Source: Alphaproteobacteria bacterium (GTDB taxonomy: Bacteria > Pseudomonadota > Alphaproteobacteria > SHVV01). Taken from it: a stretch of 64,000 nucleotides of DNA. Both the position numbers and the translations under genes were made by a program. This document shows positions 1-64,000 of the stretch, piece by piece (position 1 is the first letter of the stretch; the number at the start of each line of letters is the position of its first letter). The stretch covers positions 2,176,001-2,240,000 of the forward strand of contig OZ253470.1 of the NCBI GenBank assembly GCA_965261735.1, written 5' to 3'. Below the pieces are notes generated by a model. It was not told the origin of the DNA and ran no database searches. It was given only the letters and a program-made list of their open reading frames with translations.

Positions 1-339
1 CAGCAACAGCCCGAGCACGAGCGCGATCGCGTGTGCCGGCAGGTAGTTGTAGATCGCGGCGCCGATGATGATGGCCGGCAGGCCGCTGATCATGATGGCG
101 CGATAGGTGGGCCAATCGATGGCGTGGCGAAAAACCCAGGCGCGGCTCGTATGATTGATGAGCAGCACCACCGACATGACCGGCACCAAGGCCTTGACGC
201 CGATGACGGGCGCGAGCACCAGGGCCAGGAGAATGCCGCCGGCGAACCCGCTGACGCTCTGGAAGATTGACGCCGCGAAGGCCGCCAGCGCGACGATCAG
301 CAACGCCAGCGGCGCGATATCGGCCAGGAATGCGGGCAT
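1..339 (-). CDS. TauE/SafE (TSUP) family membrane transporter, 3' end runs off the window
   Basis: Manual translation from ATG at 339: MPAFLADIAPLALLIVALAAFAASIFQSVSGFAGGILL...SRAWVFRHAIDW; hydrophobic with the G-F-x-G-G motif. Confidence 0.75.
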   Translation of the reverse strand, partial: MPAFLADIAPLALLIVALAAFAASIFQSVSGFAGGILLALVLAPVIGVKALVPVMSVVLLINHTSRAWVFRHAIDWPTYRAIMISGLPAIIIGAAIYNYLPAHAIALVLGLLL

Positions 340-399
340 CGTGAATCTAGCCGTCAGTAGCCCGTGCCCGTTGGGGCCCGGCGTGCGCGCCGGCGCTGG

Positions 400-1254
400 C
401 TAGAAATTCCCGGATTGGTAATCGCGGATGGCCTGCTCGATCTCGGCGCGGGTGTTCATGACGAATGGGCCATACTGCACGATCGCTTCGTCGAGCGGGC
501 GCCCGGCGACGACGAGGAGGCGCGCGCCGTTCGCACCGGCGGCGAGCGCGACGCCGTCGCCCGCGCCCAGTACCGCCAAGGTGCCCGCGCCCACGGTTTG
601 ACCCGCGCCCCCGCCGCCGCCGCCGATGTTGGCCTCGCCCTCGAAGACGTAAGCGAACGCCGTGTGCGCCTCCGGGAGGGGGACCACGTAGGCGGTGCCC
701 GCCGGCATCGCCAGGTCGAGATAGAGGGGGGCGGCCGCGATGCCGCGCACCGCGCCCTCGATACCCTCGGCCTCGCCCGCGATTACGCGGACGCGAATGC
801 CGTCCTCGCGGGCGACCTCCGGGATCTCGTGGGCCTCCAGGTTCTGGTAGCGCGGCGCGCACATCTTGTCGGCCGCGGGCAGGTTGACCCAGAGCTGGAA
901 GCCGCGCATCAAACCGTCGCGCTGCTCCGGCATCTCCGAGTGGACGATGCCGCGCCCGGCGGTCATCCATTGCACCCCGCCGGGCCCGAGCAGGCCGTTC
1001 TCGCCGGCGTTGTCCTCGTGGCGCATGAGGCCGGCCAACATGTAGGTCACGGTCTCGAAGCCGCGATGCGGATGGGTCGGGAAGCCGGCGATGTAGTCGG
1101 CGCCTTCCTCGGAGCCGAACTCGTCGAGCAGCAGGAACGGGTCGAGATGGCGCTGGTCGTGGCCGCCGATGCTGCGCCGCAGCTTGACGCCGGCGCCATC
1201 GCTGGTGGCGCGCGAGGGCACCAGCTTGAGGACGTCGCGAAGCGCTTGGGTCAT
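400..1254 (-). CDS. Pirin family protein
   Basis: DGAGVKLRR, DPFLLLDEF, HPHRGFETVTY, QWMTAGRGIVHSE, GPFVMNT; start set at MTQALRD (1254). Confidence 0.95.
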   Translation of the reverse strand: MTQALRDVLKLVPSRATSDGAGVKLRRSIGGHDQRHLDPFLLLDEFGSEEGADYIAGFPTHPHRGFETVTYMLAGLMRHEDNAGENGLLGPGGVQWMTAGRGIVHSEMPEQRDGLMRGFQLWVNLPAADKMCAPRYQNLEAHEIPEVAREDGIRVRVIAGEAEGIEGAVRGIAAAPLYLDLAMPAGTAYVVPLPEAHTAFAYVFEGEANIGGGGGGAGQTVGAGTLAVLGAGDGVALAAGANGARLLVVAGRPLDEAIVQYGPFVMNTRAEIEQAIRDYQSGNF

Positions 1255-1282
1255 GTCGTGCGAGCGAGCGCGCCGCGCGCGG

Positions 1283-2230
1283 CTAGCGCCAGCCGGCCAC
1301 GGCGGAGGGGCAGCCGTTGGCCGTGGCCGCGTTGATCGCCGCCGGAACCTCGCCGGCGAGCGACCACGAGTCCGAATCCTCCGGCGCCCTGAAGACCTGG
1401 CCGCGCTCGGTGGCGATCCAGGCCGCGCCGTTGGCGAAAAGGACGACCGGCACCCGGTCGTGCTCCGTCGGCAGGGGCGCGCCCTCGACCTCGCGCCACC
1501 GCTTGCCGGCGTCGCGCGAGAGGTAGACGCGGCCCGCGCGGCCCGGCGGACCCGTGCCGGCGGCGACCAGCACCTCGCCCGCCCGCTGTGGATTGACGTG
1601 CAGGCCGACGGTATAGCGCAGCGCCATTCCTTCCATCCGCGCCTCCCACGAGGCGCCGCCGTCCTCGCTCGCATAGAAGCCGCCGCCGGTGACGGCGAGC
1701 AGCCGGCCGGGGTGCGAAGGGTCGGGCCGCACCGCATGGACGTCGGTGTGCACGCCTGTACTGAGCTCGCGCCAGGTCTCGCCGCGATCGTCGGACAGGA
1801 GGACGCCGCCAACCTCGACGCCGGCGAGGACGCTGTCGGGCGCCTCGGGCAGGCTATCGATCGAGCGCACGTGGGGCGCGCCCGGCGGCGCCGGGAAGTA
1901 CCAGCTCGCGCGGCTCGGCAGTTCGTCGATGTGACCCAGGCGCTGCCACGTGCGCCCGGCATTGGTGCTGCGATGGATCATCGCCGGCTCGGTCCCGACA
2001 TAGAGGTGGCCGGCTGGCGAGACGGCGCAGGCGCGCGCATCCCCCTGCCACAGGCAGCGCTCGCCCTCGGTCCCGAGCTCGTACAGCCCGTCCTGTGGCG
2101 CCGCCGCGACGACGGCGCTGTTTCGCCTCGCCACATGGCTGATCCGCTTGCCGGCGCAACCGAGCCGGCTCGCCGCGCCGCCGTCGTCGAGCTGCCAGAC
2201 GCCGTCGCTGGTGCCGAAAACGACTGTCAT
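1283..2230 (-). CDS. BNR/Asp-box repeat beta-propeller protein (WD40/YVTN-like)
   Basis: Repeated S-x-D/N-x-G-x-T/S-W boxes (STNAGRTW, SDDRGETW, SEDGGASW, SRDAGKRW); GTEPA motif. Confidence 0.8.
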   Translation of the reverse strand: MTVVFGTSDGVWQLDDGGAASRLGCAGKRISHVARRNSAVVAAAPQDGLYELGTEGERCLWQGDARACAVSPAGHLYVGTEPAMIHRSTNAGRTWQRLGHIDELPSRASWYFPAPPGAPHVRSIDSLPEAPDSVLAGVEVGGVLLSDDRGETWRELSTGVHTDVHAVRPDPSHPGRLLAVTGGGFYASEDGGASWEARMEGMALRYTVGLHVNPQRAGEVLVAAGTGPPGRAGRVYLSRDAGKRWREVEGAPLPTEHDRVPVVLFANGAAWIATERGQVFRAPEDSDSWSLAGEVPAAINAATANGCPSAVAGWR

Positions 2231-2307
2231 CAAAGGCGCTCCCCTCGTGGGCTCTGTTCCCCCTTACCCACCATAACAAAGTCGATATCGCATGCGAACG
2301 CGGGTGC

Positions 2308-3006
2308 TCAACGCGCGGGCGGTGGCGCGAGTCGGCTCGGCTCGCGGCCGCCGAGCCGCCTGCGCTCGGCCTCAGGCAGAACGTGCACCGAGACCGTGGC
2401 GTAGAGGCCGAGGTCCATGCCGCGCATCATGAGGCGGATGAAGTCGCCCAGAGCCTCGAGCAGGCGCGCGTTGCGCGTGCCGCCGCAATCGACCGGGGTG
2501 AAGCCGATCTCGCGCGCGAGCTCCATCGCGGTGCTTCGCGCGTCGGCGTCCTCGCCGCACACGAAGCACGAGACGTCGTGCTCCTTGAGCGGGCTCGGCG
2601 ACAGCTCGAAGACTTCCTGGGCCATGGTGTTGAAGGCCTTGACCACGTTCGCGCCCGGTACGTCGGCGGCGATGCGCTCGGTTAGCGATTCGCCGGCGAT
2701 GGTCTCGAACGCGAAGCCCGGCGGGATCACGCCGTTGTTGCAGTCGATGAGGGTCTTGCCCTCGAGCGCCGCGGTCGAGGACAGCATGGCCGACGGTAGG
2801 ACGTCGCGCGCCGTATGCAGCACCACCGCACCGAATGCGGCGGCCTCATCGAGCGTCCCACCCTGGCAGCCGTGGCCGGCGGCCTGCGCGACGCCCCGCG
2901 CCCGGCTCGCCTCGCGCGAGCCGAAAAAGACTTCGTGACCCAATTCGGCCCACAGCGTACCCAACGAGCGGCCCATGTTGCCGCTCCCCAAAATGCCGAT
3001 TTTCAT
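2308..3006 (-). CDS. NADP oxidoreductase / F420-dependent NADP reductase family
   Basis: MKIGILGSGNMG Rossmann motif, IDCNN, VVKAFNT, GFTPVDCG. Confidence 0.9.
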   Translation of the reverse strand: MKIGILGSGNMGRSLGTLWAELGHEVFFGSREASRARGVAQAAGHGCQGGTLDEAAAFGAVVLHTARDVLPSAMLSSTAALEGKTLIDCNNGVIPPGFAFETIAGESLTERIAADVPGANVVKAFNTMAQEVFELSPSPLKEHDVSCFVCGEDADARSTAMELAREIGFTPVDCGGTRNARLLEALGDFIRLMMRGMDLGLYATVSVHVLPEAERRRLGGREPSRLAPPPAR

Positions 3007-3119
3007 TGTTCGTCCTCCCGACGCATGTCCGGATCGTAACCCGAGACAGCCGGCGGAGTCCGGGTGCGGCCTCGCGGCGGGCCTCGCCTTATTGATTGCG
3101 CGCGTAGGTTGGGATGTCA

Positions 3120-3216
3120 CCCCCACCCAACCCTCCCCCATCAAGGGGGAGGGCGGAAACTGGACATGGCGCGATGAATCCCCCTCCCCTGGTGGGAGGG
3201 GGTAGGGGGAGGGGGA
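3120..3216. repeat. Intergenic REP-like palindromic element (two GC hairpins in inverted arrangement)
   Basis: CCCTCCCCCATCAAGGGGGAGGG and CCCCTCCCCTGGTGGGAGGGG, flanked by CCCCACCCAA / GTAGGGGGAGGGGG. Confidence 0.65.
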
Positions 3217-3295
3217 GCGATAATGAAGCCCTCACCCTGGCAACCGAATGCTGGGGGTCTCGGGGTGGGTGGACGCAGCTCGGCCCGGTCTTGGC

Positions 3296-3466
3296 CTAGC
3301 TATCGAGCCAGTGTGAGAAGGTCGGGCGCAGCTCCCGCCTTTTGAGCAGGTCTCCGAGCCAGCTCACGACGTGGGTAGCGAGGGTCTTGGCCCCGGCCGA
3401 GGCGCCGCAGCGGCCGTCCGCCGCGCGGGGGTCGCGCCGCGTACCGTAATCTCTCGTTTCCACCAT
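3296..3466 (-). CDS. Small hypothetical protein (56 aa)
   Basis: ATG preceded by GAGGAG Shine-Dalgarno; MVETRDYG...PTFSHWLDS. Confidence 0.45.
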   Translation of the reverse strand: MVETRDYGTRRDPRAADGRCGASAGAKTLATHVVSWLGDLLKRRELRPTFSHWLDS

Positions 3467-3523
3467 CGGATACTCCTCTTCTCGGCTTACCAAACTATTT
3501 GGTGACCCTAAAAGGGGACCGCA

Positions 3524-3539
3524 AGTGACAACCGTCACA
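3524..3539. promoter_or_regulatory. CRP-family-like operator
   Basis: AGTGA-CAACCG-TCACA, 9/10 match to TGTGA-N6-TCACA, ~60 bp upstream of the small ORF. Confidence 0.4.
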
Positions 3540-3570
3540 TGGGCGTCAAATAATGGCGGGCGCCAAGGCC

Positions 3571-4761
3571 TTAGGCCCGTCTCACCAGGCCCTCCATCGC
3601 GCGCGCGCCGCGGCTGTTGGGAAAGATCCGGTCCTCGAGCGCGGCTTCGCTCACGCCCAAATGGTCATGCAGCAGGCCCTTGAAGATGCCGCGGTAGTCG
3701 TTTGCGGGCATGACGTCTCGCCCGTCCAGTAGTGCGCGCCGGGTGAGGCCCGGCCAGGTGCCGGCAATGCGCCCGCCATCGACGGCGCCGCCTAAAACCA
3801 GGGCGAGGCCGCCGACCCCATGATCGGTGCCGCGGCTGCCGTTCTCGGCGACGGTGCGACCGAACTCGGAGACGACCGCGATCACGGTTTCGTCCCAGGC
3901 GCCGCCGAGGGTCTCCGCCAGCGCGGCGATTCCCGAGGCGAGGTTGGTCAGCAGGTTGTTGAGCCGATTGACCTGGCCGGCATGGGTGTCCCACCCGCCG
4001 ACCTCGAGGACCGCGACGCGCGGCCCGTCGCGCGATGCGAGCAGCTGTCCCGCCGCCTTGCCGGAGGTGGCGAAGTACTGTCTTGGCCCGCCCCGCCGGC
4101 GATCCATCGCCATACTCGGCGCGGAGGAGGCGCGCGCCTGCGCGAACGCGGCCTTGAAGAGCGGATCGCCTTCGTACACGAAACTGAGCCATTCGAGCGT
4201 CTGGTCGCCCGCTTTGGGGAGGCGCGAGGGGGCCCAGGTCTGGACCTCCGTAGCGCCGCGCAAGACGAGCGGAATCGTATGGCCGACGGCGAGGCCCAGG
4301 CGCGCGCCCGTGGGCGCGGCCATCTCGGCCAGAGCCCGGTTGAGCCAGCCGTCCCTGGCGCCGAAGGGCGTGTCAGAGCCGTTCTCGAGGACGTCCTGGC
4401 CGTCGAAGTGGGAGCGCTCGCGATAGCCGGTGGTCGCCGCCCGGATGATGGCGAGCCGCCGGTCGCGATACATCGCGTACAACGGCTCGAGCGCCGGGTG
4501 GAGGCCGAAATAGCCGTCGAGGTCGATGGCGCCCTCGGCGCCCGGTGGCGGCACCGCGAGATGGGGCCGAGCCTTGCGGTAGTCCCTGTCGGCATAGGGC
4601 GGTACCGCGTGCAGCGCGTCCAGGCCGCCGCGCAGGATGACGACCACGAGCCGCTTGTCGGTGGGCGCGCGGGCGAAGGCGGCGCCCATCGGCAGCAACG
4701 AGCCGTAGAGCGCCGCGCCGCCCACACCGCCAAGCATCCCGCGCCGCGAAATCATCGTCAT
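3571..4761 (-). CDS. DUF1501 domain protein with Tat signal
   Basis: SRRGML twin-arginine; LVVVILRGGLD, RSHFDGQ, GGWDTH, SEFGRT, GTDHG motifs; downstream of DUF1800. Confidence 0.9.
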   Translation of the reverse strand: MTMISRRGMLGGVGGAALYGSLLPMGAAFARAPTDKRLVVVILRGGLDALHAVPPYADRDYRKARPHLAVPPPGAEGAIDLDGYFGLHPALEPLYAMYRDRRLAIIRAATTGYRERSHFDGQDVLENGSDTPFGARDGWLNRALAEMAAPTGARLGLAVGHTIPLVLRGATEVQTWAPSRLPKAGDQTLEWLSFVYEGDPLFKAAFAQARASSAPSMAMDRRRGGPRQYFATSGKAAGQLLASRDGPRVAVLEVGGWDTHAGQVNRLNNLLTNLASGIAALAETLGGAWDETVIAVVSEFGRTVAENGSRGTDHGVGGLALVLGGAVDGGRIAGTWPGLTRRALLDGRDVMPANDYRGIFKGLLHDHLGVSEAALEDRIFPNSRGARAMEGLVRRA

Positions 4762-6117
4762 CTCCTCTGAAACTCCGGACTCGCGAGAACGAGGGTGAGG
4801 GCCTCCTCGCCCGAGGGCGCCGCGTCGATCGCCTCCTGCGTGGCAGGCGAGATCACCGGGCCGATCGTTTCACCCACGAACGTCGCCACCGATCGCGATC
4901 GGGGCACGCGCGCGGCCATCGCCCGCACCCACTCGATGCGCCGCATCAGCGCCTCGGGCGAGATCCAGTCGCTCGCCGTGTCGGGCCACCCCTGCGGCGA
5001 GGGCGCGTGCCAGGGCACCTGCCCGAGCTCGTGGAAGGTCCCGATGAAGGCGCGCGCGGGTAGCGAGTCGATGGCGGTCGCGCGCAGGGCCGAGATCACG
5101 AGCTCGTGGGGGCGCTTCACTTTGGGCAGCGGCGTGGCCCAGACCGCGTCGATCGTGATCAGCGCGCGGCTCACGGCGGCCAAATCGCCGTCGGTTTCAA
5201 GGAAGGTCGTCGCCAGTCGGGAGATCGCCTCGGCGGGTGGATCGTCGGCGATGAAGTGGCGCGCGAGCTTGGTGGCGATAAACCGGGCGGTCGAGGGATG
5301 GCGCGCGAGATCGCTCAGGGCGTCGGCCGCCTCGCGCTCGCCGTTTTCGCGGTAGCTCCTGCCGAGGAGTCGCTTGCGGCCGGGCTCGTGGGCGGCCTCG
5401 CGAAACTCGAACCCGCCATGGACCGCGCCAAGGCGCCGCACGGACCGCTTGTCGCGAATGCCGCCGTGCGACCAGCCGGTGAGGATCTTGGCGAGCGCGA
5501 TCACGTCGTCCTGCGTGTAGCCGCCGCCCACGCCGAGCGTATGGAGCTCGAGGATTTCGCGCGCCAGGTTCTCGTTGAGGCCGCGCCCCGAGCGTCGGCC
5601 GATGAGCGAGCCGGGGCCGATGGACAGCGCATTGTCGAGGTAGGACAACATGACCGGGTGACGGGCGACGGCGAGCAGCATGTCGTGAAAACGGCCGAAG
5701 ACGTGCGGTCGGATCGCTTCGCGCTCGTAGGCGGCGGCCGTCGGCCCGATGGGAAACCTGGCTCCCGAGACCGTGAAGTGGTTGCTCCAGAACGCGACCA
5801 TGCGCTCGGCGAAGGGCGCGCGCGTGCGCAGCTGGGCCTGCGCGTGGGCCGCCACTTCGCGGACGAGGAGGTCGCGCAGCACTTCGTCGGTGAGCCGCTT
5901 GAGGGTTTGCGGGCCCTCGATGCGCGCCTCGTGGATGCGCTTGATCGTATCGGCCGACAGGCGGTAGGCCTAGGAGCTCCGCAGGCATTTGCGGGCGCGG
6001 CGCGATCTGTCGCTTGAGCCACGCATGGGGATCGCGGTCGACGGAGGTGAGCTCGCCCGGCCGCGGGCCGAGGCCAAATCGATTGGTGGCGATGAACGCC
6101 TGAACCGATTGCATCAT
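4758..6117 (-). pseudogene. DUF1800 protein split by a +1 frameshift near 5970
   Basis: N-terminus NRFGLGPRPGEL in one frame; ERMVAFWSNHF, YLDN, NENLAREILELHTLG, SPEFQRR in another. Confidence 0.8.
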
Positions 6118-6180
6118 CGATGTTAACACGGGCCCGACCCGCCTTTTCCGTCGCGGCCCGCGCTGTTTCCGGTCGACACG

Positions 6181-8019
6181 CTATGACGCGCGATCGTACC
6201 TGAAGCCAGCAATCGCTTCCAGGAAGGGCGCGGCCAAGTCCTCGAGCTTGGCCGCGCCGACCCCATGGATGGCGGCGAATTCGCTGCGGTCGCGCGGGCG
6301 CGAGAGCGCCATGTCGGCGAGCGATCTGTCGGCGAAGATGACGTAGGCGGGCACGCCGCGCTCTTGCGCGAGGGCGAGGCGCAGCTCCTTGAGGGCCCCG
6401 AGCAGCGCGGCTTGCTCGTCCGAGAGCTCCGGCGCCGGTCGCTCGGGCCGGCCCTTGTCGCGCGCTTTTGCCACGCCCTCTATCGTATCGTGGCGATAGC
6501 GGAAGCTCTCCTCGCCCCTCGCCAGCGCCTGGCCTTTGTCGGTGATCGCGAGCCCGCCATAGCCCTTGACATCGACCTGAAGGAATCCAGCCGCCACGAG
6601 TTGGCGGATCAACGACCGCCATTCCTCCTTCCTGCGCTCGCCGCCGGCGCCGAAGACGGGCAGCCGGTCATGGCCCGCGGCGACGGCCTTGTCGGTCGCC
6701 GTTCCGCGTAGCACGTCGACGATGTGCGCGGCGCCAAAGCGCTGCCCGGTGCCGTGCACGGTCGAGAGGATCTTCTGGGCCTCCGTCGTGCCCTCGATCA
6801 TCTCGATCGGGTCGAGGCAGACGTCACAGTTGCCGCACGGCTCGATCGCCTCGCCGAAATAGGCGAGCAGCGCGCGACGGCGGCAGCTCGGCGCTTCGCA
6901 ATAGCCGATCAGCGCGTCGAGGCGCCGGTGCTCGCGCCGCTTGCGGTCTTCGCCGGCGTCCTCCTCCTCGATGAAGACCCGCCGCATGCGGATGTCGCCG
7001 AGGCCGTACAGCATGTGCGCCTCGGCGGCCGTGCCGTCGCGCCCGGCACGGCCGATCTCCTGATAGTACGCCTCGACGCTGCCCGGCAGGTCGGCGTGGA
7101 AGACGAAGCGCACGTCCGACTTGTCGATCCCCATGCCGAAGGCGATGGTCGCCACCATGACGACGCCCGGCGCGGTCATGAAGCGGTCCTGGTTGCTATC
7201 GCGCGCCCCCTTGTCCATGCCCGCGTGGTAGGGCAGGGCGGCGACCCCATTGGCGGCGAGGAAGGCGGCCGCTGCTTCCGTTTTCTTCCGCGACAGGCAG
7301 TAGACGATGCCGCTCTCGCCGGGGTGGCCCTTGAGGAAGGTGAGGAGCTGCCGCTTCCACTCGCGCTTGATCTCGACCGAGAGCTTGATGTTCGGGCGGT
7401 CAAACCCGAGGACGACCGCCTCGGCGCGACCAGCGAACAGCCGGTCGGCGATGTCCTCGCGGGTGAGTGCGTCAGCCGTCGCCGTGAGGGCCGCTATGGG
7501 GACGCCGGGAAAAAGCCCCGGCAGCCGCGAGAGGTCCTCATATTCGGGCCGGAAAGCGGGCCCCCATTGCGAGATGCAGTGGGCCTCGTCGATGGCGAAG
7601 AGCCCGACGCCGACCCGCCCCAGGGCCGCCAACATGCGCTCCGTCATCAAGCGCTCGGGCGCCATGTAGAGGAGCCGCGTCTCTCCGGCGGCGACGCGGC
7701 GCCATGCGGCGACGTTATCGGCGCGATCGCGCGAGGAGTTGATGGTATCGCAGGCGACGCCGGCGAGCCGTAGCGCGGCGACCTGATCGTGCATCAGGGC
7801 GACGAGCGGCGAGACGACCACCGTGAGCCCGCCGAGAATGAGCGCCGGCACCTGGAAACACAGCGACTTGCCCGAGCCCGTCGGCATGACGGTGAGCACG
7901 CTGCGGCCGGCGAGCAACGCATCCACGACTCGTTCCTGCCCAGGACGGAAGTCCGCGAAACCGAAGACCTCGCTCAGGACTTGGCGCTTGGTGTCGCGAT
8001 GGTTGGGGTTGGGCTGCAT
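6181..8019 (-). CDS. recQ: ATP-dependent DNA helicase RecQ
   Basis: MPTGSGKS, DEAHCISQWG, ATIAFGMGIDK, QEIGRAGRDG, Zn/RQC region and C-terminal HRDC (VPAYVIF). Confidence 0.97.
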   Translation of the reverse strand: MQPNPNHRDTKRQVLSEVFGFADFRPGQERVVDALLAGRSVLTVMPTGSGKSLCFQVPALILGGLTVVVSPLVALMHDQVAALRLAGVACDTINSSRDRADNVAAWRRVAAGETRLLYMAPERLMTERMLAALGRVGVGLFAIDEAHCISQWGPAFRPEYEDLSRLPGLFPGVPIAALTATADALTREDIADRLFAGRAEAVVLGFDRPNIKLSVEIKREWKRQLLTFLKGHPGESGIVYCLSRKKTEAAAAFLAANGVAALPYHAGMDKGARDSNQDRFMTAPGVVMVATIAFGMGIDKSDVRFVFHADLPGSVEAYYQEIGRAGRDGTAAEAHMLYGLGDIRMRRVFIEEEDAGEDRKRREHRRLDALIGYCEAPSCRRRALLAYFGEAIEPCGNCDVCLDPIEMIEGTTEAQKILSTVHGTGQRFGAAHIVDVLRGTATDKAVAAGHDRLPVFGAGGERRKEEWRSLIRQLVAAGFLQVDVKGYGGLAITDKGQALARGEESFRYRHDTIEGVAKARDKGRPERPAPELSDEQAALLGALKELRLALAQERGVPAYVIFADRSLADMALSRPRDRSEFAAIHGVGAAKLEDLAAPFLEAIAGFRYDRAS

Positions 8020-8082
8020 ATGGACACTATAGCGGCGTGCACGAGCCGTCCGGCGTCCGGCTCTTGCGACTGCCGGGCGTGC

Positions 8083-10225
8083 TCATGAGCCCGGCTCGGG
8101 CAGGCTCGGATAGGGCTTCAATCCAGCGGCCTCGCGATCCCTGAAGGCCACGTTGCCGCTCGCCTGCACCAAGCCGCCCACGCTCGGACTGCCGATGATC
8201 CGGTTGTTGCGGTAGACGATGGTGCCGAGGGCCTGCTCCTGGAAGATTTGGCCCGTCTTATCCAGCGGCCCGTCGAAGATGATTGTGTTGCCCTCGACGA
8301 TTGCGCCGTTGATCTCATGCAAACCCTTTTCGCGTTCCATCGACAGACCGATCAACCCCGCGTTGCCGCTGAACGGGCCCTTTTCGAGGACGTTGTTGCG
8401 GATCAGGACTTCGCCGCCAACCGGAATGTCGATCGCTCGGCTGTCGCGCCCGCCCAGTCCCGCGATGACGTTGTTTTCTATGACCGTGCGCCGGGCTCGG
8501 CTCTTGATGCCGTGCCCCTCGCCCTTCGTTCGCAGCACCGTGTTGTTGCGAAAGATCAACGTGTCCAAGCGGCTGCCGGCGTAGATGCTGCCGTGCGCGA
8601 AGCCGTCTTTGCCGTTGCGCTCGAATCTCGAGTTCTCGACGATCACCGTACCGCCGAAGCCGCCGAGGATGCCCTGTTCGCTATCGTGGAAGTAGACGTT
8701 GCGGACCACGAGCCCCTCCGCCTCGAGCTTGATACAGGAGCCGTTTCTATCTTTTACGGCGATACCCGAGCACTCGATCCCCTCGACGACGGTATCGTTG
8801 CCCTTGAGCACCAGCGCGCCCTTGCCCTGTGCGGCTGTGCCCATCAAGTGGGCGCCCGCCTCGCCTCTAATGGTGAGCCGATCCCGTCGCACGACGGCGG
8901 CCTGGCGGTAAACGCCCGGCGCGAGCACGATGACGCTTCCAGGTTCGGCGTCGTCGACGGCGCGCTGTAGAGATGTGTATCCACAGCCGGCCCCCGGCTC
9001 ATCCGGCGGGCATACGCGCAGCACGGCACCCTCGCCGCTCTTGCCCATGATCGCCCCCACCGAGGGTGGGGCGGTGGCGATGCGATTCGAACCGGCAGCC
9101 AAGGGCTCGTCGGGCATGCGGTACACCCAGACCCCCGAATCGACGCTGTTGACGCCAACGAAGACGTCGTGCGCAACCAGGTACACCCATTTGCTGTAGA
9201 CGGCGGCGTCGCGCCGCGGCGGCTTGGGACCCGAGGCGGCGCGGTCAAACAACGCGAGCTCCCAGGTCTCGGGATCGAGCGTGTAGACCTCCGGCGAGCC
9301 CGTCCACAGGACGAACTGCTTGCGGCCGCCATGATAGACGAGCGCCCAGCGGTACATGTCCTCGTGCGGTAATTCGTCGAGCACCGACTCGAAGGATTCC
9401 TAGGTTTTCACCATCGAGCTTGACGGTTCGCACACCGGAGGCGTCGTCGATCGCGACCAGCAGCCGGCGGCCCGCATCGATGGCGGCAACCCCGTTGGTG
9501 ACGAGTCGGGTCCGTGGCGAGCGCCGCGTGTACTGCTTCGCCGTGACATCGAACTCCCAGGCGTGGTTCTTCGTCGCGACGATGACGGCGCCGGTCGCGG
9601 GGTCGACCGAGGTTACGGCGCCCCACCGGCCCGGGTGCGCCGCCGCGTAGGTCCACGTGCGCTCTTGCGGCTCGAACTCCCAGACGCCGGCGCGCCCGCC
9701 GCCCCAGCCGTCGTGGCAATAGACGGGCGAGTGCCACACGAACAGGCTTTGCGTGAGCCGAGACCACACGACACCGTCGTTCGTCGCGCTTGCCGGGGGG
9801 CGATCCTCGTCCACCAGCCCGGCGCAGGATTTGCCCGCCGCCGGATCGCGAAGCCCTGTCGGCTCGGTGAGGCGCTCCCACGTCAGGCTTGCTAGATCGA
9901 AGGCGTAGACTTCATTGCCGCCATAGATTTTGGTGCCGCCGCCGTGAACGTACAAGCGACGGTCGTCGAATGCCGCACCGCTGTCGTCGAGAACGGCCGC
10001 CGGCCCCCGCGTACCGTGCGCGCCCTCCGGGACGGCGTCCGGCTTAACCAGCACTTGACGCATCTGCGTGTCGGGTATCTCGAACCACTCGCCCGGCGAC
10101 ACCCGAGCCGCAATCTCGGCGAGCCCCGCGAGCTCATCCGCGCTCGCGTCGGCGCCCGGCCGGACGGCCGACGATAGCCCGAGCGCGAGCGCCACGGCGA
10201 CGGTACAGATGGACCGCTTGTTCAT
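8083..10225 (-). pseudogene. Secreted Kelch-like beta-propeller plus right-handed beta-helix protein, frameshift near 9400
   Basis: Signal peptide MNKRSICTVAVALAL; HGGG..YGGNEVYAFDL..WERL propeller; second frame has SLQRAVD..LAPGVY and NVYFHDSEQGIL/IENSRFERNG/IENNVI beta-helix repeats. Confidence 0.7.
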
Positions 10226-10325
10226 GATCGAACTGGGATCAGTTTCGCGCGGCATTGAGGGCCATCAGCGGGGAGCGGACATGGAGCCAGCCTTGCCCGG
10301 TCCGCGCGCCTTCCAGGAACCGGCC

Positions 10326-11411
10326 CTAGATCGACGGGCCCTTGTCGCGCACCAGCGGGAGGGTCGAGCAGATCGGGCCGCGGCCGGCGATGCGGCCGCC
10401 CTCGAAGCCCATCTCGAAAACCTCGATGCCGCGCTTCTCGATCTGCTCGCGCGTCTTCGGGTTGCCTGCGGTCACGATCACCTTGCCGGGTTCGGTCGCG
10501 AGCAGGTTGCAGGCATAGTTCTGGCACTCGTCGAGCGGGACCTCGATCAAGTCGAGGTCCTTCTTCTTGAGGTAGCGCAACGTGTCGTAGCCGAGCCCGG
10601 CCGGGTAGACCACACCGAGCCCCTCGGCGACCATGCTGAAGACCATGTCGAGGTGGTAGAAGCCGCCGGCGCCCCCCGCGCGCTGGCTCCAGTTGTTCAA
10701 ATAGCCGGGCAGGTGGGCGACGTGGATTTCCTCGACCCCAGCCATGCGCAGGATCGGCTCGACCTCCGCGATCCCCTCCATGCTGGTGCGCAGCCCGCAG
10801 CCGATCATGACGTGCGTCTCGTCGAGCCAGACGACGTTGCCGGCCTCGAAGACCGAGCCCGGGCCATGGACCATGTAGAGAATCGGGCAGCCGATCTCCA
10901 TCAGCCGCTGCGCGTGCACCTTCTCGAGCCCACGCTTGGACGCTATGCCGGGGCGGCCGACGAGCGCGCCGCCGTTGAGGATGACGGGCTCGCGTGGGCC
11001 ATCAAGCGCGATCAGCTCGGTGTAAGTGCCGCGCACCGATTCGGGCGCGTTGAGCGAGACGACCTCGATCCCCTCGCGCTCCAGGATCGCCACAAGCGAC
11101 TCGTAGTTGCGGATCATCGCGCCGAGGTCGGGCAGCCCCGCCGGCCAGCCGAAGAAGGCGGGGTCCTCCGCGACGACGGGTGCCTGAATGGCACCCGAGG
11201 TGGGCTTTTGGACCATGACGGCGCGCAGGCGCCCGAGCTCGCTTTGCGCACCCCAGCGCCGCCCCCAGGTCGCCTCGAGCTCGTCCATGTAGTCGATGTC
11301 GAACAGGGGCTGCGGCGGCTTGCCCTTCTCGTAGAGCGGAATGCGGGCGAGCTCGTCCGCGGGCGAGAGGCGCGCTTCCCGGGCGACGGGCTCGATGGCT
11401 TCAACACTCAT
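10326..11411 (-). CDS. Pentein (amidinotransferase/arginine deiminase/DDAH-like) paralog 1
   Basis: SELGRLRAVMV, GPRE, FEAGN, LRTS, FYHLDM, YACN, GRGPICSTLPL with catalytic-type Cys. Confidence 0.88.
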   Translation of the reverse strand: MSVEAIEPVAREARLSPADELARIPLYEKGKPPQPLFDIDYMDELEATWGRRWGAQSELGRLRAVMVQKPTSGAIQAPVVAEDPAFFGWPAGLPDLGAMIRNYESLVAILEREGIEVVSLNAPESVRGTYTELIALDGPREPVILNGGALVGRPGIASKRGLEKVHAQRLMEIGCPILYMVHGPGSVFEAGNVVWLDETHVMIGCGLRTSMEGIAEVEPILRMAGVEEIHVAHLPGYLNNWSQRAGGAGGFYHLDMVFSMVAEGLGVVYPAGLGYDTLRYLKKKDLDLIEVPLDECQNYACNLLATEPGKVIVTAGNPKTREQIEKRGIEVFEMGFEGGRIAGRGPICSTLPLVRDKGPSI

Positions 11412-11437
11412 GGTCGTACTCCTTCGACTCGCGGCGC

Positions 11438-12535
11438 TCAGAGGGTCGGTCCGCTGTCGCGGATCAGCGGCAGGATCGAGCAATCCGGCCCGCGGCCGCT
11501 CACCTCGCCGCCCTCGAAGCTCATCTCGATCACCTCGATGCCGCGCTTCTCCAGCTGCTCGCGGGTGCGGTGGTTGCCGGGCGTCGCGATGATGCGGCCG
11601 GGGCGAATCGGGGTGACGTTGCAGGCGTAGTTCTGCGCCTCCTCGATCGGCACCTCGATGAGGTCGACGTTCATCTTCTTGAGGTAACGGATGGTGTCGT
11701 AGCCCACGCCCGCCGGGTAGATGACCGCGACTCCCTCATCGACCATGTTGAACACCATGTCGAGGTGGTAGAAGCCGCCCGGGCCGCCGGCGCGCTCGGT
11801 CTGGAAGTTGAGGTAGCCCGGCAGATGCGCGACGTGGAACTCCTCGATGCCGACCGAGCGCAGGACGGGGATGACCTCCTCGATGCCTTCCAAGCTGGTG
11901 CGCACGCTGCAGCCCAGGATGACGTGCGTCTCGTCGAGGAAGATCAGGTTGCCGCCGCCCTCGAAGGCCGAACCCTTGCCGTGCACCGTGTAGAGGATGG
12001 GGCAGCCGATCTCCATCAGGCGCTGCGCGATAATCTTGTTGATGTCGCGCTTGGACGCGATGGCGGTGCGGCCGATGAGCGCGCCGCCATTGAGGATGAT
12101 CGCCTCGTGCGGCGCATCGTGGCCGATGAGCTCGCTCGTATAGACGCCGGGGAGCGATTCGGGCGCGTTGAGGTAGAAGACCTCGACCCCTTCGTCGGCG
12201 AAGATCTTGACCAGCGACTCGTGGTTCTTGCGCATCGAGTCGATGTTGGGCAGGCCCTTGGGCCAGCCGAAATAGATCGGGTCCTCCCTGACGATCGGCG
12301 AGTCGACCTGGCCCCACGTCGGCGGCTGCAGCATAACAGCGCGGAGCTGGCCGATCTGGGTCTGGGCGCCCCACTTGCGGCCCCACGTCGCCTCGAGCTC
12401 GTCGAGGTAGTCGATGTCGAACAGCGGCTGCGGCGGTTTACCCTTCTCATAGTGCGGAATGCGGGCGAGCTCGTCCGCGGGCGACAGCCGGGCGGTGCCC
12501 GACGCCTTGGTTCTCGGCTTCTCGTCGATCGTCAT
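11438..12535 (-). CDS. Pentein paralog 2
   Basis: APHE, FEGGGN, VRTS, FYHLDM, GRGPDCSILPL. Confidence 0.88.
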   Translation of the reverse strand: MTIDEKPRTKASGTARLSPADELARIPHYEKGKPPQPLFDIDYLDELEATWGRKWGAQTQIGQLRAVMLQPPTWGQVDSPIVREDPIYFGWPKGLPNIDSMRKNHESLVKIFADEGVEVFYLNAPESLPGVYTSELIGHDAPHEAIILNGGALIGRTAIASKRDINKIIAQRLMEIGCPILYTVHGKGSAFEGGGNLIFLDETHVILGCSVRTSLEGIEEVIPVLRSVGIEEFHVAHLPGYLNFQTERAGGPGGFYHLDMVFNMVDEGVAVIYPAGVGYDTIRYLKKMNVDLIEVPIEEAQNYACNVTPIRPGRIIATPGNHRTREQLEKRGIEVIEMSFEGGEVSGRGPDCSILPLIRDSGPTL

Positions 12536-12571
12536 GGGGTTCTCCGCCGTGATGGGGTGGGACGCGAGCGA

Positions 12572-12598
12572 TTAGATAGAAGGTCCGCGGTCGCGCAC
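12572..12598 (-). repeat. Orphan duplicate of a pentein gene 3' end (VRDRGPSI*)
   Basis: Minus strand GTG CGC GAC CGC GGA CCT TCT ATC TAA, 2 bp downstream of the paralog 3 end GTC CGC GAC CGC GGA CCT TCG ATT TAA. Confidence 0.85.
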
Positions 12599-12600
12599 GC

Positions 12601-13689
12601 TTAAATCGAAGGTCCGCGGTCGCGGACCAGGGGTAGCGTCTTGCACACGGGCCCGCGGCCGCTCACGCGCCCGCCCTCGAACGCGACCTCGTGGACGTTA
12701 AGGCCGCGCTTCTCCAGTGCCGCGCGCGTGAGCGGATTGCCCTCGGTGAGGACGACCTCGCCGGGCTCGATCACCAAGAGATTGCAGGCGTAGTTCTGCA
12801 CCTCCTCGAGCGGCACCTCGATGAGGTCGAGGTCCTTCTTCTTGAGGTAACGGATGGTGTCGTAGCCGACTCCGGCGGGGTAGATGACGGCTAGTCCCTC
12901 GCCCGCCATGCCGAACACCATGTCGAGGTGGTAGAAGCCGCCGGGCCCGCCGGCACGCTCGGACTGCACATTGAGGTAGCCCGGCATGTGGGCGATGTGG
13001 ATCTCCTCGACGCCCGCCATGCGCAGCACGGGCTCGACCTCGCGGATGCCCTCCATGCCGGTGCGCACGCCGCAGCCGATCATGGCGTGGCGCTCGTCGA
13101 GCCACACGAGGTTGCCGGGTTCGAACAGCGAGCCCCTCACCATGTGGAGGATGGGGCAGCCGATCTCCATCAGGCGCTGGGCGATAAGCCTCTCGAGCCC
13201 GCGCTTGGACGCCGTCGCCGGCCGGCCGACGAGGGCGCCGCCGTTCAGCACCGTCGCCTCGCGGGTGCCGTCGATGCCGGTGAGCTCGGTATAGGCGCCC
13301 TTGATCGTCTCCGGCGAGTTCAGGTAGACGAGCTCGACGCCCGCGCCCTCGAGAATCGCCATCAGCGACTCGTGGTTGCGCATCATCGCGTCGAGATTGG
13401 CGAGCCCCTTGGGGAAGATGAAGAAGCCGGGGTCTTCCTTGATCACCGGCGAGGCGACCTGGCCCCAGGTCGGCGGCTGGACGAGAACGCTGCGCAGCTT
13501 GCCAAGCTCGGTCTGGGCGCCCCAGCGACGGCCCCATGTCGCCTCGAGCTCATCCATATAGTCGATGTCGAAGAGCGGCTGCGGCGGTTTGCCCTTTTCA
13601 TAAAGCGGGATGCGGGCGAGCTCGTCGGCGGGCGACAGCCGGGCTTTACCCGATTGCTTCGCCTTGGGCTCCTTCTCGTCGATGGTCAT
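12601..13689 (-). CDS. Pentein paralog 3
   Basis: GTRE, FEPGN, VRTG, FYHLDM, GRGPVCKTLPL. Confidence 0.88.
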   Translation of the reverse strand: MTIDEKEPKAKQSGKARLSPADELARIPLYEKGKPPQPLFDIDYMDELEATWGRRWGAQTELGKLRSVLVQPPTWGQVASPVIKEDPGFFIFPKGLANLDAMMRNHESLMAILEGAGVELVYLNSPETIKGAYTELTGIDGTREATVLNGGALVGRPATASKRGLERLIAQRLMEIGCPILHMVRGSLFEPGNLVWLDERHAMIGCGVRTGMEGIREVEPVLRMAGVEEIHIAHMPGYLNVQSERAGGPGGFYHLDMVFGMAGEGLAVIYPAGVGYDTIRYLKKKDLDLIEVPLEEVQNYACNLLVIEPGEVVLTEGNPLTRAALEKRGLNVHEVAFEGGRVSGRGPVCKTLPLVRDRGPSI

Positions 13690-13702
13690 GGTGCCCTCCG
13701 GT

Positions 13703-14791
13703 TCAGATCGACGGCCCCCTGTCGCGGACCAAGGGGAGCGTCGAGCAGGCGGGCCCGCGGCCGCTCACGTTGCCGCCCTCGAAGGCCATCTCCAGCACCT
13801 CGATGCCGCGCTTCTCGAGCCTCTCCCGGGTGCGCGGGCAACCCGCCGTCATGATGATGCGCCCGGGCCGAATGGCGCACACGTTGCACGCATAATTCTG
13901 CACCTCCTCGAGCGGCACCTCGATGAGCTCGATGTTCTTCTTCTGCAGGTAGCGGATCGTCTCGTAGCCGACGCCGGCCGGGTAGATCAGCGCCAGGCCC
14001 TCGGCCACCATGTTGAACACCATGTCGAGGTGATAGAAGCCGCCGGGACCGCCGGCGCGCTCGGTCTGGAAGTTCAAATAGCCGGGTAGCTGGGCGACGT
14101 GGAACTCCTCGACGCCGACCGAGCGGTAAATCGGAATGACCTCGTCGATGCCCTCCTGGCTCACGCGCACGCTGGTCGCCAGCATGACGTGCGTCTCGTC
14201 GAGCCACACCAGGTTGCCGCCGCTCTCGATGCCGGAGCCCTTGCCGTGCACGGTGTAGAGAATGGGGCAGCCGATTTCCATCAGCCGTTGGGCGAACAGC
14301 TTGTTGATGTCGCGCTTCGACGCAATGGCGGTGCGGCCGATAAGGGCGCCGCCGTCGAGGATGATGACCTCGCGCGGGGCGTCGTAGCCGATCAGCTCGG
14401 TATAGACGCCGCGCATCGAGTCGGGGGCGTTGGCGTCCACCACCTCGACACCCTCGTCCTCGAGGATCTTGACCAGCGACGCGTGATTGCGGTGCATGGC
14501 GTCGAGGTCGGGCAGGCCCTTGGGCAGGCTGAAGAAGACCGGGTCCTCCTTGACCACCGGCGAGGCCACCTGGCCCCAGGTGGTGCGCTGCACCATGACG
14601 CTACGCAATTGCCCGAGCTCGGTCTGCGCCCCCCAGCGCCGCCCCCAGGTCGCCTCGAGCTCGTCCATGTAGTCGATGTCGAACAGCGGCTGCGGCGGCT
14701 TGCCCTTCTCGTAGAGTGGGATGCGCGCGAGCTCTTCCGCGGGCGAGGGGCGCGCGCCCTCCTTCTCCCGCTTCTCACCCTTGGCCGTCAT
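13703..14791 (-). CDS. Pentein paralog 4
   Basis: APRE, IESGGN, VRVS, FYHLDM, GRGPACSTLPL. Confidence 0.88.
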   Translation of the reverse strand: MTAKGEKREKEGARPSPAEELARIPLYEKGKPPQPLFDIDYMDELEATWGRRWGAQTELGQLRSVMVQRTTWGQVASPVVKEDPVFFSLPKGLPDLDAMHRNHASLVKILEDEGVEVVDANAPDSMRGVYTELIGYDAPREVIILDGGALIGRTAIASKRDINKLFAQRLMEIGCPILYTVHGKGSGIESGGNLVWLDETHVMLATSVRVSQEGIDEVIPIYRSVGVEEFHVAQLPGYLNFQTERAGGPGGFYHLDMVFNMVAEGLALIYPAGVGYETIRYLQKKNIELIEVPLEEVQNYACNVCAIRPGRIIMTAGCPRTRERLEKRGIEVLEMAFEGGNVSGRGPACSTLPLVRDRGPSI

Positions 14792-14822
14792 AATCGGCCT
14801 CCCTTCGATGGCCCCGCATCCG

Positions 14823-15953
14823 TCAGATGGAGGGCCCCTTGTCGCGTATCAGGGGGAGCGTGGAGCAGGCCGGCCCGCGGCCACTCACCTTACCGCCCTC
14901 GAAGCTCATCTCCACCGTCTCGATGCCGCGCTTCTCCAACTGCTCGCGCGTGCGAGGATTGCCCGCCGTCACGATCAAGCGGCCCGGCCGCAGGGCGAGC
15001 ACGTTGCAGGCGTAGTTCTGCATCTCCTCGTAGGGCACCTCGATGAGGTCGAGGCCCTTCTTCTTGAGGTAGCGGACGGTGTCGTAGCCGACGCCCGCGG
15101 GATAGATCAGCGCCACCCCCTCGGCCGCCATGTTGAACACCATGTCGAGGTGGTAGAACCCACCAGGCCCGCCGGCGCGCTCGGTCCAATGGTTGAGGTA
15201 GCCCGGCAGGTGGGCGACGTGAATCTCCTCGACCCCGACCGAGTTCAGGATCGGGCTGATCTCCTCGATTCCTTCCATGCTGGTGCGAATGCTGGCGCCC
15301 AGCATGACGTGGGTTTCGTCGAGCCAGATCAGGTTGCCGCCGCCCTCGAAGGCGGAGCCCTTGCCGTGCATCGTGTACAGGATGGGGCAGCCGATCTCCA
15401 TCAGGCGCTGGGCCAGGATGCGCTCGATGCCACGCTTGGCGGCGACGGCGGGCCGGCCGATGAGCGCCCCACCGTTGGCGACCACGACTTCGCGCGGTCC
15501 GTCGTAGCCGTAAAGCACGGTGTAGGCGCCGCGCGCGAATTCCGGCGCGTTGAGGTAGATGACCTCGACCCCCTCCGCCTTCATCAGGTTGACGAGCGAT
15601 TCGTGGTTGCGCAGCATCGCGGCCATGTCGGGCAGGCCCTTGGGCCAGCCGAAGTAGATCGGGTCTTCAAGCACCACCGGGGACTCGACCGGGCCGCGCG
15701 TGATGGGCTGAACCATGACGCTGCGCAGGCGCCCGAGCTCGGTCTGGGCGCCCCACTTGCGCCCCCAGGTCGCCTCGAGCTCGTCCATATAGTCGATGTC
15801 GAACAGGGGCTGCGGCGGCTTGCCCTTCTCGTAGAGCGGGATGCGCGCGAGCTCCTCGGCCGGCGAGAGGCGTTTGGCCGTGGACTTGGATTTGGGTTCG
15901 GATTTGGGCTTGGACTTCGACCTGGCGGCTTGGCTTACGTCTTCGATAGCCAT
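14823..15953 (-). CDS. Pentein paralog 5 (Lys/Ser-rich N-terminal extension)
   Basis: SKSKPKSEPKSKSTAK leader; GPRE, FEGGGN, IRTS, FYHLDM, GRGPACSTLPL. Confidence 0.88.
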   Translation of the reverse strand: MAIEDVSQAARSKSKPKSEPKSKSTAKRLSPAEELARIPLYEKGKPPQPLFDIDYMDELEATWGRKWGAQTELGRLRSVMVQPITRGPVESPVVLEDPIYFGWPKGLPDMAAMLRNHESLVNLMKAEGVEVIYLNAPEFARGAYTVLYGYDGPREVVVANGGALIGRPAVAAKRGIERILAQRLMEIGCPILYTMHGKGSAFEGGGNLIWLDETHVMLGASIRTSMEGIEEISPILNSVGVEEIHVAHLPGYLNHWTERAGGPGGFYHLDMVFNMAAEGVALIYPAGVGYDTVRYLKKKGLDLIEVPYEEMQNYACNVLALRPGRLIVTAGNPRTREQLEKRGIETVEMSFEGGKVSGRGPACSTLPLIRDKGPSI

Positions 15954-16083
15954 CGCACTTCTCCCTCACTGCGGCCGGCGCGGTGCCACGGGGGCCCGTC
16001 GCCGATCCCGCGCATCGTCTTGGTCTACAGCGTCGGGGGTGAGGCCCGCGCCTCCTTCGGCGCCACCTCACCCCCCAGGACAG

Positions 16084-17097
16084 CTACATCATACCGAGGT
16101 CTTTGATGACTTCGTCGACGAGCGAGCGATCGACGATCTCCTCATACGTGATCGGCCGCGAGATCGCGCCGAGGCTGTGGTAGGTCTTGGACGAGAACTC
16201 CGTCACCTCGCGCCCGAGCCCACCATTGGTGCCCCAGACCCCCTGATCGTTGAGGGAGGGGATGATCTGTTTGATCAGAGCCATGTCGACGGTGGGTGTC
16301 CGATTCTTCATGATTTCCGCGGCTTTGTCGGGGTCCTTCTGGATCAGCCGCACGCCCTCGATTCCGCCTCTGACGAAGATCTTGAGAGACTTGCGAAGGG
16401 CGGGATCGGCGACACTCTTCTTGGTCGCGACCGAGTAGAGGTACCCGAGGCCGGGGAACTCCTTGGCGATCGAGGCGACCTCGATCAAACCCTGCTGCAT
16501 GCCGATGGCCGTGAAGAAGGTGTCGACCATCGTCACCTCGACCTTCTTCGCCACCACCGCCTGCATGCGCGAGCTCATGCCACCGACGGACAGGAACGTG
16601 GCGTCCCTCGGATCGAGCCCGTACTTACGCATGACCATCTTGGGGATTTCGGCCGACATGCCGCCGGTGCTGAACGAGGCCCATTTCTTGTCGCCCAGGT
16701 CCTTGATCGAGCTGCCGACCTCGGGCCGGGTGATGACGTGGTAATCGGTGACCGGCTGCCATGACGAGATAACCGTGACCGGCGCGCCCTTGATAATTCC
16801 GTTCATCACTGTGTTGGGGCCGAGGACCGTGACATCGGCGTCGCCCGCAATCAGGACGCGCAGGGAGTTGGCGTCACCGGTGACGACCTTCTCCTCGACC
16901 TCCAAACCCCACTCCTTGTACCAGCCGAGGTCCTGGGCAACGAAGAACGGAAGCAGGTACGTCGCCGGGCCCGTCGGCATGACAAAGCGGAGCTTGTCGG
17001 CGGCGGCCGCTGGTCCGGCGCCGGCCACCACCATCATCACGGCGGCGAGGGCGAGGCCCGCCACGAGTCGAGTCGCAAAGCTTCTCAGACGTGTCAT
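16084..17097 (-). CDS. ABC transporter substrate-binding protein, NMT1/THI5/SsuA/TauA-like
   Basis: Signal peptide; LPFFVAQDLGWYKEWGLEVE, LIAGDADV, SIKDLGDK, EEIVDRSLVDEV. Confidence 0.88.
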   Translation of the reverse strand: MTRLRSFATRLVAGLALAAVMMVVAGAGPAAAADKLRFVMPTGPATYLLPFFVAQDLGWYKEWGLEVEEKVVTGDANSLRVLIAGDADVTVLGPNTVMNGIIKGAPVTVISSWQPVTDYHVITRPEVGSSIKDLGDKKWASFSTGGMSAEIPKMVMRKYGLDPRDATFLSVGGMSSRMQAVVAKKVEVTMVDTFFTAIGMQQGLIEVASIAKEFPGLGYLYSVATKKSVADPALRKSLKIFVRGGIEGVRLIQKDPDKAAEIMKNRTPTVDMALIKQIIPSLNDQGVWGTNGGLGREVTEFSSKTYHSLGAISRPITYEEIVDRSLVDEVIKDLGMM

Positions 17098-17269
17098 TAA
17101 GAGTCCTCCCGTTAGGCTCGTTCGGCCGGCGGCCGATGCGCCATTTCTAATTGTGCGTCGCCGCGTTCTCGTGGCGGCGCCAAAACCGTCATCTCGGACA
17201 CAGTGAGCGGATGATCAGTTGGTCAACCTTACCCGCATTGCAACCCGGCGTCACCCCGCCGCGCTGGCC

Positions 17270-18517
17270 TCAGGAGAGAAACGCCTCCTCGAAGGGAAAC
17301 TTGGTCAGGATCTCGACGCCCCCCTCGGTGACCAGGACCTGTTCCTCGAGCTTGACGCCCTCGCGCCCGCCCTCGGCGCCGATATAGCTCTCGATGCACA
17401 GGACCATGTTCTCCTCGATAAGCCCGTCGTACCCGGACGCGTCCCAGTCCTGCAGGTGATAGATCGCGGGATACTCGTCGCACATGCCGACCCCGTGGGC
17501 GACGACCGAATAGCGGTTGGCCTCATATCCCTTCGGGTAGGTCCACGCCTTGTCCGCGACCTCGCGAAAGCTCGTGCCGGGCTTGATCAGCGCCAGGTTG
17601 TGGGCGAGCTCGTCCAAAGCCAGCTTGTAGAGGTCGCGCTGTGCCGTGCTCGGCTTGCCGGGGCCGCAGTAGAAGGTGCGCGAGACGTCGGCGCAGTAGC
17701 CGAACGGCCCGATCATGTCGGTATCGAACGCGACGAGCTCACCGGCGCGTATGACCCGGTCGCTGCATTCCTGCTGCCACGGGTTGGTGCGGTCGCCGGA
17801 CGCGAACAGGCGGCCGTCGATCCAGTCGCCGCCCATGGCGATGTTGGTCTGATGCAGGAGCGCCCATAGCTCGTTCTCGGTCACGCCCGGCCTCAGGGCC
17901 TCGCGCATGCGGGCGATGCCCACTTCGGCGGCTGCGATGGAGAAGTTCATGCACAGGATTTCCTCCGCCGACTTGATGGCGCGCGCATGCTCGAGCGGCT
18001 CCTGGGCGTCGACCATCTCGAGGCCGCGCTCGGCGAGCAGGGCTGGCGTCCTGAGGTCGTGGCGGTCGACGGCGAGGCGCCGGTTGCCGCCGCAGTGGCT
18101 CGCCACCAGCTCGGCGACCGTATCGGCCCAACGGCCGAGCAGCTCTTCGACCCGTGGTCCGGCGAAAAAGAAGTTGAGCGGCAGCGAGGGGCGGAACTCG
18201 GCGATGGTTTCGTTCTGCTTGGACGCCTGCCGCTCGGGATGCGAATCGAAGACGAAGACCGGTCCCTCGGCCGGAACGAACGCGTAGCGGCCGAGCATGT
18301 GGAGCTGGAACACGGGGTGATTGCGGGCGCCCGTCGCATAGCGGACGTTGACCGGATCGAACAGGACACAGGCGCCGTAGTCGCGCGCTATAAGCTGCTC
18401 GCGCACGCGCGCCAGCCGGTGGGCGCGCAGCGCCACCATGTCGATCCCGGCCTCGATATCGGATGCGCGATTGATCGGAGTCGTCGCCGCGGCGCGGAGG
18501 ATGTCGGCTTCGGGCAT
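17270..18517 (-). CDS. M24 family metallo-enzyme (Xaa-Pro peptidase / DddP-like)
   Basis: LFDPVNVRYATG, FDTDMIGPFGYCADVSRT, HGVGMCDEYP, CIESYIG, GVKLEEQVLVT (D/D/D/H/E/E metal ligands). Confidence 0.88.
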   Translation of the reverse strand: MPEADILRAAATTPINRASDIEAGIDMVALRAHRLARVREQLIARDYGACVLFDPVNVRYATGARNHPVFQLHMLGRYAFVPAEGPVFVFDSHPERQASKQNETIAEFRPSLPLNFFFAGPRVEELLGRWADTVAELVASHCGGNRRLAVDRHDLRTPALLAERGLEMVDAQEPLEHARAIKSAEEILCMNFSIAAAEVGIARMREALRPGVTENELWALLHQTNIAMGGDWIDGRLFASGDRTNPWQQECSDRVIRAGELVAFDTDMIGPFGYCADVSRTFYCGPGKPSTAQRDLYKLALDELAHNLALIKPGTSFREVADKAWTYPKGYEANRYSVVAHGVGMCDEYPAIYHLQDWDASGYDGLIEENMVLCIESYIGAEGGREGVKLEEQVLVTEGGVEILTKFPFEEAFLS

Positions 18518-18698
18518 GGCGTGCCTCCCTGGCGTGCGTTGCCGTTGTCGGATGCGGGGGTCGCTTCCGAGGTGTCTCGCCTTATCGCACATTTCCCGGC
18601 GCGCGGCGTGCACCGGAGCGCGGACCGCAGGAATCGCCTTTTTCGCGGCCCCGTACCGACATAGGATGAGGAAAAGGTAGTGGAGGAAGGACAAACCC

Positions 18699-19784
18699 AT
18701 GACGACGACAGAGGTCAGGCTGGCGCGGCGCGAGGACGAGCTGTCCCCCGCGCAGGAACTCGAGCGCATTCCGCTCTACGAGAAGGGCAAGCCGCCGCAA
18801 CCGCTCTTCGATATCGACTATATGGACGAGCTCGAGGCGACGTGGGGCCGCAAGTGGGGCGCCCAGACGGAGCTCGGACAGCTTCGCGCGGTCATGATGC
18901 AGCCGCCGACGATGGGGCAGACCGACACGCCCCTGTACCGCGAGGATCCGGTCTACTTCATGTGGCCCAAGGGCGTGCCCGACTTCGAGGCGATGAAGCG
19001 CAACCACCAGTCGCTGGCCGATCTCCTCAAGGGCGAGGGTGTCGAAATCGTCTACCTCAACGCGCCCGATGCCGTGCGCGGTACCTACACCTTCATCAAG
19101 GGCTACGATGCACCGCGCGAGCCGGTGATCCTGAACGGCGGCGCGCTCGTCTGCCGCAACGCCATCGGGCCGCAGCGCGGCATCAACAAGCTCATCGCGA
19201 CCCGCCTGATGGAGATCGGCTGCCCCATCCTGTACATGGCCCACGGCAAGGGTTCGTCGATCACCGGCGGCAATTTCGTCTGGCTCGACGAGCGTCACGT
19301 GATGATCGGGTGCAGCGTGCACACGAGCATGGAAGGCATCGAGGAGGTCACGCCAATCCTGCACAGGGCGGGCGTCGAGGAGATTCACGTGGCGCACATG
19401 CCGGGTTATCTCAACCAGATGACCGAGCGCGCCGGGGGTGCCGGGGGCTTCTACCACCTCGACATGATCTTCCAGATGGTCGACCAGGGCGTGGCCGTGA
19501 TCTACCCGGCGGGCGTCGGCTACGACACCATCCGCTACCTCAAGAAGCGGAACATCGATCTCATCGAGATTCCGCTCGAGGAGGTGCAGAACTATGCCTG
19601 CAACCTGCTGCCGATCCGGCCCGGGCGCGTGGTGCTGACCGCCGGCAACCCGCGCACCCGCGAGGCGCTGGAGAAGCGCGGAGTCGAGGTTCTCGAGATG
19701 ACGTTCGACGGCGGCCGCCTGAGCGGCCGTGGACCCGTGTGCTCGACCTTACCGCTGGTGCGTGACGTGGGTCCGTCGATCTGA
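18699..19784 (+). CDS. Pentein paralog 6 (divergent operon)
   Basis: Same N-terminal arm; APRE, ITGGN (no Glu), VHTS (no Arg), FYHLDM, GRGPVCSTLPL. Confidence 0.88.
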   Translation: MTTTEVRLARREDELSPAQELERIPLYEKGKPPQPLFDIDYMDELEATWGRKWGAQTELGQLRAVMMQPPTMGQTDTPLYREDPVYFMWPKGVPDFEAMKRNHQSLADLLKGEGVEIVYLNAPDAVRGTYTFIKGYDAPREPVILNGGALVCRNAIGPQRGINKLIATRLMEIGCPILYMAHGKGSSITGGNFVWLDERHVMIGCSVHTSMEGIEEVTPILHRAGVEEIHVAHMPGYLNQMTERAGGAGGFYHLDMIFQMVDQGVAVIYPAGVGYDTIRYLKKRNIDLIEIPLEEVQNYACNLLPIRPGRVVLTAGNPRTREALEKRGVEVLEMTFDGGRLSGRGPVCSTLPLVRDVGPSI

Positions 19785-19862
19785 AGCTCTCGCAAGGTGA
19801 GGGCGACCAAGACCGGCGCGGCCCGTTCGCTGGGCCGCGCCCCACGGGGGAGCGCTACGGCC

Positions 19863-20648
19863 ATGAAGGGTGTCATCAACTACGTCTTCGAGCGACCCAC
19901 GGCCCACCGCACGATCGTCGTCATCATCTTTTTCATCTTCTGGGAGTGGGCCGCGCGCAACGCCAATCCGCTCTTCATCTCCTATCCGACGGCGATCTTT
20001 GTCGCGTTCTGGGAGCTGCTGCTCAACGGCGAGCTCATCCGGGCGTTCCTCGCCAGCATGGTGCCGTTCGCGATCGGCATGGCGATCTCCATCGCCGGCG
20101 GCATCGCCCTCGGTGTCGTCATCGGGCAGTGGTGGTTCTTCGAGCGCACGCTCGATCCCTTCGTCAACGCGCTCTACGCGATCCCTCGGGTCGCGCTGGT
20201 ACCGCTCATCATGCTGTGGGCCGGCCTGGAAACCACGGGCAAGGTCACGATTCTGGTGTCCATCGCCATCTTTCCGGTCCTCATCAACACCTACTCCGGC
20301 ATCAAGGACGTGCGCGGCTCCTTCCTCGAGATCGGCAAGGCCTTCGGCGCCACGGAACGCGAGATCTTCGTCAAGATCACGATGCCGGCGGCGGTTCCCT
20401 TCGTCATGGCCGGCATCCGCATGTCGGTCGGGCTCGCCATCATCGGCATGGTCGTCGCCGAGTTCTTCACCGCCATCACCGGGCTCGGCGGTATGATCGT
20501 CGAATACGCTAACGTCTTTGCCACCGACAGGCTGTTCGTGCCGATCATCCTCATCGGCCTCATGGGCGTCGGCCTGACCGAGCTGGTGATGTACATCGAG
20601 CGCCGGCTCTCGAAGTGGCGCACCCTCGAGCGCGACCGCATCGGGTAG
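19863..20648 (+). CDS. ABC transporter permease, NitT/TauT (SsuC/TauC) type
   Basis: YAIPRVALVPL, INTYSGI, EIGKAFGA EAA-like loop, VVAEFF..GLGG. Confidence 0.92.
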   Translation: MKGVINYVFERPTAHRTIVVIIFFIFWEWAARNANPLFISYPTAIFVAFWELLLNGELIRAFLASMVPFAIGMAISIAGGIALGVVIGQWWFFERTLDPFVNALYAIPRVALVPLIMLWAGLETTGKVTILVSIAIFPVLINTYSGIKDVRGSFLEIGKAFGATEREIFVKITMPAAVPFVMAGIRMSVGLAIIGMVVAEFFTAITGLGGMIVEYANVFATDRLFVPIILIGLMGVGLTELVMYIERRLSKWRTLERDRIG

Positions 20649-20666
20649 CAAGGCGACGCGCCGGAC

Positions 20667-21125
20667 CTACAGGATCGTCGAGGGCGAGAACTCGAGGCGC
20701 CGCGTGTCCATGCGCACCGTGCGCTCGGCGAGCCGCGGCGCCGCGCCATCCAGCGCTATGTCATCGTGGTAGGTGACCACGGCAAAGAGGCGGCTCGTCC
20801 CTTGCGGATCGGTGTGATAGACGATCACCGAGCTCTCCATCCTCACCCGCGCCTCTGAGCGCTCGATCTCCCGGCAGCGGCCGGCGTGGCGGCGGTAAGT
20901 ACCGGGCACGACGAGGTGGCGCGGCAGGTCCTCGAAGCGGACGCGAAGCTGCTCCAGGCTCTGGTCGAGCCACACCATCTCCTTGCCGATCTCGTCGCTG
21001 TAGGCGGTGATGCGGTAGCGGAAGTCGGGCGCGCACAGGCCGAGCCAGGACTCGTAGGCCTCGGCGTCGAGGAGGGCGCAGGAGGCGTAGACGAGGTCGA
21101 CCAGCGCGGCCCGATCGGTGCTCAC
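20667..21125 (-). CDS. Ring-hydroxylating oxygenase beta subunit (MsmB-like, NTF2 fold)
   Basis: GTG start overlapping the alpha stop; LLDAEAYESWL, YRITAYSDEIGKEMVWLD, RTVRMDTR. Confidence 0.8.
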   Translation of the reverse strand: MSTDRAALVDLVYASCALLDAEAYESWLGLCAPDFRYRITAYSDEIGKEMVWLDQSLEQLRVRFEDLPRHLVVPGTYRRHAGRCREIERSEARVRMESSVIVYHTDPQGTSRLFAVVTYHDDIALDGAAPRLAERTVRMDTRRLEFSPSTIL

Positions 21126-22330
21126 GCCGCCCCCGCGGCCCCCGCGGCGGCGAGCGGATCGCGCGCCGAGCGTCCCATGCGGCGCTCCCACTCGGCGTAG
21201 TACTGGCGCAGGTTGGCCTCGTCGTGGGCCATCAGGTTTTCCTCGCGCGCGATCACGCTGTAGCTCGCGCTGCCGTAGGTCGCCTCCTGCTGGATAATGG
21301 CGGCGGCGTTGTCCTCGGGCACGTTCCAGCCGAAGGGCCCCCACAGCGTGTTGTGGTCGTTGTAGCGGGCGAGGCGCGCCGCCTCGGGCTCGCCCTTGAC
21401 GCCGATGCCGCGAAACTGCACCAGTGTCCGATCGACGCCGTGCGGCGTCATGGTGTCGATGCGCATGGCCGAATCGCGCATGATCATCGCCGTGTCGGGC
21501 CACACGTCGACGACTCGGAACTCGCGCGGCCCGAGCCCCGGCAGCGGCACTCCTTCGCGCTCCTTCTTCCAGCCCGGCTGGGCGTCGTACTGAACGATCA
21601 GGGGCCCGAGCAGCGTCGCGTGCCCGCGCCGGTAGAACTTCCAGGTGCGCTCGTGGTAGCCGGCCGCGCGGATGGTCTGGCGGCGATTAATGCTGTGCAT
21701 GAACGCGTGGTAGGACTCGCAGTTCACCTCCTGCAGGTGCTTCCAGTTCGCGTCCACGATCTGCTCGTGATAGTGGTAGACCTCGAGCGGCTCGGTGCCG
21801 AGAACAGCGGCCGCGTTCTCCAGCCCATCGCCCAGGAAATCATCGATGGGTTCGGCGTCATCGTCGAAATTGATGAACACCAGGCCCAGGCGTACCGCCG
21901 TCCGGATCTCGCGCAGGCCCATGTCCTCGGCGCGGCAGCCGGCGCTCTCGTAGGCTTCGTTGCGCGTCATCGAGACGCAGTTCCCTTGCGCATCGTACAC
22001 CCATAGGTGGAACACGCAGGTGAAGCGCGTGGCGTTCCCGTGCAGGCCCTGGACGACCTTGGCGCCGCGGTGCGAGCAGGTGTTCTGGAAGGTGCGCACC
22101 GCGCCGTCCTCGCCGCGCACGACCAGGATGGGAATGCGCGCTACCTCCATCGTGCGGTAGTCGCCGGGCTCGGCGACCTCGCTCTCGTGACAGACGAACT
22201 TCCACACCTTGTGCCAGATGTTCTCGATTTCCGCCTCGAAGATCGACTCGTCGGTGTAGATGCGATTGTCGAGGAAGTGGGTGGGGGGAAGCTGCGGGGC
22301 GCGCTCCCACTCCCGGGCCGTGCGCGACAT
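21122..22330 (-). CDS. Rieske oxygenase alpha subunit (MsmA-like)
   Basis: CSH-X17-CVFH Rieske motif; NWK..ESYHAFMH and a C-terminal ED for the mononuclear iron. Confidence 0.9.
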   Translation of the reverse strand: MSRTAREWERAPQLPPTHFLDNRIYTDESIFEAEIENIWHKVWKFVCHESEVAEPGDYRTMEVARIPILVVRGEDGAVRTFQNTCSHRGAKVVQGLHGNATRFTCVFHLWVYDAQGNCVSMTRNEAYESAGCRAEDMGLREIRTAVRLGLVFINFDDDAEPIDDFLGDGLENAAAVLGTEPLEVYHYHEQIVDANWKHLQEVNCESYHAFMHSINRRQTIRAAGYHERTWKFYRRGHATLLGPLIVQYDAQPGWKKEREGVPLPGLGPREFRVVDVWPDTAMIMRDSAMRIDTMTPHGVDRTLVQFRGIGVKGEPEAARLARYNDHNTLWGPFGWNVPEDNAAAIIQQEATYGSASYSVIAREENLMAHDEANLRQYYAEWERRMGRSARDPLAAAGAAGAA

Positions 22331-22502
22331 GCCTGGTCCCTCCCTGAAGGCGCGGCATCGAGCCGCCGGCAGATGGAGAAATCCTAGCCCTTAAGGCGGC
22401 CCGCCTCAAACGCCAAGGTGACACTGTACGATCGCGTTAGGCCGAAGACGCGACGATGACATGGTATTGTGCGCTGACACCCGTCCAAACCGGGAGAGAA
22501 AC

Positions 22503-23036
22503 ATGAAGGGCGCGGAGTTCATCCTCGATACCTTCGAGCGCAACAAGGCGGCGCTGCACCGGGAGTTCGAGGACATTACGCCCGGCGAACTTGCGTCCGA
22601 GCCCCATCCCTCGATCACCTGGCTCGCGTGGCATCTGGTGCGGGTACAGGACGTCGAGATGGCGAAGCTCGCGGGGCGCTGCCAGACGTGGATCGTCGAT
22701 GGCTGGCACGACAGGTTCGGTATGCCGTCCGACCCGCAGGACTACGGGCCGGCGCACACTCAGACGCGCGCACAGGTAAGTGCGCTCCAGGCGGAAGCGT
22801 CATTACTACTCGCCTACCACGATACGGTACACGGGCGTAGCGCCGAGTTCCTTGCCGGGCTCAGCGACGACGATCTCGACCGCGTGCTCGACGAGCCGCG
22901 CTTCCAGCCGCTGCCCACGGTGGGCGTCCGCCTCGTGAGCGTGATCAACGACAACATCCAGCACGTCGGCCAGATCATGTACCAGAAGGCGTGCCTCCGG
23001 GCCGGCGGCTGGTTCCCCAACCCGCGGCCGGCCTGA
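22503..23036 (+). CDS. DinB-family (thiol transferase-like) protein
   Basis: SITWLAWHLVRVQD ... TVGVRLVSVINDNIQHVGQ. Confidence 0.85.
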   Translation: MKGAEFILDTFERNKAALHREFEDITPGELASEPHPSITWLAWHLVRVQDVEMAKLAGRCQTWIVDGWHDRFGMPSDPQDYGPAHTQTRAQVSALQAEASLLLAYHDTVHGRSAEFLAGLSDDDLDRVLDEPRFQPLPTVGVRLVSVINDNIQHVGQIMYQKACLRAGGWFPNPRPA

Positions 23037-23066
23037 AACGATCAAGAACCCGCCGGGAGGTCGCCG

Positions 23067-23333
23067 ATGCCCTTGCTCCGTAGCCTGCTGATGCGCGCCG
23101 CCCTGCGGATCGCCTCCGATCCGCGCGTTCAGGCCAAGGCGGCAGAGGTCTACGACGGCGAGGTCAAGCCGCGCGCCGAGGCCGCCTGGTCGCGCGCCAA
23201 GCCCAAGCTTGCAGCTGCCAAGGCGGAGCTGCGCGAGGTGGCCCGCGAAGCCGACCCGCGAGGACGAGCCCGCGAGCTCGCCCGGAAGCTAAAGCGGCGC
23301 CTCGACGAGGGAACGGGCCCCAAGGATCGCTGA
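23067..23333 (+). CDS. Small hypothetical coiled protein
   Basis: 88-aa ORF, GC3-rich codons, GGGAGG SD. Confidence 0.6.
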   Translation: MPLLRSLLMRAALRIASDPRVQAKAAEVYDGEVKPRAEAAWSRAKPKLAAAKAELREVAREADPRGRARELARKLKRRLDEGTGPKDR

Positions 23334-23543
23334 TCTCGTGGGCGAGGAACGGCGCCGCCGCGACGCCCCGCCAGTGATTGCGGTCGCGCATTCCGACCGA
23401 TGAGACGCATGTGGCCCGTTCAGGGCTTGAGGTGGCGCCGCAAACCGCACGCCGTCCCCGTGCGGACACCGATGAAGACGCGTAGTAAGGTGATCCCCCA
23501 AATGCTGTCGGTGCAGGCGGTATTGACGAGAGCGGGGCACACG

Positions 23544-23926
23544 ATGAAACGGTACATATTGATGGCGGCAATAGCGTCCGCGGTAGGCTTGTTGGCGCCT
23601 CAAACCACTGCGGCGGACGAATTCGCATTTGATTTCGAATGGGGGGACATCTCCCTATGTACCACCGGGTATCCGAATCGAGTAACGAACCCGATCTTTT
23701 CAATGTTGGCTGTGCCCGCCGGCACACCGACCTCGATGCACCCAATTACAACCACGGTGGCGGGCGCGTAGCGTACTCGGGTCAACAAACCATTCAGCCG
23801 GGTGCGTTTAAGTACGACAGCCCATGCCCGCCCAACGGCCAACATAGGTATCGCTGGACCGCGCGTGCGAGAGACAAGGACGGCAAGACGCTCGCCAGAA
23901 CCAACGCAATGAAGAAATACCCGTGA
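23544..23926 (+). pseudogene. Secreted PEBP/YbhB-like protein with an internal deletion/frameshift near 23725
   Basis: Signal peptide ...VPAGT, then another frame DLDAPNYNHGGG..YDSPCPPNGQHRYRWT. Confidence 0.7.
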
Positions 23927-24550
23927 TCGGCGAGGCTGGGCGCGTCGCTCCCAATCCCGATGTTTGTTTCTTGCCTATCCGGTTAACGCCCATGACCGCT
24001 ACATGTAGGGTGCCACCACTCTCCCGAGTAAAGCTCGGCATAGGTTGGAGCAGAGGTGTCGCCCGCGATGCCGAGCAATGAGCGGAAGGCGTTGAACGGG
24101 TAGAACCGCCTGTTGAAGCGGAAGGTGAACTCGTTGAGGTAGGCTTGTAGGTGCTGGTGGCTAACGCCGTGGTGGATACCGATCAGCCACGTCTTCAGGT
24201 TGGCGAAAACCAGATGGATGATCGGCAGGTATTGCTCGGCAACCTCTGGATCACCACACTCGGCAACAGCGAAGTGCTCATAGCCGCGCTTACCGAGGCC
24301 AGCATAGCCGCTCCAATCGTCAGTAACGATCAGCGATCGCGGCGCGACGGTGCTCTCGACGAACCCACAGAGCGACTCGGCGCTACGGTCGAGCACGACG
24401 GCGAGCCGAACGCGTCCGGCATAGCGTCCGTCTTTCCGGTTGTCGAGCTTGGTGCCCGGCTTTCGATGACGCACCTCGATGGCACAGGTGAGGTGGCCTC
24501 GGTTTGTCGGACAGCTTGGCGGCTTGATTAAGGTGTATTCCAGTTGTCGT

Positions 24551-25486
24551 TCATGCCGCCAGAATCCCTTTGCATCGATCTCCTTGCCGTTGTTGTTGCG
24601 CCTGTGGGGATGTGGGCAAGGCGCGTAGCGGCTTGTCCATCATATCCACAGGCGGGGCGCCGCGGTAGGCCTCGGCCGGCGTTTCCCCCCCGAGCGCCGA
24701 GTGCGGCCTCTCGGTGTTGTAGAAGTCGATCCACTCGCCGATGACGCGCCGGGCCTCGAAGCCGTCGGCGAGCTCGCGCAGATAGACGGCCTCGTATTTG
24801 AGCGAGCGCCACAGCCGCTCAATGAAGATGTTGTCCAGGCACCGGCCCCTGCCGTCCATCGAGATCCGGATGCCGGTCTCCCGCAAGCGCCCGGTGAAGG
24901 CGAAGCCGGTGAACTGGCTGCCCTGGTCGGTATTGAAGATCTCCGGCGTGCCATGGCGGGCCAGCGCCTCGTCGAGCGCGTCTGTGCAGAAGCCCGCATC
25001 CAGGGTGTTCGACAGACGCCAAGCCAGCACATGCCGGTTGGCCCAGTCCATGATCGCCACCAGGTAAAGAAAGCCGCGCCGCACCGGGATGTAGGTGATG
25101 TCGGCGCACCAGACATGGTTCGCCCGCTCGATCGTCAAGCCTCTGAGCAGATAGGGGTAGACCCGGTGCTCGGGATGCGGATCGCTGGTGCGCGGCGCCC
25201 GATAGATCGCCTGAAGCCCCATCAGGCGCATCAGACGACCGGCCCGGCGACGACCGACGCGCACGCCCTCGCGGCGTAGATGACGGACCATCTGACGGGC
25301 GCCGTAGAACGGATACTTCAGGAACAACTCATCAATGCGCCGCATCAGCGCCAGGGTCTCCGGGCTCTCGCCCTTGGGCGTGTAATAGAGCGAGGAGCGT
25401 CCGATCGACAGCAAACGGCATTGACGGCTCAAGCTCAGCGCCGGGTGAGCGCGTATCACCATCGTTCGCCTCTCGGCCCGGCTCAT
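24551..25486 (-). CDS. IS3 transposase OrfB (DDE)
   Basis: WCADITYIP, IFNTDQGSQF, DNIFIERLWRSLKYE. Confidence 0.95.
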   Translation of the reverse strand: MSRAERRTMVIRAHPALSLSRQCRLLSIGRSSLYYTPKGESPETLALMRRIDELFLKYPFYGARQMVRHLRREGVRVGRRRAGRLMRLMGLQAIYRAPRTSDPHPEHRVYPYLLRGLTIERANHVWCADITYIPVRRGFLYLVAIMDWANRHVLAWRLSNTLDAGFCTDALDEALARHGTPEIFNTDQGSQFTGFAFTGRLRETGIRISMDGRGRCLDNIFIERLWRSLKYEAVYLRELADGFEARRVIGEWIDFYNTERPHSALGGETPAEAYRGAPPVDMMDKPLRALPTSPQAQQQRQGDRCKGILAA

Positions 25487-25764
25487 CGACCGGACCCTCG
25501 AGACAAAAAATCCCGCTCCACCGTCAACTCGCCGATCTTCGCGTGAAGATCACGGATCTCGCTCTCATGGTCCCGACGGCGGCGCTCGCCCCCGTTCGAA
25601 AACACTTCGCCAAGACCATCGATCGCCTGCCGCTTCCATGTGCTCACTTGGTTCGGATGAACCTGGTGCTGCGAGGCGATCTCCTGAAGCGTCCGGTCGC
25701 CACGAAGCGCCTCAAGCGCGATCTTCGCCTTCAGCTCCCCGGAAAACCTGCGTCTCTTACTCAT
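25483..25764 (-). CDS. IS3 transposase OrfA
   Basis: RRRFSGELKAKIALEA HTH, LHAKIGELTVERDFL; T6 slippery run at the 3' end. Confidence 0.93.
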   Translation of the reverse strand: MSKRRRFSGELKAKIALEALRGDRTLQEIASQHQVHPNQVSTWKRQAIDGLGEVFSNGGERRRRDHESEIRDLHAKIGELTVERDFLSRGSGR

Positions 25765-26431
25765 CGCGTATCCCTCCTCAGTCGGCGGAATACACCTTAA
25801 AAACCTGTCCGATTTTCCGGGGCCACCTCAAGGAGACGGGAACCTTGTGGTGAACACCACGGCCTTCCCCACGCGTTCGCCCGCCAACCCAGGTTTCGTC
25901 CACCTCAACATGGTTCTTGGGCTGTCCACCGATCCTGTCTTGGTTGGGCCGCACCATGCCCGAGCGGAGCTTGTGGAGAATTTGAAAGGCCGTCTCGTAG
26001 CGCGAAAGACCAAGTTGCCGCTGAAACTGCACGGCGGACATGCCGGGCGTCTGACTGGCGACCAGATAAGCGGCCCAGAACCAGACGTTCAGCGGAGTGT
26101 GGCTACGCTCCATCACTGTTCCCACCGTCAGCCCGGTGTTCTGGCGGCACTTGCGGCAGCGCAGGACGCCAGGGCGGTTTTCAAAGTGGAACGGCTCTCC
26201 CGCCGTGCCGCAGTGCGGGCAGGCAAAGCCGTCTCCCCAGCGGGCTTTCTCCAGGTAGGCGGCGCAGGCCGCATCATCGGGGAAAAGTCGCTGGAACTCG
26301 GGTAGCGAATGCGGGAATGGGAGATCGGCGCGGTCGAGAACATCCATGGCGCGCTCCCCTATATCCGGTTTGCACCCATTCTAGCCCTAGTGGGTGTGGG
26401 TGTAAACCGGATAGGAAGGTTTGTTTTTAGC

Positions 26432-26824
26432 CTATGAGCGGGCATCCGGGCCGGGGAGGCCCGACCTCCGGCCTCGGGAGCCATCGACGGACTCGGCGAA
26501 GACGAGGTAGCGCAGCGGACCCCCCGGCGTTAGGGCATCGAACGGATAGCACGTCGCAAGGACGAGCCTCCGGCGCGAGCCGATGACGTCAATGCGGACC
26601 CTTCGCGCATCCGCGACTTCGGTCGCCGTCACACGGAAACGGCGCGCGACACCGGTGTGATCCTCGACATAGAGCTCGTCGCCAGTCTGGAGACGTGCCA
26701 GGAAACGGAAATGGGGATCGCGATGCCCCGCGATGAGGCTCGTCCCGGGCTGGTCGGGCAGCGGCGAGCCGTCGACGTGTCCGGGCCCGAAGGCGAGCGT
26801 CCTGCCGCTGCCGCCGGCGAGCAT
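26432..26824 (-). pseudogene. Class GN sortase, 5'-truncated
   Basis: LAFGPGH, IAGHRD.HF, LVLATCYPF, GGPLRY (His/Cys/Arg); no N-terminal anchor. Confidence 0.85.
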
Positions 26825-27069
26825 ACAGATCGGCCAGGACGCTCATCGAAACCTCCGCCGCCGTCGCGCTCGGCCAGTCGACACGAATGTCCGTGAGCAC
26901 CGGGTGCTCGAGCTTGGCCAGCAGGCTCGCCATGCGGTCGCCGACCTCGTGGAGCTCGCCGATGTAGGTGAACGTGCCGCGGCCGGTCTCGGCCGCCTCT
27001 TGCATGAAGTAGCTGTTGGGCGCCGTGCCAATGCCGATCGTAAAGAGGCCCGCGCCGGGCCGTTCGTCG

Positions 27070-28174
27070 CTTGCCTATCCGGTTAACGCCCATGACCGCT
27101 ACATGTAGGGTGCCGCCACTCTCCCGAGTAAAGCTCGGCATAGGTTGGAGCAGAGGTGTCGCCCGCGATGCCGAGCAATGAGCGGAAGGCGTTGAACGGG
27201 TAGAACCGCCTGTTGAAGCGGAAGGTGAACTCGTTGAGGTAGGCTTGTAGGTGCTGGTGGCTAACGCCGTGGTGGATACCGATCAGCCACGTCTTCAGGT
27301 TGGCGAAAACCAGATGGATGATCGGCAGGTATTGCTCGGCAACCTCTGGATCACCACACTCGGCAACAGCGAAGTGCTCATAGCCGCGCTTACCGAGGCC
27401 AGCATAGCCGCTCCAATCGTCAGTAACGATCAGCGATCGCGGCGCGACGGTGCTCTCGACGAACCCACAGAGCGACTCGGCGCTACGGTCGAGCACGACG
27501 GCGAGCCGAACGCGTCCGGCATAGCGTCCGTCTTTCCGGTTGTCGAGCTTGGTGCCCGGCTTTCGATGACGCACCTCGATGGCACAGGAGACGGGAACCT
27601 TGTGGTGAACACCACGGCCTTCCCCACGCGTTCGCCCGCCAACCCAGGTTTCGTCCACCTCAACATGGTTCTTGGGCTGTCCACCGATCCTGTCTTGGTT
27701 GGGCCGCACCATGCCCGAGCGGAGCTTGTGGAGAATTTGAAAGGCCGTCTCGTAGCGCGAAAGACCAAGTTGCCGCTGAAACTGCACGGCGGACATGCCG
27801 GGCGTCTGACTGGCGACCAGATAAGCGGCCCAGAACCAGACGTTCAGCGGAGTGTGGCTACGCTCCATCACTGTTCCCACCGTCAGCCCGGTGTTCTGGC
27901 GGCACTTGCGGCAGCGCAGGACGCCAGGGCGGTTTTCAAAGTGGAACGGCTCTCCCGCCGTGCCGCAGTGCGGGCAGGCAAAGCCGTCTCCCCAGCGGGC
28001 TTTCTCCAGGTAGGCGGCGCAGGCCGCATCATCGGGGAAAAGTCGCTGGAACTCGGGTAGCGAATGCGGGAATGGGAGATCGGCGCGGTCGAGAACATCC
28101 ATGGCGCGCTCCCCTATATCCGGGTTGCGCCCATTCTAGCCCTAGTGGGTGTGGGTGTAAACCGGATAGCCATG
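27070..28174 (-). mobile_element. IS1595-family element copy 2 (complete, 1105 bp)
   Basis: 22-bp imperfect TIRs; 8-bp TSD GTTCGTCG (27062-27069 / 28175-28182). Confidence 0.95.
27083..28102 (-). CDS. IS1595-family transposase
   Basis: Zn finger CPHC..CRKC, VEVDETWVGG, IVTDDW, HLQAYLNEFTFRFNRR. Confidence 0.95.
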   Translation of the reverse strand: MDVLDRADLPFPHSLPEFQRLFPDDAACAAYLEKARWGDGFACPHCGTAGEPFHFENRPGVLRCRKCRQNTGLTVGTVMERSHTPLNVWFWAAYLVASQTPGMSAVQFQRQLGLSRYETAFQILHKLRSGMVRPNQDRIGGQPKNHVEVDETWVGGRTRGEGRGVHHKVPVSCAIEVRHRKPGTKLDNRKDGRYAGRVRLAVVLDRSAESLCGFVESTVAPRSLIVTDDWSGYAGLGKRGYEHFAVAECGDPEVAEQYLPIIHLVFANLKTWLIGIHHGVSHQHLQAYLNEFTFRFNRRFYPFNAFRSLLGIAGDTSAPTYAELYSGEWRHPTCSGHGR

Positions 28175-28407
28175 GTTCGTCGATGAGGCGAAAGAGCGCC
28201 GCCTCGTTGCCGACGGCCCCGTCGGTCAGGAAGACCACCTGCCGGAGGTAGCCTTGCGGAGGCGCGCCCGCGAGCGCCGCCATTAGCGCCGGCGCCATCT
28301 CGGTGCCGCCCGAGGCCGACAGGGCGCGCACGTAGCGCCGTGCGCGGGCGAGTCTCTCCGCCTCGACGGCAAGGGGCTGGGCGAACAGTGCCGAGGTCTC
28401 GTCCGCG

Positions 28408-29801
28408 GGTTGTGTCTCGAAAGTGGTGGAAATTGGTTTTGGCGCCTCTCCGAGCGGGTTGAGTTTTGCGGCGGTCAGGCTGCGCGGTCAAGGGTTTCGT
28501 CGGCGATTAGCTGATCGAGGGTTTCCCATCCATCGACTTTGCGCATCTGGATTTGGCCGGAAGCGAGGAGTGCCCAGAGGAGCATCGGCACTGTTTCGGG
28601 ACACGGCAGCACGGTCTGTGTTTTGATCCGGCGCTTGAACTCCTCGTTGAGACGCTCAATGGCGTTGGTCGTTCGGGCTGATTTCCATTGGCTCTTGGAC
28701 AGGCGCGTGAAGGTAAAGAGCTTGTCGCCCGCTTCTGCGAGGCTGTCCGCGACGGCCCTGCATTTCAGCCGCCACTTGCGGACAAACGCCTTGCGGCGGG
28801 TTTCCACCTCGGAGGCAGTGTCGGCATAGATCATATCGCGGTAATCTTCGCTCAGCTCGTCATGCATGTGTTTGGGAGCATGACCCAGAAGGTTGCGGTG
28901 CTTGTGCACGGTGCAGCGTTGAACGGGAAGGTCATCGCCCCAAAGCGCCGACAGAGCCGCCTCCAGTCCCGGCGCGCCATCGACGATGACAAACCCGGGC
29001 CGTTTCAGTCCACGCGCATCAAGGTCGTCGAGGAACTGGCGCCACGCCGCCTGGCTTTCTCCGCCCATATTCCCGATCGAAAGCAAGACCTTCTGGCCAT
29101 CCCGGCGCACCCCTATAGCCGCGAGAACCGAGATGTTGGTGGCCTTGCGGTCCAGTCGGGTCTTGATCACAGTGCCGTCAAGGATCAGCCGAACGATATC
29201 CTCATCCGCGAGGCCACGGCTGCACCAGGCGTCCCAATCGACCTTCACCTTGCGCCACGCCCGGCTCACAACGTCCTTGCTCACAGCACCCCGGAAGAGC
29301 CCGAACAGCGCGCGTTTCACCCGCCGCGTGTTGGTTCCGGACAGATACACCGAAGCGATCAGCGCCTCGGCCTTTCTGGTCAGCCGCTGGTAGCGCGGCA
29401 GCGCCCGCGAACGCCATTCCGACGCCCGACCGTCTTCCTCAACGATCCGCGCACGCGGCACGCTCACCCTCTCGGTCCCGAATGTCCCCGTCAGTTGCCG
29501 CTCCCGGTGCCCGTTCCGATACCCTTGCCGAAGCGCGTCCTCTCGACCGTATCGGCAGCGCCCGAGAAACTGCGCAAGTTCCTCCTCAAAAACGGCCTCG
29601 ATCGTGGATCTGATGTTCTCCCGCAGCCGGTCCTCGAGCGGATCATAGCCGGCGTCATTGGCCAGTAGCGAAAGCGCGGAAGTCTCGGTAGTGTTCTTCA
29701 TGGCGTGATCTCCTTGGCGGTGCTAGCCGCCGATTGGGTGGTTGTCTTGTCACCCGGAGATTACGCCATCCTCAAATTTCCACCACTTTCGAGACACAGC
29801 C
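28408..29801 (-). mobile_element. IS256-family element
   Basis: TIRs GG(T/C)TGTGTCTCGAAAGTGGTGGAAATT; 8-bp TSD CGTCCGCG. Confidence 0.95.
28475..29701 (-). CDS. IS256 transposase
   Basis: YRNG, LILDG, IVDGAPGL, QRCTVH, TTNAIERLNEEFKRR. Confidence 0.95.
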   Translation of the reverse strand: MKNTTETSALSLLANDAGYDPLEDRLRENIRSTIEAVFEEELAQFLGRCRYGREDALRQGYRNGHRERQLTGTFGTERVSVPRARIVEEDGRASEWRSRALPRYQRLTRKAEALIASVYLSGTNTRRVKRALFGLFRGAVSKDVVSRAWRKVKVDWDAWCSRGLADEDIVRLILDGTVIKTRLDRKATNISVLAAIGVRRDGQKVLLSIGNMGGESQAAWRQFLDDLDARGLKRPGFVIVDGAPGLEAALSALWGDDLPVQRCTVHKHRNLLGHAPKHMHDELSEDYRDMIYADTASEVETRRKAFVRKWRLKCRAVADSLAEAGDKLFTFTRLSKSQWKSARTTNAIERLNEEFKRRIKTQTVLPCPETVPMLLWALLASGQIQMRKVDGWETLDQLIADETLDRAA

Positions 29802-30057
29802 CGTCCGCGAATCGGATGGTCGAACGGGCACGGCCTACCAGTTCCCGGGTCGAGACGGCGGGCGCATCGAAGCAGGAATTGAGCCGGCGGCCGATGGATT
29901 TTCAATAGTTGTAGTAGTAGCCGTCACAGACAGGGCGGACGGCGCCGTCCCGCGCGACGATGTGTATCCGGCGTCACAGCCATCCACGAGCAACTCGTTA
30001 TCCTCCGCTCACCGATTTCGATCATTTGTGATCGGACAAAGGAGAGGGAGCCCCACG

Positions 30058-31129
30058 ATGGCATCTCAACCCGGGCGTGGCGCCCGAACGGAGAACAAGC
30101 TTCGCAACGGTCTGTTGGCGACGGCGGGTGCAGCGGCTCTTATGCTCGGTGCCCCCCAGGCCGCCAACGCAACCTCCTACGCGCTGTCCCAGCTGGACGT
30201 GCGCAACCTCATCGTCAGCGGCATCCCGGCCTTTGGCACCTTCTTTTCTTCTCGGCCTCGGTAAGCGCCACCCTCGAGGATACCACCGGCGGCTTCTCGG
30301 CGTCGGACGGTCCCGAAGGTCCACACAGCGCCGGGCCGGTGCTGGCACCGTTCTCCTTGGACCGCGGCATCTCGCCCGGCCTCGTGATGGATCCTGCGCT
30401 CGCTTCGGTGACCCTGGGCGGCGGCGGTCCCATTCCGGCGGAGAACTCGTTCACGCCCATCGGCTACACCGGTTTCCCGGGTCTGCCTAGCTACTCCTAC
30501 GCCGATCACATCCTGACCGACACCTTGATCAACGGTCTACCAGTTGGCCTCCCGACCTTCGGCGGCGACTGGGAAGGCATCGCCGAAACGGCGGTCGTCG
30601 GCGACGTCAAGGGCGCTGGCCTCAGCGGCAACCTGCAGAGCTGGAATTCTTCCTCTCGATCGCTGCGCCCACCATCTCGGTCATCGACTTCGACATCGAT
30701 GCCACGACCATCGCCGATCCCACGAGCGAGGGGCTCCTTGGCAGGACCGCCACCGGCGACGTCTCGCTCGCGTTCGACTTCATCGGCGACCCCTCTGGTC
30801 CCAGTTTTGCGGGTCCCGATGGTCAAGGCGCCACCTACATCCTGAAGTCGACGACGGCGATCGGCGGTTCGATAGTCAGCAAGACCGACGCTGTCGGAAT
30901 CGTGGCCTCGACGGGTGTTGGCGGTGCATTCAAAAGCCCAAGTGGACTCGGCCCGGCATACACCCACGTGACGATGTTCGTCGACCTGGCTCCCGGCGAC
31001 TACACGTTCGCGGTCACCTCGACGCAGAAGTCTGAAGCCTTGGCCGTTCCCGAGGCCATGACGCTGGGGCTGTTGGGTGCGGGCCTGATCGGGCTGGGGC
31101 TGCTGTCGCGGCGCCGCCGCAAGGCCTAA
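30058..31129 (+). pseudogene. PEP-CTERM surface protein with two single-base frameshifts (~30245, ~30645)
   Basis: Signal peptide ...PQAANA-TSYA; C-terminal VPEAMTLGLLGAGLIGLGLLSRRRRKA; coding frame changes twice. Confidence 0.8.
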
Positions 31130-31175
31130 CCGCTCCGACGGACCACCCGACACTTCACCGTTGAATCCAAGAGAC

Positions 31176-31206
31176 CACCGGGAGAAATCCCGGTGAGTTT
31201 CTTTTT
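31176..31206 (+). terminator. Rho-independent terminator
   Basis: CACCGGGA-GAAA-TCCCGGTG followed by AGTTTCTTTTT. Confidence 0.65.
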
Positions 31207-31286
31207 GCGCTGTGCGCTGACTTCGAGGGCTGATCAGCGGGCGGTATGAGCCCACGATCCTCTCCGTCTTAAACCATTGAAAGACT

Positions 31287-31363
31287 TGGCGCGCCCGGCG
31301 GGACTCGAACCCACGACCCCCTGATTAGGAATCAGGTGCTCTATCCGGCTGAGCTACGGGCGC
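31287..31363 (-). tRNA. tRNA-Arg (anticodon CCT)
   Basis: GCGCCCGTAGCTCAGCCGGATAGAGCACCTGATTCCTAATCAGGGGGTCGTGGGTTCGAGTCCCGCCGGGCGCGCCA; cloverleaf with encoded CCA. Confidence 0.97.
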
Positions 31364-31415
31364 GCGGCTTCGTTGTAGGCGCGCGCGCAGGGTCCGTCAA
31401 ACGTGGCGCCAAGGC

Positions 31416-32051
31416 CTACGCGACTTCCTGCGCCGACGGCTCCCAGTGGAACGCCGGGCCGTGCCGCATCATCTCTTCCAGGGTCAGCCTGGGGCAGAGG
31501 TGGCGTTCGATGTAGTCGATCAGGCCCGTGGCCACGCCGCGGACCATCTTCTCGACCTCCGGGTTGGCGCAGCGCCCGTCTTCGCCGAAGACGCTCCGCA
31601 CCCCGGAAACCGATACCCCGCCCGGCAGAACGATGGCGCCGACGTGGGAGAGGACACCCCTCAGGTGCTCGAGCGCCTTGATCGCGCCGATCTGGCCTGC
31701 GGCAACGCCGAGGAGCGCCACCGGCTTGGTCGCCAGCACCGAGGGGAAGCCGAGGTTCTCGATGATGAACTTGGTCACGCTGCTATAAGTGCCGTGGTAC
31801 TCGGGCGTCGCGAAAATGATTCCGGTGGCGGCGGAAACCGTTTCGCGCAGCGCCTTCATCTCCGCCGAATCCGCGTCGGTGCCGGGGAGCGGAAGGGCCA
31901 TCCCGGCCGGGTCGATCACGTGAGCGTCGAAATGGGCGTTGCGATCGATCTCGTCGATCACCAGCGCGAGCGCCTTCGAGGTGAAGTTGCCGGGACGCCC
32001 GGTGCCCAGGACGACCGCGATTTGCGGCTTGCCCATGCTTTGATCGGTCAT
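31416..32051 (-). CDS. NADPH-dependent FMN reductase
   Basis: LGTGRPG, FATPEYHGTYS, KPVALLGVAAG. Confidence 0.92.
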   Translation of the reverse strand: MTDQSMGKPQIAVVLGTGRPGNFTSKALALVIDEIDRNAHFDAHVIDPAGMALPLPGTDADSAEMKALRETVSAATGIIFATPEYHGTYSSVTKFIIENLGFPSVLATKPVALLGVAAGQIGAIKALEHLRGVLSHVGAIVLPGGVSVSGVRSVFGEDGRCANPEVEKMVRGVATGLIDYIERHLCPRLTLEEMMRHGPAFHWEPSAQEVA

Positions 32052-32133
32052 CGTGAGTGTCCTCCCTTCAATCAATCGATCCAATGTCCTCGCTCCGTCG
32101 CCGGGTAACCGCGGCGGGCTGTGCCGCTGAGAG

Positions 32134-32666
32134 CTAGCGAAGGAAGACCGCGAACGGGACCGCGTAGGTGAGCGTGAGCGCTTCGGTGCCGGGGTTGCGG
32201 TCGTCGAGGCCCGCGTTCGAGGTGTGGCTGAAGCTTAACCCGACGCGGGCGCGGGAATCGAAGCGGTAGGCGAGCTCGATCTGCGAGCGGAACTCGACGG
32301 CGTGGCCCAAATCCTTGCCGGCGCCGTCGTGATAGAGCCCGACGGCGAAGCTCGGGCTCGCCACCAGGCGGCGGCCGAAGAAGACGTCGACGAGCACCCC
32401 GCCGTAGCCGTAGACCGCCGAATCGCTCGTGATGGCGAGCCCGGAAAACGGCTTGAAAAACCACAGCCGGATGTCGGAGCGGTACTTGAGCCGAACCTCC
32501 GCCGCCTCCTCGTTGTCGTTGACGTCGAAGCCGCCGAGGCTGAAGGCGAGGAAATCGGGATCGTCGGCCCGCGCCGGCGATACCAGCAACAGAGCCGCCG
32601 CGAGCACTACAAGCGCCGGGGGGGGGCCGCTCGCGCGCGACGCCCTCTATCGCTGTTGGACCGCAT
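32134..32666 (-). CDS. PagL-like lipid A 3-O-deacylase / acyloxyacyl hydrolase; 5' end out of frame at a C9 tract
   Basis: DLG..EFRSQIE, FSHTSNAGL..NPGTE; strong SD GGGAGG before ATG 32666, which is in frame only if the tract is C10. Confidence 0.78.
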
Positions 32667-32797
32667 GACCCCTCCCGTTTGCCGCGCCCCTCGGCGGCGG
32701 GGAGTGTAGTGGAAGCGCGAGGGGGCGCAAAGTAGCGCCAAGCGGCGGAGCCGGCGCGGGCCGCGCGGGCTCCGCGGGCGGTGATATAGTGAGCACC

Positions 32798-33586
32798 ATG
32801 ACGCACCGGCGAGCCCTCGTGGCCGGCCTCGCCATCCTGTTGTGGCTCCTGCCGGCGGTGACGCCGGACGCGGCGGAGGCCGACACCACGGCGGGCGCGA
32901 CCGTGGCCGAGGTGGTGGACGGCGATACCCTGATCCTCGCCGACGGCACCGAGGTCCGGCTCGTCGGCATTCAGGCCCCCAAGCTGCCGCTCGGGCGCAA
33001 GGGCTTCCGCGCGCAGCCGCTGGCCGAGGAGGCCCGCGCGGCGCTCGCGCGCCTGACGGCGGGGCGCGAGCTCGCGCTGTCCTACGGCGGCGCCGAGATC
33101 GACCGCCACGGCCGGGCGCTCGCCCACCTCCACGACGAGGCCGGCACCTGGATTCAGGGAGCGCTGCTGAGCCTCGGCCTCGCCCGCGTCTACACCTTCC
33201 GCGACAACCGCGCCCACGTCCCGGCGATGCTCGCGCTCGAGCGGGCGGCGCGGGAGGACGGGCGCGGCATCTGGCGCCACGCCTACTACCGGGTGCGCAG
33301 CGTAGACGCCAGCGCCGACCATATCGGCAGCTTCCAGATCGTCGAGGGCCTTGTGCTCGATGCCGCCGTCGTGCGCGGCCGCGCCTACCTCAATTTCGGC
33401 CCCGACTACAGGACCGACTTCACCGTCACGATCGCGCCGCGTGATCGCCGCGTCTTCACCGCCGCCGGCATCGACCCGCTCGCCTACGAGGGCCGGCGTA
33501 TCCGGGTGAGGGGCTGGCTCAAGTCCTATAACGGGCCGGTGATCGATGCGACCCATCCCGAGCAGATCGAGGTGCTCGGCGAATGA
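32798..33586 (+). CDS. Thermonuclease (SNase) family protein with C-terminal OB domain
   Basis: VVDGDTL, VRLVGIQAP, DRHGRALAH, AREDGRGIW. Confidence 0.92.
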   Translation: MTHRRALVAGLAILLWLLPAVTPDAAEADTTAGATVAEVVDGDTLILADGTEVRLVGIQAPKLPLGRKGFRAQPLAEEARAALARLTAGRELALSYGGAEIDRHGRALAHLHDEAGTWIQGALLSLGLARVYTFRDNRAHVPAMLALERAAREDGRGIWRHAYYRVRSVDASADHIGSFQIVEGLVLDAAVVRGRAYLNFGPDYRTDFTVTIAPRDRRVFTAAGIDPLAYEGRRIRVRGWLKSYNGPVIDATHPEQIEVLGE

Positions 33587-35034
33587 GGGGGCTTTTGCGC
33601 GCGTTCGCCCTGGCCGCCGCCGTGCTGCTCGCAGGTTGCACGGAGATCAACCCGGCGACCGGGCGCGAGGGCTTCACCCTGTTCATGCCGCCGGCCGAGG
33701 AGGCCCGCGTCGGCGCCGAGGAGCACCCCAAGGTCGTCGCGCGCTTCGGCGGCGTCCACGACGATACCGAGCTCGGCGCCTACGTCGCCGGCATCGGCGG
33801 CCGCCTCGGGCATCATGCCGCGCCGAACGGCTCGCAATTTCGCTTCACCGTGCTCAACAGCCCGGTCGTCAACGCCTTCGCCTTGCCCGGCGGCTACGTC
33901 TACGTGACCCGCGGGCTCGTCGCCCTGGCCAACAGCGAGGCCGAACTCGCCGGAGTGCTGGCCCACGAGATCGGCCACGTTACCGCCCGTCACACGGCCG
34001 AGCGCTATAGCCGCGCCGTCGTCACCCAGCTCGGCACGGCGCTGCTCGGCGCGATCGTCCAGAGCCGCGAGCTCGCCCAGCTCGCCAATATCGGCGGCGA
34101 GCTTTATCTCGCCGGCTTCTCGCGCGAGCAGGAGTTCGAGGCCGACCAGCTCGGCGTGCGCTACCTCCAGAGTACCGGCTACGATGCGGCCGCAGAGGCG
34201 CGCTTCCTCGAAAGCCTGATCCTCGAGAAGGAGCTCGCGAACAAGATCGCCGGGGCCGAGGGCCGCGAGCCCGAGGCGGCCTTCTTCTCGACCCATCCGC
34301 GCACGCCCGAGCGGGTGGCGCGGGCCATCGCAGCCGCCGGCGGCGATGGCGGCGGGCAGGTTCGGCGCGATGCGTACCTCGGCCGCATCGACGGCCTGCT
34401 GTTCGGCGACGACGCGGCCCAGGGCTTCGTGCGCGGGCGCGCGTTCTTCCACCCGGTCAAGGGCTTCGCCTTCGAGGTGCCACCCAGCTTCCGCCTGTTC
34501 AACACCGCCCGTCGCCTCATCGCCAAGGGCCCGCAAGGCGCGCTCATCGTGCTCGATGACGCCGGGCCCAAGACACATCCGGACGTCCTCGCCTATCTCA
34601 CCCGCGTGTGGGCGCCGAGGCTCGGCTTGCGCGAGGTCGAGCGGCTCGATATCAACGGCTTCGCGGCGGCGACCGGGTTCACCCGGGTCGCCACCGCCGG
34701 CGGTACGCGCGACCTTAGGCTGATCGCGATCCGGTTCCGGCCCGACACCATCCTGCGCCTGCAGTTCGCGACGCCGCCCGCGCTCACGGCGCGGCTGTCC
34801 GAGGATCTGCGCCGCACCACCTACAGCTTCCGCGCGCTCGGCGCGCGCGAGGCGGCTGCGCTCAAGCCGCTTAGGATCAGGGTGGTGAGGGTGGCGCCCG
34901 GCGATACGGTGGCGAGCCTGGCCGCGCGCATGCGCTACGACGACTTACGCCTCGAGCGCTTCACCGCGCTCAACCGGCTCAACGCCGGTGTCGCGCTCGA
35001 GCCCGGCGAGCGCGTGAAGCTGGTGGTCCAATGA
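33583..35034 (+). CDS. M48 family zinc metalloprotease lipoprotein with C-terminal LysM
   Basis: LAGC lipobox, NAFALPGG, HEIGH, EFEAD, THP; GDTVASLA LysM. Confidence 0.92.
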   Translation: MRGLLRAFALAAAVLLAGCTEINPATGREGFTLFMPPAEEARVGAEEHPKVVARFGGVHDDTELGAYVAGIGGRLGHHAAPNGSQFRFTVLNSPVVNAFALPGGYVYVTRGLVALANSEAELAGVLAHEIGHVTARHTAERYSRAVVTQLGTALLGAIVQSRELAQLANIGGELYLAGFSREQEFEADQLGVRYLQSTGYDAAAEARFLESLILEKELANKIAGAEGREPEAAFFSTHPRTPERVARAIAAAGGDGGGQVRRDAYLGRIDGLLFGDDAAQGFVRGRAFFHPVKGFAFEVPPSFRLFNTARRLIAKGPQGALIVLDDAGPKTHPDVLAYLTRVWAPRLGLREVERLDINGFAAATGFTRVATAGGTRDLRLIAIRFRPDTILRLQFATPPALTARLSEDLRRTTYSFRALGAREAAALKPLRIRVVRVAPGDTVASLAARMRYDDLRLERFTALNRLNAGVALEPGERVKLVVQ

Positions 35035-35642
35035 TGGTGAGACCGAGCGCCGCGGCCGCCGCCGTGCCGGCTCGCATCCTCGATGCGGTGCTCGCGCGCG
35101 CCGCCGAGGTCGGCTGGGCGCGCGTGCGACTCCACGAGGCTGCTCGCTCGCTCGGCATCGGGCTCGATGAGGTTTATCGCCATTACGCCGACCTCGACGC
35201 CGTCGGCGAGGCGCTCCTAGCGCGCGCCGACGTCGCCATGCTGGCGCTCGCCGAGGAGCCCGGATTCGCCCATCTGCCGGTGCGCGACCGCCTGCACCTC
35301 CTGATCGCGTGTTGGCTCGATTCGCTGGCCCCGCACCGCGCCGCGGTCGCCGCCTTCCTCGGCTACAAGTTCCGTCCGGCCCATGTTCACATGCGGCGCG
35401 CCCTGATCGTGCGCCTGTCACGCACCGTACAATGGCTGCGCGCGGCCGCCGGGCTCGATGCCGCCGGCCGGCGCAAGGACCTCGAGGAGGTCGGCCTCAG
35501 CCTCTTGTTCGTCGCCACGGTGCTGCGCTGGCTCGGTGATCGTTCGGAGGACCAGGAACGCACCCGCCGCTTTCTCGAGGCGCGCCTGGCGGCCGCCGAT
35601 ACGGTGATGGCGCTACTGTGGCCGCCGCGCGGCGAGCCATAG
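35031..35642 (+). CDS. TetR/COQ9-like protein
   Basis: N-terminal HTH; VRDRLHLLI..WL..LAPHR; WLGDRSEDQERTRRFL. Confidence 0.7.
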   Translation: MMVRPSAAAAAVPARILDAVLARAAEVGWARVRLHEAARSLGIGLDEVYRHYADLDAVGEALLARADVAMLALAEEPGFAHLPVRDRLHLLIACWLDSLAPHRAAVAAFLGYKFRPAHVHMRRALIVRLSRTVQWLRAAAGLDAAGRRKDLEEVGLSLLFVATVLRWLGDRSEDQERTRRFLEARLAAADTVMALLWPPRGEP

Positions 35643-35659
35643 ATCGGGAGGGCGGTGCG

Positions 35660-36136
35660 ATGAGGCTCTATCTCGTGCGACACGGCGAAGCGGAGCAGGC
35701 GTCGGGCGATCCGGACCCGCCGCTCAGCGCGCGCGGGAGCGAGGACGTGAGGCGCCTGGCCGCCTTCCTCGGCGACGGCGTTCGCGTTGTGCGCGTCCTC
35801 CACAGCGGCAAGCGGCGCGCGCGCCAGACGGCCGAGCTGCTCGGCGCCACCTTGGCGCCCGGAATCGCGGCCGAGGAGATAGCCGGGCTCGCTCCCAACG
35901 ACGACACCTATGCGGTCGCACGGGACATCAAATCGTGGCACGAGGACACGCTGATCGCCGGCCACCTGCCCTATATGGGCCGGCTGGTCGCCTGCCTCGT
36001 CGCCGGGACGGAGGCGGGCGCGCTCGTAACCTATCCGCCCGGCGCCGTCGTTTGCCTCGAGCGCGCGGGCGGCGCGGGCTGGGTCATCTGCTGGGCGTTG
36101 TCGCCGGAGCTTTTGGGTCCGAGTGCCGGACCCTAA
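35660..36136 (+). CDS. sixA: Phosphohistidine phosphatase SixA
   Basis: LYLVRHGEA, HSGKRRARQTAE, AGHLP. Confidence 0.9.
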   Translation: MRLYLVRHGEAEQASGDPDPPLSARGSEDVRRLAAFLGDGVRVVRVLHSGKRRARQTAELLGATLAPGIAAEEIAGLAPNDDTYAVARDIKSWHEDTLIAGHLPYMGRLVACLVAGTEAGALVTYPPGAVVCLERAGGAGWVICWALSPELLGPSAGP

Positions 36137-37020
36137 TGGACGACGAGGCCGACCGCGGCCGGATCGCCGACGCGACGTGTGATCGATTCGCGCAGCTTGC
36201 CGAGCGCCTCCTGTTCGATCTGGCGCACCCGTTCCTTGCTGATGCCGAGGCGCAGGCCGAGCGCGGCCAGGGTCAGGCCCTTGTCGCGCAGGCGACGCTC
36301 GCGAATGATCGTCTGCTCGCGCTGGCTGAGCTCGCTCACCGCGGCTTCGAGCCAGCCTGCCCGAACCTCGGCCTCGAGGCGCGCGATCGTGGCCTCCTCG
36401 GGCGAAGGTGATTCATCGACCAGCAGATCCTGCCACTCGCTCTCGCCGAAGCCGCCGACCAGGTCGTTGAGCGACTTGTCGCTGGCGGCGAGGCGCGCGT
36501 CCATCGCGCCGACGTCGCGCTCCGGGACGCTCAGGGCGCGCGCGATCTCCGCCCGCCCCTCGGTACCGAGATAGCCGGCGTGCGCGCCATCGATGCGGGC
36601 GCGCAGGCGTCGCAGGTTGAAGAACAGCGACTTCTGGGTCGCGGTCGTGCCGGTGCGCACGATCGACCAGTTGCGCAGCACGAACTCCTGGATTGCCGAA
36701 CGGATCCACCAGCTGGCGTAGGTCGAGAAGCGCACCCTGCGCTCGGGTTCGAATCGCGCCGCCGCCTGCATGAGGCCGACGTTGCCCTCCTGCACCAGGT
36801 CGCCGAGCGGCAGGCCGTAGCCGCGAAAGCGCGTCGCCGTGCTGACCACGAGCCGGATGTAGGCGGTGACGAGCGCGTGCAAGGCGTCCTCGTCGCCGTG
36901 GTCGCGCCACCGTCGCGCGAGCTCGAACTCGCGCTCCTCGGCCAGCATCTCGCTCTTCATGGCGCGCCGGATAAAGCGCCGGTTGGCGAGTTGGGTATCG
37001 CGGGTATCGATGTAGCCCAT
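36133..37020 (-). CDS. rpoH2: RNA polymerase sigma-32 family factor (RpoH2-like)
   Basis: DLVQEGNVGLM, RFSTYASWWIR, RpoH box TQKSLFFNLRR, ISKERVRQIE. Confidence 0.9.
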   Translation of the reverse strand: MGYIDTRDTQLANRRFIRRAMKSEMLAEEREFELARRWRDHGDEDALHALVTAYIRLVVSTATRFRGYGLPLGDLVQEGNVGLMQAAARFEPERRVRFSTYASWWIRSAIQEFVLRNWSIVRTGTTATQKSLFFNLRRLRARIDGAHAGYLGTEGRAEIARALSVPERDVGAMDARLAASDKSLNDLVGGFGESEWQDLLVDESPSPEEATIARLEAEVRAGWLEAAVSELSQREQTIIRERRLRDKGLTLAALGLRLGISKERVRQIEQEALGKLRESITRRVGDPAAVGLVVH

Positions 37021-37202
37021 GGCACGGTCCTACGGCCTCGCCGCCAGGGCGCGACCAGTAAGCATTATATCTGATCGAATATAACGCTCGTCAAGTGGCC
37101 ACCCGGCCGGTTTGGGCGCGTGGCCGCCCGAAAGGCGAGGGCACTCCTTGTCGGACCGGTTTAGAATGCCGCTACTTGGTCCCTGCAACGGGAGGAGAGG
37201 GC

Positions 37203-37556
37203 ATGACCAGCGCCATCGACGTTGTGCGCGCGTACCACGACGCGTTCTCAAAAAAAGACCTCACGGCGCTCCGTGCGGTCTTGAGCGACGACTTCACGTT
37301 TCACGGACCCATGATGACGGCGGCGAGCGGCGATGAGTTCGTCAGCCAATTCGAGCATTTTCCGTTCACCATGCAATTCGACAGCTCGCGCATGATAGTC
37401 GACGGCGACAATGTCGCGCACCTATTCGATTTCGTCGTGATCGCACCGGCGGAGGGGCGCGTTCGGATGTGTGAGTGCTTCGAGGTCAAGGACGGGAAGA
37501 TCAAGTCCTCCGAGCTCTATTTCGATCCCGCGACCTTCCCCAATCCCGAGGCCTAA
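37203..37556 (+). CDS. SnoaL/NTF2-like protein
   Basis: VVRAYHDAF..LSDDFTFHGP..VKDGKIKS. Confidence 0.85.
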   Translation: MTSAIDVVRAYHDAFSKKDLTALRAVLSDDFTFHGPMMTAASGDEFVSQFEHFPFTMQFDSSRMIVDGDNVAHLFDFVVIAPAEGRVRMCECFEVKDGKIKSSELYFDPATFPNPEA

Positions 37557-37559
37557 GCG

Positions 37560-37889
37560 ATGGCGTTCGACGAGGGCCTCGCCACGCGGGTGCGCGAGCA
37601 ACTCGCGGCCCGTATCGATATCGACGAGCGCAAGATGTTCGGCGGCCTCACCTTCATGCTGGCCGGGAACATGTGCTGCGGTGTCGCCAAGGACGAGCTC
37701 ATGGTGCGCGTCGGAGTGGAGCGCGAGGCCGAGGCCCTCGGCGATCGCCATGCCCGTCCCTGCGACTTCACCGGCCGGCCGATGACGGGCCTGGTCACGG
37801 TCTCGACCGAGGGCTTCCGCACCGACGCCAACTTACAGAAGTGGGTCGAGATGGCGGTGGCCTTCGCCTTGTCATTGCCGCCTAAGTGA
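37560..37889 (+). CDS. TfoX/Sxy N-terminal domain protein
   Basis: ERKMFGGLTFML.GNM, LMVRVG, FTGRPM. Confidence 0.9.
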   Translation: MAFDEGLATRVREQLAARIDIDERKMFGGLTFMLAGNMCCGVAKDELMVRVGVEREAEALGDRHARPCDFTGRPMTGLVTVSTEGFRTDANLQKWVEMAVAFALSLPPK

Positions 37890-37905
37890 GGCGCGGCGCC
37901 GCCGC

Positions 37906-38712
37906 TCACACCTCGATGGCGTCGACGCGGGTGCCTTCGAGGTCGAAGCAGGCCGCCATGAGGGGCCCGCCGAAACCGGCGCCCGCGTCGATGGAGGCGG
38001 TGAAGGCGGTTTCCGCTGGTCCCCGGTGGAGCCGGTCGTAGCCGCGCACGACGCGGCGGAAGCCCGCGTAGGGCTCGGCGATGTCGGCGAAGTAGCCGCT
38101 GCCCCACCACAGCGTGTCACCCTGTTCCGTGAGCGGCCGGCCGGGATCGATACCGGCGTGGAGGAACAACAGCTCGCCGCCTTCGGTGTAGGCCGCCCGG
38201 CGTAGGGCGTACAACAGGTCGTCGTGGCCGGGATGGCTGTGCATCGCCGCCCGGGTCTCGCTCGTCCAGCGCGTCGTCGCCAATGCGCCTTCACGAAAGC
38301 GCGAGCGCGCCGCATCGGCATTCCCGCCATAAGCCATGAGCGTGGCCGCAACGCCCTGGGTCATCATCCAGTCGAAGACCTCGCTCGGCCCGACGGCGAA
38401 CTGGAGCTGCAGCAGCTTGTGCCACATCTCCTCCTGGGCGCCCCGCAGGTACACGATGTCCTCGCTCTCCATGCCGGGCAGGGTCAGGATAAGGCGGCGA
38501 AAGCGGACGAGCGCGTCGAGCGTCGCGCAGATGTGCTCGCCGCGGCCGAGGTAGTTGCCGAGATAGACGAGCCGGTCGCCGCGCTCGAAACGCTCGCCGA
38601 CCGCCTCTTGCAGGGCTTCGAGCCGCGCCGCCTCGCCGTGGACGGCGGCGACCGCCCACACCCGGCGCGCCGCGGTCAGGACGGCGAAGCGTTCGTCGCT
38701 GGCATCAGCCAT
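37906..38712 (-). CDS. Metallophosphoesterase-fold protein with degenerate metal motifs
   Basis: AAVHG, YLGNYLGRG, LRGAQEEM, FLHAGIDP, VVRGY, IDAG in PPP/ApaH motif order. Confidence 0.75.
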   Translation of the reverse strand: MADASDERFAVLTAARRVWAVAAVHGEAARLEALQEAVGERFERGDRLVYLGNYLGRGEHICATLDALVRFRRLILTLPGMESEDIVYLRGAQEEMWHKLLQLQFAVGPSEVFDWMMTQGVAATLMAYGGNADAARSRFREGALATTRWTSETRAAMHSHPGHDDLLYALRRAAYTEGGELLFLHAGIDPGRPLTEQGDTLWWGSGYFADIAEPYAGFRRVVRGYDRLHRGPAETAFTASIDAGAGFGGPLMAACFDLEGTRVDAIEV

Positions 38713-38798
38713 GGCGTTGTCCGCAAAGCCTTGAAGTCGCGAAAATTTGGGCTCGGTGAGCGTTCACCCGCAACGTGGGCGCGCGCCGGTGCCCTGGA

Positions 38799-39296
38799 TC
38801 ACGCGGCGCGCAGGACCTTTTCCAGCCGCTCCGTGGCCACGTCCTCGTCGATCTGCTCGACCGCGGCGAGCTCCCGCGCGAGGCGGTCGAGCGCGGCGTC
38901 GTAGAGCTGACGCTCGCTGTAGGACTGGTCCGACTGGCCGGCGCCGCGGTGCAAATCGCGGATCACCTCGGCGATCGATACCGGACTGCCCGAGTTGATC
39001 TTCGCCTCATATTCCTGCGCCCGGCGGCTCCACATGGTGCGTTTCACCCGGGCGCGGCCCTTGAGCGTCGCCAATGCCGACTGCATCTCATCGCGCGTGC
39101 TCAGCTTACGCATGCCGCTGCTGGCCGCCTTGGCGATCGGAACCCTCAAGGTCATGCGGTCCTTTTCGAACTCGACCACGAAGACGCGCAGCTTGGTGCC
39201 CGAAAACTCCCTATCCTCGACCCCGCTGATCACACCCACGCCATGACTTGGATAGACCACGTAGTCGTTGGTCGAGAATTGTGATTCTTTCGACAT
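38799..39296 (-). CDS. carD: CarD family transcriptional regulator
   Basis: VVYPSHGVG, MWSRRAQEYEAKINSG, QSYSERQLY. Confidence 0.95.
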   Translation of the reverse strand: MSKESQFSTNDYVVYPSHGVGVISGVEDREFSGTKLRVFVVEFEKDRMTLRVPIAKAASSGMRKLSTRDEMQSALATLKGRARVKRTMWSRRAQEYEAKINSGSPVSIAEVIRDLHRGAGQSDQSYSERQLYDAALDRLARELAAVEQIDEDVATERLEKVLRAA

Positions 39297-39588
39297 TCTT
39301 CCGTTCTCACCCGAAACGCTGGCTTCCCGACAACACGAACCATCCCAACGCACCGCCTGGGTGCGCTCCCGATGGAACCCCCTTGAGGCTAACTCGCTCC
39401 AGGACGCGAGGACCGATACGGCGCGCGGGCCCTGCTCAACCCGCCCAAACGACCATCACCACGATGGCAGCCACCATACCACAAGACCGGGGCAAATCCT
39501 AGCCCCAGCGTGCCTTATCGACGCTCGGACGGTGTCAGAACGCGGCCAACGGGTGGCCCGAGCGGGCGGCCTCGCCGGCCCTAGAAGA

Positions 39589-39927
39589 TCAATTCGCCGC
39601 GCCGGGATTGGCGTTGAAGTATTTCTCGAACTTGTCTTTCTCGTCCTTGAAGTCGTCGGCGTCCCCCGGCGGCTCGCCTTTGCGCGTGATATTGGGCCAC
39701 TTCTCCGCATACTCGCGGTTGATCTCGACCCAGCGCTCGAGCCCCTCGTCGGTATCGGGAACGATGGCCTCCACCGGGCACTCGGGTTCGCAGACGCCGC
39801 AATCGATGCATTCGTCGGGGTGGATGACGAGCATGTTCTCGCCCACATAGAAGCAGTCCACGGGGCACACCTCGATACAGTCCATGTACTTGCACTTAAT
39901 GCACTCTTCCTTGACCACGTACGTCAT
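39589..39927 (-). CDS. fdxA: Ferredoxin FdxA
   Basis: [31 protein letters not shown]. Confidence 0.96.
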
Positions 39928-39972
39928 CGCACCCTCTTTGACCCTGGGCCCTGGCGGCGTCCAGGGCGTAAG

Positions 39973-40443
39973 TTAGTGTCGCTGCCCGGCCGAGGCAAGG
40001 CGCGCGGCGACGCGTTTCTGGGCCGCGCCGCGCTCGCGGTCCGACACGTAAATGAGGCCGCCGATGCGGCGCAACAGGTTGGCCTCGAAAGCATCGACCC
40101 GGCCGTCCGCGTAGACGACCTCCCACAACATCTCCATGAGCTCGATGCGCTCGGCGTGGTCGAAGTTCTCCTTGATGGCGCGGGTGAAGCGGACCAGGTC
40201 GTGGGCATCTCGCTGCACGCGGTGCGCCGCCTCAATGAGGCTCGCGGCCTCGCCGTCAGAGAGCTCGAAGCGGCGCCGAACGATATCGAGGATGGCATCC
40301 TGCTCGGCGGCCTCGAAGCTCTCGTCGATGTAGGCCGCCTCGACGAGCAATGCGGCCGCGGCGAGGTGCTTACCGCTGGGGCCGCCCTCGGCCGCCGCAA
40401 CTTCGGGTTCGACCGCGAACAACGCCTTGATGCGGTTGATCAT
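39973..40443 (-). CDS. TerB family tellurite-resistance-like protein
   Basis: AAALLVEAA..D, LWEVVYADG..FEANLLRRI. Confidence 0.85.
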   Translation of the reverse strand: MINRIKALFAVEPEVAAAEGGPSGKHLAAAALLVEAAYIDESFEAAEQDAILDIVRRRFELSDGEAASLIEAAHRVQRDAHDLVRFTRAIKENFDHAERIELMEMLWEVVYADGRVDAFEANLLRRIGGLIYVSDRERGAAQKRVAARLASAGQRH

Positions 40444-40503
40444 GGCGTTGCCTACCATGGCCCCGACGCAGCCGCAACCGAGGCCGGCGTAAGCGCGGAG
40501 AGG

Positions 40504-40884
40504 TCAGTCCGAGCGGCGCCGGCCGAGGGTTTGGGCTTGCCGTCTCGCCGTAGCTGCGTGGCGCCCACCCCAGGGGCCCGGCGCCGGGGCGGCGGCCGCC
40601 GCGGGCGGGCAACGTTCACCGGGCGGCGTCAGGTCGGCATAGAGGGTACGGGCCTCGCTCGCCGGGCCGCGGCGCGTGGCGAGCGCGACGATTCGCACGA
40701 CGCAAAGGCGCTCCCCCTTCACGAAGGTGAGCACGTCGCCGACCCGCACGAGATGGTGGGCCTTGGCCACGACGTTGCGGTTGAGGCGCAGGCCCCGGCC
40801 GCTACAGGCGCGGCTCGCGAGCGAGCGACTCTTGAAGAAGCGGGCGTGCCATAGCCACTTGTCGAGGCGCGCCGCTTCGCTCAT
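40504..40884 (-). CDS. S4-domain RNA-binding protein (Hsp15-like)
   Basis: RLDKWLWHARFFKSRS, RRGPASEAR.LY. Confidence 0.9.
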   Translation of the reverse strand: MSEAARLDKWLWHARFFKSRSLASRACSGRGLRLNRNVVAKAHHLVRVGDVLTFVKGERLCVVRIVALATRRGPASEARTLYADLTPPGERCPPAAAAAPAPGPWGGRHAATARRQAQTLGRRRSD

Positions 40885-43403
40885 CGGACCTCGCGCGTGG
40901 CCCCGGCCGCGACGATGCGCAGGGACGCGAAGGGCGAGTCTGCGCGGTCGCTCCGGCGCCTCCCCCTGCGGTGCTCGCCGCGCGTGCGGGGCGAGACTTT
41001 CGGCGCGGCGGCGAATCGAATCGATCCAGCATCCTCGAGGGCGCGATATCCCAGCGCCGCCAGGATCGCGGCAAAATCCTCGCTCGGTGCTCCGACCAGC
41101 GAAAGCAGCTCCGGCGTTGCGGCAAAGGGGCCGCGCCGCGCCAGCCGCCGCGCCTCACTGGCGAGCCGCTCGAGCATGTCGACGCGAACCGCGCGCCCGC
41201 CCGCGGGCCGGAACCCGGCGGCTTCGTAGAACCCGTCGGCCACGCCCGCGACGCGCGGCACCGAGACGAGGCCGGCCCGCGGCGGCTCCGACGTCTCGCG
41301 GCCTTGATGGGCGGCCCAGGCGATGCAGGCCGCCTGCCGGCGCTCGGGCTTGAGCATGGCCGGGACGTAAACGCTGACCTCGCCGAAGCGGACGCCGAGG
41401 CGGCGTAGCGCCGCGCGCTCGGGCCCGCCCAAGTCCTTCGCCTGCGCCGCGACCTCGTGGCGCGCCAGGGCGCCGAACGCCTCGCTGAGATGGTAGGCGA
41501 GCCCCTTCGCCGCACCTTCGAGCCGGTTCTCGCGCAGCCGCAACAGGGGTGCGAAGGCGCGCGCCAGGTGGCCGTCGAGCCACTCCTGCAGGCGGCGGCG
41601 CACGCGCTCGCGCAAGCCCGCGTCGACCAGGTCGTTGGGCAGCGGGGCGACGCGCGGCTTGAGGGGATCGCGCCTGCCCATCAGGGTTGCCACCGGCCAG
41701 CCGCGCCAGCACAGCCGGCCCTCGGCCGACAGCGTGAAGGCCTCCGCCCCATCCTCGACCAGGAGCCGGGCATGCCCATTCGCGGCGCCGCCGAGGGCCC
41801 GGTTCGCGGCGCGACGCAAGGTGCCGCCGGCGGGTCCGGCCGCCGTCGGATCGGGAACGAAGCGCAGTCCCTCCAGCCGCCCGACGGTCACGCCGGCGAC
41901 CACCACCTCACCGTCGTCGGCGACCACCGCGTCGGGTCCCGACTTGTCTTCGAGGCGGCGCGCCAGCACGGCTGTCCGGCGGTCGAAGAAACGCTGTGTC
42001 AGGCGCTGGTGGAGCGCGTCCGAGAGCTTGTCCTCGATGGCCCGGGCCCGTTCCTGCCAGTGGCGCGCGTTGGCGACCCACTCGGCGCAGTGCGATACGT
42101 AGGTCCAGGTCCGAACGTGGGCGATGCGGGCGGCGAGCGAATCGATGTCGCCGTCGGTGCGGTCGAGGCGGGCGAGGTGAGCCGCGACCCAGTCAGTCGG
42201 CAGGACGCCTTCGGGCGCCATCAGATGGCGGTAGATCTGGCCGAGCAGGCGGGCATGGGCCTCGGCCATGGTCTTGCGGAAATCGGGAACGCGGCACACC
42301 TCCCATAGCAGGCGCACGGCGGCCGGGGAGCGTGCCAGGCCGGCGATGTCGGCCTCGTTGCTGAGCGCCTGCAGCGCCGCCTGGTCGTCGGCGGCGCGCG
42401 GCCGTACGAGATGGCGCGCGGGCGGCGGCGCATCGAGGCTGCGAAACAGGCGCGGCAGGGAGCGGAAGTCGAGGTCGGCGTTGCGCCAGTAGAGCGACTT
42501 GAGATTCTCGAACTCGTGCGACTCGACGCAGGCGACGATGGCCTCGTCGAGCGGCCCGGCGTCGGAGGTCGTGCCGAAGGTGCCGTCGCTCATGTGGCGC
42601 CCGGCGCGGCCCGCAATCTGTGCGATCTCGGCCGCCCCGAGGCGGCGCATGGCGCGACCGTCGTACTTGCGCAGGCTGGCGAAGGCGACGTGATCGATCG
42701 CCATGTTGAGCCCCATGCCGATGGCATCGGTGGCCACGAGGTAGTCGACCTCGCCGGACTCGAACAGCGCCACCTGGGCGTTGCGCGTGCGCGGGCTGAG
42801 CGCGCCGAGCACGACGGCGGCACCCCCGCGCTGACGGCGCACCTGCTCGGCGATGGCGTAGACCTCGGCCGCGGAGAAGGTGACGATGGCGCTGTGCGGC
42901 CCGAGGCGGCTGAGCTTGCGGCTTCCCGCATGGCTGAGCCGCGAGAAGCGCGGCCGGCTGATGAATTCGGCCTCGGGCACGAGGCGGCGGATGAGGCTGC
43001 GGATGGTGGCGGCGCCGAGGAACATCGTCTCCTGGGTGCCGCGCGCGCGCAGCAGCCGGTCGGTGAAGACGTGGCCGCGCTCGGGGTCGGCGGCGAGCTG
43101 GATTTCGTCGACGGCGACGAACGCGGCGCTGTGGTCGAGCGGCATCGATTCCACCGTGCACACGAAATAGGACGGGTGCGCGGGGACGATTTTTTCCTCG
43201 CCCGTGATGAGCGCGACCTGGCCCGGGCTCTTCAGCGCCACGACGCGGTCATAGACCTCGCGCGCGAGCAGCCGCAGCGGCAGCCCGATGACACCGCTGC
43301 GGTGCGCGAGCATGCGCTCGACCGCGAGGTGGGTCTTGCCAGTGTTGGTCGGCCCGAGGACCGCGGTGATCCGGGCCCCAAGGGGCCGGTTGCGCTGCGC
43401 CAT
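40881..43403 (-). CDS. Suv3/MgpS-like SF2 helicase
   Basis: GPTNTGKT, DEIQ, ATDAIGMGLN, QIAGRAGR. Confidence 0.92.
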   Translation of the reverse strand: MAQRNRPLGARITAVLGPTNTGKTHLAVERMLAHRSGVIGLPLRLLAREVYDRVVALKSPGQVALITGEEKIVPAHPSYFVCTVESMPLDHSAAFVAVDEIQLAADPERGHVFTDRLLRARGTQETMFLGAATIRSLIRRLVPEAEFISRPRFSRLSHAGSRKLSRLGPHSAIVTFSAAEVYAIAEQVRRQRGGAAVVLGALSPRTRNAQVALFESGEVDYLVATDAIGMGLNMAIDHVAFASLRKYDGRAMRRLGAAEIAQIAGRAGRHMSDGTFGTTSDAGPLDEAIVACVESHEFENLKSLYWRNADLDFRSLPRLFRSLDAPPPARHLVRPRAADDQAALQALSNEADIAGLARSPAAVRLLWEVCRVPDFRKTMAEAHARLLGQIYRHLMAPEGVLPTDWVAAHLARLDRTDGDIDSLAARIAHVRTWTYVSHCAEWVANARHWQERARAIEDKLSDALHQRLTQRFFDRRTAVLARRLEDKSGPDAVVADDGEVVVAGVTVGRLEGLRFVPDPTAAGPAGGTLRRAANRALGGAANGHARLLVEDGAEAFTLSAEGRLCWRGWPVATLMGRRDPLKPRVAPLPNDLVDAGLRERVRRRLQEWLDGHLARAFAPLLRLRENRLEGAAKGLAYHLSEAFGALARHEVAAQAKDLGGPERAALRRLGVRFGEVSVYVPAMLKPERRQAACIAWAAHQGRETSEPPRAGLVSVPRVAGVADGFYEAAGFRPAGGRAVRVDMLERLASEARRLARRGPFAATPELLSLVGAPSEDFAAILAALGYRALEDAGSIRFAAAPKVSPRTRGEHRRGRRRSDRADSPFASLRIVAAGATREVR

Positions 43404-43473
43404 GCCAGCGCCAACAATCAGGGCTTACCCGGTGCTTGGCAAGCGAATGTTGGCAATGGGGCGACAACGCCGC

Positions 43474-43860
43474 CTACGGCGCCTCGACGTTGGTTTCGAT
43501 CCAACGCGCCAATTCCGCCTCCTCGATCTGGCCGCCTGCGAGATCGCGCATGACCGCCACCGCCTCGACCTCGGGGGCGATGATCTCGTAGCCGTTCAGT
43601 TGCAGGAAAACGTCGGCGGCGGCGAGACCGATGCGTTTGTTGCCGTCGACGAAGGGGTGGTTGCGGACGAGCCCGTAGGCGTACGCCGCCGCGAGCTGGA
43701 CCAGGCTTGGGTCGCCATAGGCGAGCAGGTTTTGGGGTCTCGCCAGCGCCGAAGCGAGCAGGCCAGCATCGCGCACCCCGCCAAGTCCGCCATACGTCAC
43801 GATGAGCTCGTCTTGGAGCGCGCGGACGGTGTCCTCGGTGAGCCAGACCGGGTCGCTCAC
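43474..43860 (-). CDS. doc: Doc family (Fic) toxin
   Basis: HPFVDGNKR motif; GGVRDAGLLASALARP. Confidence 0.93.
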   Translation of the reverse strand: MSDPVWLTEDTVRALQDELIVTYGGLGGVRDAGLLASALARPQNLLAYGDPSLVQLAAAYAYGLVRNHPFVDGNKRIGLAAADVFLQLNGYEIIAPEVEAVAVMRDLAGGQIEEAELARWIETNVEAP

Positions 43861-44087
43861 TTGGCCAATTCGCGGAACGCGTTGCGGTATTTCTTGGTGG
43901 TTCTTTCAAAGGCCCTCATCGCTTTGACGAAGGTCTCGTCGTAGGGGGTCACGCGAAATCCGTCGGGCGCGCTGGTGAGGACGAACAGATCGCCCTCGCC
44001 GACCTTGAGTTCCTTGAGGGCATCTCTGGGCAGCGTCACGCCGAGCGAGTTGCCGATGCGGCGAACCTTGAGGGTATAGCTGGACAT
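43857..44087 (-). CDS. AbrB/MazE-type antitoxin
   Basis: KVRRIGNSLGVTLP; ATGA overlap with doc. Confidence 0.92.
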   Translation of the reverse strand: MSSYTLKVRRIGNSLGVTLPRDALKELKVGEGDLFVLTSAPDGFRVTPYDETFVKAMRAFERTTKKYRNAFRELAK

Positions 44088-44116
44088 GGCCGGTCTCCGG
44101 TGGTGAGAGTACGAAC

Positions 44117-44124
44117 GTTATAAC
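44117..44124. promoter_or_regulatory. Palindromic operator for TA autoregulation (putative)
   Basis: GTTATAAC in an AT-rich patch ~30 bp upstream of the antitoxin start. Confidence 0.45.
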
Positions 44125-44143
44125 AATGATTTGGTGTCACCGA

Positions 44144-44171
44144 TAGGGTCGGGTTTGAAGCCCGACCCTAC
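44144..44171 (-). repeat. GTAG-type REP hairpin
   Basis: Minus strand GTAGGGTCGGGCTTCAAACCCGACCCTA, near-perfect stem starting with GTAG. Confidence 0.6.
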
Positions 44172-44270
44172 GAACGGCATCCGGGGTCTGCGGCCGGCGG
44201 CCGGGCCGCGTTGACAGGCTCGGACCCACTTTCCATACTTCGTTGCTTACGTAGGGACAAAGGAGCAGTC

Positions 44271-46478
<2,208 letters not shown>

Positions 46479-46496
46479 CGCAAACCGCTGGTCTGT

Positions 46497-46880
46497 CTAA
46501 GCGGCCGCGGGCGGTGCGCCGCCTTCGTCGGGGGCCGCATCGGTTCCGCTCTTGCGCCGGCGCGGGCGCGACCGCTTCGCGCTCTTGGTGGCCGCGGGCG
46601 TCGATTCCGCGCTCGGCCAGGGGCCGAACGGGTAGGGCATGTCCTCGCTGGCGAAGGTCAGGAACACGATGATCTCGCGGACGTAGCTGGCGAGGCTGTG
46701 GCCGAGCTCGCCGAGCCTGTCGAGCGCATGGCCCGTCAGCAGCTTGAACAAGAACTGCACGACGACGATGACCCCGATCACGAACTCGGCGATGTTGAAC
46801 ACCACCACGAACAGGATCATGTAAAGGAGCCGCAACCACGTACTCCGGTCGGCCAGGTTTTCCCGCGTGTCGCCGCTCAT
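46497..46880 (-). CDS. DUF4389 membrane protein
   Basis: WLRLLYMILF..QF..LTFASEDMPYPF. Confidence 0.82.
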   Translation of the reverse strand: MSGDTRENLADRSTWLRLLYMILFVVVFNIAEFVIGVIVVVQFLFKLLTGHALDRLGELGHSLASYVREIIVFLTFASEDMPYPFGPWPSAESTPAATKSAKRSRPRRRKSGTDAAPDEGGAPPAAA

Positions 46881-46978
46881 GATCGCCGTTCCCCCGTCGC
46901 TTTCGCGCCTTCCCTCATTAAGTGGTCATTTTGGTACGCACCGCAAGCCGGCACGCCCCGGCGGGTGCTTCCGCCGCG

Positions 46979-47659
46979 CTACTCGCTGAGTCGCGAGATG
47001 GTCTTGGGATCGCGCAACTCCCGGAGCGCATCGCGCGCGATCCAACGGGCGGCCGCGGGCTCGCGCGCCGCAATCCGCTCCGCCGCCTCGATGGCAGCAA
47101 GACGGAGGGCCCCGTTGCGCTTGCCGATCTGGCGCAGCGCCCAGTTGACCGATTTCTTGACGAAATTGCGCCCGTCCTCGGCGCCGTTCTCGATGAGCGC
47201 CAGGTAGGCGAGGAAGCGGGCGTCGGGCGCCTCCTTGTCGTGCACCGCGAGGACCGCGATCAGGCTATACCCGGCGCGCTTGACGAACTCGCGCGCATCG
47301 CCCGCCCAGGCGCGTGCGGCCTCGTGCGCCAAGGGCGATCGCCGGAAAAGGTTGGTACAGCACTGGTCGCACACGTCCCACGAATCGAAGTCCGCGACCC
47401 ACCTGTCCATCTCATCGCGGGTGAGCTTCGCCGGCTCGGCGATCATCGAGGCCAGCAGGTAGCCCTCGTGGATGCCGGTGGCCCAGAGCTTGTGCGCAAG
47501 TTCGTGGTCGCGGCCCAATCGCCTGGCGAGGGCGCGCAGGACCGGAATCTTGACGCCATAGGCGTGCGCCACATTGATGCCGAAGCGCCCCATTCCGGCG
47601 AGGTCTTCCGGTTTTGCCTTGTTGGCGTCGAACTCGGCAATGATGTCGGCGATGTCCAT
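46979..47659 (-). CDS. DNA alkylation repair protein (AlkD-like HEAT)
   Basis: GMGRFGI, YGVKIPVLR, FDSWDVCD, VNWALRQIGKRN. Confidence 0.88.
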   Translation of the reverse strand: MDIADIIAEFDANKAKPEDLAGMGRFGINVAHAYGVKIPVLRALARRLGRDHELAHKLWATGIHEGYLLASMIAEPAKLTRDEMDRWVADFDSWDVCDQCCTNLFRRSPLAHEAARAWAGDAREFVKRAGYSLIAVLAVHDKEAPDARFLAYLALIENGAEDGRNFVKKSVNWALRQIGKRNGALRLAAIEAAERIAAREPAAARWIARDALRELRDPKTISRLSE

Positions 47660-47762
47660 CGCAGGCTTGGCGCCGTTGTCCCTTCGGCGTGGCGGCCTCG
47701 AGCGAGAGCCGGTACACTCGGCTGGCCTGTGCTTGGCGCCGGCGACAGCGAGAATAGCGCGA

Positions 47763-48107
47763 ATGGCGAAGGGCTTCCTGCGTAGTCTTTTGAGCCCAGG
47801 GAAGGACGCGAAGGCGGCCCCGAAACCGGCGTCGCGGGCCGATCCCGCTGCGGCCGGCGTGGCGCCGGCAGAGGCGCCGCCCGCGGCTCCGGCGAGCGAA
47901 GCGCCTGAAGTGCAAGCGACGCCGCCGGAGCCCGCCCCGGCGCAGGGCATATGGCCCATGACGCCCGAGCGCCGCAAGCTGTTCGACGAGCTGATGAGCC
48001 AACGCGCCAAGATCCTCGCCAACATCCCGAAGAGCAGCCGGCGCCGGCTGACCGCGCTCGTCGAGGCGCAATTGGGGATCCGTACCCAGGACCGCGATGG
48101 CGACTAG
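47763..48107 (+). CDS. Hypothetical protein, Pro/Ala-rich
   Basis: ORF overlapping the meaB start; helical C-terminus [13 protein letters not shown]. Confidence 0.6.
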
Positions 48108-49131
48108 CGCGGCGCGCGTCGCCCGACCGGCCACCGCCAAGGGCGATACCGCGGCGCTCGCGCGCGATGTCGTCGCCGGCGATCGGCGCGCGCTGGCACG
48201 CGCAATCACGCTCGTCGAATCGGCTCGTGCCCAGGACCACGAGCGCCGCGCCGCCCTGCTCGCGCGCCTACTGCCCGATAGCGGCGGCGCCGTTCGCTTG
48301 GGCATCAGCGGCCCGCCGGGCGCTGGCAAGTCGACCTTCATCGAGGCGCTCGGCATGCACCTGATCGATTCCGGCCGGCGCGTCGCCGTGCTCGCCGTCG
48401 ATCCGTCGTCGCGCCGCTCGGGCGGCTCGATCCTGGGCGACAAGACGCGCATGACGGAGCTCGCGCGTCACGCCCACGCGTTCGTGCGCCCCTCGCCCTC
48501 GGGCGGCGCGCTCGGCGGCGTCGCCCGGCGCACGCGCGAGGCCCTGCTCCTGTGCGAGGCCGCCGGCTTCGACGTCGTCATCGTCGAGACGGTCGGGGTC
48601 GGCCAGTCGGAGACCGCGGTTGCCGACATGACCGATCTGTTCCTGCTGCTGCTCGCGCCGGGCGGGGGCGACGAGCTGCAGGGCCTGAAGCGCGGCATCA
48701 TCGAGCGCGCCGAGCTGATCGTCGTTAACAAGACCGACGGCGACCTCCTCGGTGCGGCGCGTCACGTCGCCGCCGGCTATCAGGCCGCTCTCACGCTGCT
48801 CCGGCCGCCCTCGCCCCACTGGACACCCAAGGTGCTGCTGTGCTCGGCCCTGACCGGGGACGGCCTCGCCGAGACCTGGGCGGCGGTGAGCGAGCACGCG
48901 TCCGCGCTCGGCGAGAGCGGCGAGATGGCGGCGCGGCGCGCGGAGCAGGCGGCGAGCTGGATGTGGAGCGAGGTCACCGACACCCTGATCGAGCAGCTGC
49001 GCCACGATACGCGCACGCGCGCGCTCGTCCCCGACCTCGAGCGCAAGGTGCGGGCCGGTGCGATGACCCCAGGCGCGGCCGCGGAGGCGCTGGTCGATAG
49101 CTTTCGCCGGCAGGACGAGCCTGGCGCTTGA
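48097..49131 (+). CDS. meaB: Methylmalonyl-CoA mutase-associated GTPase MeaB
   Basis: [33 protein letters not shown]. Confidence 0.95.
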
Positions 49132-49207
49132 CGCCCGGCCGGGGCTCACCTAAAAGACGCGCGGCCGGCCGGGCCACCGGCGGCGCAGGTTAGAGAGGCG
49201 GATAAGC

Positions 49208-49504
49208 ATGGCGCGACGCTGCGAGCTCACCGGCAAGGGCGTGCTGGCCGGCAACAATGTGAGCCATGCCCACAACAAGTCGCGCCGGCGCTTTCTCCCC
49301 AACCTGCAGGATGTGACGCTGCTGAGCGACGTGCTCGACCGCCGCGTCAGCCTGCGCGTCTCGGCCGCCGGCCTGCGCGCGGTCGAGCATGCGGGCGGGC
49401 TCGACAAGTTCCTCATCAAGAGGAGCGAGGCCGACCTGTCGCTGCGGGTGCGCCGCCTCAAGCGCGAGATCGGCAAGGCCACGGCGGCGCAGCCGCAGGC
49501 CTAG
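49208..49504 (+). CDS. rpmB: 50S ribosomal protein L28
   Basis: [28 protein letters not shown]. Confidence 0.97.
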
Positions 49505-49514
49505 GACTCAGACC

Positions 49515-50240
49515 CTAATCCGAGAGCGAGAGCGGGTTGAAGCGGGTTTCGGTGTCGTAGACGTCGAGGCCCTCGCGGCGCTTGAGAAAATTGACCACGC
49601 CGTAGGTCAGCGGTGTCGCTACCGCCTCGTAAGCCGACTTGGCGAGCCACTGTGTGATGATCGCCGTCGCCAGCGCGCCGGGCGGGATAATCCCGGCGAA
49701 GGCCACGGTGATGAAGATCGCTGAATCGAGCCCCTGGCCGACCAGCGTCGAGCCGATGGTGCGAGCCCACAGCCAGCGCCCCCCGGTGGCGATCTTCATC
49801 TTGGCGAGCACGATGGCGTTGGCGAATTCGCCGACCAGGTAGGCGAGGAACGAGGCCAGCAGGATGCGCGGCACGGCGCCGAGGATCTGCTCGTAGGCCT
49901 CCTGGGCGTGCCAGAACGGCGCCGCCGGCAACAAGCCGCCGATCCAAATGGCGGCGACCACGACGAGGTTGGCGAGAAAGCCGAACCAGATCACGCGTCG
50001 CGCCCGGCGGTAGCCGTAGACCTCGGTGAATACGTCGCCGAGGATGTAGCTGATGGGGAAGATGACGATCGCCGCCGGCACGATGAGCCCGGCCACGGCG
50101 ACGAGCTTGACCGCGGTGATGTTGGCCGCGATCAGCGCGGCGATAAAGATTGCGACGAGGAGGAGAAACCACGGCGAGGCGCCGTCCGACGCATCGGCCG
50201 CCGCCGGGCGCCCCTCCTTGCCGCTGTCAGCCCGGGTCAT
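49515..50240 (-). CDS. Queuosine precursor transporter (YhhQ/VUT family)
   Basis: [34 protein letters not shown]; divergent from queF. Confidence 0.88.
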
Positions 50241-50293
50241 CGGTGTACTATAGCGGCCTTCGCGGGCATCGCGGCAGCGACGAGGAGGAGCGG

Positions 50294-50746
50294 GTGTCAG
50301 ACGGCGAACCGGTGCTCGGGCGCAAAGCGGCGCTGCCGGACTCACCCGAGGCGGCGGTGTTGGACAAGGTCGCCAACCCGCATCGGGGCACGCCTTACGC
50401 GGTGCGCTTCACGGCTCCTGAGTTCACGACGCTGTGCCCGATTACCGGCCAGCCCGACTTCGCGCATCTCGTGATCGACTACGTGCCCGATGCCCACCTC
50501 ATCGAGAGCAAGTCGCTCAAGCTCTATCTCGGGTCCTTCCGCAACTACGGCCATTTCCACGAAGCCTGCACGGTGGGCATCGCGCGGCGCTTGGTGGACG
50601 AGCTCGCGCCGCACTGGCTGCGCATCGGCGGCTACTGGTACCCGCGCGGCGGCATGCCGATCGACATCTTCTACCAGACGGGCGCGCCGCCCCCGGACCT
50701 GTGGATCCCCGACCCCGGCGTCGCCCCCTACCGCGGCCGCGGTTAG
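50294..50746 (+). CDS. queF: preQ1 synthase (7-cyano-7-deazaguanine reductase)
   Basis: [32 protein letters not shown]. Confidence 0.96.
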
Positions 50747-51253
50747 GTCGAGCAGCGTAGTTCGCCGGTGTCCGAGCGTTGTTGATTCAGTTCGTACCGC
50801 CCCAGAGATTCAGGTCGGTACGAGCAAGTGAGAAGGAAACCTCGGAAGATGAGCGGCTCCAGTTTTGCATCGGTATCAACCTCAGCGTCGGCAGGCCACA
50901 ACGACGCTTGCGCAAGCGGGCCCCGCCTCGCGCTGGGCTTGTCCCTCAGAAAACATTCGCACTGTAAAGTTTCCCAACAGTTCTTGCGGGCGCCCCTCCA
51001 GCGTTAAGTGTTTAAATGATCTCAACGGGTTACGCTTGAACTTTCGCTGGCTCAGCGGCCGGCGGACTGTCAGGATTCCTGACACTCGCCTGTCCATGGC
51101 GCCCCCCCCCATGAATCGTTAACCTATTGAAATACTTCATGGTTTCCTGGAGGTCCCAAACTTGCGTGACAAGTGGCGGCGTCAACCCGGGGTGTGTCGC
51201 GACGTGAAACGCTGGATTTGCTCGGCATGGACTAGCCAGTGTCGGTTGCCATT

Positions 51254-51403
51254 ATGAATCAATTACTTAAGCAGGCCTTACTCGTCGGCGCGCTCGGCGT
51301 GCTGGTCGTTTCGCCCGCGAAAGCGATACCAATAACCACGCCGACGGACCTTAGCTTCGGTGATCAATATCGGCTGGCCTTCGTAACGACCGACACCCGA
51401 AAC
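51254..51403 (+). pseudogene. 5' fragment of a secreted (PEP-CTERM-type) protein truncated by IS256
   Basis: Signal peptide then PTDLSFGDQYRLAFVT; family assignment from recalled motif only. Confidence 0.55.
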
Positions 51404-52852
51404 GGTCGTGTCCCAGGACGTGGTGTAGGAGTTGTTGGAGCCTCTGGTAGCTGTGGATAGGCGGCTTGCCGTAGCGACCGCCGAGAGTCTGGCGTAGGCA
51501 AGCCGGCTATCCACAGCGGAGGCCATCGCGGTTCCGGTTTAGGGTTGGGCTAGTGCAAACCAACCTGACCCGAAGGAGAACCACGATTACCCAGGACATG
51601 ATGACCCTGCGCGCGCTTTTGGAGAAGAGCTCCGATGCCGATCTGCTTCGCGAGATGATCGGCTTCACGGCCGAGCGGCTGATGGCACTGGAGGTTGAGG
51701 GCCTGACCGGCGCCGGGCACGGCGAGCGCTCGGCGGATCGTATCACCCATCGCAACGGCTACCGCGACCGGTCCTGGGAGACGCGGGCCGGCACGGTCGA
51801 GCTGAAGATCCCGAAGCTGAGGAAGGGAAGCTACTTCCCGGGCTTCCTGGAGCCGCGGCGGATGGCCGAGAAGGCGCTGGCTGCGGTGATCCAGGAGGCC
51901 TACATCCAGGGGGTGTCGACCCGCTCGGTCGACGATCTGGTTCAGGCGATGGGGATGTCGGGCGCCTCCAAGAGCCAGGTCTCCAGGCTGTGCGGCGAGA
52001 TCGACGATAAGGTCACCGGCTTCCTCGATCGACCGCTGGAGGGCGACTGGCCCTATCTGTGGCTCGACGCCACCTACGTGAAGGTGCGCCAGACCGGACG
52101 CATCGTCTCGGTCGCGGTGACCGTGGCTGTGGCCGTCAACGACCAAGGCCGCCGCGAGGTCCTGGGCGTGGCGATCGGCGCGTCGGAGGCCGAGACCTTC
52201 TGGACCGAGTTCCTGCGCTCGCTGGCCCGGCGCGGGCTGCGCGGCGTGAAGCTGGTGATCTCCGACGACCACAAGGGCCTGAAGGCCGCCGCGACCCGGA
52301 TCCTCGGCGCCACATGGCAGCGCTGCCGCGTGCACTTCGCCCGCAACCTGCTGGCCCATGCCGGCCGCCAGGGCCGGCGCGTCGTCTCCGCCTTCGTCGC
52401 CACCGCCTTCGCCCAGGAGGACGCCGACAGCGCGAAGGTCCAGTGGCGCCAGGTCGCCGACCAGCTCAGGCCCAAGGTGCCCAAGCTGGCAGTTCTCATG
52501 GACGAAGCCGAGCACGACGTCCTCGCCTACATGAGCTTCCCCAGGGAGCACCGCCAGAAATTGCACTCCACAAACCCGATCGAACGGCTCCATGCCGAGG
52601 TCAAGCGTCGCACCAACGTCGTCGGTATCTTTCCCAACGAAGCCGCCATCACACGGCTCGTCGGCGCCATCCTTCTCGAGCAGAACGACGAGTGGGCCGT
52701 CTCAAGGAGATACATGACGCTGGAATCCATCGCTCCGCTGAGCGATGGTGTCCCCATCACGCTGCCCACCGTGGCAGCCTGAACGTCCCGGCCCTACCCG
52801 CCGGGAGCCGCGTAGAGCGCAACGCTCTTACACCACTCCGCGGGACACGATC
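51404..52852 (+). mobile_element. Second, distinct IS256-family element without TSD
   Basis: TIRs G(G/A)TCGTGTCCC...GTGGTGTA; flanks CCCGAAAC vs TTCCGACC differ. Confidence 0.9.
51598..52782 (+). CDS. IS256 transposase
   Basis: [42 protein letters not shown]; start uncertain (ATT follows the AAGGAG SD). Confidence 0.93.
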
Positions 52853-53393
52853 TTCCGACCCGGACGGCACGAGCATTTTTCCATCGGTCGACACGGTGGC
52901 GAAAAAAACCGGCTTGTCCGCGCGCCCGGTGCAACGGCACATGCGGGCGCTCGAACGCGAGGGCGTGTTAGTCCGGGTGGCAAGATCGAGGCGCCACCGG
53001 CCGAACGAATACCGGATAGACCTGCAGGCTTTAGGGGTGTCGCCAGCAACACCCCTAGACGGTTTAGAGGCGTCAGCAGCGACACCCCTTAAGGGGCCTA
53101 GGGGTGTCGCTGCGAGCGTTAGGGGTGTCGCTGCTGACGCTAAGGGGTGTCGCTGGCGGCACCCTACCTACCAGGACCAATCATTTGACCTGCGTAACTC
53201 GCCGCTCGCCTCGCCTGCCGAAGGGCAGGCTCGCGGCGAGACACCGACGCGGGAAGATATCGAAGCTGAGATTGCGAGCTGGCAAGCAGGGCTGGACGAC
53301 CTTGACCTGACCAATCCAAATCAATGCACGCTTGCTACGTTGCCGCGGCGAAAAATCGACGAGTTGCGCGCCAAATTGGAGGACGCCGCATGA
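52853..53393 (+). pseudogene. Phage-type HTH replication initiator, 5'-truncated
   Basis: IFPSVDTVAKKTGLSARPVQRHMRALEREG..NEYRI (HTH_36-like) followed by a repeat-encoded linker. Confidence 0.7.
53031..53165. repeat. Iteron-like repeats within the replication gene
   Basis: AGGGGTGTCGC x4 direct plus inverted GC(A/G)ACACCCCT x2. Confidence 0.75.
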
Positions 53394-53447
53394 CCGAGGC
53401 CGCGTTCCTAAGTACCGTGCGCGCCATAACCGAAAGGACACCTACCG

Positions 53448-53717
53448 ATGACCGATGAACAGAACAAGCGCCCCTCAATGTCAGCAACAGAAACTGCCGC
53501 CTTGGCTGCGATGCTTTACATCCGAATGGCTGCACGCGATCCGAATAGGCCGGAAAGCCGACACGTCGATTTCCAATTCCCACTCGACGACTGGCGTTTG
53601 CTGTTCGACCGGGCGTTGAACGTCGCGCTAGGGTTTCAAGACAGGGAATCCCTGGAAGATCGGGTGTGCACCGTCACGAAGTGGCTCATAGACGGACATG
53701 ACAAGCAATACCCATAA
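53448..53717 (+). CDS. Hypothetical protein of the mobile element
   Basis: 89-aa ORF, AAGGA SD, lower GC. Confidence 0.5.
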   Translation: MTDEQNKRPSMSATETAALAAMLYIRMAARDPNRPESRHVDFQFPLDDWRLLFDRALNVALGFQDRESLEDRVCTVTKWLIDGHDKQYP

Positions 53718-53840
53718 CCTGCTCCTGAATGTGCCATGCCTTGTTGACGCCAACGAGGGCGAAGCGGCCACCTTGGACGCGATGATAGCCGACTACCAAG
53801 ACCAGCTTGCCGAGATTGACCAGCTTGAAAGGATCGCAGC

Positions 53841-54989
53841 ATGAACTGGTGCGCCAGTCAAAAGAGCGGCAGCGCATGGCCGAATTGGGCCGCGCCGAAA
53901 GTCTCACCGACGAGACCCGCGCCGAACTCGACACCATCGAGACCGGCACGCCCGACCTTGAGCGCCAGTTGCGCGCCGCGACGGTCGCCGTCGATGACGA
54001 GGAGTCCGAGCAGCGCGCGGCCGTGAAGGCCGGCGACAAGCCCGAGGGCGACACCGAGGACCGCGAGCGCGCCGAGCTGCGCGCCAAGGTGCGCCTTGGC
54101 TCCTACGTCGCAGCGGCAATCGAACAACGCGCCGCGGCCGGACCCGAGTCCGAATACATACGCGAGCTTGGGGATCGCGGGCAATCGCCTCCCGCTGGAA
54201 CTTCTGGCGCCACCGCCCGAGCGACGCCGCGCCGCCGGCGACGAGCACCGCGAGACCACCTCCGTTGACACTCAGACCATGCCGCGCACATGGCTTGATC
54301 GCCTGTTCGCCGAGACTGCCGCCATGCGGCTCGGAATCAGCATGGAGTCTGTCCCTGTGGGCGCCGCGAGCTTCCCCGTCACCACGGCGGGCGCCAGCGC
54401 GGCGCAGCGCGGCAAAGACCAAGCGGCGGCCGATACCGCCTGGACGGTTGGCGTCGTGGAAATGAAGCCCAAGCGCAACGCCGCAACGCTCAAATTCAGC
54501 ATCGAGGACACCGCCCGGATTCCGGGCCTGGAGTCGGCGCTGACGCGCGATCTACGCATGGCGTTGACCGAGGGCATTGACCGAGCGATTTTCACCGGCG
54601 ATGACGGGGCGAACCCGAACGCGGGCGATATCGTCGGCCTGCAAACTGCCGCGATCACCGAAACCACGATCACCCAGGCGAGCAAGATTCTTGGCCCCGG
54701 CACGCTCGGCGCGTTTACCGGCATGGTTGACGGGATTCACGCCAACATGCTCGGCGACCTGAACGTGGTCGCGGCCGTGGGCGCCTATCGCCTGTGGGAA
54801 AACACGGTCATCAATACGACCTCCACCGTGACGACGATGGCTAAGTTCCTCCGCGATGCCGGGCTGTCGTGGTCGGCGCGTGGCGAGATCGAGGAGAACA
54901 CCGCCAACGGTGATTTCGGCGCGTACGCGCTGTGGGACTTCGGGCTTCCCCGGACCTCGAACTTTCCGCGTATCAAGTTTGTGAACTGA
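53841..54989 (+). pseudogene. HK97-type major capsid protein with coiled-coil leader, frameshifted
   Basis: RQSKERQRMAEL..coiled coil; frame change ~54160; MKPKR, LESALTRDLRMAL..IDRAIFTGD. Confidence 0.75.
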
Positions 54990-55456
54990 TGGCGGGAGTC
55001 GAACGCCCCGCGGCGCTCGGCGAGATTCGCGTCGAAGGCCGCAAGCTCACCGGCACCGTGATGCGCTATGGCGAAGTGTCGCCGTCGCACCGCGAGCGGT
55101 TTGCGCCCGGCGCGATCCGCATGGCCGACGTCGTACACCTGGACCTCGCGCACGACCCCGAGCGCGTGATTGCGTGGGCGCCGAACGGCGGGCTCGAGCT
55201 GGCCGGCGGCGACGATGCGCTTGAGCTGGCGGCAGAACTGCCGCCTATCGCTGCCGCTAACCGCGCGCTCGAGGAAATCCGCGCCGGCAAGACCACCGGC
55301 TTGAGCGTCGAGTTTCGCGCCGTCAAGGAGTCGCGCGACGGCGACGTGCGCGTGATCGAGGACGCAATCTTGTCGGGCGTCGGGCTGGTAGGCGATCCGT
55401 CCTATGGCGGCGCCCGCGTTGAAGCGCGGGCGCGGAGGCGCCGCATATGGCTCTGA
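54989..55456 (+). CDS. HK97-type prohead protease
   Basis: LTGTVMRYG, RERFAPGA, HD, GLSVEF, GVGLVGDPSY. Confidence 0.85.
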   Translation: MAGVERPAALGEIRVEGRKLTGTVMRYGEVSPSHRERFAPGAIRMADVVHLDLAHDPERVIAWAPNGGLELAGGDDALELAAELPPIAAANRALEEIRAGKTTGLSVEFRAVKESRDGDVRVIEDAILSGVGLVGDPSYGGARVEARARRRRIWL

Positions 55457-55830
55457 TAGGGGAGCTCACCGAGGCCGATCTGGCGACCCTCACGGCCCTC
55501 GTCCTAAACCGAATCACGGAGTCCACGGCCAGCATGTCGGCGCCGTCGGATGCGACCGCCATGGAGATCGCGGGCGCGGCCGTCGTGTTCATGGTCCAAG
55601 TGGCACCCAAGGCGCCGGAAGCAATCGGGCGTGAGGCTGCCGTGAGGCTCGGCGGCTGGTTGCTCGACAACCGACCGGCCGTTGTCTCGCATGAAATCAC
55701 CGACCCCAGCGGCACGGCCGTCAAGCTGCAATTCGCCAACACGGCGGCGACCGCGAACGGATTTCGGCACTCGGGCGCGTCGGCGTTGGTAGCGCGCTAC
55801 ATCGTGCGCCGGGGCGGGATCATCGGCTAA
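55447..55830 (+). CDS. Putative head-tail connector
   Basis: APKAPEAIGREAAVRLGGWL..SGASALVARY; position within head module. Confidence 0.55.
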   Translation: MALIGELTEADLATLTALVLNRITESTASMSAPSDATAMEIAGAAVVFMVQVAPKAPEAIGREAAVRLGGWLLDNRPAVVSHEITDPSGTAVKLQFANTAATANGFRHSGASALVARYIVRRGGIIG

Positions 55831-55867
55831 TGCGCTGGCCGTGGTCGAAGCCCGAGGCGCGCGAGGC
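55830..55867 (+). pseudogene. 5' stub of the next gene (possibly portal), cut by an IS fragment
   Basis: TAATG-coupled start MRWPWSKPEAREA; identity inferred from context. Confidence 0.35.
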
Positions 55868-56667
55868 CATAGGTTGGAGCAGAGGTGTCGCCCGCGATGC
55901 CGAGCAATGAGCGGAAGGCGTTGAACGGGTAGAACCGCCTGTTGAAGCGGAAGGTGAACTCGTTGAGGTAGGCTTGTAGGTGCTGGTGGCTAACGCCGTG
56001 GTGGATACCGATCAGCCACGTCTTCAGGTTGGCGAAAACCAGATGGATGATCGGCAGGTATTGCTCGGCAACCTCTGGATCACCACACTCGGCAACAGCG
56101 AAGTGCTCATAGCCGCGCTTACCGAGGCCAGCATAGCCGCTCCAATCGTCAGTAACGATCAGCGATCGCGGCGCGACGGTGCTCTCGACGAACCCACAGA
56201 GCGACTCGGCGCTACGGTCGAGCACGACGGCGAGCCGAACGCGTCCGGCATAGCGTCCGTCTTTCCGGTTGTCGAGCTTGGTGCCCGGCTTTCGATGACG
56301 CACCTCGATGGCACAGGAGACGGGAACCTTGTGGTGAACACCACGGCCTTCCCCACGCGTTCGCCCGCCAACCCAGGTTTCGTCCACCTCAACATGGTTC
56401 TTGGGCTGTCCACCGATCCTGTCTTGGTTGGGCCGCACCATGCCCGAGCGGAGCTTGTGGAGAATTTGAAAGGCCGTCTCGTAGCGCGAAAGACCAAGTT
56501 GCCGCTGAAACTGCACGGCGGACATGCCGGGCGTCTGACTGGCGACCAGATAAGCGGCCCAGAACCAGACGTTCAGCGGAGTGTGGCTACGCTCCATCAC
56601 TGTTCCCACCGTCAGCCCGGTGTTCTGGCGGCACTTGCGGCAGCGCAGGACGCCAGGGCAGTTTTCA
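55868..56667 (-). mobile_element. IS1595 copy 3, internal fragment lacking both TIRs
   Basis: Matches the internal ~800 bp of copy 2; both ends missing. Confidence 0.9.
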
Positions 56668-56692
56668 GCCCGCCCCCGTTTCCTCCAGGAAT

Positions 56693-57250
56693 CTACGCTT
56701 CTTCCTCCCATCGCAAGATATCTTCCTGCAACGCCAAAAGCTTCTGCTCCAGCGTTGTGCCGAACAGCGGATCATCGGGCGGCTCGCTGAGCTGGCCGCC
56801 GATCTCCGCCCAGTCCTGTCAGCGGAGGATCTCCAATGCGGAGGGAAAGAAGAACTCCTCCTCTTCCTCGATATGGCGGTGATACGCCTCCACGAAACGA
56901 TCGGCCGCGTCGCCGAATTGTTGCCGGGAAATTGGCGCATGGAACAGTGCTTGGTGGGCCATGATACGAAAGTTGGCCAGCAGGTCCCTGAGTTCCGCGT
57001 GTGATGCCTCAAGATCGTCGAACGGCCCGGCAGCGCCTTCGTCGCGCTCACGCAGTCTGCGATAAACGGCATCTTCGAGGGGATGGTGATAGAGGGCGGG
57101 GTAATACTCGAGGTAGGCGAAAAGACCGTCGATGATTGGCTCGTCCAGGAAATCACCTGCCATGAAGAGGACGCGCTGCCGCTCGGCGACGCGGAGCAAT
57201 TTTCGCGTATTGCCGTGATCTCGGCGGAGCCTGAAGATGAGATCGGACAT
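56693..57250 (-). pseudogene. Hemerythrin-domain protein with an in-frame TGA at 56819-56821
   Basis: DH, YHHPLED, ASH, RHIEEEEEFFFP; frame continues QDWAEI..DPLFG after the stop. Confidence 0.8.
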
Positions 57251-57419
57251 CGCCACGTTTGCCAGCCCCACACTGGCTCGTTCGCTTGCAGCAAATAGGC
57301 TTCACAATTTACGTAATCACTCGCCGCAGTCACGGGAAGTCGCGCCCGCCAACACAAAACCGTGATCGCTGCCCGAGGGTCTGAGCCGCCGGATCCTATT
57401 CTCGGAGGGATTCCTGGCT

Positions 57420-60400
57420 CTACTCGGCTGGTGCTAGCGGGGCGCTCGGCGCGTCTTGGGGTGCCTCGCGGCCGAAGGTGCTGAGGCCGAAGTCTTCGAG
57501 GATGGCGTAGAGCGCGGGTACCAGGAGCAGGACCAGTATGGTCGCGGTCACCATGCCGAAGACGATGCTGACGACGAGCGGGATCAGCACCTGAGCCTGC
57601 AGGCTGCGCTCGGCGAGCAGCGGCAGGAGGCCGGCGATCGTCGTCAGCGAGGTTAGCAGCACGGCGCGGAAGCGGTCGCGGCTCGCCGCCGCGGCGGCCT
57701 CGTGGAGCGGCTGGCCGCGGCGCCCGTGCTGCTTGGTGAACGCGACCACCAGGATCGAGTTGTTGACCACGATGCCGGCGAGCGAGACGAACCCGATCAT
57801 GCTCGGCATCGACAGGTCGAGCCCGAGTATGAGGTGCCCCCAGACCACGCCGATCAGCGCCGTCGGGATCACCGCCATGACGATAAGCGGCTCGATGTAG
57901 CTGCGGAACAGGAAGCACAGCAGCAGATAGACCCCGGCCATCCCGAACAGGAACCCGCGGCGCACCGAGGCGCCGGTCGTCGCCGACTCGCTCGCCTGCC
58001 CCTCGAAGGTGACGCTGATGCCGGGATGGCGGCGTTCGAGGCCGGGCAGGAACCGGGCCCGGGTGTCGGCGATGATCTCGCTTGCGTTGGTGCGCCGGGT
58101 GTCGATCTCGCCCCGCAGGCTGACGGCTCTCTGGCCGTCGATGCGGGCGATGCGGGCGTAGCTGCGCCCGCTCTCGAGGATGGCCAGCGCCCCGAGCGGC
58201 ACGTGGCGGCCCTGCGGCGTGGTGACGGCGAAGTATTCGAGGTCGGCGAGGCTGTCCTGATCGACGGGCGCGAGCCGCACGTCGATCTCGTAAGACTCTG
58301 TCCCGACCTGGATCTCGCTCGCCGTGGTCCCGAAGAACGCCGAGCGGAGCTGCTGGGCGATCGTTGTCGAATCGAGGCCGAGCGCCATCGCGCCGTCGCG
58401 CAGGCGCAATCGAATCTCGGGTTTTCCCGGGCGTAGATCGTCGGTGACCTCGGCCACGCCGTCATAGCCGGTAAGCCAATCGCGGAGCTCGGTCGCCGCC
58501 CGTTTGAGGACATCGAGGTCCTCGCCCTTGATGCGGATGTCGATCGGCAGCCCGCCCGGCCCGAGCTGAAACTGCTTGTAGGTAATGGCGATGGCATCGG
58601 GCACGGTGCCCACAGCCGCGCGCCAGCGGTCGAGAAAGTCTTGGACCCGGGCGTCGCGCGTCTCGGCGCTCAGGAGATCGATGGTGACCGTGGCGACGTG
58701 GGGCCCGCTCTCGAACGCGTCCGCGTTCTTGTTGTATTGGACGTTGACGTTCCTGATCAGCGTCGTGCCGCTCGGCTGGCGCGGTGCAAAGTGCGCGGCC
58801 ACCGGCTCGAGCCCGGCGACGACGCGCGCGACAACCCTCTCGGTGCGGGCGAGCGGCGTTCCCTGGGGCAGGAGAATGCGGGCCTCGATGGCATCGCCAT
58901 CGATCTCCGGGAAGACGCGGAACTTAAGCACGCCGCCCACGACGGTCGCCAGCGAAGCCAGGATCAGGAACACGACGACGCCGACGAACAGGTAGCGCCA
59001 GGCGATGGCGAAGTCGACCGCCCGGCCGAGCACCCGTTCGCGCACCCACTCGAGCCCCTCATCGAAGCGGCGCCGGAAGCGGGGCTGCGCGGAGGCGTCG
59101 GCGTGGACGAAAGCGCGACTCAGGTGGTGGGGTAGAACCAGGAAGGCTTCGACGAGGCTGACGACGAGCGTCAGGATGAGAACGATCGGCATGATCCGCA
59201 GCACTTGGCCGATGTTCCCCTGCATGAAGGCGAGCGAACCCATGACCATCACCGTGGTCAGGAAGGACGCCACCACGCCAGGCGCGACCTCGCGGGTGCC
59301 CTGGGTGGCGGCGGCCAGCGGCGTCGCGCCGCGGCGCAGATGCGTGGCGATGTTCTCGGAGATGACGATGGCGTCGTCGACCATGAGGCCGATGGCGATC
59401 AGAAGCCCGACCATGGTGATGAGATTGAAGGAGAAGCCGAGCACCGACATCGCGAACACGGTGCCGAGGAAGGCGATCGGAAGCCCCAGCGCGACCCAGA
59501 AGGCGAAGCGCAGGTTGAAGAACAGCGCCAGCGTCAGCAGCACCAGGACCAGCCCGGCGGCGCCGTTCTTGAGCAGCAGGTTGAGGCGGTCGCGCACGAT
59601 CGAAGACACATCCTGGGTCAGCTCGAAGTGGACGCCAGGTGGCGCCGCCGCGCGTTCGCGGGCAACGAACGCCTTGACCGCCTCGACCACGTCGAGCGTG
59701 TCCTCCGCCTTGGTCTTGGTCAGCCGCAGCAGGCAGGCGCGCGCGCCATTGAAGACGATGCGCTCTTCCGCGTGCTCGAAGCGGTCGACGATGGTGGCGA
59801 TGTCGCCGAGCGGGATTTCCGCGCCGCTCTCGGCACCGACGACGATCAGGTCCTCGAAGCCGCGCGGCGAGCGCCGTTCCTCGGCGAAGCGCAACAACAC
59901 GTCCCGGCCCGAGGTCTCGAGAGTGCCCGAGGGCAGGGTGAAGCTCTGCCGGTTCACCGCCGCGGCGACGTCGGCCACGCTGAGGCCGTACTGGCGTAAG
60001 GCATGGGCCGGCAGCTGGATGCGGATCTGATGATCCGAAAAGCCCTGCAGCGAGCTTTGCGAGACCACGCCCTCGAGGCGCATGCGGTCGCGCAGGCCTT
60101 CGCAGTAGGCCTTGAGGTCGGCTGCGGCCATGGGGCCGCTCACGGCGAGGGAAGCGACGAAGTCGGTGAGGCCGAGCTGGCGTATGATCGGCTCTTCGAC
60201 CTCTTCGGGGAAATTGTCGATCGCGTCGACCTCTGTCTTGACCGCGTTGAGCAGGCGATCGAAATCCTCTCCCTCGCGCATTTCGGCGATCACCGTCGCC
60301 GTCCCCTCGCGCGCCTCGCAGCGCACTTCCTCGATCTCGTTCACGCCGTCGAGTGCGTCCTCGACGCGGCGGCAGATCGCTTCCTCGACGTCCTCGGCGG

Positions 60401-60557
60401 CGGCGCCGGGGTAGGCGATCCGGACCTCGACCTCGTCCGGGGCGATGGCGGGGAAGGTGGCGCGCTGGATCGACGGCGCGGCGGAGATGCCGAGCACGAT
60501 GAACACCACCATCAACAAATTGCCGGCCGTGGGATGGGCGGCAAAGAATTGAATCAT
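57420..60557 (-). CDS. RND efflux transporter permease (AcrB family)
   Basis: IGLMVDDAIVISENI, RFRAVLLTSLTT, LLLVPALY. Confidence 0.95.
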   Translation of the reverse strand: MIQFFAAHPTAGNLLMVVFIVLGISAAPSIQRATFPAIAPDEVEVRIAYPGAAAEDVEEAICRRVEDALDGVNEIEEVRCEAREGTATVIAEMREGEDFDRLLNAVKTEVDAIDNFPEEVEEPIIRQLGLTDFVASLAVSGPMAAADLKAYCEGLRDRMRLEGVVSQSSLQGFSDHQIRIQLPAHALRQYGLSVADVAAAVNRQSFTLPSGTLETSGRDVLLRFAEERRSPRGFEDLIVVGAESGAEIPLGDIATIVDRFEHAEERIVFNGARACLLRLTKTKAEDTLDVVEAVKAFVARERAAAPPGVHFELTQDVSSIVRDRLNLLLKNGAAGLVLVLLTLALFFNLRFAFWVALGLPIAFLGTVFAMSVLGFSFNLITMVGLLIAIGLMVDDAIVISENIATHLRRGATPLAAATQGTREVAPGVVASFLTTVMVMGSLAFMQGNIGQVLRIMPIVLILTLVVSLVEAFLVLPHHLSRAFVHADASAQPRFRRRFDEGLEWVRERVLGRAVDFAIAWRYLFVGVVVFLILASLATVVGGVLKFRVFPEIDGDAIEARILLPQGTPLARTERVVARVVAGLEPVAAHFAPRQPSGTTLIRNVNVQYNKNADAFESGPHVATVTIDLLSAETRDARVQDFLDRWRAAVGTVPDAIAITYKQFQLGPGGLPIDIRIKGEDLDVLKRAATELRDWLTGYDGVAEVTDDLRPGKPEIRLRLRDGAMALGLDSTTIAQQLRSAFFGTTASEIQVGTESYEIDVRLAPVDQDSLADLEYFAVTTPQGRHVPLGALAILESGRSYARIARIDGQRAVSLRGEIDTRRTNASEIIADTRARFLPGLERRHPGISVTFEGQASESATTGASVRRGFLFGMAGVYLLLCFLFRSYIEPLIVMAVIPTALIGVVWGHLILGLDLSMPSMIGFVSLAGIVVNNSILVVAFTKQHGRRGQPLHEAAAAASRDRFRAVLLTSLTTIAGLLPLLAERSLQAQVLIPLVVSIVFGMVTATILVLLLVPALYAILEDFGLSTFGREAPQDAPSAPLAPAE

Positions 60558-61969
60558 TTCACGGTGCTCGCGCCCATAGCTTCGGCGATCAGCGCGGCCA
60601 CGGTGTCGTCGTCGACCGGCGCCAGCAGCATGCCTTCGATGGCCGGCGATATATCGGAAACGACGACCCGCTCGCCGGCTTGGAGCCCCGCCTCGACGAC
60701 CGCGAAGTTGGTCTGCCGAAAGGCGATCGTGAGTTCGCGCGACTCGAGCCGGTTGTCCCGGTCGACGACGTAGACGCGCGTGCCCGCCAAGGCGGTGCGC
60801 GGCACCACCACGCGTTCCGGCAAGGGCCGGCCGCGCAGCTCGACCTCGACGAACAGGTTCTTGAACAGCGGCGGGCGGACGCCGCGCTGGGCCTGCCGGT
60901 AGGGATCGTCGACGGCGATGATCAACCCCATCGTGCGGGTCTGGGGGTCGACGGTTTCGCTGACGCGCGCGAAGCGGCCCTGCCACTCGGCGACGAAGTC
61001 GCCGCTGCGCAGGCGAACGATCGCCTCGAGCCCGAACAGCTCGGGGAGGCGGCGCATGTCCGCGAGCGTGAGCCCGCCGCTGTCGGGATCGGCGCCCACC
61101 AGGTGGCGCAGGCGGTCGATCGGGAATTGCGCGGCGACCTCGGAGACGTCGATCCCGTCGCCGACTGCAAGCACCTGGCCGGCACCGGCGAACTGGCTGT
61201 GCTCGACGTTGACGGCGCCGATGCGGGCATCGAACGGCAGCACGATCGTGGTGCGCTCGAGATCGAGGCGCGCGTCCGCCAGCCGCGCCTCATAGAGGGC
61301 GACCTTGGCGCGCAGGATCTCGCGCTCGGCAGGAACGAGGTTGAGGGCGTTGCGCATCGCCTGCACGCTCTGCTGGCGCCCGAGGAGCACGCGCTCCTCC
61401 TCGTCGACCCGGGCCTGGGCCAGCGTGCCGCGGGCGAGCAGCGTGCGCTTGCGGGCGAGGTCCGTCTCGTTCAGCTTGAGCGCGCGGACCTCGATGTCGA
61501 GCGAGGCGCCGTAGTTGCTCTCCTTGACCGCGAGCTCCTCGATCGCGGCGACGGCGCCGCGGACGTCGGCCTCGATCTGGGCCACCGCGAGCCGGTAGTC
61601 GGCGGGATCGATGCGCAGCAGGACGGTTCCCTTGGGCAGAATCTCGCCGCTCTTGAGGCGCGGGTGGATTTCGACGATCTTGCCGCCAACCTCGGCTACG
61701 GCCTCCCACACCGTGGCCGGCTCGACGCTGCCGTAGCCGAGCGCGCGCGGCACGACGTCGACTGCCGGGACGGCAACGACGCGCACGGCGCGCGCCCGTT
61801 CCTCGGGCGCCACCCGTTGCGGCTCCTCGCGGCCGCGTACGACGAGGACGACGAGAAGGATACCGAGCACGACCGGCGGCACGATCAGCCATCGCCGCAA
61901 CCTGCGTCCCGTCTTGTTCTTCCATCCTGGCGCCCTAGCGCTGACACGGCCGCCGCGGCGGCGATTCAT
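60554..61969 (-). CDS. RND periplasmic adaptor (membrane fusion protein)
   Basis: N-terminal TM, AEVGGKIV, LERTTIVLPFD, VDPQTRT, GLQAGERVV; start approximate. Confidence 0.9.
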   Translation of the reverse strand: MNRRRGGRVSARAPGWKNKTGRRLRRWLIVPPVVLGILLVVLVVRGREEPQRVAPEERARAVRVVAVPAVDVVPRALGYGSVEPATVWEAVAEVGGKIVEIHPRLKSGEILPKGTVLLRIDPADYRLAVAQIEADVRGAVAAIEELAVKESNYGASLDIEVRALKLNETDLARKRTLLARGTLAQARVDEEERVLLGRQQSVQAMRNALNLVPAEREILRAKVALYEARLADARLDLERTTIVLPFDARIGAVNVEHSQFAGAGQVLAVGDGIDVSEVAAQFPIDRLRHLVGADPDSGGLTLADMRRLPELFGLEAIVRLRSGDFVAEWQGRFARVSETVDPQTRTMGLIIAVDDPYRQAQRGVRPPLFKNLFVEVELRGRPLPERVVVPRTALAGTRVYVVDRDNRLESRELTIAFRQTNFAVVEAGLQAGERVVVSDISPAIEGMLLAPVDDDTVAALIAEAMGASTVK

Positions 61970-62126
61970 CGCGGGATCATAAACAAATGCGCCCCTGTGC
62001 GAGCAAATGCTTACTGCGACCGCGCGATCCGAATTGTGCTACGGTGGCGCGCACGAAAAAGGGATGGGAGGTCGGCCTCGCGGGCACGCGTGGGTCGAGC
62101 TCAGACCCTTCCTAGGGGGGGTGCGT

Positions 62127-62872
62127 ATGTCGCTGATCGAGGGCCGCAATCTCGAGGGAATCGCTTTTCTGAGCGGGCTCGCCGACGCGTCTCTTCGCGC
62201 GCTGGAGCAGAAGTGCCGATGGTACCGCTATGTGGCCAACGAGCAGATCCTCGACCGCGACAGCGAGAACCGCGACGTGTTCTTCGTCGTCAAGGGCGAG
62301 GTGCGGGTGGTGAACTACTCGCGCTCGGGTCGCGAGATCGCCTATGCGCGCGTCGGCCCGGGCGGCTATTTCGGCGAGCTCGCGGCGATCGACGGGCAGT
62401 CGCGCTCGGCCAGCATCGTCGCCGCCGAGGAGTGTTTGGTCGCGGCGCTGCCGCCGGACGTCTTCGTGGGCCTGCTCGCGGACAGCCCGGACTTGACCGT
62501 GCGCGTGCTCAAGCGCCTGTCCGGCATCATCCGCAGCTGCGACGACCGCATCATGGACCTGAGCACGCTGAGGGCGGTACAGCGCGTCTATATCGAGCTG
62601 CTGCGGCTCGCCGAGCTCGACGCCGCGACGCAGTCGCACTGGGTGATCTATCCCATGCGAACCCAAAACATGATCGCGACATGCGAACCCAAAACATGAT
62701 CGCGAGCCGCGCCGGAACCACCCGTGAGACCGTCGCGCGCGTTCTCGGCCAGCTCACCACCGCCGGCATCGTCGAGCGCAAGGCGAAAACCCTCTACGTT
62801 CGCGACCGCGCCCGCCTCGAGTTCCTCGCCGACGCGAGCGACCCCAACCGCGACGAAGAGGTGTCGCGCTAG
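62127..62872 (+). pseudogene. Crp/Fnr regulator frameshifted by a 26-bp tandem duplication
   Basis: FGELAAIDG..RSA cNMP domain; HTH IASRAGTTRETVAR in another frame. Confidence 0.9.
62654..62705 (+). repeat. Perfect 26-bp tandem duplication
   Basis: CATGCGAACCCAAAACATGATCGCGA x2. Confidence 0.95.
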
Positions 62873-62934
62873 CCCACAGCTTGCGCGAGCGCTCGCACGC
62901 GGGGGCGCTGTCCCCCCAACCCCCTTCTTCGAAG

Positions 62935-64000
62935 CTTGCCTATCCGGTTAACGCCCATGACCGCTACATGTAGGGTGCCGCCACTCTCCCGAGTAAAGCT
63001 CGGCATAGGTTGGAGCAGAGGTGTCGCCCGCGATGCCGAGCAATGAGCGGAAGGCGTTGAACGGGTAGAACCGCCTGTTGAAGCGGAAGGTGAACTCGTT
63101 GAGGTAGGCTTGTAGGTGCTGGTGGCTAACGCCGTGGTGGATATCGATCAGCCACGTCTTCAGGTTGGCGAAAACCAGATGGATGATCGGCAGGTATTGC
63201 TCGGCAACCTCTGGATCACCACACTCGGCAACAGCGAAGTGCTCATAGCCGCGCTTACCGAGGCCAGCATAGCCGCTCCAATCGTCAGTAACGATCAGCG
63301 ATCGCGGCGCGACGGTGCTCTCGACGAACCCACAGAGCGACTCGGCGCTACGGTCGAGCACGACGGCGAGCCGAACGCGTCCGGCATAGCGTCCGTCTTT
63401 CCGGTTGTCGAGCTTGGTGCCCGGCTTTCGATGACGCACCTCGATGGCACAGGAGACGGGAACCTTGTGGTGAACACCACGGCCTTCCCCACGCGTTCGC
63501 CCGCCAACCCAGGTTTCGTCCACCTCAACATGGTTCTTGGGCTGTCCACCGATCCTGTCTTGGTTGGGCCGCACCATGCCCGAGCGGAGCTTGTGGAGAA
63601 TTTGAAAGGCCGTCTCGTAGCGCGAAAGACCAAGTTACCGCTGAAACTGCACGGCGGACATGCCGGGCGTCTGACTGGCGACCAGATAAGCGGCCCAGAA
63701 CCAGACGTTCAGCGGAGTGTGGCTACGCTCCATCACTGTTCCCACCGTCAGCCCGGTGTTCTGGCGGCACTTGCGGCAGCGCAGGACGCCAGGGCGGTTT
63801 TCAAAGTGGAACGGCTCTCCCGCCGTGCCGCAGTGCGGGCAGGCAAAGCCGTCTCCCCAGCGGGCTTTCTCCAGGTAGGCGGCGCAGGCCGCATCATCGG
63901 GGAAAAGTCGCTGGAACTCGGGTAGCGAATGCGGGAATGGGAGATCGGCGCGGTCGAGAACATCCATGGCGCGCTCCCCTATATCCGGTTTGCGCCCATT
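62935..64000 (-). mobile_element. IS1595 copy 4 with a nonsense mutation; runs off the window
   Basis: Same end sequence; CAA->TAA at 63635-63637 splits the transposase. Confidence 0.93.

Follow-up and report, generated by a model that had tools for sequence, protein, structure and literature searches.

Six pentein paralogs encoded in the window, i.e., the whole stretch of 64,000 nucleotides analysed here, share an almost invariant N-terminal arm of 41 residues that is kept constant by purifying selection on the protein and not by homogenisation of the DNA. Sequence comparisons indicate that copies within one genome are under far tighter constraint here than their relatives from other genomes, and structural modelling identifies the arm as the counterpart of the N-terminal extension of the nitrohydrolase NnhA within a small pentein subfamily. 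That selection has maintained near-identical arms points to possible assembly of the copies with one another. We infer both that the arm is swapped in the window penteins and that the swap takes place between different paralogs. The reading that we put first, and judge to be evenly poised, is that paralogs expressed together form mixed oligomers by exchanging their arms, so that one arm has to serve several grooves.

The pentein genes and their common arm

The six genes code for small soluble proteins of a guanidino-group hydrolase family. Five are arranged in tandem (P1 to P5) and the sixth, P6, is divergent (Table 1). All six products score above the gathering threshold of Pfam models PF02274 and PF19420. 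The P5 to P1 genes lie on one strand with intervals of 13-65 nt, each preceded by its own Shine-Dalgarno sequence. RNA-library contigs from two studies, whose libraries may contain DNA, overlap portions of P2, P3, P5 and P6, and one of them (13575-13813) bridges the P4/P3 junction; neither a single transcript nor an expression level can be read from these contigs, and the portions of the cluster lacking them were given no weight. Two other genomes, G001 and G004, each have a single close copy, of which P6 is the ortholog, and the position of P6 ahead of an ABC permease gene is found also in G001.

Table 1. Pentein genes of the window, the segments coding for their arms, and neighbouring genes.
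Feature	Position	Strand	Remarks
Pentein paralog P1	10326..11411	-	ORF extends to 11483; ATG at 11411 with GGAG upstream
P1 arm	11244..11366	-	residues 16-56
Pentein paralog P2	11438..12535	-	Pfam matches
P2 arm	12362..12484	-	residues 18-58
Pentein paralog P3	12601..13689	-	Pfam matches
P3 arm	13513..13635	-	residues 19-59
Pentein paralog P4	13703..14791	-	Pfam matches; copy used for modelling
P4 arm	14624..14746	-	residues 16-56; helix 17-22, extended 23-40, helix 41-49
Pentein paralog P5	14823..15953	-	Pfam matches
P5 arm	15744..15866	-	residues 30-70
NMT1/SsuA-like ABC substrate-binding protein	16084..17097	-	same strand as P5-P1 array, upstream
M24/creatinase-N hydrolase ORF	17270..18769	-	DddP-like; 354.6 bits, below NCBIfam cut-off of 600
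Pentein paralog P6	18699..19784	+	Pfam matches; divergently placed
P6 arm	18744..18866	+	residues 16-56
ABC permease	19797..20648	+	downstream of P6

The arm reads SPA(D/E/Q)EL(A/E)RIP(L/H)YEKGKPPQPLFDIDY(M/L)DELEATWGR(R/K)WGAQ in the six penteins. The original prediction, which had announced a near-identical N-terminal arm in all six that is better conserved than the remainder of the proteins, is borne out by the alignment: 36 of its 41 columns are invariant across P1-P6, against 26 in the runner-up stretch of 41 columns, 48% of the columns outside the arm and 47.7% of those from the arm onward. None of 20,000 shuffles reached 36 invariant columns. The extreme N-termini are variable, as had also been proposed; the residues ahead of the arm diverge strongly (pooled dN 0.55), and this end of the protein is disordered in the P4 model (residues 1-7, pLDDT <50). 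The span first delimited, 11250-18880, encloses all six arms except for six bases. Across the family, one of the two 14-residue stretches with the highest conservation (0.82 in 102 sequences) is DELEATWGRRWGAQ, which forms the second half of the arm and, on this alignment, is a signature of the family. The first half has 32-44% identity to P4 in distant homologs. The subfamily is small, with 43 cluster representatives at E<=1e-30 among 1.84 billion.

Selection on the arm in copies that share a genome

In the six paralogs dS is 0.648 in the arm and 0.609 in the rest of the gene, while dN is 0.04 in the arm versus 0.23 elsewhere (dN/dS of 0.061 and 0.371, respectively). The comparison of paralogs suggested originally gives in this way the outcome of selection, with high dS and low dN in the arm. 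The arms of P1 and P3 have the same protein sequence and yet differ at 16 of 27.7 synonymous sites, which are saturated. The near-saturation of synonymous sites led us to reject conservation of the 5' coding region at the RNA level.

Gene conversion was the other explanation offered at the outset: if the 5' portion of the gene were copied again and again among tandem copies, the arms would stay alike. A same-family tandem pair in this genome (G000:C1:4825331-4827590) does carry a clear conversion-like tract at its 5' end, where conserved residues have a codon identity of 0.79-0.93 within the first ~100 residues and mostly of 0.42-0.75 thereafter, and arm codon identity is modestly high in the arrays of a Chloroflexi metagenome-assembled genome (MAG) (0.562 versus 0.416 expected; core 0.510). 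In the window, however, arm dS matches that of the rest and codon identity at conserved residues approximates independent draws, both in the arm (0.675, expected 0.632) and in the core (0.666, expected 0.591). The arms are identical or nearly so in P1/P3 and P3/P4 in spite of a pS of 0.54-0.58, and a conversion ancient enough for its synonymous traces to be erased should have left time for the protein to drift as well. A low arm dS (0.25) is found in P1-P4, the only such pair of 15. We consider gene conversion, which these results largely refute for this locus, a very improbable source of the constancy of the arm. The alternative first set beside it, a shared assembly arm, is supported by the superposition with NnhA and by the predicted P4/P5 pair presented below.

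The behaviour of the arm differs between copies of this genome ("own") and relatives of other genomes ("foreign"). Among pairs whose cores are about 0.69 identical, the identity of the arms between own copies is 0.943 (n=15), between own and foreign copies 0.823 (n=42) and between foreign copies 0.751 (n=21). On a tree built from the core only, with an exposure of 0.97 versus 1.02 substitutions per site, the arm changed 8 times in own and 35 times in foreign lineages, against 225 and 238 changes of the core (Fisher p = 1.7e-4 for arm versus core). Faster core evolution in the paralogs as the source of their low arm/core ratio is ruled out by these equal core counts and by the core path lengths (0.88 versus 1.02, 0.92 versus 0.78 and 0.72-0.76 versus 0.90).

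The comparison of branch rates was extended to 93 family genes from 73 loci, in which paralogs of the same genome are non-independent samples. On branches that follow duplication within the genome, the window has 3 arm changes versus 31.1 expected at the core rate (ratio 0.10) and the Chloroflexi MAG, with 17 copies, has 37 versus 183.4 (ratio 0.20), while terminal branches with a foreign sister have 167 versus 232.2 (ratio 0.72). As judged from these branch counts, the Chloroflexi MAG shows an independent replicate of the slow-down of the arm after in-genome duplication. The arm of P6 evolved at the core rate (3 changes, 2.8 expected), and so did those of G001 and five other foreign lineages (23 changes, 20.8 expected). 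Single-copy status among the foreign metagenome genes is established for G001 and G004. These single-copy homologs, to which the original prediction attached weight, behave differently: G001 does not keep the arm, whereas G004 has 1 arm change versus 8.3 expected at the core rate and shares its arm sequence with P1 and P3, so constancy is possible without close paralogs in the genome. The arm lies outside the monomer core. Further close-clade arrays were searched for, with 0 of 400 other genomes in the phylum sample giving a match at E<=1e-60; a first metagenome scan found no close-clade arrays, and a second one gave 3 short close-clade contigs with no visible arrays.

An ordinary constraint acting on the whole family, with the arm as a part of the fold equally conserved everywhere, would agree with a motif still recognisable in homologs of 33-47% identity. 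It is contradicted by the own and foreign arm identities and change counts above (8 versus 35), by the divergence of the first half of the arm in distant homologs and by arm identity between genomes, which follows core identity (0.63 at a core identity of 0.6-0.7, n=285, and 0.77 at 0.7-0.8, n=114). We regard this explanation as extremely improbable.

Kinship to NnhA and the predicted complex

The AlphaFold2 model of P4 has a pLDDT of 93.4 overall and of 89-96 in the arm, and adopts the five-fold α/β propeller of penteins (Foldseek probability 1.00, VIA Z of 28-33 to known members). A catalytic cysteine near the carboxyl terminus and a His-x-Asp motif (C349, H254 and D256 in P4 numbering) are invariant in the six proteins; E189 is kept in five and replaced by threonine in P6. 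The best PDB sequence match is NnhA (9azg, E 3.5e-22), followed by DDAH (E 1.4e-5). NnhA is the 2-nitroimidazole nitrohydrolase of Mycobacterium sp. JS330, with structures 9AZG, 9AZH, 9B01 and 9B02; its report describes an N-terminal extension which forms a domain-swapped homodimer, assembled as a trimer of dimers, with the swapped helix close to the active-site lid of the partner (PMC11659421). The model superposes on NnhA from residues 12..362 to 11..370 (VIA Z 37.6, rmsd 2.7 Å over 340 residues), with the N-terminal extension ahead of the propeller aligned residue for residue, and the positions of the catalytic Cys, His, Asp and Asn are retained in the window penteins. Identity to NnhA is, however, only 23-25%, sequence alone does not allow the arm's first half to be aligned (the HMMER alignment begins at query residue 37) and the transporter and M24 surroundings do not point to azomycin. 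The NnhA report holds this type of activity to be unpredictable for homologs below 50% identity (PMC11659421).

The fold is shared with ADI, DDAH, AGAT and ArgZ (Z 28-33), but these align only from model residues 48-62 and the ADI and DDAH chains therefore have no counterpart of the arm. The original placing of the arm ahead of the usual pentein start agrees with where ADI, DDAH and AGAT begin. HsvA, agmatine deiminase and peptidylarginine deiminase chains have lower scores and align from model residues 31-42. According to the description of NnhA, ADI and DDAH do not form such a swapped dimer (PMC11659421). The window penteins stay far below the equivalog cut-offs of arginine deiminase (TIGR01078 arcA, 38.1 and 64.3 bits versus 489.1, covering only the C-terminal ~60 residues) and of dimethylargininase (NF045658 Ddah, 29.7 and 26.4 bits versus 450), in spite of their match to the Pfam families of these enzymes. 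On these grounds of modelling, the arm is the structural counterpart of the NnhA extension. A targeting or signal peptide was dropped as the identity of the arm because it is confidently structured and aligned with the NnhA arm.

Prediction of a complex of P4 with a P5 variant gives a score of 0.90, the best of 3 controls having 0.00. Among solved complexes 116 of 157 attain the mark used, as do 2 of 215 pairs that are mismatched, a calibration that is only rough with self-supplied alignments. The contacts agree at least 99% between runs and the pLDDT of the partner is at least 89. In this predicted two-fold dimer, which resembles the domain-swapped one of NnhA (PMC11659421), the arms lie in trans, each on the other chain, and 26 of the 41 arm residues belong to the interface; arm-to-core pairs include 1:35 with 2:169 and 1:211 with 2:51. 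The run contained two chains, and the predictor does not distinguish a close paralog from self. The NnhA homodimer, a comparable complex, has a solved structure, and the pass may therefore reflect memory of it. Taken with the analogy to NnhA, the prediction supports a role as an assembly arm.

At the predicted contact positions the arm changed twice in own and 22 times in foreign lineages, versus 6 and 13 times at non-contact positions, a direction that fits although the interaction has p = 0.11. The only two substitutions at these predicted positions, L>H and M>L, are those of P2; the three of P6 all fall outside them. The core surface predicted to receive the arm gave no signal of own-specific conservation (30 own versus 38 foreign changes, 195 versus 200 elsewhere, p = 0.43), and 27 of 54 predicted interface columns are invariant among the six versus 103 of 252 elsewhere. 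Changes in the arm and in the core interface were unlinked over 25 branches (Spearman -0.10, p = 0.62); the stem of P0012 and P0013 is the only branch where frequent changes of the arm (6) coincide with a large share at the interface (9/27). Outside the predicted interface, residues 267-286 have 9 own versus 23 foreign changes (p = 0.017, uncorrected).

Mixed oligomers and the other readings of the arm

The mixed-oligomer option of the original prediction fits the comparative data because the arm slows down only after duplication within a genome. The arm, in which an extended stretch links a short first helix to a second one, would cross the two-fold of the dimer and rest on the propeller of the partner. 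Co-expressed paralogs, above all those of the tandem P1-P5, would trade arms within mixed dimers or within rings of larger size; a single arm would therefore have to suit several slightly different grooves and could not drift together with any one of them.

The arm could also be swapped while each paralog pairs only with itself, its conservation being a lineage-specific structural constraint unrelated to mixing. The arm of G004, the lack of special conservation of the predicted groove in this genome, the absence of arm-groove co-variation and the high family-wide conservation of DELEATWGRRWGAQ are in line with homomers. However, this reading leaves unexplained both the slow-down after duplication in two unrelated genomes and the change at core rate in G001 and the five other foreign lineages. 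Paralogs limited to homomers would be able to let arm and groove drift jointly, as foreign lineages apparently do. We view homomers only as unlikely, yet as the most serious of the competing readings.

A common partner, be it a scaffold, regulator, chaperone or protease, could contact all arms and hold them constant. It would likewise slow the arm only where the partner is encoded, and the same data fit it as well as they fit mixed oligomers. It is made quite improbable by the extension of NnhA, consumed in the homodimer as described (PMC11659421), by the prediction that buries 26 arm residues against the partner pentein and by the neighbourhoods: the window cluster and the Chloroflexi arrays are surrounded by components of ABC transport and by hydrolases of the M24 or M20 type, with no non-enzyme gene common to both.

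A bolder form of the mixed-oligomer hypothesis, which we advance tentatively as less probable than arm exchange itself, is that a swapped arm interchangeable among the tandem penteins lets them assemble together, either as mixed dimers or as rings of six members like that of NnhA. A single operon would in that case yield one particle with several differently tuned guanidino-hydrolase sites, and the slow-down would be the footprint of this assembly, arisen independently in the Chloroflexi genome. Some of the 17 Chloroflexi copies are without the substrate-binding Asp and may be non-catalytic partners. NnhA is a single enzyme forming a homo-hexamer (PMC11659421), whereas the window has six paralogs with one common arm. 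Duplication of a self-associating protein is described to give paralogs able to cross-associate, whose evolution is coupled by the shared interface (Marchant et al. 2019, PMC6711710). That work concerns yeast heteromers with binding data; for the bacterial tandem array of the window, cross-association is proposed from rates of change.

The NnhA swap arm was described in 2024 for that single enzyme (PMC11659421), and the findings above extend it to a whole small subfamily, where the rate of change of the arm falls three- to seven-fold when copies occur in the same genome. If mixing is true, this would be a bacterial case of paralog heteromers limiting sequence evolution, and several substrate specificities would be packed into one particle. 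If it is false, arm conservation of the type found in G004 still needs explaining.

The arm as an extension of the pentein fold

The original prediction described a near-invariant N-terminal arm in all six penteins, behind variable extreme N-termini. Both observations are borne out in these paralogs, five of which stand in tandem (P1 to P5) and one divergently (P6). In a six-way alignment 36 of the 41 arm columns are identical, whereas the runner-up among 41-column stretches has 26, and 20,000 shuffles never gave 36; from the arm onward 47.7% of columns are invariant. The residues ahead of the arm have a pooled dN of 0.55.

By sequence, the closest protein of known structure is the 2-nitroimidazole nitrohydrolase NnhA (PDB 9azg; E 3.5e-22), followed by a DDAH at 1.4e-5. 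P4 was modeled with AlphaFold2 from 102 homologs (pLDDT 93.4 overall, 89-96 in the arm); the model folds the arm into a helix (residues 17-22), an extended segment (23-40) and a second helix (41-49). NnhA also ranks first for this model in Foldseek, and VIA-align places model residues 12..362 onto NnhA 11..370 (Z 37.6, rmsd 2.7 Å over 340 residues). In contrast, alignment of ADI, DDAH, AGAT, ArgZ and other penteins to the model begins only at residues 48-62, a few weaker VIA-align matches starting at 31-42; the arm thus lies ahead of the usual pentein start, as proposed. According to the NnhA paper (PMC11659421), the N-terminal extension contacts the neighbouring protomer extensively within a domain-swapped homodimer, three such dimers make up a ring, a swapped helix lies close to the active-site lid of the partner, and ADI and DDAH lack an arm of this kind. 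The structural match and this swapped dimer together identify the modeled arm as equivalent to an established swap arm, outside the monomer core.

An arm in trans is supported by an ESMFold2 co-fold of P4 with P0003, which differs from P5 by one residue. The pair scored 0.90 (runs 0.89, 0.90 and 0.90; best of three controls 0.00), a result that may reflect the similar complex already solved. In calibration, 116 of 157 solved complexes but only 2 of 215 mismatched pairs attained this mark, counts that apply only roughly since custom alignments were supplied. Contacts agree by at least 99% between runs and partner pLDDT is at least 89. Of the 41 arm residues, 26 are predicted to contact the core of the other chain near 85-88, 155-158, 182 and 211-213, a surface that we call the groove, and residues 176-187 of both chains are joined by symmetric strand pairing. 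Self and close paralog are indistinguishable in this prediction, which places hetero-association outside its reach.

Arm evolution in the window and in the family

Local gene conversion had been offered as another source of arm conservation, and it is not supported for the six window genes. Nei-Gojobori estimates pooled over the 15 paralog pairs give dS 0.648, dN 0.040 and dN/dS 0.061 for the arm, and 0.609, 0.226 and 0.371 for everything else in the gene; the arm is the same at the protein level in P1 and P3, with 16 synonymous differences in 27.7 synonymous sites. Since GC3 is about 0.9 and synonymous sites saturate early, codon identity at conserved residues was compared with independent draws from the codon usage of these genes. 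It is 0.685 in the arm (expected 0.614) and 0.640 in the rest (0.595), or, with 33 arm columns, 0.675 (0.632) in the arm and 0.666 (0.591) in the core. P1-P4 is the sole pair to hint at an old exchange (arm dS 0.25). The DNA of the arm has drifted as far as the remainder of the gene, and the arm is kept in the window by selection at the protein level, not by conversion.

Conversion does occur elsewhere in the family, judging from sequence. Outside the window, at G000:C1:4825331-4828888, the same genome carries three tandem distant members (L008, L009, L011) that share about 30% identity with P4. In two of these, whose cores are 0.68 identical, the arms do not differ and the first ~100 residues show a codon identity of 0.79-0.93, against mostly 0.42-0.75 beyond; this is a 5' conversion tract, with the N-terminal ~90 residues identical and codon identity high. 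Their orthologs are tandem pairs in G001 and G004, genomes with a single close copy of the window penteins. Orthologs of this clade share 0.89-0.96 of the core and just 0.56-0.82 of the arm; within-genome paralogs share 0.66-0.68 and 0.88-1.00. Within-genome arm homogeneity therefore recurs, via selection in the window and partly via conversion in this clade.

Single-copy homologs, whose equal arm conservation would have counted against the original prediction, differ. The close copy of G004 has an unchanged arm, that of G001 does not: the P6 arm is nearer to that of P4 (38/41, core about 0.70) than to its G001 ortholog (34/41, core 0.86). By sequence comparison, arm conservation is not this high everywhere. 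Among 14-residue stretches family-wide (102 sequences), conservation is highest in GCPILYTVHGKGSG (0.85) and next highest in the second half of the arm, DELEATWGRRWGAQ (0.82); the first half of the arm has only 32-44% identity to P4 in distant homologs. The subfamily is small: a search of 1.84 billion gives 43 representatives at E<=1e-30, rising to 270 at 1e-10 and to 1004 at 1e-3. The close clade (support 100/100) includes orthologs from other genomes; P6 clusters with the single copies of G001 and G004 and P3 with the foreign homolog P0006, so the duplications predate those splits. G001 keeps the order of substrate-binding protein, P6 ortholog and permease; the array is absent. At core identity ~0.69, arm identity is 0.943 among the window copies (own-own, n=15 pairs), 0.823 own-foreign (n=42) and 0.751 foreign-foreign (n=21).

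Arm changes were counted by parsimony on a core-only tree of 20 rows. They sum to 8 on own versus 35 on foreign branches (Fisher p = 1.7e-4), at core exposures of 0.97 versus 1.02 substitutions per site and 225 versus 238 core changes. The 26 predicted interface positions changed 2 versus 22 times, the other 15 arm positions 6 versus 13 times. The sole core stretch with an own-specific slow-down is P4 residues 267-286 (about 13934-13993, minus strand; 9 versus 23 changes, p = 0.017 uncorrected), outside the predicted interface.

Arm changes and their expectation at the core rate (first eight rows, 20-row tree; last four, quick core-only tree of 93 family genes)
Branches	Arm changes	Expected	Ratio
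P1	0	7.3	
P3	0	4.7	
P5	0	9.5	
P4	1	5.2	
P2	3	7.0	
P6	3	2.8	
Six foreign terminals without G004, pooled	23	20.8	
G004	1	8.3	
After in-genome duplication, MAG	37	183.4	0.20
After in-genome duplication, window	3	31.1	0.10
Terminal with foreign sister	167	232.2	0.72
Internal, several genomes	183	302.2	0.61

The 93 genes come from 73 loci found in a scan of species-representative genomes, and include 17 copies in four loci (L021, L028, L037, L046) of a Chloroflexi MAG. Faster core evolution is ruled out as the cause of the low arm ratio by similar core path lengths from shared ancestors (in-genome versus foreign 0.88 vs 1.02, 0.92 vs 0.78 and 0.72-0.76 vs 0.90). Many identical-arm pairs of the MAG are near synonymous saturation, as in the L037 pair with arm identity 1.00 at codon identity 0.54 (core 0.65 and 0.38). 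Pooled arm codon identity in the MAG is 0.562, a modest excess over the expected 0.416 (core 0.510), and copying seems recent among the three type-A members of L028.

Arm identity by core identity (33 arm columns; 4034 between-genome and 152 within-genome pairs)
Core identity	Between genomes	Within window	Within MAG
0.5-0.6	0.51 (n=240)	none	0.78 (n=39)
0.6-0.7	0.63 (n=285)	0.97 (n=11)	0.90 (n=7)
0.7-0.8	0.77 (n=114)	0.95 (n=4)	0.91 (n=6)

Possible mixed assembly of the paralogs

The arm is under protein-level selection, which strengthens greatly where a genome holds several close copies. An exchange of arms between subunits of different paralogs would be the simplest mechanism: an arm required to fit several grooves could not drift with any single one, and in a homomer-only lineage arm and groove could change jointly. 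We give such mixed assembly about even chances. Against it, the arm of the single close copy of G004 is unchanged, and the other 8 of 9 family members of that genome are distant; the P6 arm changes at the core rate, though solely outside predicted contacts; no arm-groove co-variation was seen; and own copies show no extra conservation of the predicted groove (30 versus 38 foreign changes, elsewhere 195 versus 200; p = 0.43). An asymmetric constraint, one key for many locks, could explain the groove result post hoc.

Genomic context and putative role

Features of the pentein cluster and its surroundings
Feature	Position	Strand	Remarks
P5, P4, P3, P2, P1	15953 down to 10326	minus	head-to-tail array, intergenic gaps 13-65 nt
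NMT1/SsuA-like substrate-binding protein	16084..17097	minus	same strand as array, upstream of P5-P1
M24/creatinase-N hydrolase ORF	17270..18769	minus	same strand as array, upstream of P5-P1
P6	18699..19784		divergent from array; ABC permease downstream
Rieske ring-hydroxylating oxygenase, alpha and beta subunits	20667-22330		adjoin cluster
Insertion-sequence patch	24551-29701		a few kb from cluster; rve integrase, two IS1595-type genes (one truncated), Mutator-family transposase

All six penteins of the window exceed the gathering scores of Pfam PF02274 and PF19420, and all stay far below the cut-offs of the NCBIfam arginine deiminase and dimethylargininase models. Each starts at an ATG with a GGAG-type site upstream, which for P1 is the ATG at 11411 rather than the start of the longer ORF. 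Against the model of DddP, a DMSP lyase, the M24/creatinase-N protein scores 354.6 bits (cut-off 600), which makes it a relative, not a member; its ORF overlaps the start of P6 on the opposite strand, so the true start is probably further inside. The P6 orthologs of G001 and G004 likewise have Rieske-like matches as neighbours (L018 8771-9346 and 12912-13490; L019 13512-14105). RNA-library contigs from two studies match parts of P2, P3, P5, P6 and the binding-protein and M24 genes, weak evidence of expression. Coverage is best over the binding-protein gene (16067-17203) in all four runs, with two differences common to the contigs at 16798 and 16984.

In the MAG arrays, the family copies are interspersed with SBP_bac_5 binding proteins, Opp-like permeases and M20 hydrolases. 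L028 shows two arm types in the order A-B-A-B-A, which would fit the duplication of an A/B pair as a unit. An E-H-D-N-C pattern at five checked positions is kept in 78 of the 93 family genes; all 15 deviants are MAG copies or belong to the P6 clade. Nine of the 17 MAG copies (in L028, L037 and L046) have V, T, R or C instead of the Asp of His-x-Asp (P4 position 256), and could have changed specificity or be non-catalytic partners. The P6 clade (P6 and its L018 and L020 orthologs) has Thr or Ser where HMMER aligns the Glu of the NnhA AMEPG motif, a Glu kept in P1-P5. The make-up of the window cluster, ABC uptake parts with an M24 hydrolase and an adjoining Rieske oxygenase, fits, together with the MAG context, a role in importing and degrading guanidino or amidino compounds, with copies that differ in specificity.

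Follow-up and report, generated by a model that had tools for sequence, protein, structure and literature searches.

Why a single bacterial locus carries six copies of one pentein, what these enzymes act on and which of the adjoining genes work with them are the questions raised by positions 10326 to 23036 of the window, the 64,000-nucleotide stretch of DNA analysed here. All genes in this interval were present, full-length and without internal stops. Both the six intact, diverged pentein paralogs and the set and arrangement of their neighbours (SBP, permease, M24 enzyme, Rieske pair and DinB) were found as the original prediction had described them:

10326..11411, minus strand: pentein P1, 361 aa; E141, K159, E189, R208, H253, D255, N302, C348
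11438..12535, minus strand: pentein P2, 365 aa; type-specific insertion of 1 residue in the first pocket loop; Asp precedes the catalytic Cys
12601..13689, minus strand: pentein P3, 362 aa
13703..14791, minus strand: pentein P4, 362 aa
14823..15953, minus strand: pentein P5, 376 aa
16084..17097, minus strand: ABC substrate-binding protein (SBP), NMT1/THI5-SsuA fold, with a signal-like N-terminal segment; conserved partner of the P1-P6 pentein clade
17270..18517, minus strand: M24 metalloenzyme, DddP-like, 415 aa; below the DddP cut-off and unlinked to penteins in relatives
18699..19784, plus strand: pentein P6, 361 aa; Q159, T189 and H208 in place of K, E and R
19863..20648, plus strand: ABC permease, SsuC/TauC/NtrB class
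20667..21125, minus strand: Rieske oxygenase beta subunit, 152 aa
21122..22330, minus strand: Rieske oxygenase alpha subunit (RieA), MsmA-like family, short spacer CxH-X17-CxxH; probably outside the pentein unit
22503..23036, plus strand: DinB/mycothiol-transferase-like protein; unlinked to penteins in relatives

On the minus strand, the M24 and SBP genes are followed by P5, P4, P3, P2 and P1, which run from 15953 to 10326 and are spaced 13-65 nt apart. P6 heads the plus-strand unit with the permease behind it, and the Rieske pair (22330-20667) is convergent with the latter. Of the ABC uptake system expected here, the SBP and permease are present and an ATPase gene is absent from the locus. 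The six copies are not an assembly collapse or artefact, because their pairwise identity is only 68-76% (amino acid) and 73-80% (nucleotide); the same 90% clusters were also seen on other contigs. Broken neighbours on the right side are mostly IS elements and IS fragments. RNA-library contigs covered the SBP in all three RNA runs and P3, P5 and P6 in part, in data that consist of contigs only, may contain DNA and cannot rank genes by coverage; the scant or absent coverage of P1 and DinB therefore carries no meaning. A search of 9000-24000 against Rfam gave no match at E up to 0.1, guanidine riboswitches included, the promoter/terminator scan gave chance-level results, and a motif near 15985 was searched for in G000, the genome of this locus, and not found.

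The family of the six proteins was then determined. The PF02274 check proposed earlier placed all six above the Pfam cut-off (41-69 bits, cut-off 22.8), and HLD and GRGPxC motifs occur in each. The pentein chemistry read from these motifs was thus upheld, but the closest characterised relative is the 2-nitroimidazole nitrohydrolase NnhA of Mycobacterium sp. JS330 (PDB 9AZG), which degrades the antibiotic azomycin (PMC11659421), and not arginine deiminase (ADI) or DDAH. NnhA was the top PDB match by profile (E 2.4e-27; next 7.5e-8) and the top Foldseek match to a P6 model (pLDDT 94, alpha/beta propeller) with a TM of 0.81 against at most 0.68 for the others, the top matches listed being all penteins. 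Like NnhA, P1-P6 have a lid and a long N-terminal arm in addition to the propeller and lack the ADI helical domain, and they fall with it in a long-arm clade (118 of 172 sequences). Equivalents of NnhA H260, D262, N311 and C357 are present in all six and of E197 in five. Differences from NnhA are equally clear. Identity to the annotated NnhA of L014 is 24-28%, short of the line of over 50% drawn for close NnhA homologs (PMC11659421), and NnhA is one gene, whereas P1-P6, known from sequence and models, are six copies with an ABC importer. The hydrophobic pocket (W149, M168, F146) and nitro-binding K356 are not kept, these positions being E, K/Q, A/G and I/D/V/A, respectively, and S216 is R/H.

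ADI membership was rejected (NCBIfam scores of 45-68 bits against 414 and 38-64 against 489), as was the presence of the five-helix inserted domain of ADI (PMC3474736), since the profile alignment shows a gap against ADI residues of about 86-155. By alignment, P1-P5 resemble ArcA (PF02274, TIGR01078) in the Cys-His-Glu triad, in a pair of acids for the guanidinium and in basic residues at two anion-binding positions, but an ADI Asp is Glu here, an ADI Arg is Lys, the alpha-amine residue is missing and arcB/arcC are absent from the locus. DDAH membership (NF045658-60) was likewise rejected at no more than 38 bits (37.8) against cut-offs of 300-450. The core fold is common, but the penteins are about 100 aa longer and all six have Asp in place of the Lys which in DDAH serves the dimethylamino group, at the position of NnhA D262 (PMC11659421). 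Several pentein homologs are auto-labelled DDAH in databases. An ESM Atlas search returned only unnamed ADI/DDAH-family clusters, and a plasmid search with P3 only matches of 23-35%.

To assign the active site, a deep profile alignment was used to map E141, 159, 189, 208, H253, D255, N302 and C348 onto the ADI site, with residue roles taken from PMC3474736 and PMC11659421; these roles rest on alignments at 17-28% identity rather than on coordinates, and only the deep profile placed the first pocket loop, which a single-profile alignment misplaced. The catalytic Cys, His, Asp and Asn (C348, H253, D255, N302 or equivalents) are present in all six. The triad Glu is kept by P1-P5 and by 91 of the 102 family members aligned; P6 has Thr there and its orthologs have Thr or Ser. 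The active site of P6 thus differs from that of the others, a point missed in the original prediction. In the alignment the two basic positions that hold the carboxylate in ADI are K159 and R208 in P1-P5, and Q159 and H208 in P6. On this alignment P1-P5 retain the guanidinium and both anion-binding positions, and P6 is without both anion anchors. The position that serves alpha-amine binding in ADI and DDAH is Gly or Ala in P1-P5. Together with K159/R208, this suggests that the most likely substrates of P1-P5 are guanidino or amidino acids other than alpha-amino acids.

Divergence among the copies is strongest in the pocket loops. At the 19 first-shell positions there is little variation within P1-P5, which differ mainly at 143, 146, 250 and 356 (NnhA numbering) and in the loops, and they may therefore have many substrates in common. 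The pocket loops (49 columns) differ by 37% across the 15 paralog pairs compared to 8% in four same-type pairs, against 30% and 15% outside the loops. This contrast was matched by 34 of 5000 random block sets (p 0.007), with block limits drawn after the alignments had been inspected and n=4 for the same-type pairs. Differences fixed within types make up 19 of 49 pocket columns and 40 of 252 others. Each copy thus retains its own pocket, and the substrates of the six are probably various related nitrogen compounds, which they degrade; the idea of a specificity panel was supported.

The dN/dS analysis confirmed purifying selection, with values of 0.24-0.45 among the paralogs and 0.09 for P6 against its ortholog at L002. 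P1 clusters with metagenome homologs, and the P2, P3, P5 and P6 types were found again at 81-88% identity. As judged from sequence, the copies are old types predating this species, and a recent lineage-specific tandem burst was rejected by the tree, in which several deep nodes are weak (support 0.06-0.46). P6 is the sole type in the related genomes G001 (98% complete) and G004 (97%). That the six are redundant dosage copies drifting apart under relaxed selection is highly improbable. Their dN/dS does exceed that of P6 and its ortholog, and other recent duplications occur in G000, but the differences concentrate in the pocket loops, are fixed within types and belong to types older than this species.

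Linkage to an NMT1-type importer, also predicted, was supported by other genomes. The same SBP clade adjoins the pentein in L002 (167 nt apart, 67% identity), occurs as two SBPs directly upstream of the pentein in L013 and lies 6.3 kb from it in L001; for most metagenome homologs, co-occurrence is read from same-sized contigs. Among 22 loci with more distant NnhA-like penteins, none had this clade alongside, SBP paralogs at 37-47% identity accompany quite different enzymes, and a plasmid search with the SBP gave no match. The proposed TauA-type assignment did not hold. The SBP scored 34 against a cut-off of 163.5 for TIGR01728, and among the structures compared, none of which exceeds 18% identity, binders of thiamin and aminopyrimidine came out equal to or ahead of SsuA/TauA. 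By sequence comparison, the SBP fold gives no pointer to the ligand.

Linkage was not conserved for the M24 enzyme, DinB or this Rieske pair. DddP (NF043017; PDB 4B28, 4RZY) is the best family and PDB match of the M24 protein (full length, E 1e-83), as had been noted, but membership is not supported (354.6 bits, cut-off 600). The protein has a paralog at 66% identity and, in certain relatives, 2-4 homologs, which lie away from P1-P6-type penteins; in G001 the homologs of both M24 and DinB sit on contigs other than that of the pentein, as does the M24 homolog of G004. RieAB resembles MsmAB as an alpha/beta pair and one 40% relative is auto-annotated MsmA, but MsmA membership was rejected, as the spacer in RieA is 17 residues and not the 26 that mark MsmA (CxH-X26-CxxH; PMC4433239); MsmC/D are also absent. 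G000 holds 53 Rieske alpha genes. The closest RieA homologs (55-61%) have a pentein in none of five regions, and G002 has a RieA homolog and no pentein match. The M24 and RieAB genes look like chance neighbours of the pentein unit, and the predicted place of M24, RieAB and DinB in one pathway with the penteins was not supported.

Any single guanidino-sulfonate pathway, in which a taurocyamine-like compound is imported, de-amidinated by the penteins, desulfonated by RieAB and processed further by M24 and DinB, is quite improbable given this scatter. K159/R208 could hold a sulfonate, four of the five best plasmid relatives of RieA examined adjoin a sulfite/sulfate exporter gene, in G005 a 49% RieAB pair adjoins this clade of SBP and permease but no pentein, and in G004 a distant pentein has a 48% Rieske alpha about 3 kb away. 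Nevertheless, reductase, ferredoxin and sulfite/sulfate exporter genes are all missing at the locus, and the passages on taurocyamine that were consulted name annelids and others, not sponges. The sulfonate idea thus keeps some support for RieAB alone, through the exporter. Another reading borrows the chemistry of NnhA: a non-amine group (nitro, halide, sulfonate or thioether) would be displaced from position C2 of imidazole or a comparable heterocycle of host origin, and Rieske or molybdo-enzymes would then open the ring. NnhA is the nearest characterised protein, within the same clade, and NnhA-like penteins of this order have a Rieske alpha within 5 kb at no fewer than 8 of 24 loci, compared to 8% of genes in G000, a background from one genome set against loci that are kin, in relatives richer in Rieske genes. 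Mo-hydroxylases and flavin monooxygenases are also often near, and an annotated nnhA has such neighbours too. We consider this reading unlikely, since the NnhA pocket residues are replaced, identity is low and an acid at 141 favours a cationic amidinium. That the six build guanidino compounds as amidinotransferases or tailoring enzymes is very improbable; AGAT, SxtG and StrB1 share the fold and Cys-His-Asp core and appeared in the fold search, but at a TM of 0.61-0.64, and the linked genes are importers with biosynthetic genes absent.

The original prediction had offered a hetero-oligomer as the alternative to a panel. NnhA itself is a hexamer of domain-swapped dimers (PMC11659421), and the six could be subunits of one such ring with the Glu-less P6 as a structural or regulatory member. 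A modelled P6:P5 pair scored 0.87 against 0.00 for the best control, with residues 17-49 packed on the partner; the mark for this score is attained for 51 of 78 solved complexes and for 2 of 108 mismatches, and runs agreed in at least 94% of contacts with partner pLDDT of at least 88. The 26 arm interface residues differ by 3% among the paralogs and by 21% against other metagenome homologs. Gene conversion as the cause of this invariant arm was rejected, synonymous divergence there (0.43-0.52) equalling that of the rest. However, the P6:P5 result may stem from likeness to NnhA and does not distinguish hetero- from homodimers, and the arm is also kept in the single copies of G001 and G004 (7% against P1-P5, 12% between them), where the P6 type stands alone under strong selection. 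P6 is also divergently transcribed from P1-P5, and Cys, His, Asp and Asn are kept in all six. An obligate hetero-oligomer is therefore unlikely; mixed oligomers appear structurally possible from the models and are not required by the data.

The account we favour, as probable rather than secure, is that P1-P6 are cytoplasmic C-N hydrolases which, as a panel, handle related guanidino/amidino compounds brought in by the importer. SBP, permease and six penteins would be the functional unit, the importer taking up a group of such small compounds with an ATPase presumably borrowed from paralogous transporter clusters. The genes, residues, selection and linkage are shown by the data; from these we infer catalysis, substrate class and direction of the reaction, with the mechanism taken from ADI, DDAH and NnhA: while Glu141 and Asp255 hold the amidine carbon, Cys348 would attack it and expel ammonia or an amine, after which His253-activated water would free a ureido (or cyclic urea) product. 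The likeliest substrates of P1-P5 would be guanidino/amidino carboxylates or sulfonates other than alpha-amino acids, and that of P6, with neither anion anchors nor triad Glu, an uncharged-tail congener. The subunits would form NnhA-like arm-swapped dimers, as modelled, and M24, RieAB and DinB would belong to the same catabolic toolbox without being fixed steps. More tentatively, and on balance not expected, the P1-P6 clade and the wider NnhA-like group, which is expanded in this alphaproteobacterial order, may serve sponge-dwelling bacteria to strip nitrogen from host guanidines and cyclic amidines (e.g. 2-aminoimidazole acids, N-methylated guanidino acids) and mark the natural chemistry behind NnhA antibiotic cleavage, with P6 working by a Cys-His dyad without the triad Glu and the shared arm letting six pockets mix in one ring.

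Literature searches, with most subscription papers outside their coverage, found no description of this cluster or clade and no characterised equivalent, in line with the prediction that the cluster is undescribed. The locus is an enzyme-discovery lead and not a new kind of system: a single scaffold comes here with six natural variants of the pocket, with a cognate SBP through which the ligand class might be found and with a conserved variant lacking the triad Glu. The neighbours of NnhA are described as uncharacterised proteins of unpredictable activity (PMC11659421), and the locus could help to assign a reaction to this part of the superfamily, to trace the origin of hydrolytic denitration and to name nitrogen compounds taken up by a sponge-associated bacterium.

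The six penteins (P1-P6) belong to an uncharacterised subfamily related to the 2-nitroimidazole nitrohydrolase NnhA (PDB 9AZG), forming a specialised six-member array with its own importer and including a conserved form that lacks the triad Glu. The gene content of the locus (10326..23036) was as described in the original prediction: a DddP-like metalloenzyme (M24), an NMT1/THI5-SsuA fold binding protein (SBP) and then P5 to P1 lie on the minus strand, with pentein-pentein gaps of 13-65 nt. P6 and a permease of the SsuC/TauC/NtrB class are transcribed in the opposite direction, a Rieske alpha/beta pair (RieAB) converges on the permease, and a DinB-like gene (DinB) closes the locus. P1-P6 are 68-76% identical in protein and 73-80% in DNA and hold no internal stops. 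Their dN/dS of 0.24-0.45 across 15 paralog pairs (Nei-Gojobori; upper estimates given a GC3 of 0.90-0.94) agrees with the selection proposed earlier. Genes for an ABC ATPase, a Rieske reductase, a ferredoxin or a regulator were not detected at the locus; elsewhere in the genome (G000), two identical ATPases adjoin 73%-identical permease paralogs and are likely the partners of the locus transporter.

The pentein chemistry originally read from the active-site signature was upheld. P1-P6 score above the Pfam threshold of the arginine deiminase (ADI) clan, a PF02274-type match, yet fall far under every named NCBIfam family, those for ADI and dimethylargininase (DDAH) included. The top PDB match by sequence profile was NnhA (E 2.4e-27; runner-up 7.5e-8), and a fold search with the P6 model (pLDDT 94) also ranked NnhA first, with a TM of 0.81 compared with at most 0.68 for ADI. 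On a 172-sequence tree rooted on ADI, P1-P6 and annotated NnhA occupy sister subclades (support 0.95 and 0.92; no value at the joining node) of a 118-member long-arm group. A passage of PMC11659421 states that NnhA groups with uncharacterised proteins whose activity is hard to predict; a search of its text for the terms paralog, operon and gene cluster found none of them, and relatives of P1-P6 may be listed in its network tables. Literature searches found no description of this pentein clade or cluster.

Active-site residues were mapped by aligning a deep profile to nine ADIs, with roles taken from passages of PMC3474736 and PMC11659421. E141 of P6 corresponds to the first guanidinium-binding Asp of ADI, Q159 and H208 fall on its two carboxylate-binding Arg, T189 takes the triad Glu position, and H253, D255, N302 and C348 lie on their ADI counterparts. 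At positions 141/159/189/208, P1-P5 carry E, K, E and R, in contrast to W, M, E and S in NnhA, and the position that binds the alpha-amine in ADI and DDAH is Gly or Ala in all six paralogs. With these residues, P1-P5 appear to hydrolyse guanidino or amidino acids that have no alpha-amine. The three changes in P6 (K to Q, E to T/S, R to H) are common to its orthologs P0007, P0009 and P0244; of the 102 family members in the alignment, 91 keep the triad Glu. Because P6 is the only type found in the related genomes G001 and G004, and its dN/dS against the G001 locus (L002) is 0.09, it is a functional protein in the absence of the other types, and its substrate probably lacks an anionic tail.

A panel of six hydrolases with different pockets for related imported compounds is a more likely account of the array than an obligate hetero-oligomer. 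Pocket loops differ by 37% among paralogs and 8% within types, compared with 30% and 15% for the remainder of the protein, a contrast equalled by 34/5000 random block sets (block limits chosen by hand; four same-type pairs). Judged from these alignments, this is the pattern of a fixed, type-specific function. P1 clusters with JGI and Logan homologs in the tree, relatives of the P2, P3, P5 and P6 types occur elsewhere at 81-88% identity, and the types are old. Three of these latter homologs and an SBP have longest contigs of equal size (15,754), which suggests that a second species carries the array. As regards a complex, the N-terminal arm is near-invariant in protein among paralogs while its synonymous sites are not, and the P6:P5 model is an arm-swapped dimer (contact agreement at least 94%, pLDDT at least 88) scoring 0.87 (best control 0.00) against a mark attained by 51/78 solved pairs and 2/108 mismatched ones. 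Since a similar complex has already been solved, the model would reflect likeness to NnhA, not binding, and mixed and pure dimers are indistinguishable in it. The arm is conserved in single-copy orthologs too; mixed rings would be possible but not needed. A 685-aa P2-P1 fusion (P0361), on a 7,145-base contig with its other paralogs truncated, is probably the product of assembly frameshifts.

The predicted link between penteins and importer was borne out by synteny. L002 keeps the divergent layout with SBP (67%), P6 (85%) and permease (72%), and is without M24, P1-P5, the window's Rieske pair and DinB. On a metagenome contig (L013), two SBPs of the same clade lie directly upstream of a P1-like pentein, and SBP and pentein clusters include contigs of equal sizes (5458 and 2478). 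The SBP clade lies within 7 kb at 2/2 orthologous loci versus 0/22 loci where the pentein is more distantly related. The SBP model resembles thiamin, aminopyrimidine, sulfonate, PQQ and nitrate binders to a similar degree. Three short metatranscriptome contigs labelled sponge metagenome cover the SBP with 0, 0 and 1 differences, so the habitat of the host is likely a sponge. Sponges are rich in guanidino compounds, cyclic guanidines among them. If the six enzymes are a panel, their substrates would somewhat more probably be open-chain guanidino carboxylates or sulfonates, N-methylated ones included, than cyclic guanidines such as 2-aminoimidazole acids. The passages on taurocyamine in PMC6429109 do not name sponges.

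The proposal of one multi-enzyme sulfur pathway was not supported. None of five regions with the closest RieA homologs contains a pentein, the related genome G002 encodes RieA but gave no pentein match, and in relatives the homologs of M24 and DinB are on contigs separate from the penteins. RieA has a short Rieske spacer, treated as non-MSAMO in a passage of PMC4433239. Three findings favour the original prediction. A sulfite/sulfate exporter is adjacent in 4/5 plasmid relatives of RieA, and a 49%-identical RieAB in G005 adjoins the same SBP/permease clade. A Rieske alpha gene of any kind also lies within 5 kb at no fewer than 8/24 pentein loci (a lower bound, the profile having missed some alphas found by Pfam), versus 8% of G000 genes. 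The Rieske genes next to P6 orthologs (L001, L002) share 57-59% identity with one another and 33-36% with RieA. Taken together, oxygenases may act downstream of penteins in general, but the window's RieAB is no fixed partner of them. On plasmids (L033, L044, L045, L046), the short-spacer MsmA-like Rieske family occurs with sulfite/sulfate exporters and aldehyde-handling genes, which suggests uncharacterised organosulfonate oxygenases.

G000 is a single contig of 5.03 Mb with 12 NnhA-like penteins (E up to 1e-15). Such penteins occur in 6/8 genomes of the order (3-12 matches each); class-wide, 20/401 genomes match at 1e-25, and better than 1e-70 only G000, G001 and G004. G000 also holds 53 full-length Rieske alpha genes, every spacer being 16 or 17 residues, and eight beta-subunit matches. 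A second pentein group (L004, L005, L015-L032), in a clade with NnhA itself (support 0.98), is expanded in this order, often as tandem pairs to fours near varied importers, Rieske and molybdo-enzymes; in some members, too, other residues replace the triad Glu or those that would hold an anion.

SBP/permease paralogs recur in conserved clusters in G000 (L009, L010, L008 and L011, at ~0.64, 4.2, 2.59 and 3.09 Mb) and in relatives (L039-L042), where as many as five heme-oxygenase-like diiron enzymes (PF14518; closest in the PDB to CADD/4-aminobenzoate synthase, E 4e-11) are arrayed. These clusters also hold extradiol-dioxygenase-like, alpha/beta hydrolase and aldo-keto reductase genes and may represent a catabolic system of their own that is not yet described. 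The transporter and diiron-enzyme genes at 2.587/3.086 Mb and 0.64/4.2 Mb form identical or nearly identical distant pairs adjoining IS elements and are recent segmental duplications. In the window, Kelch-like and beta-helix ORFs (8083-10225) share a one-base overlap in different frames; as a single base is missing at 9397 in a contig of run X14, the two are probably one gene that is disrupted in this strain or in the assembly. Loose contig ends from X1, X4 and X14 at 15971-15985, in the SBP-P5 gap, carry a motif absent from G000 and could either point to additional sequence in other strains or be short chance matches. IS1595, IS3-type and mutator transposases, some of them split, are clustered at positions 23983-29701 together with a sortase-like fragment.
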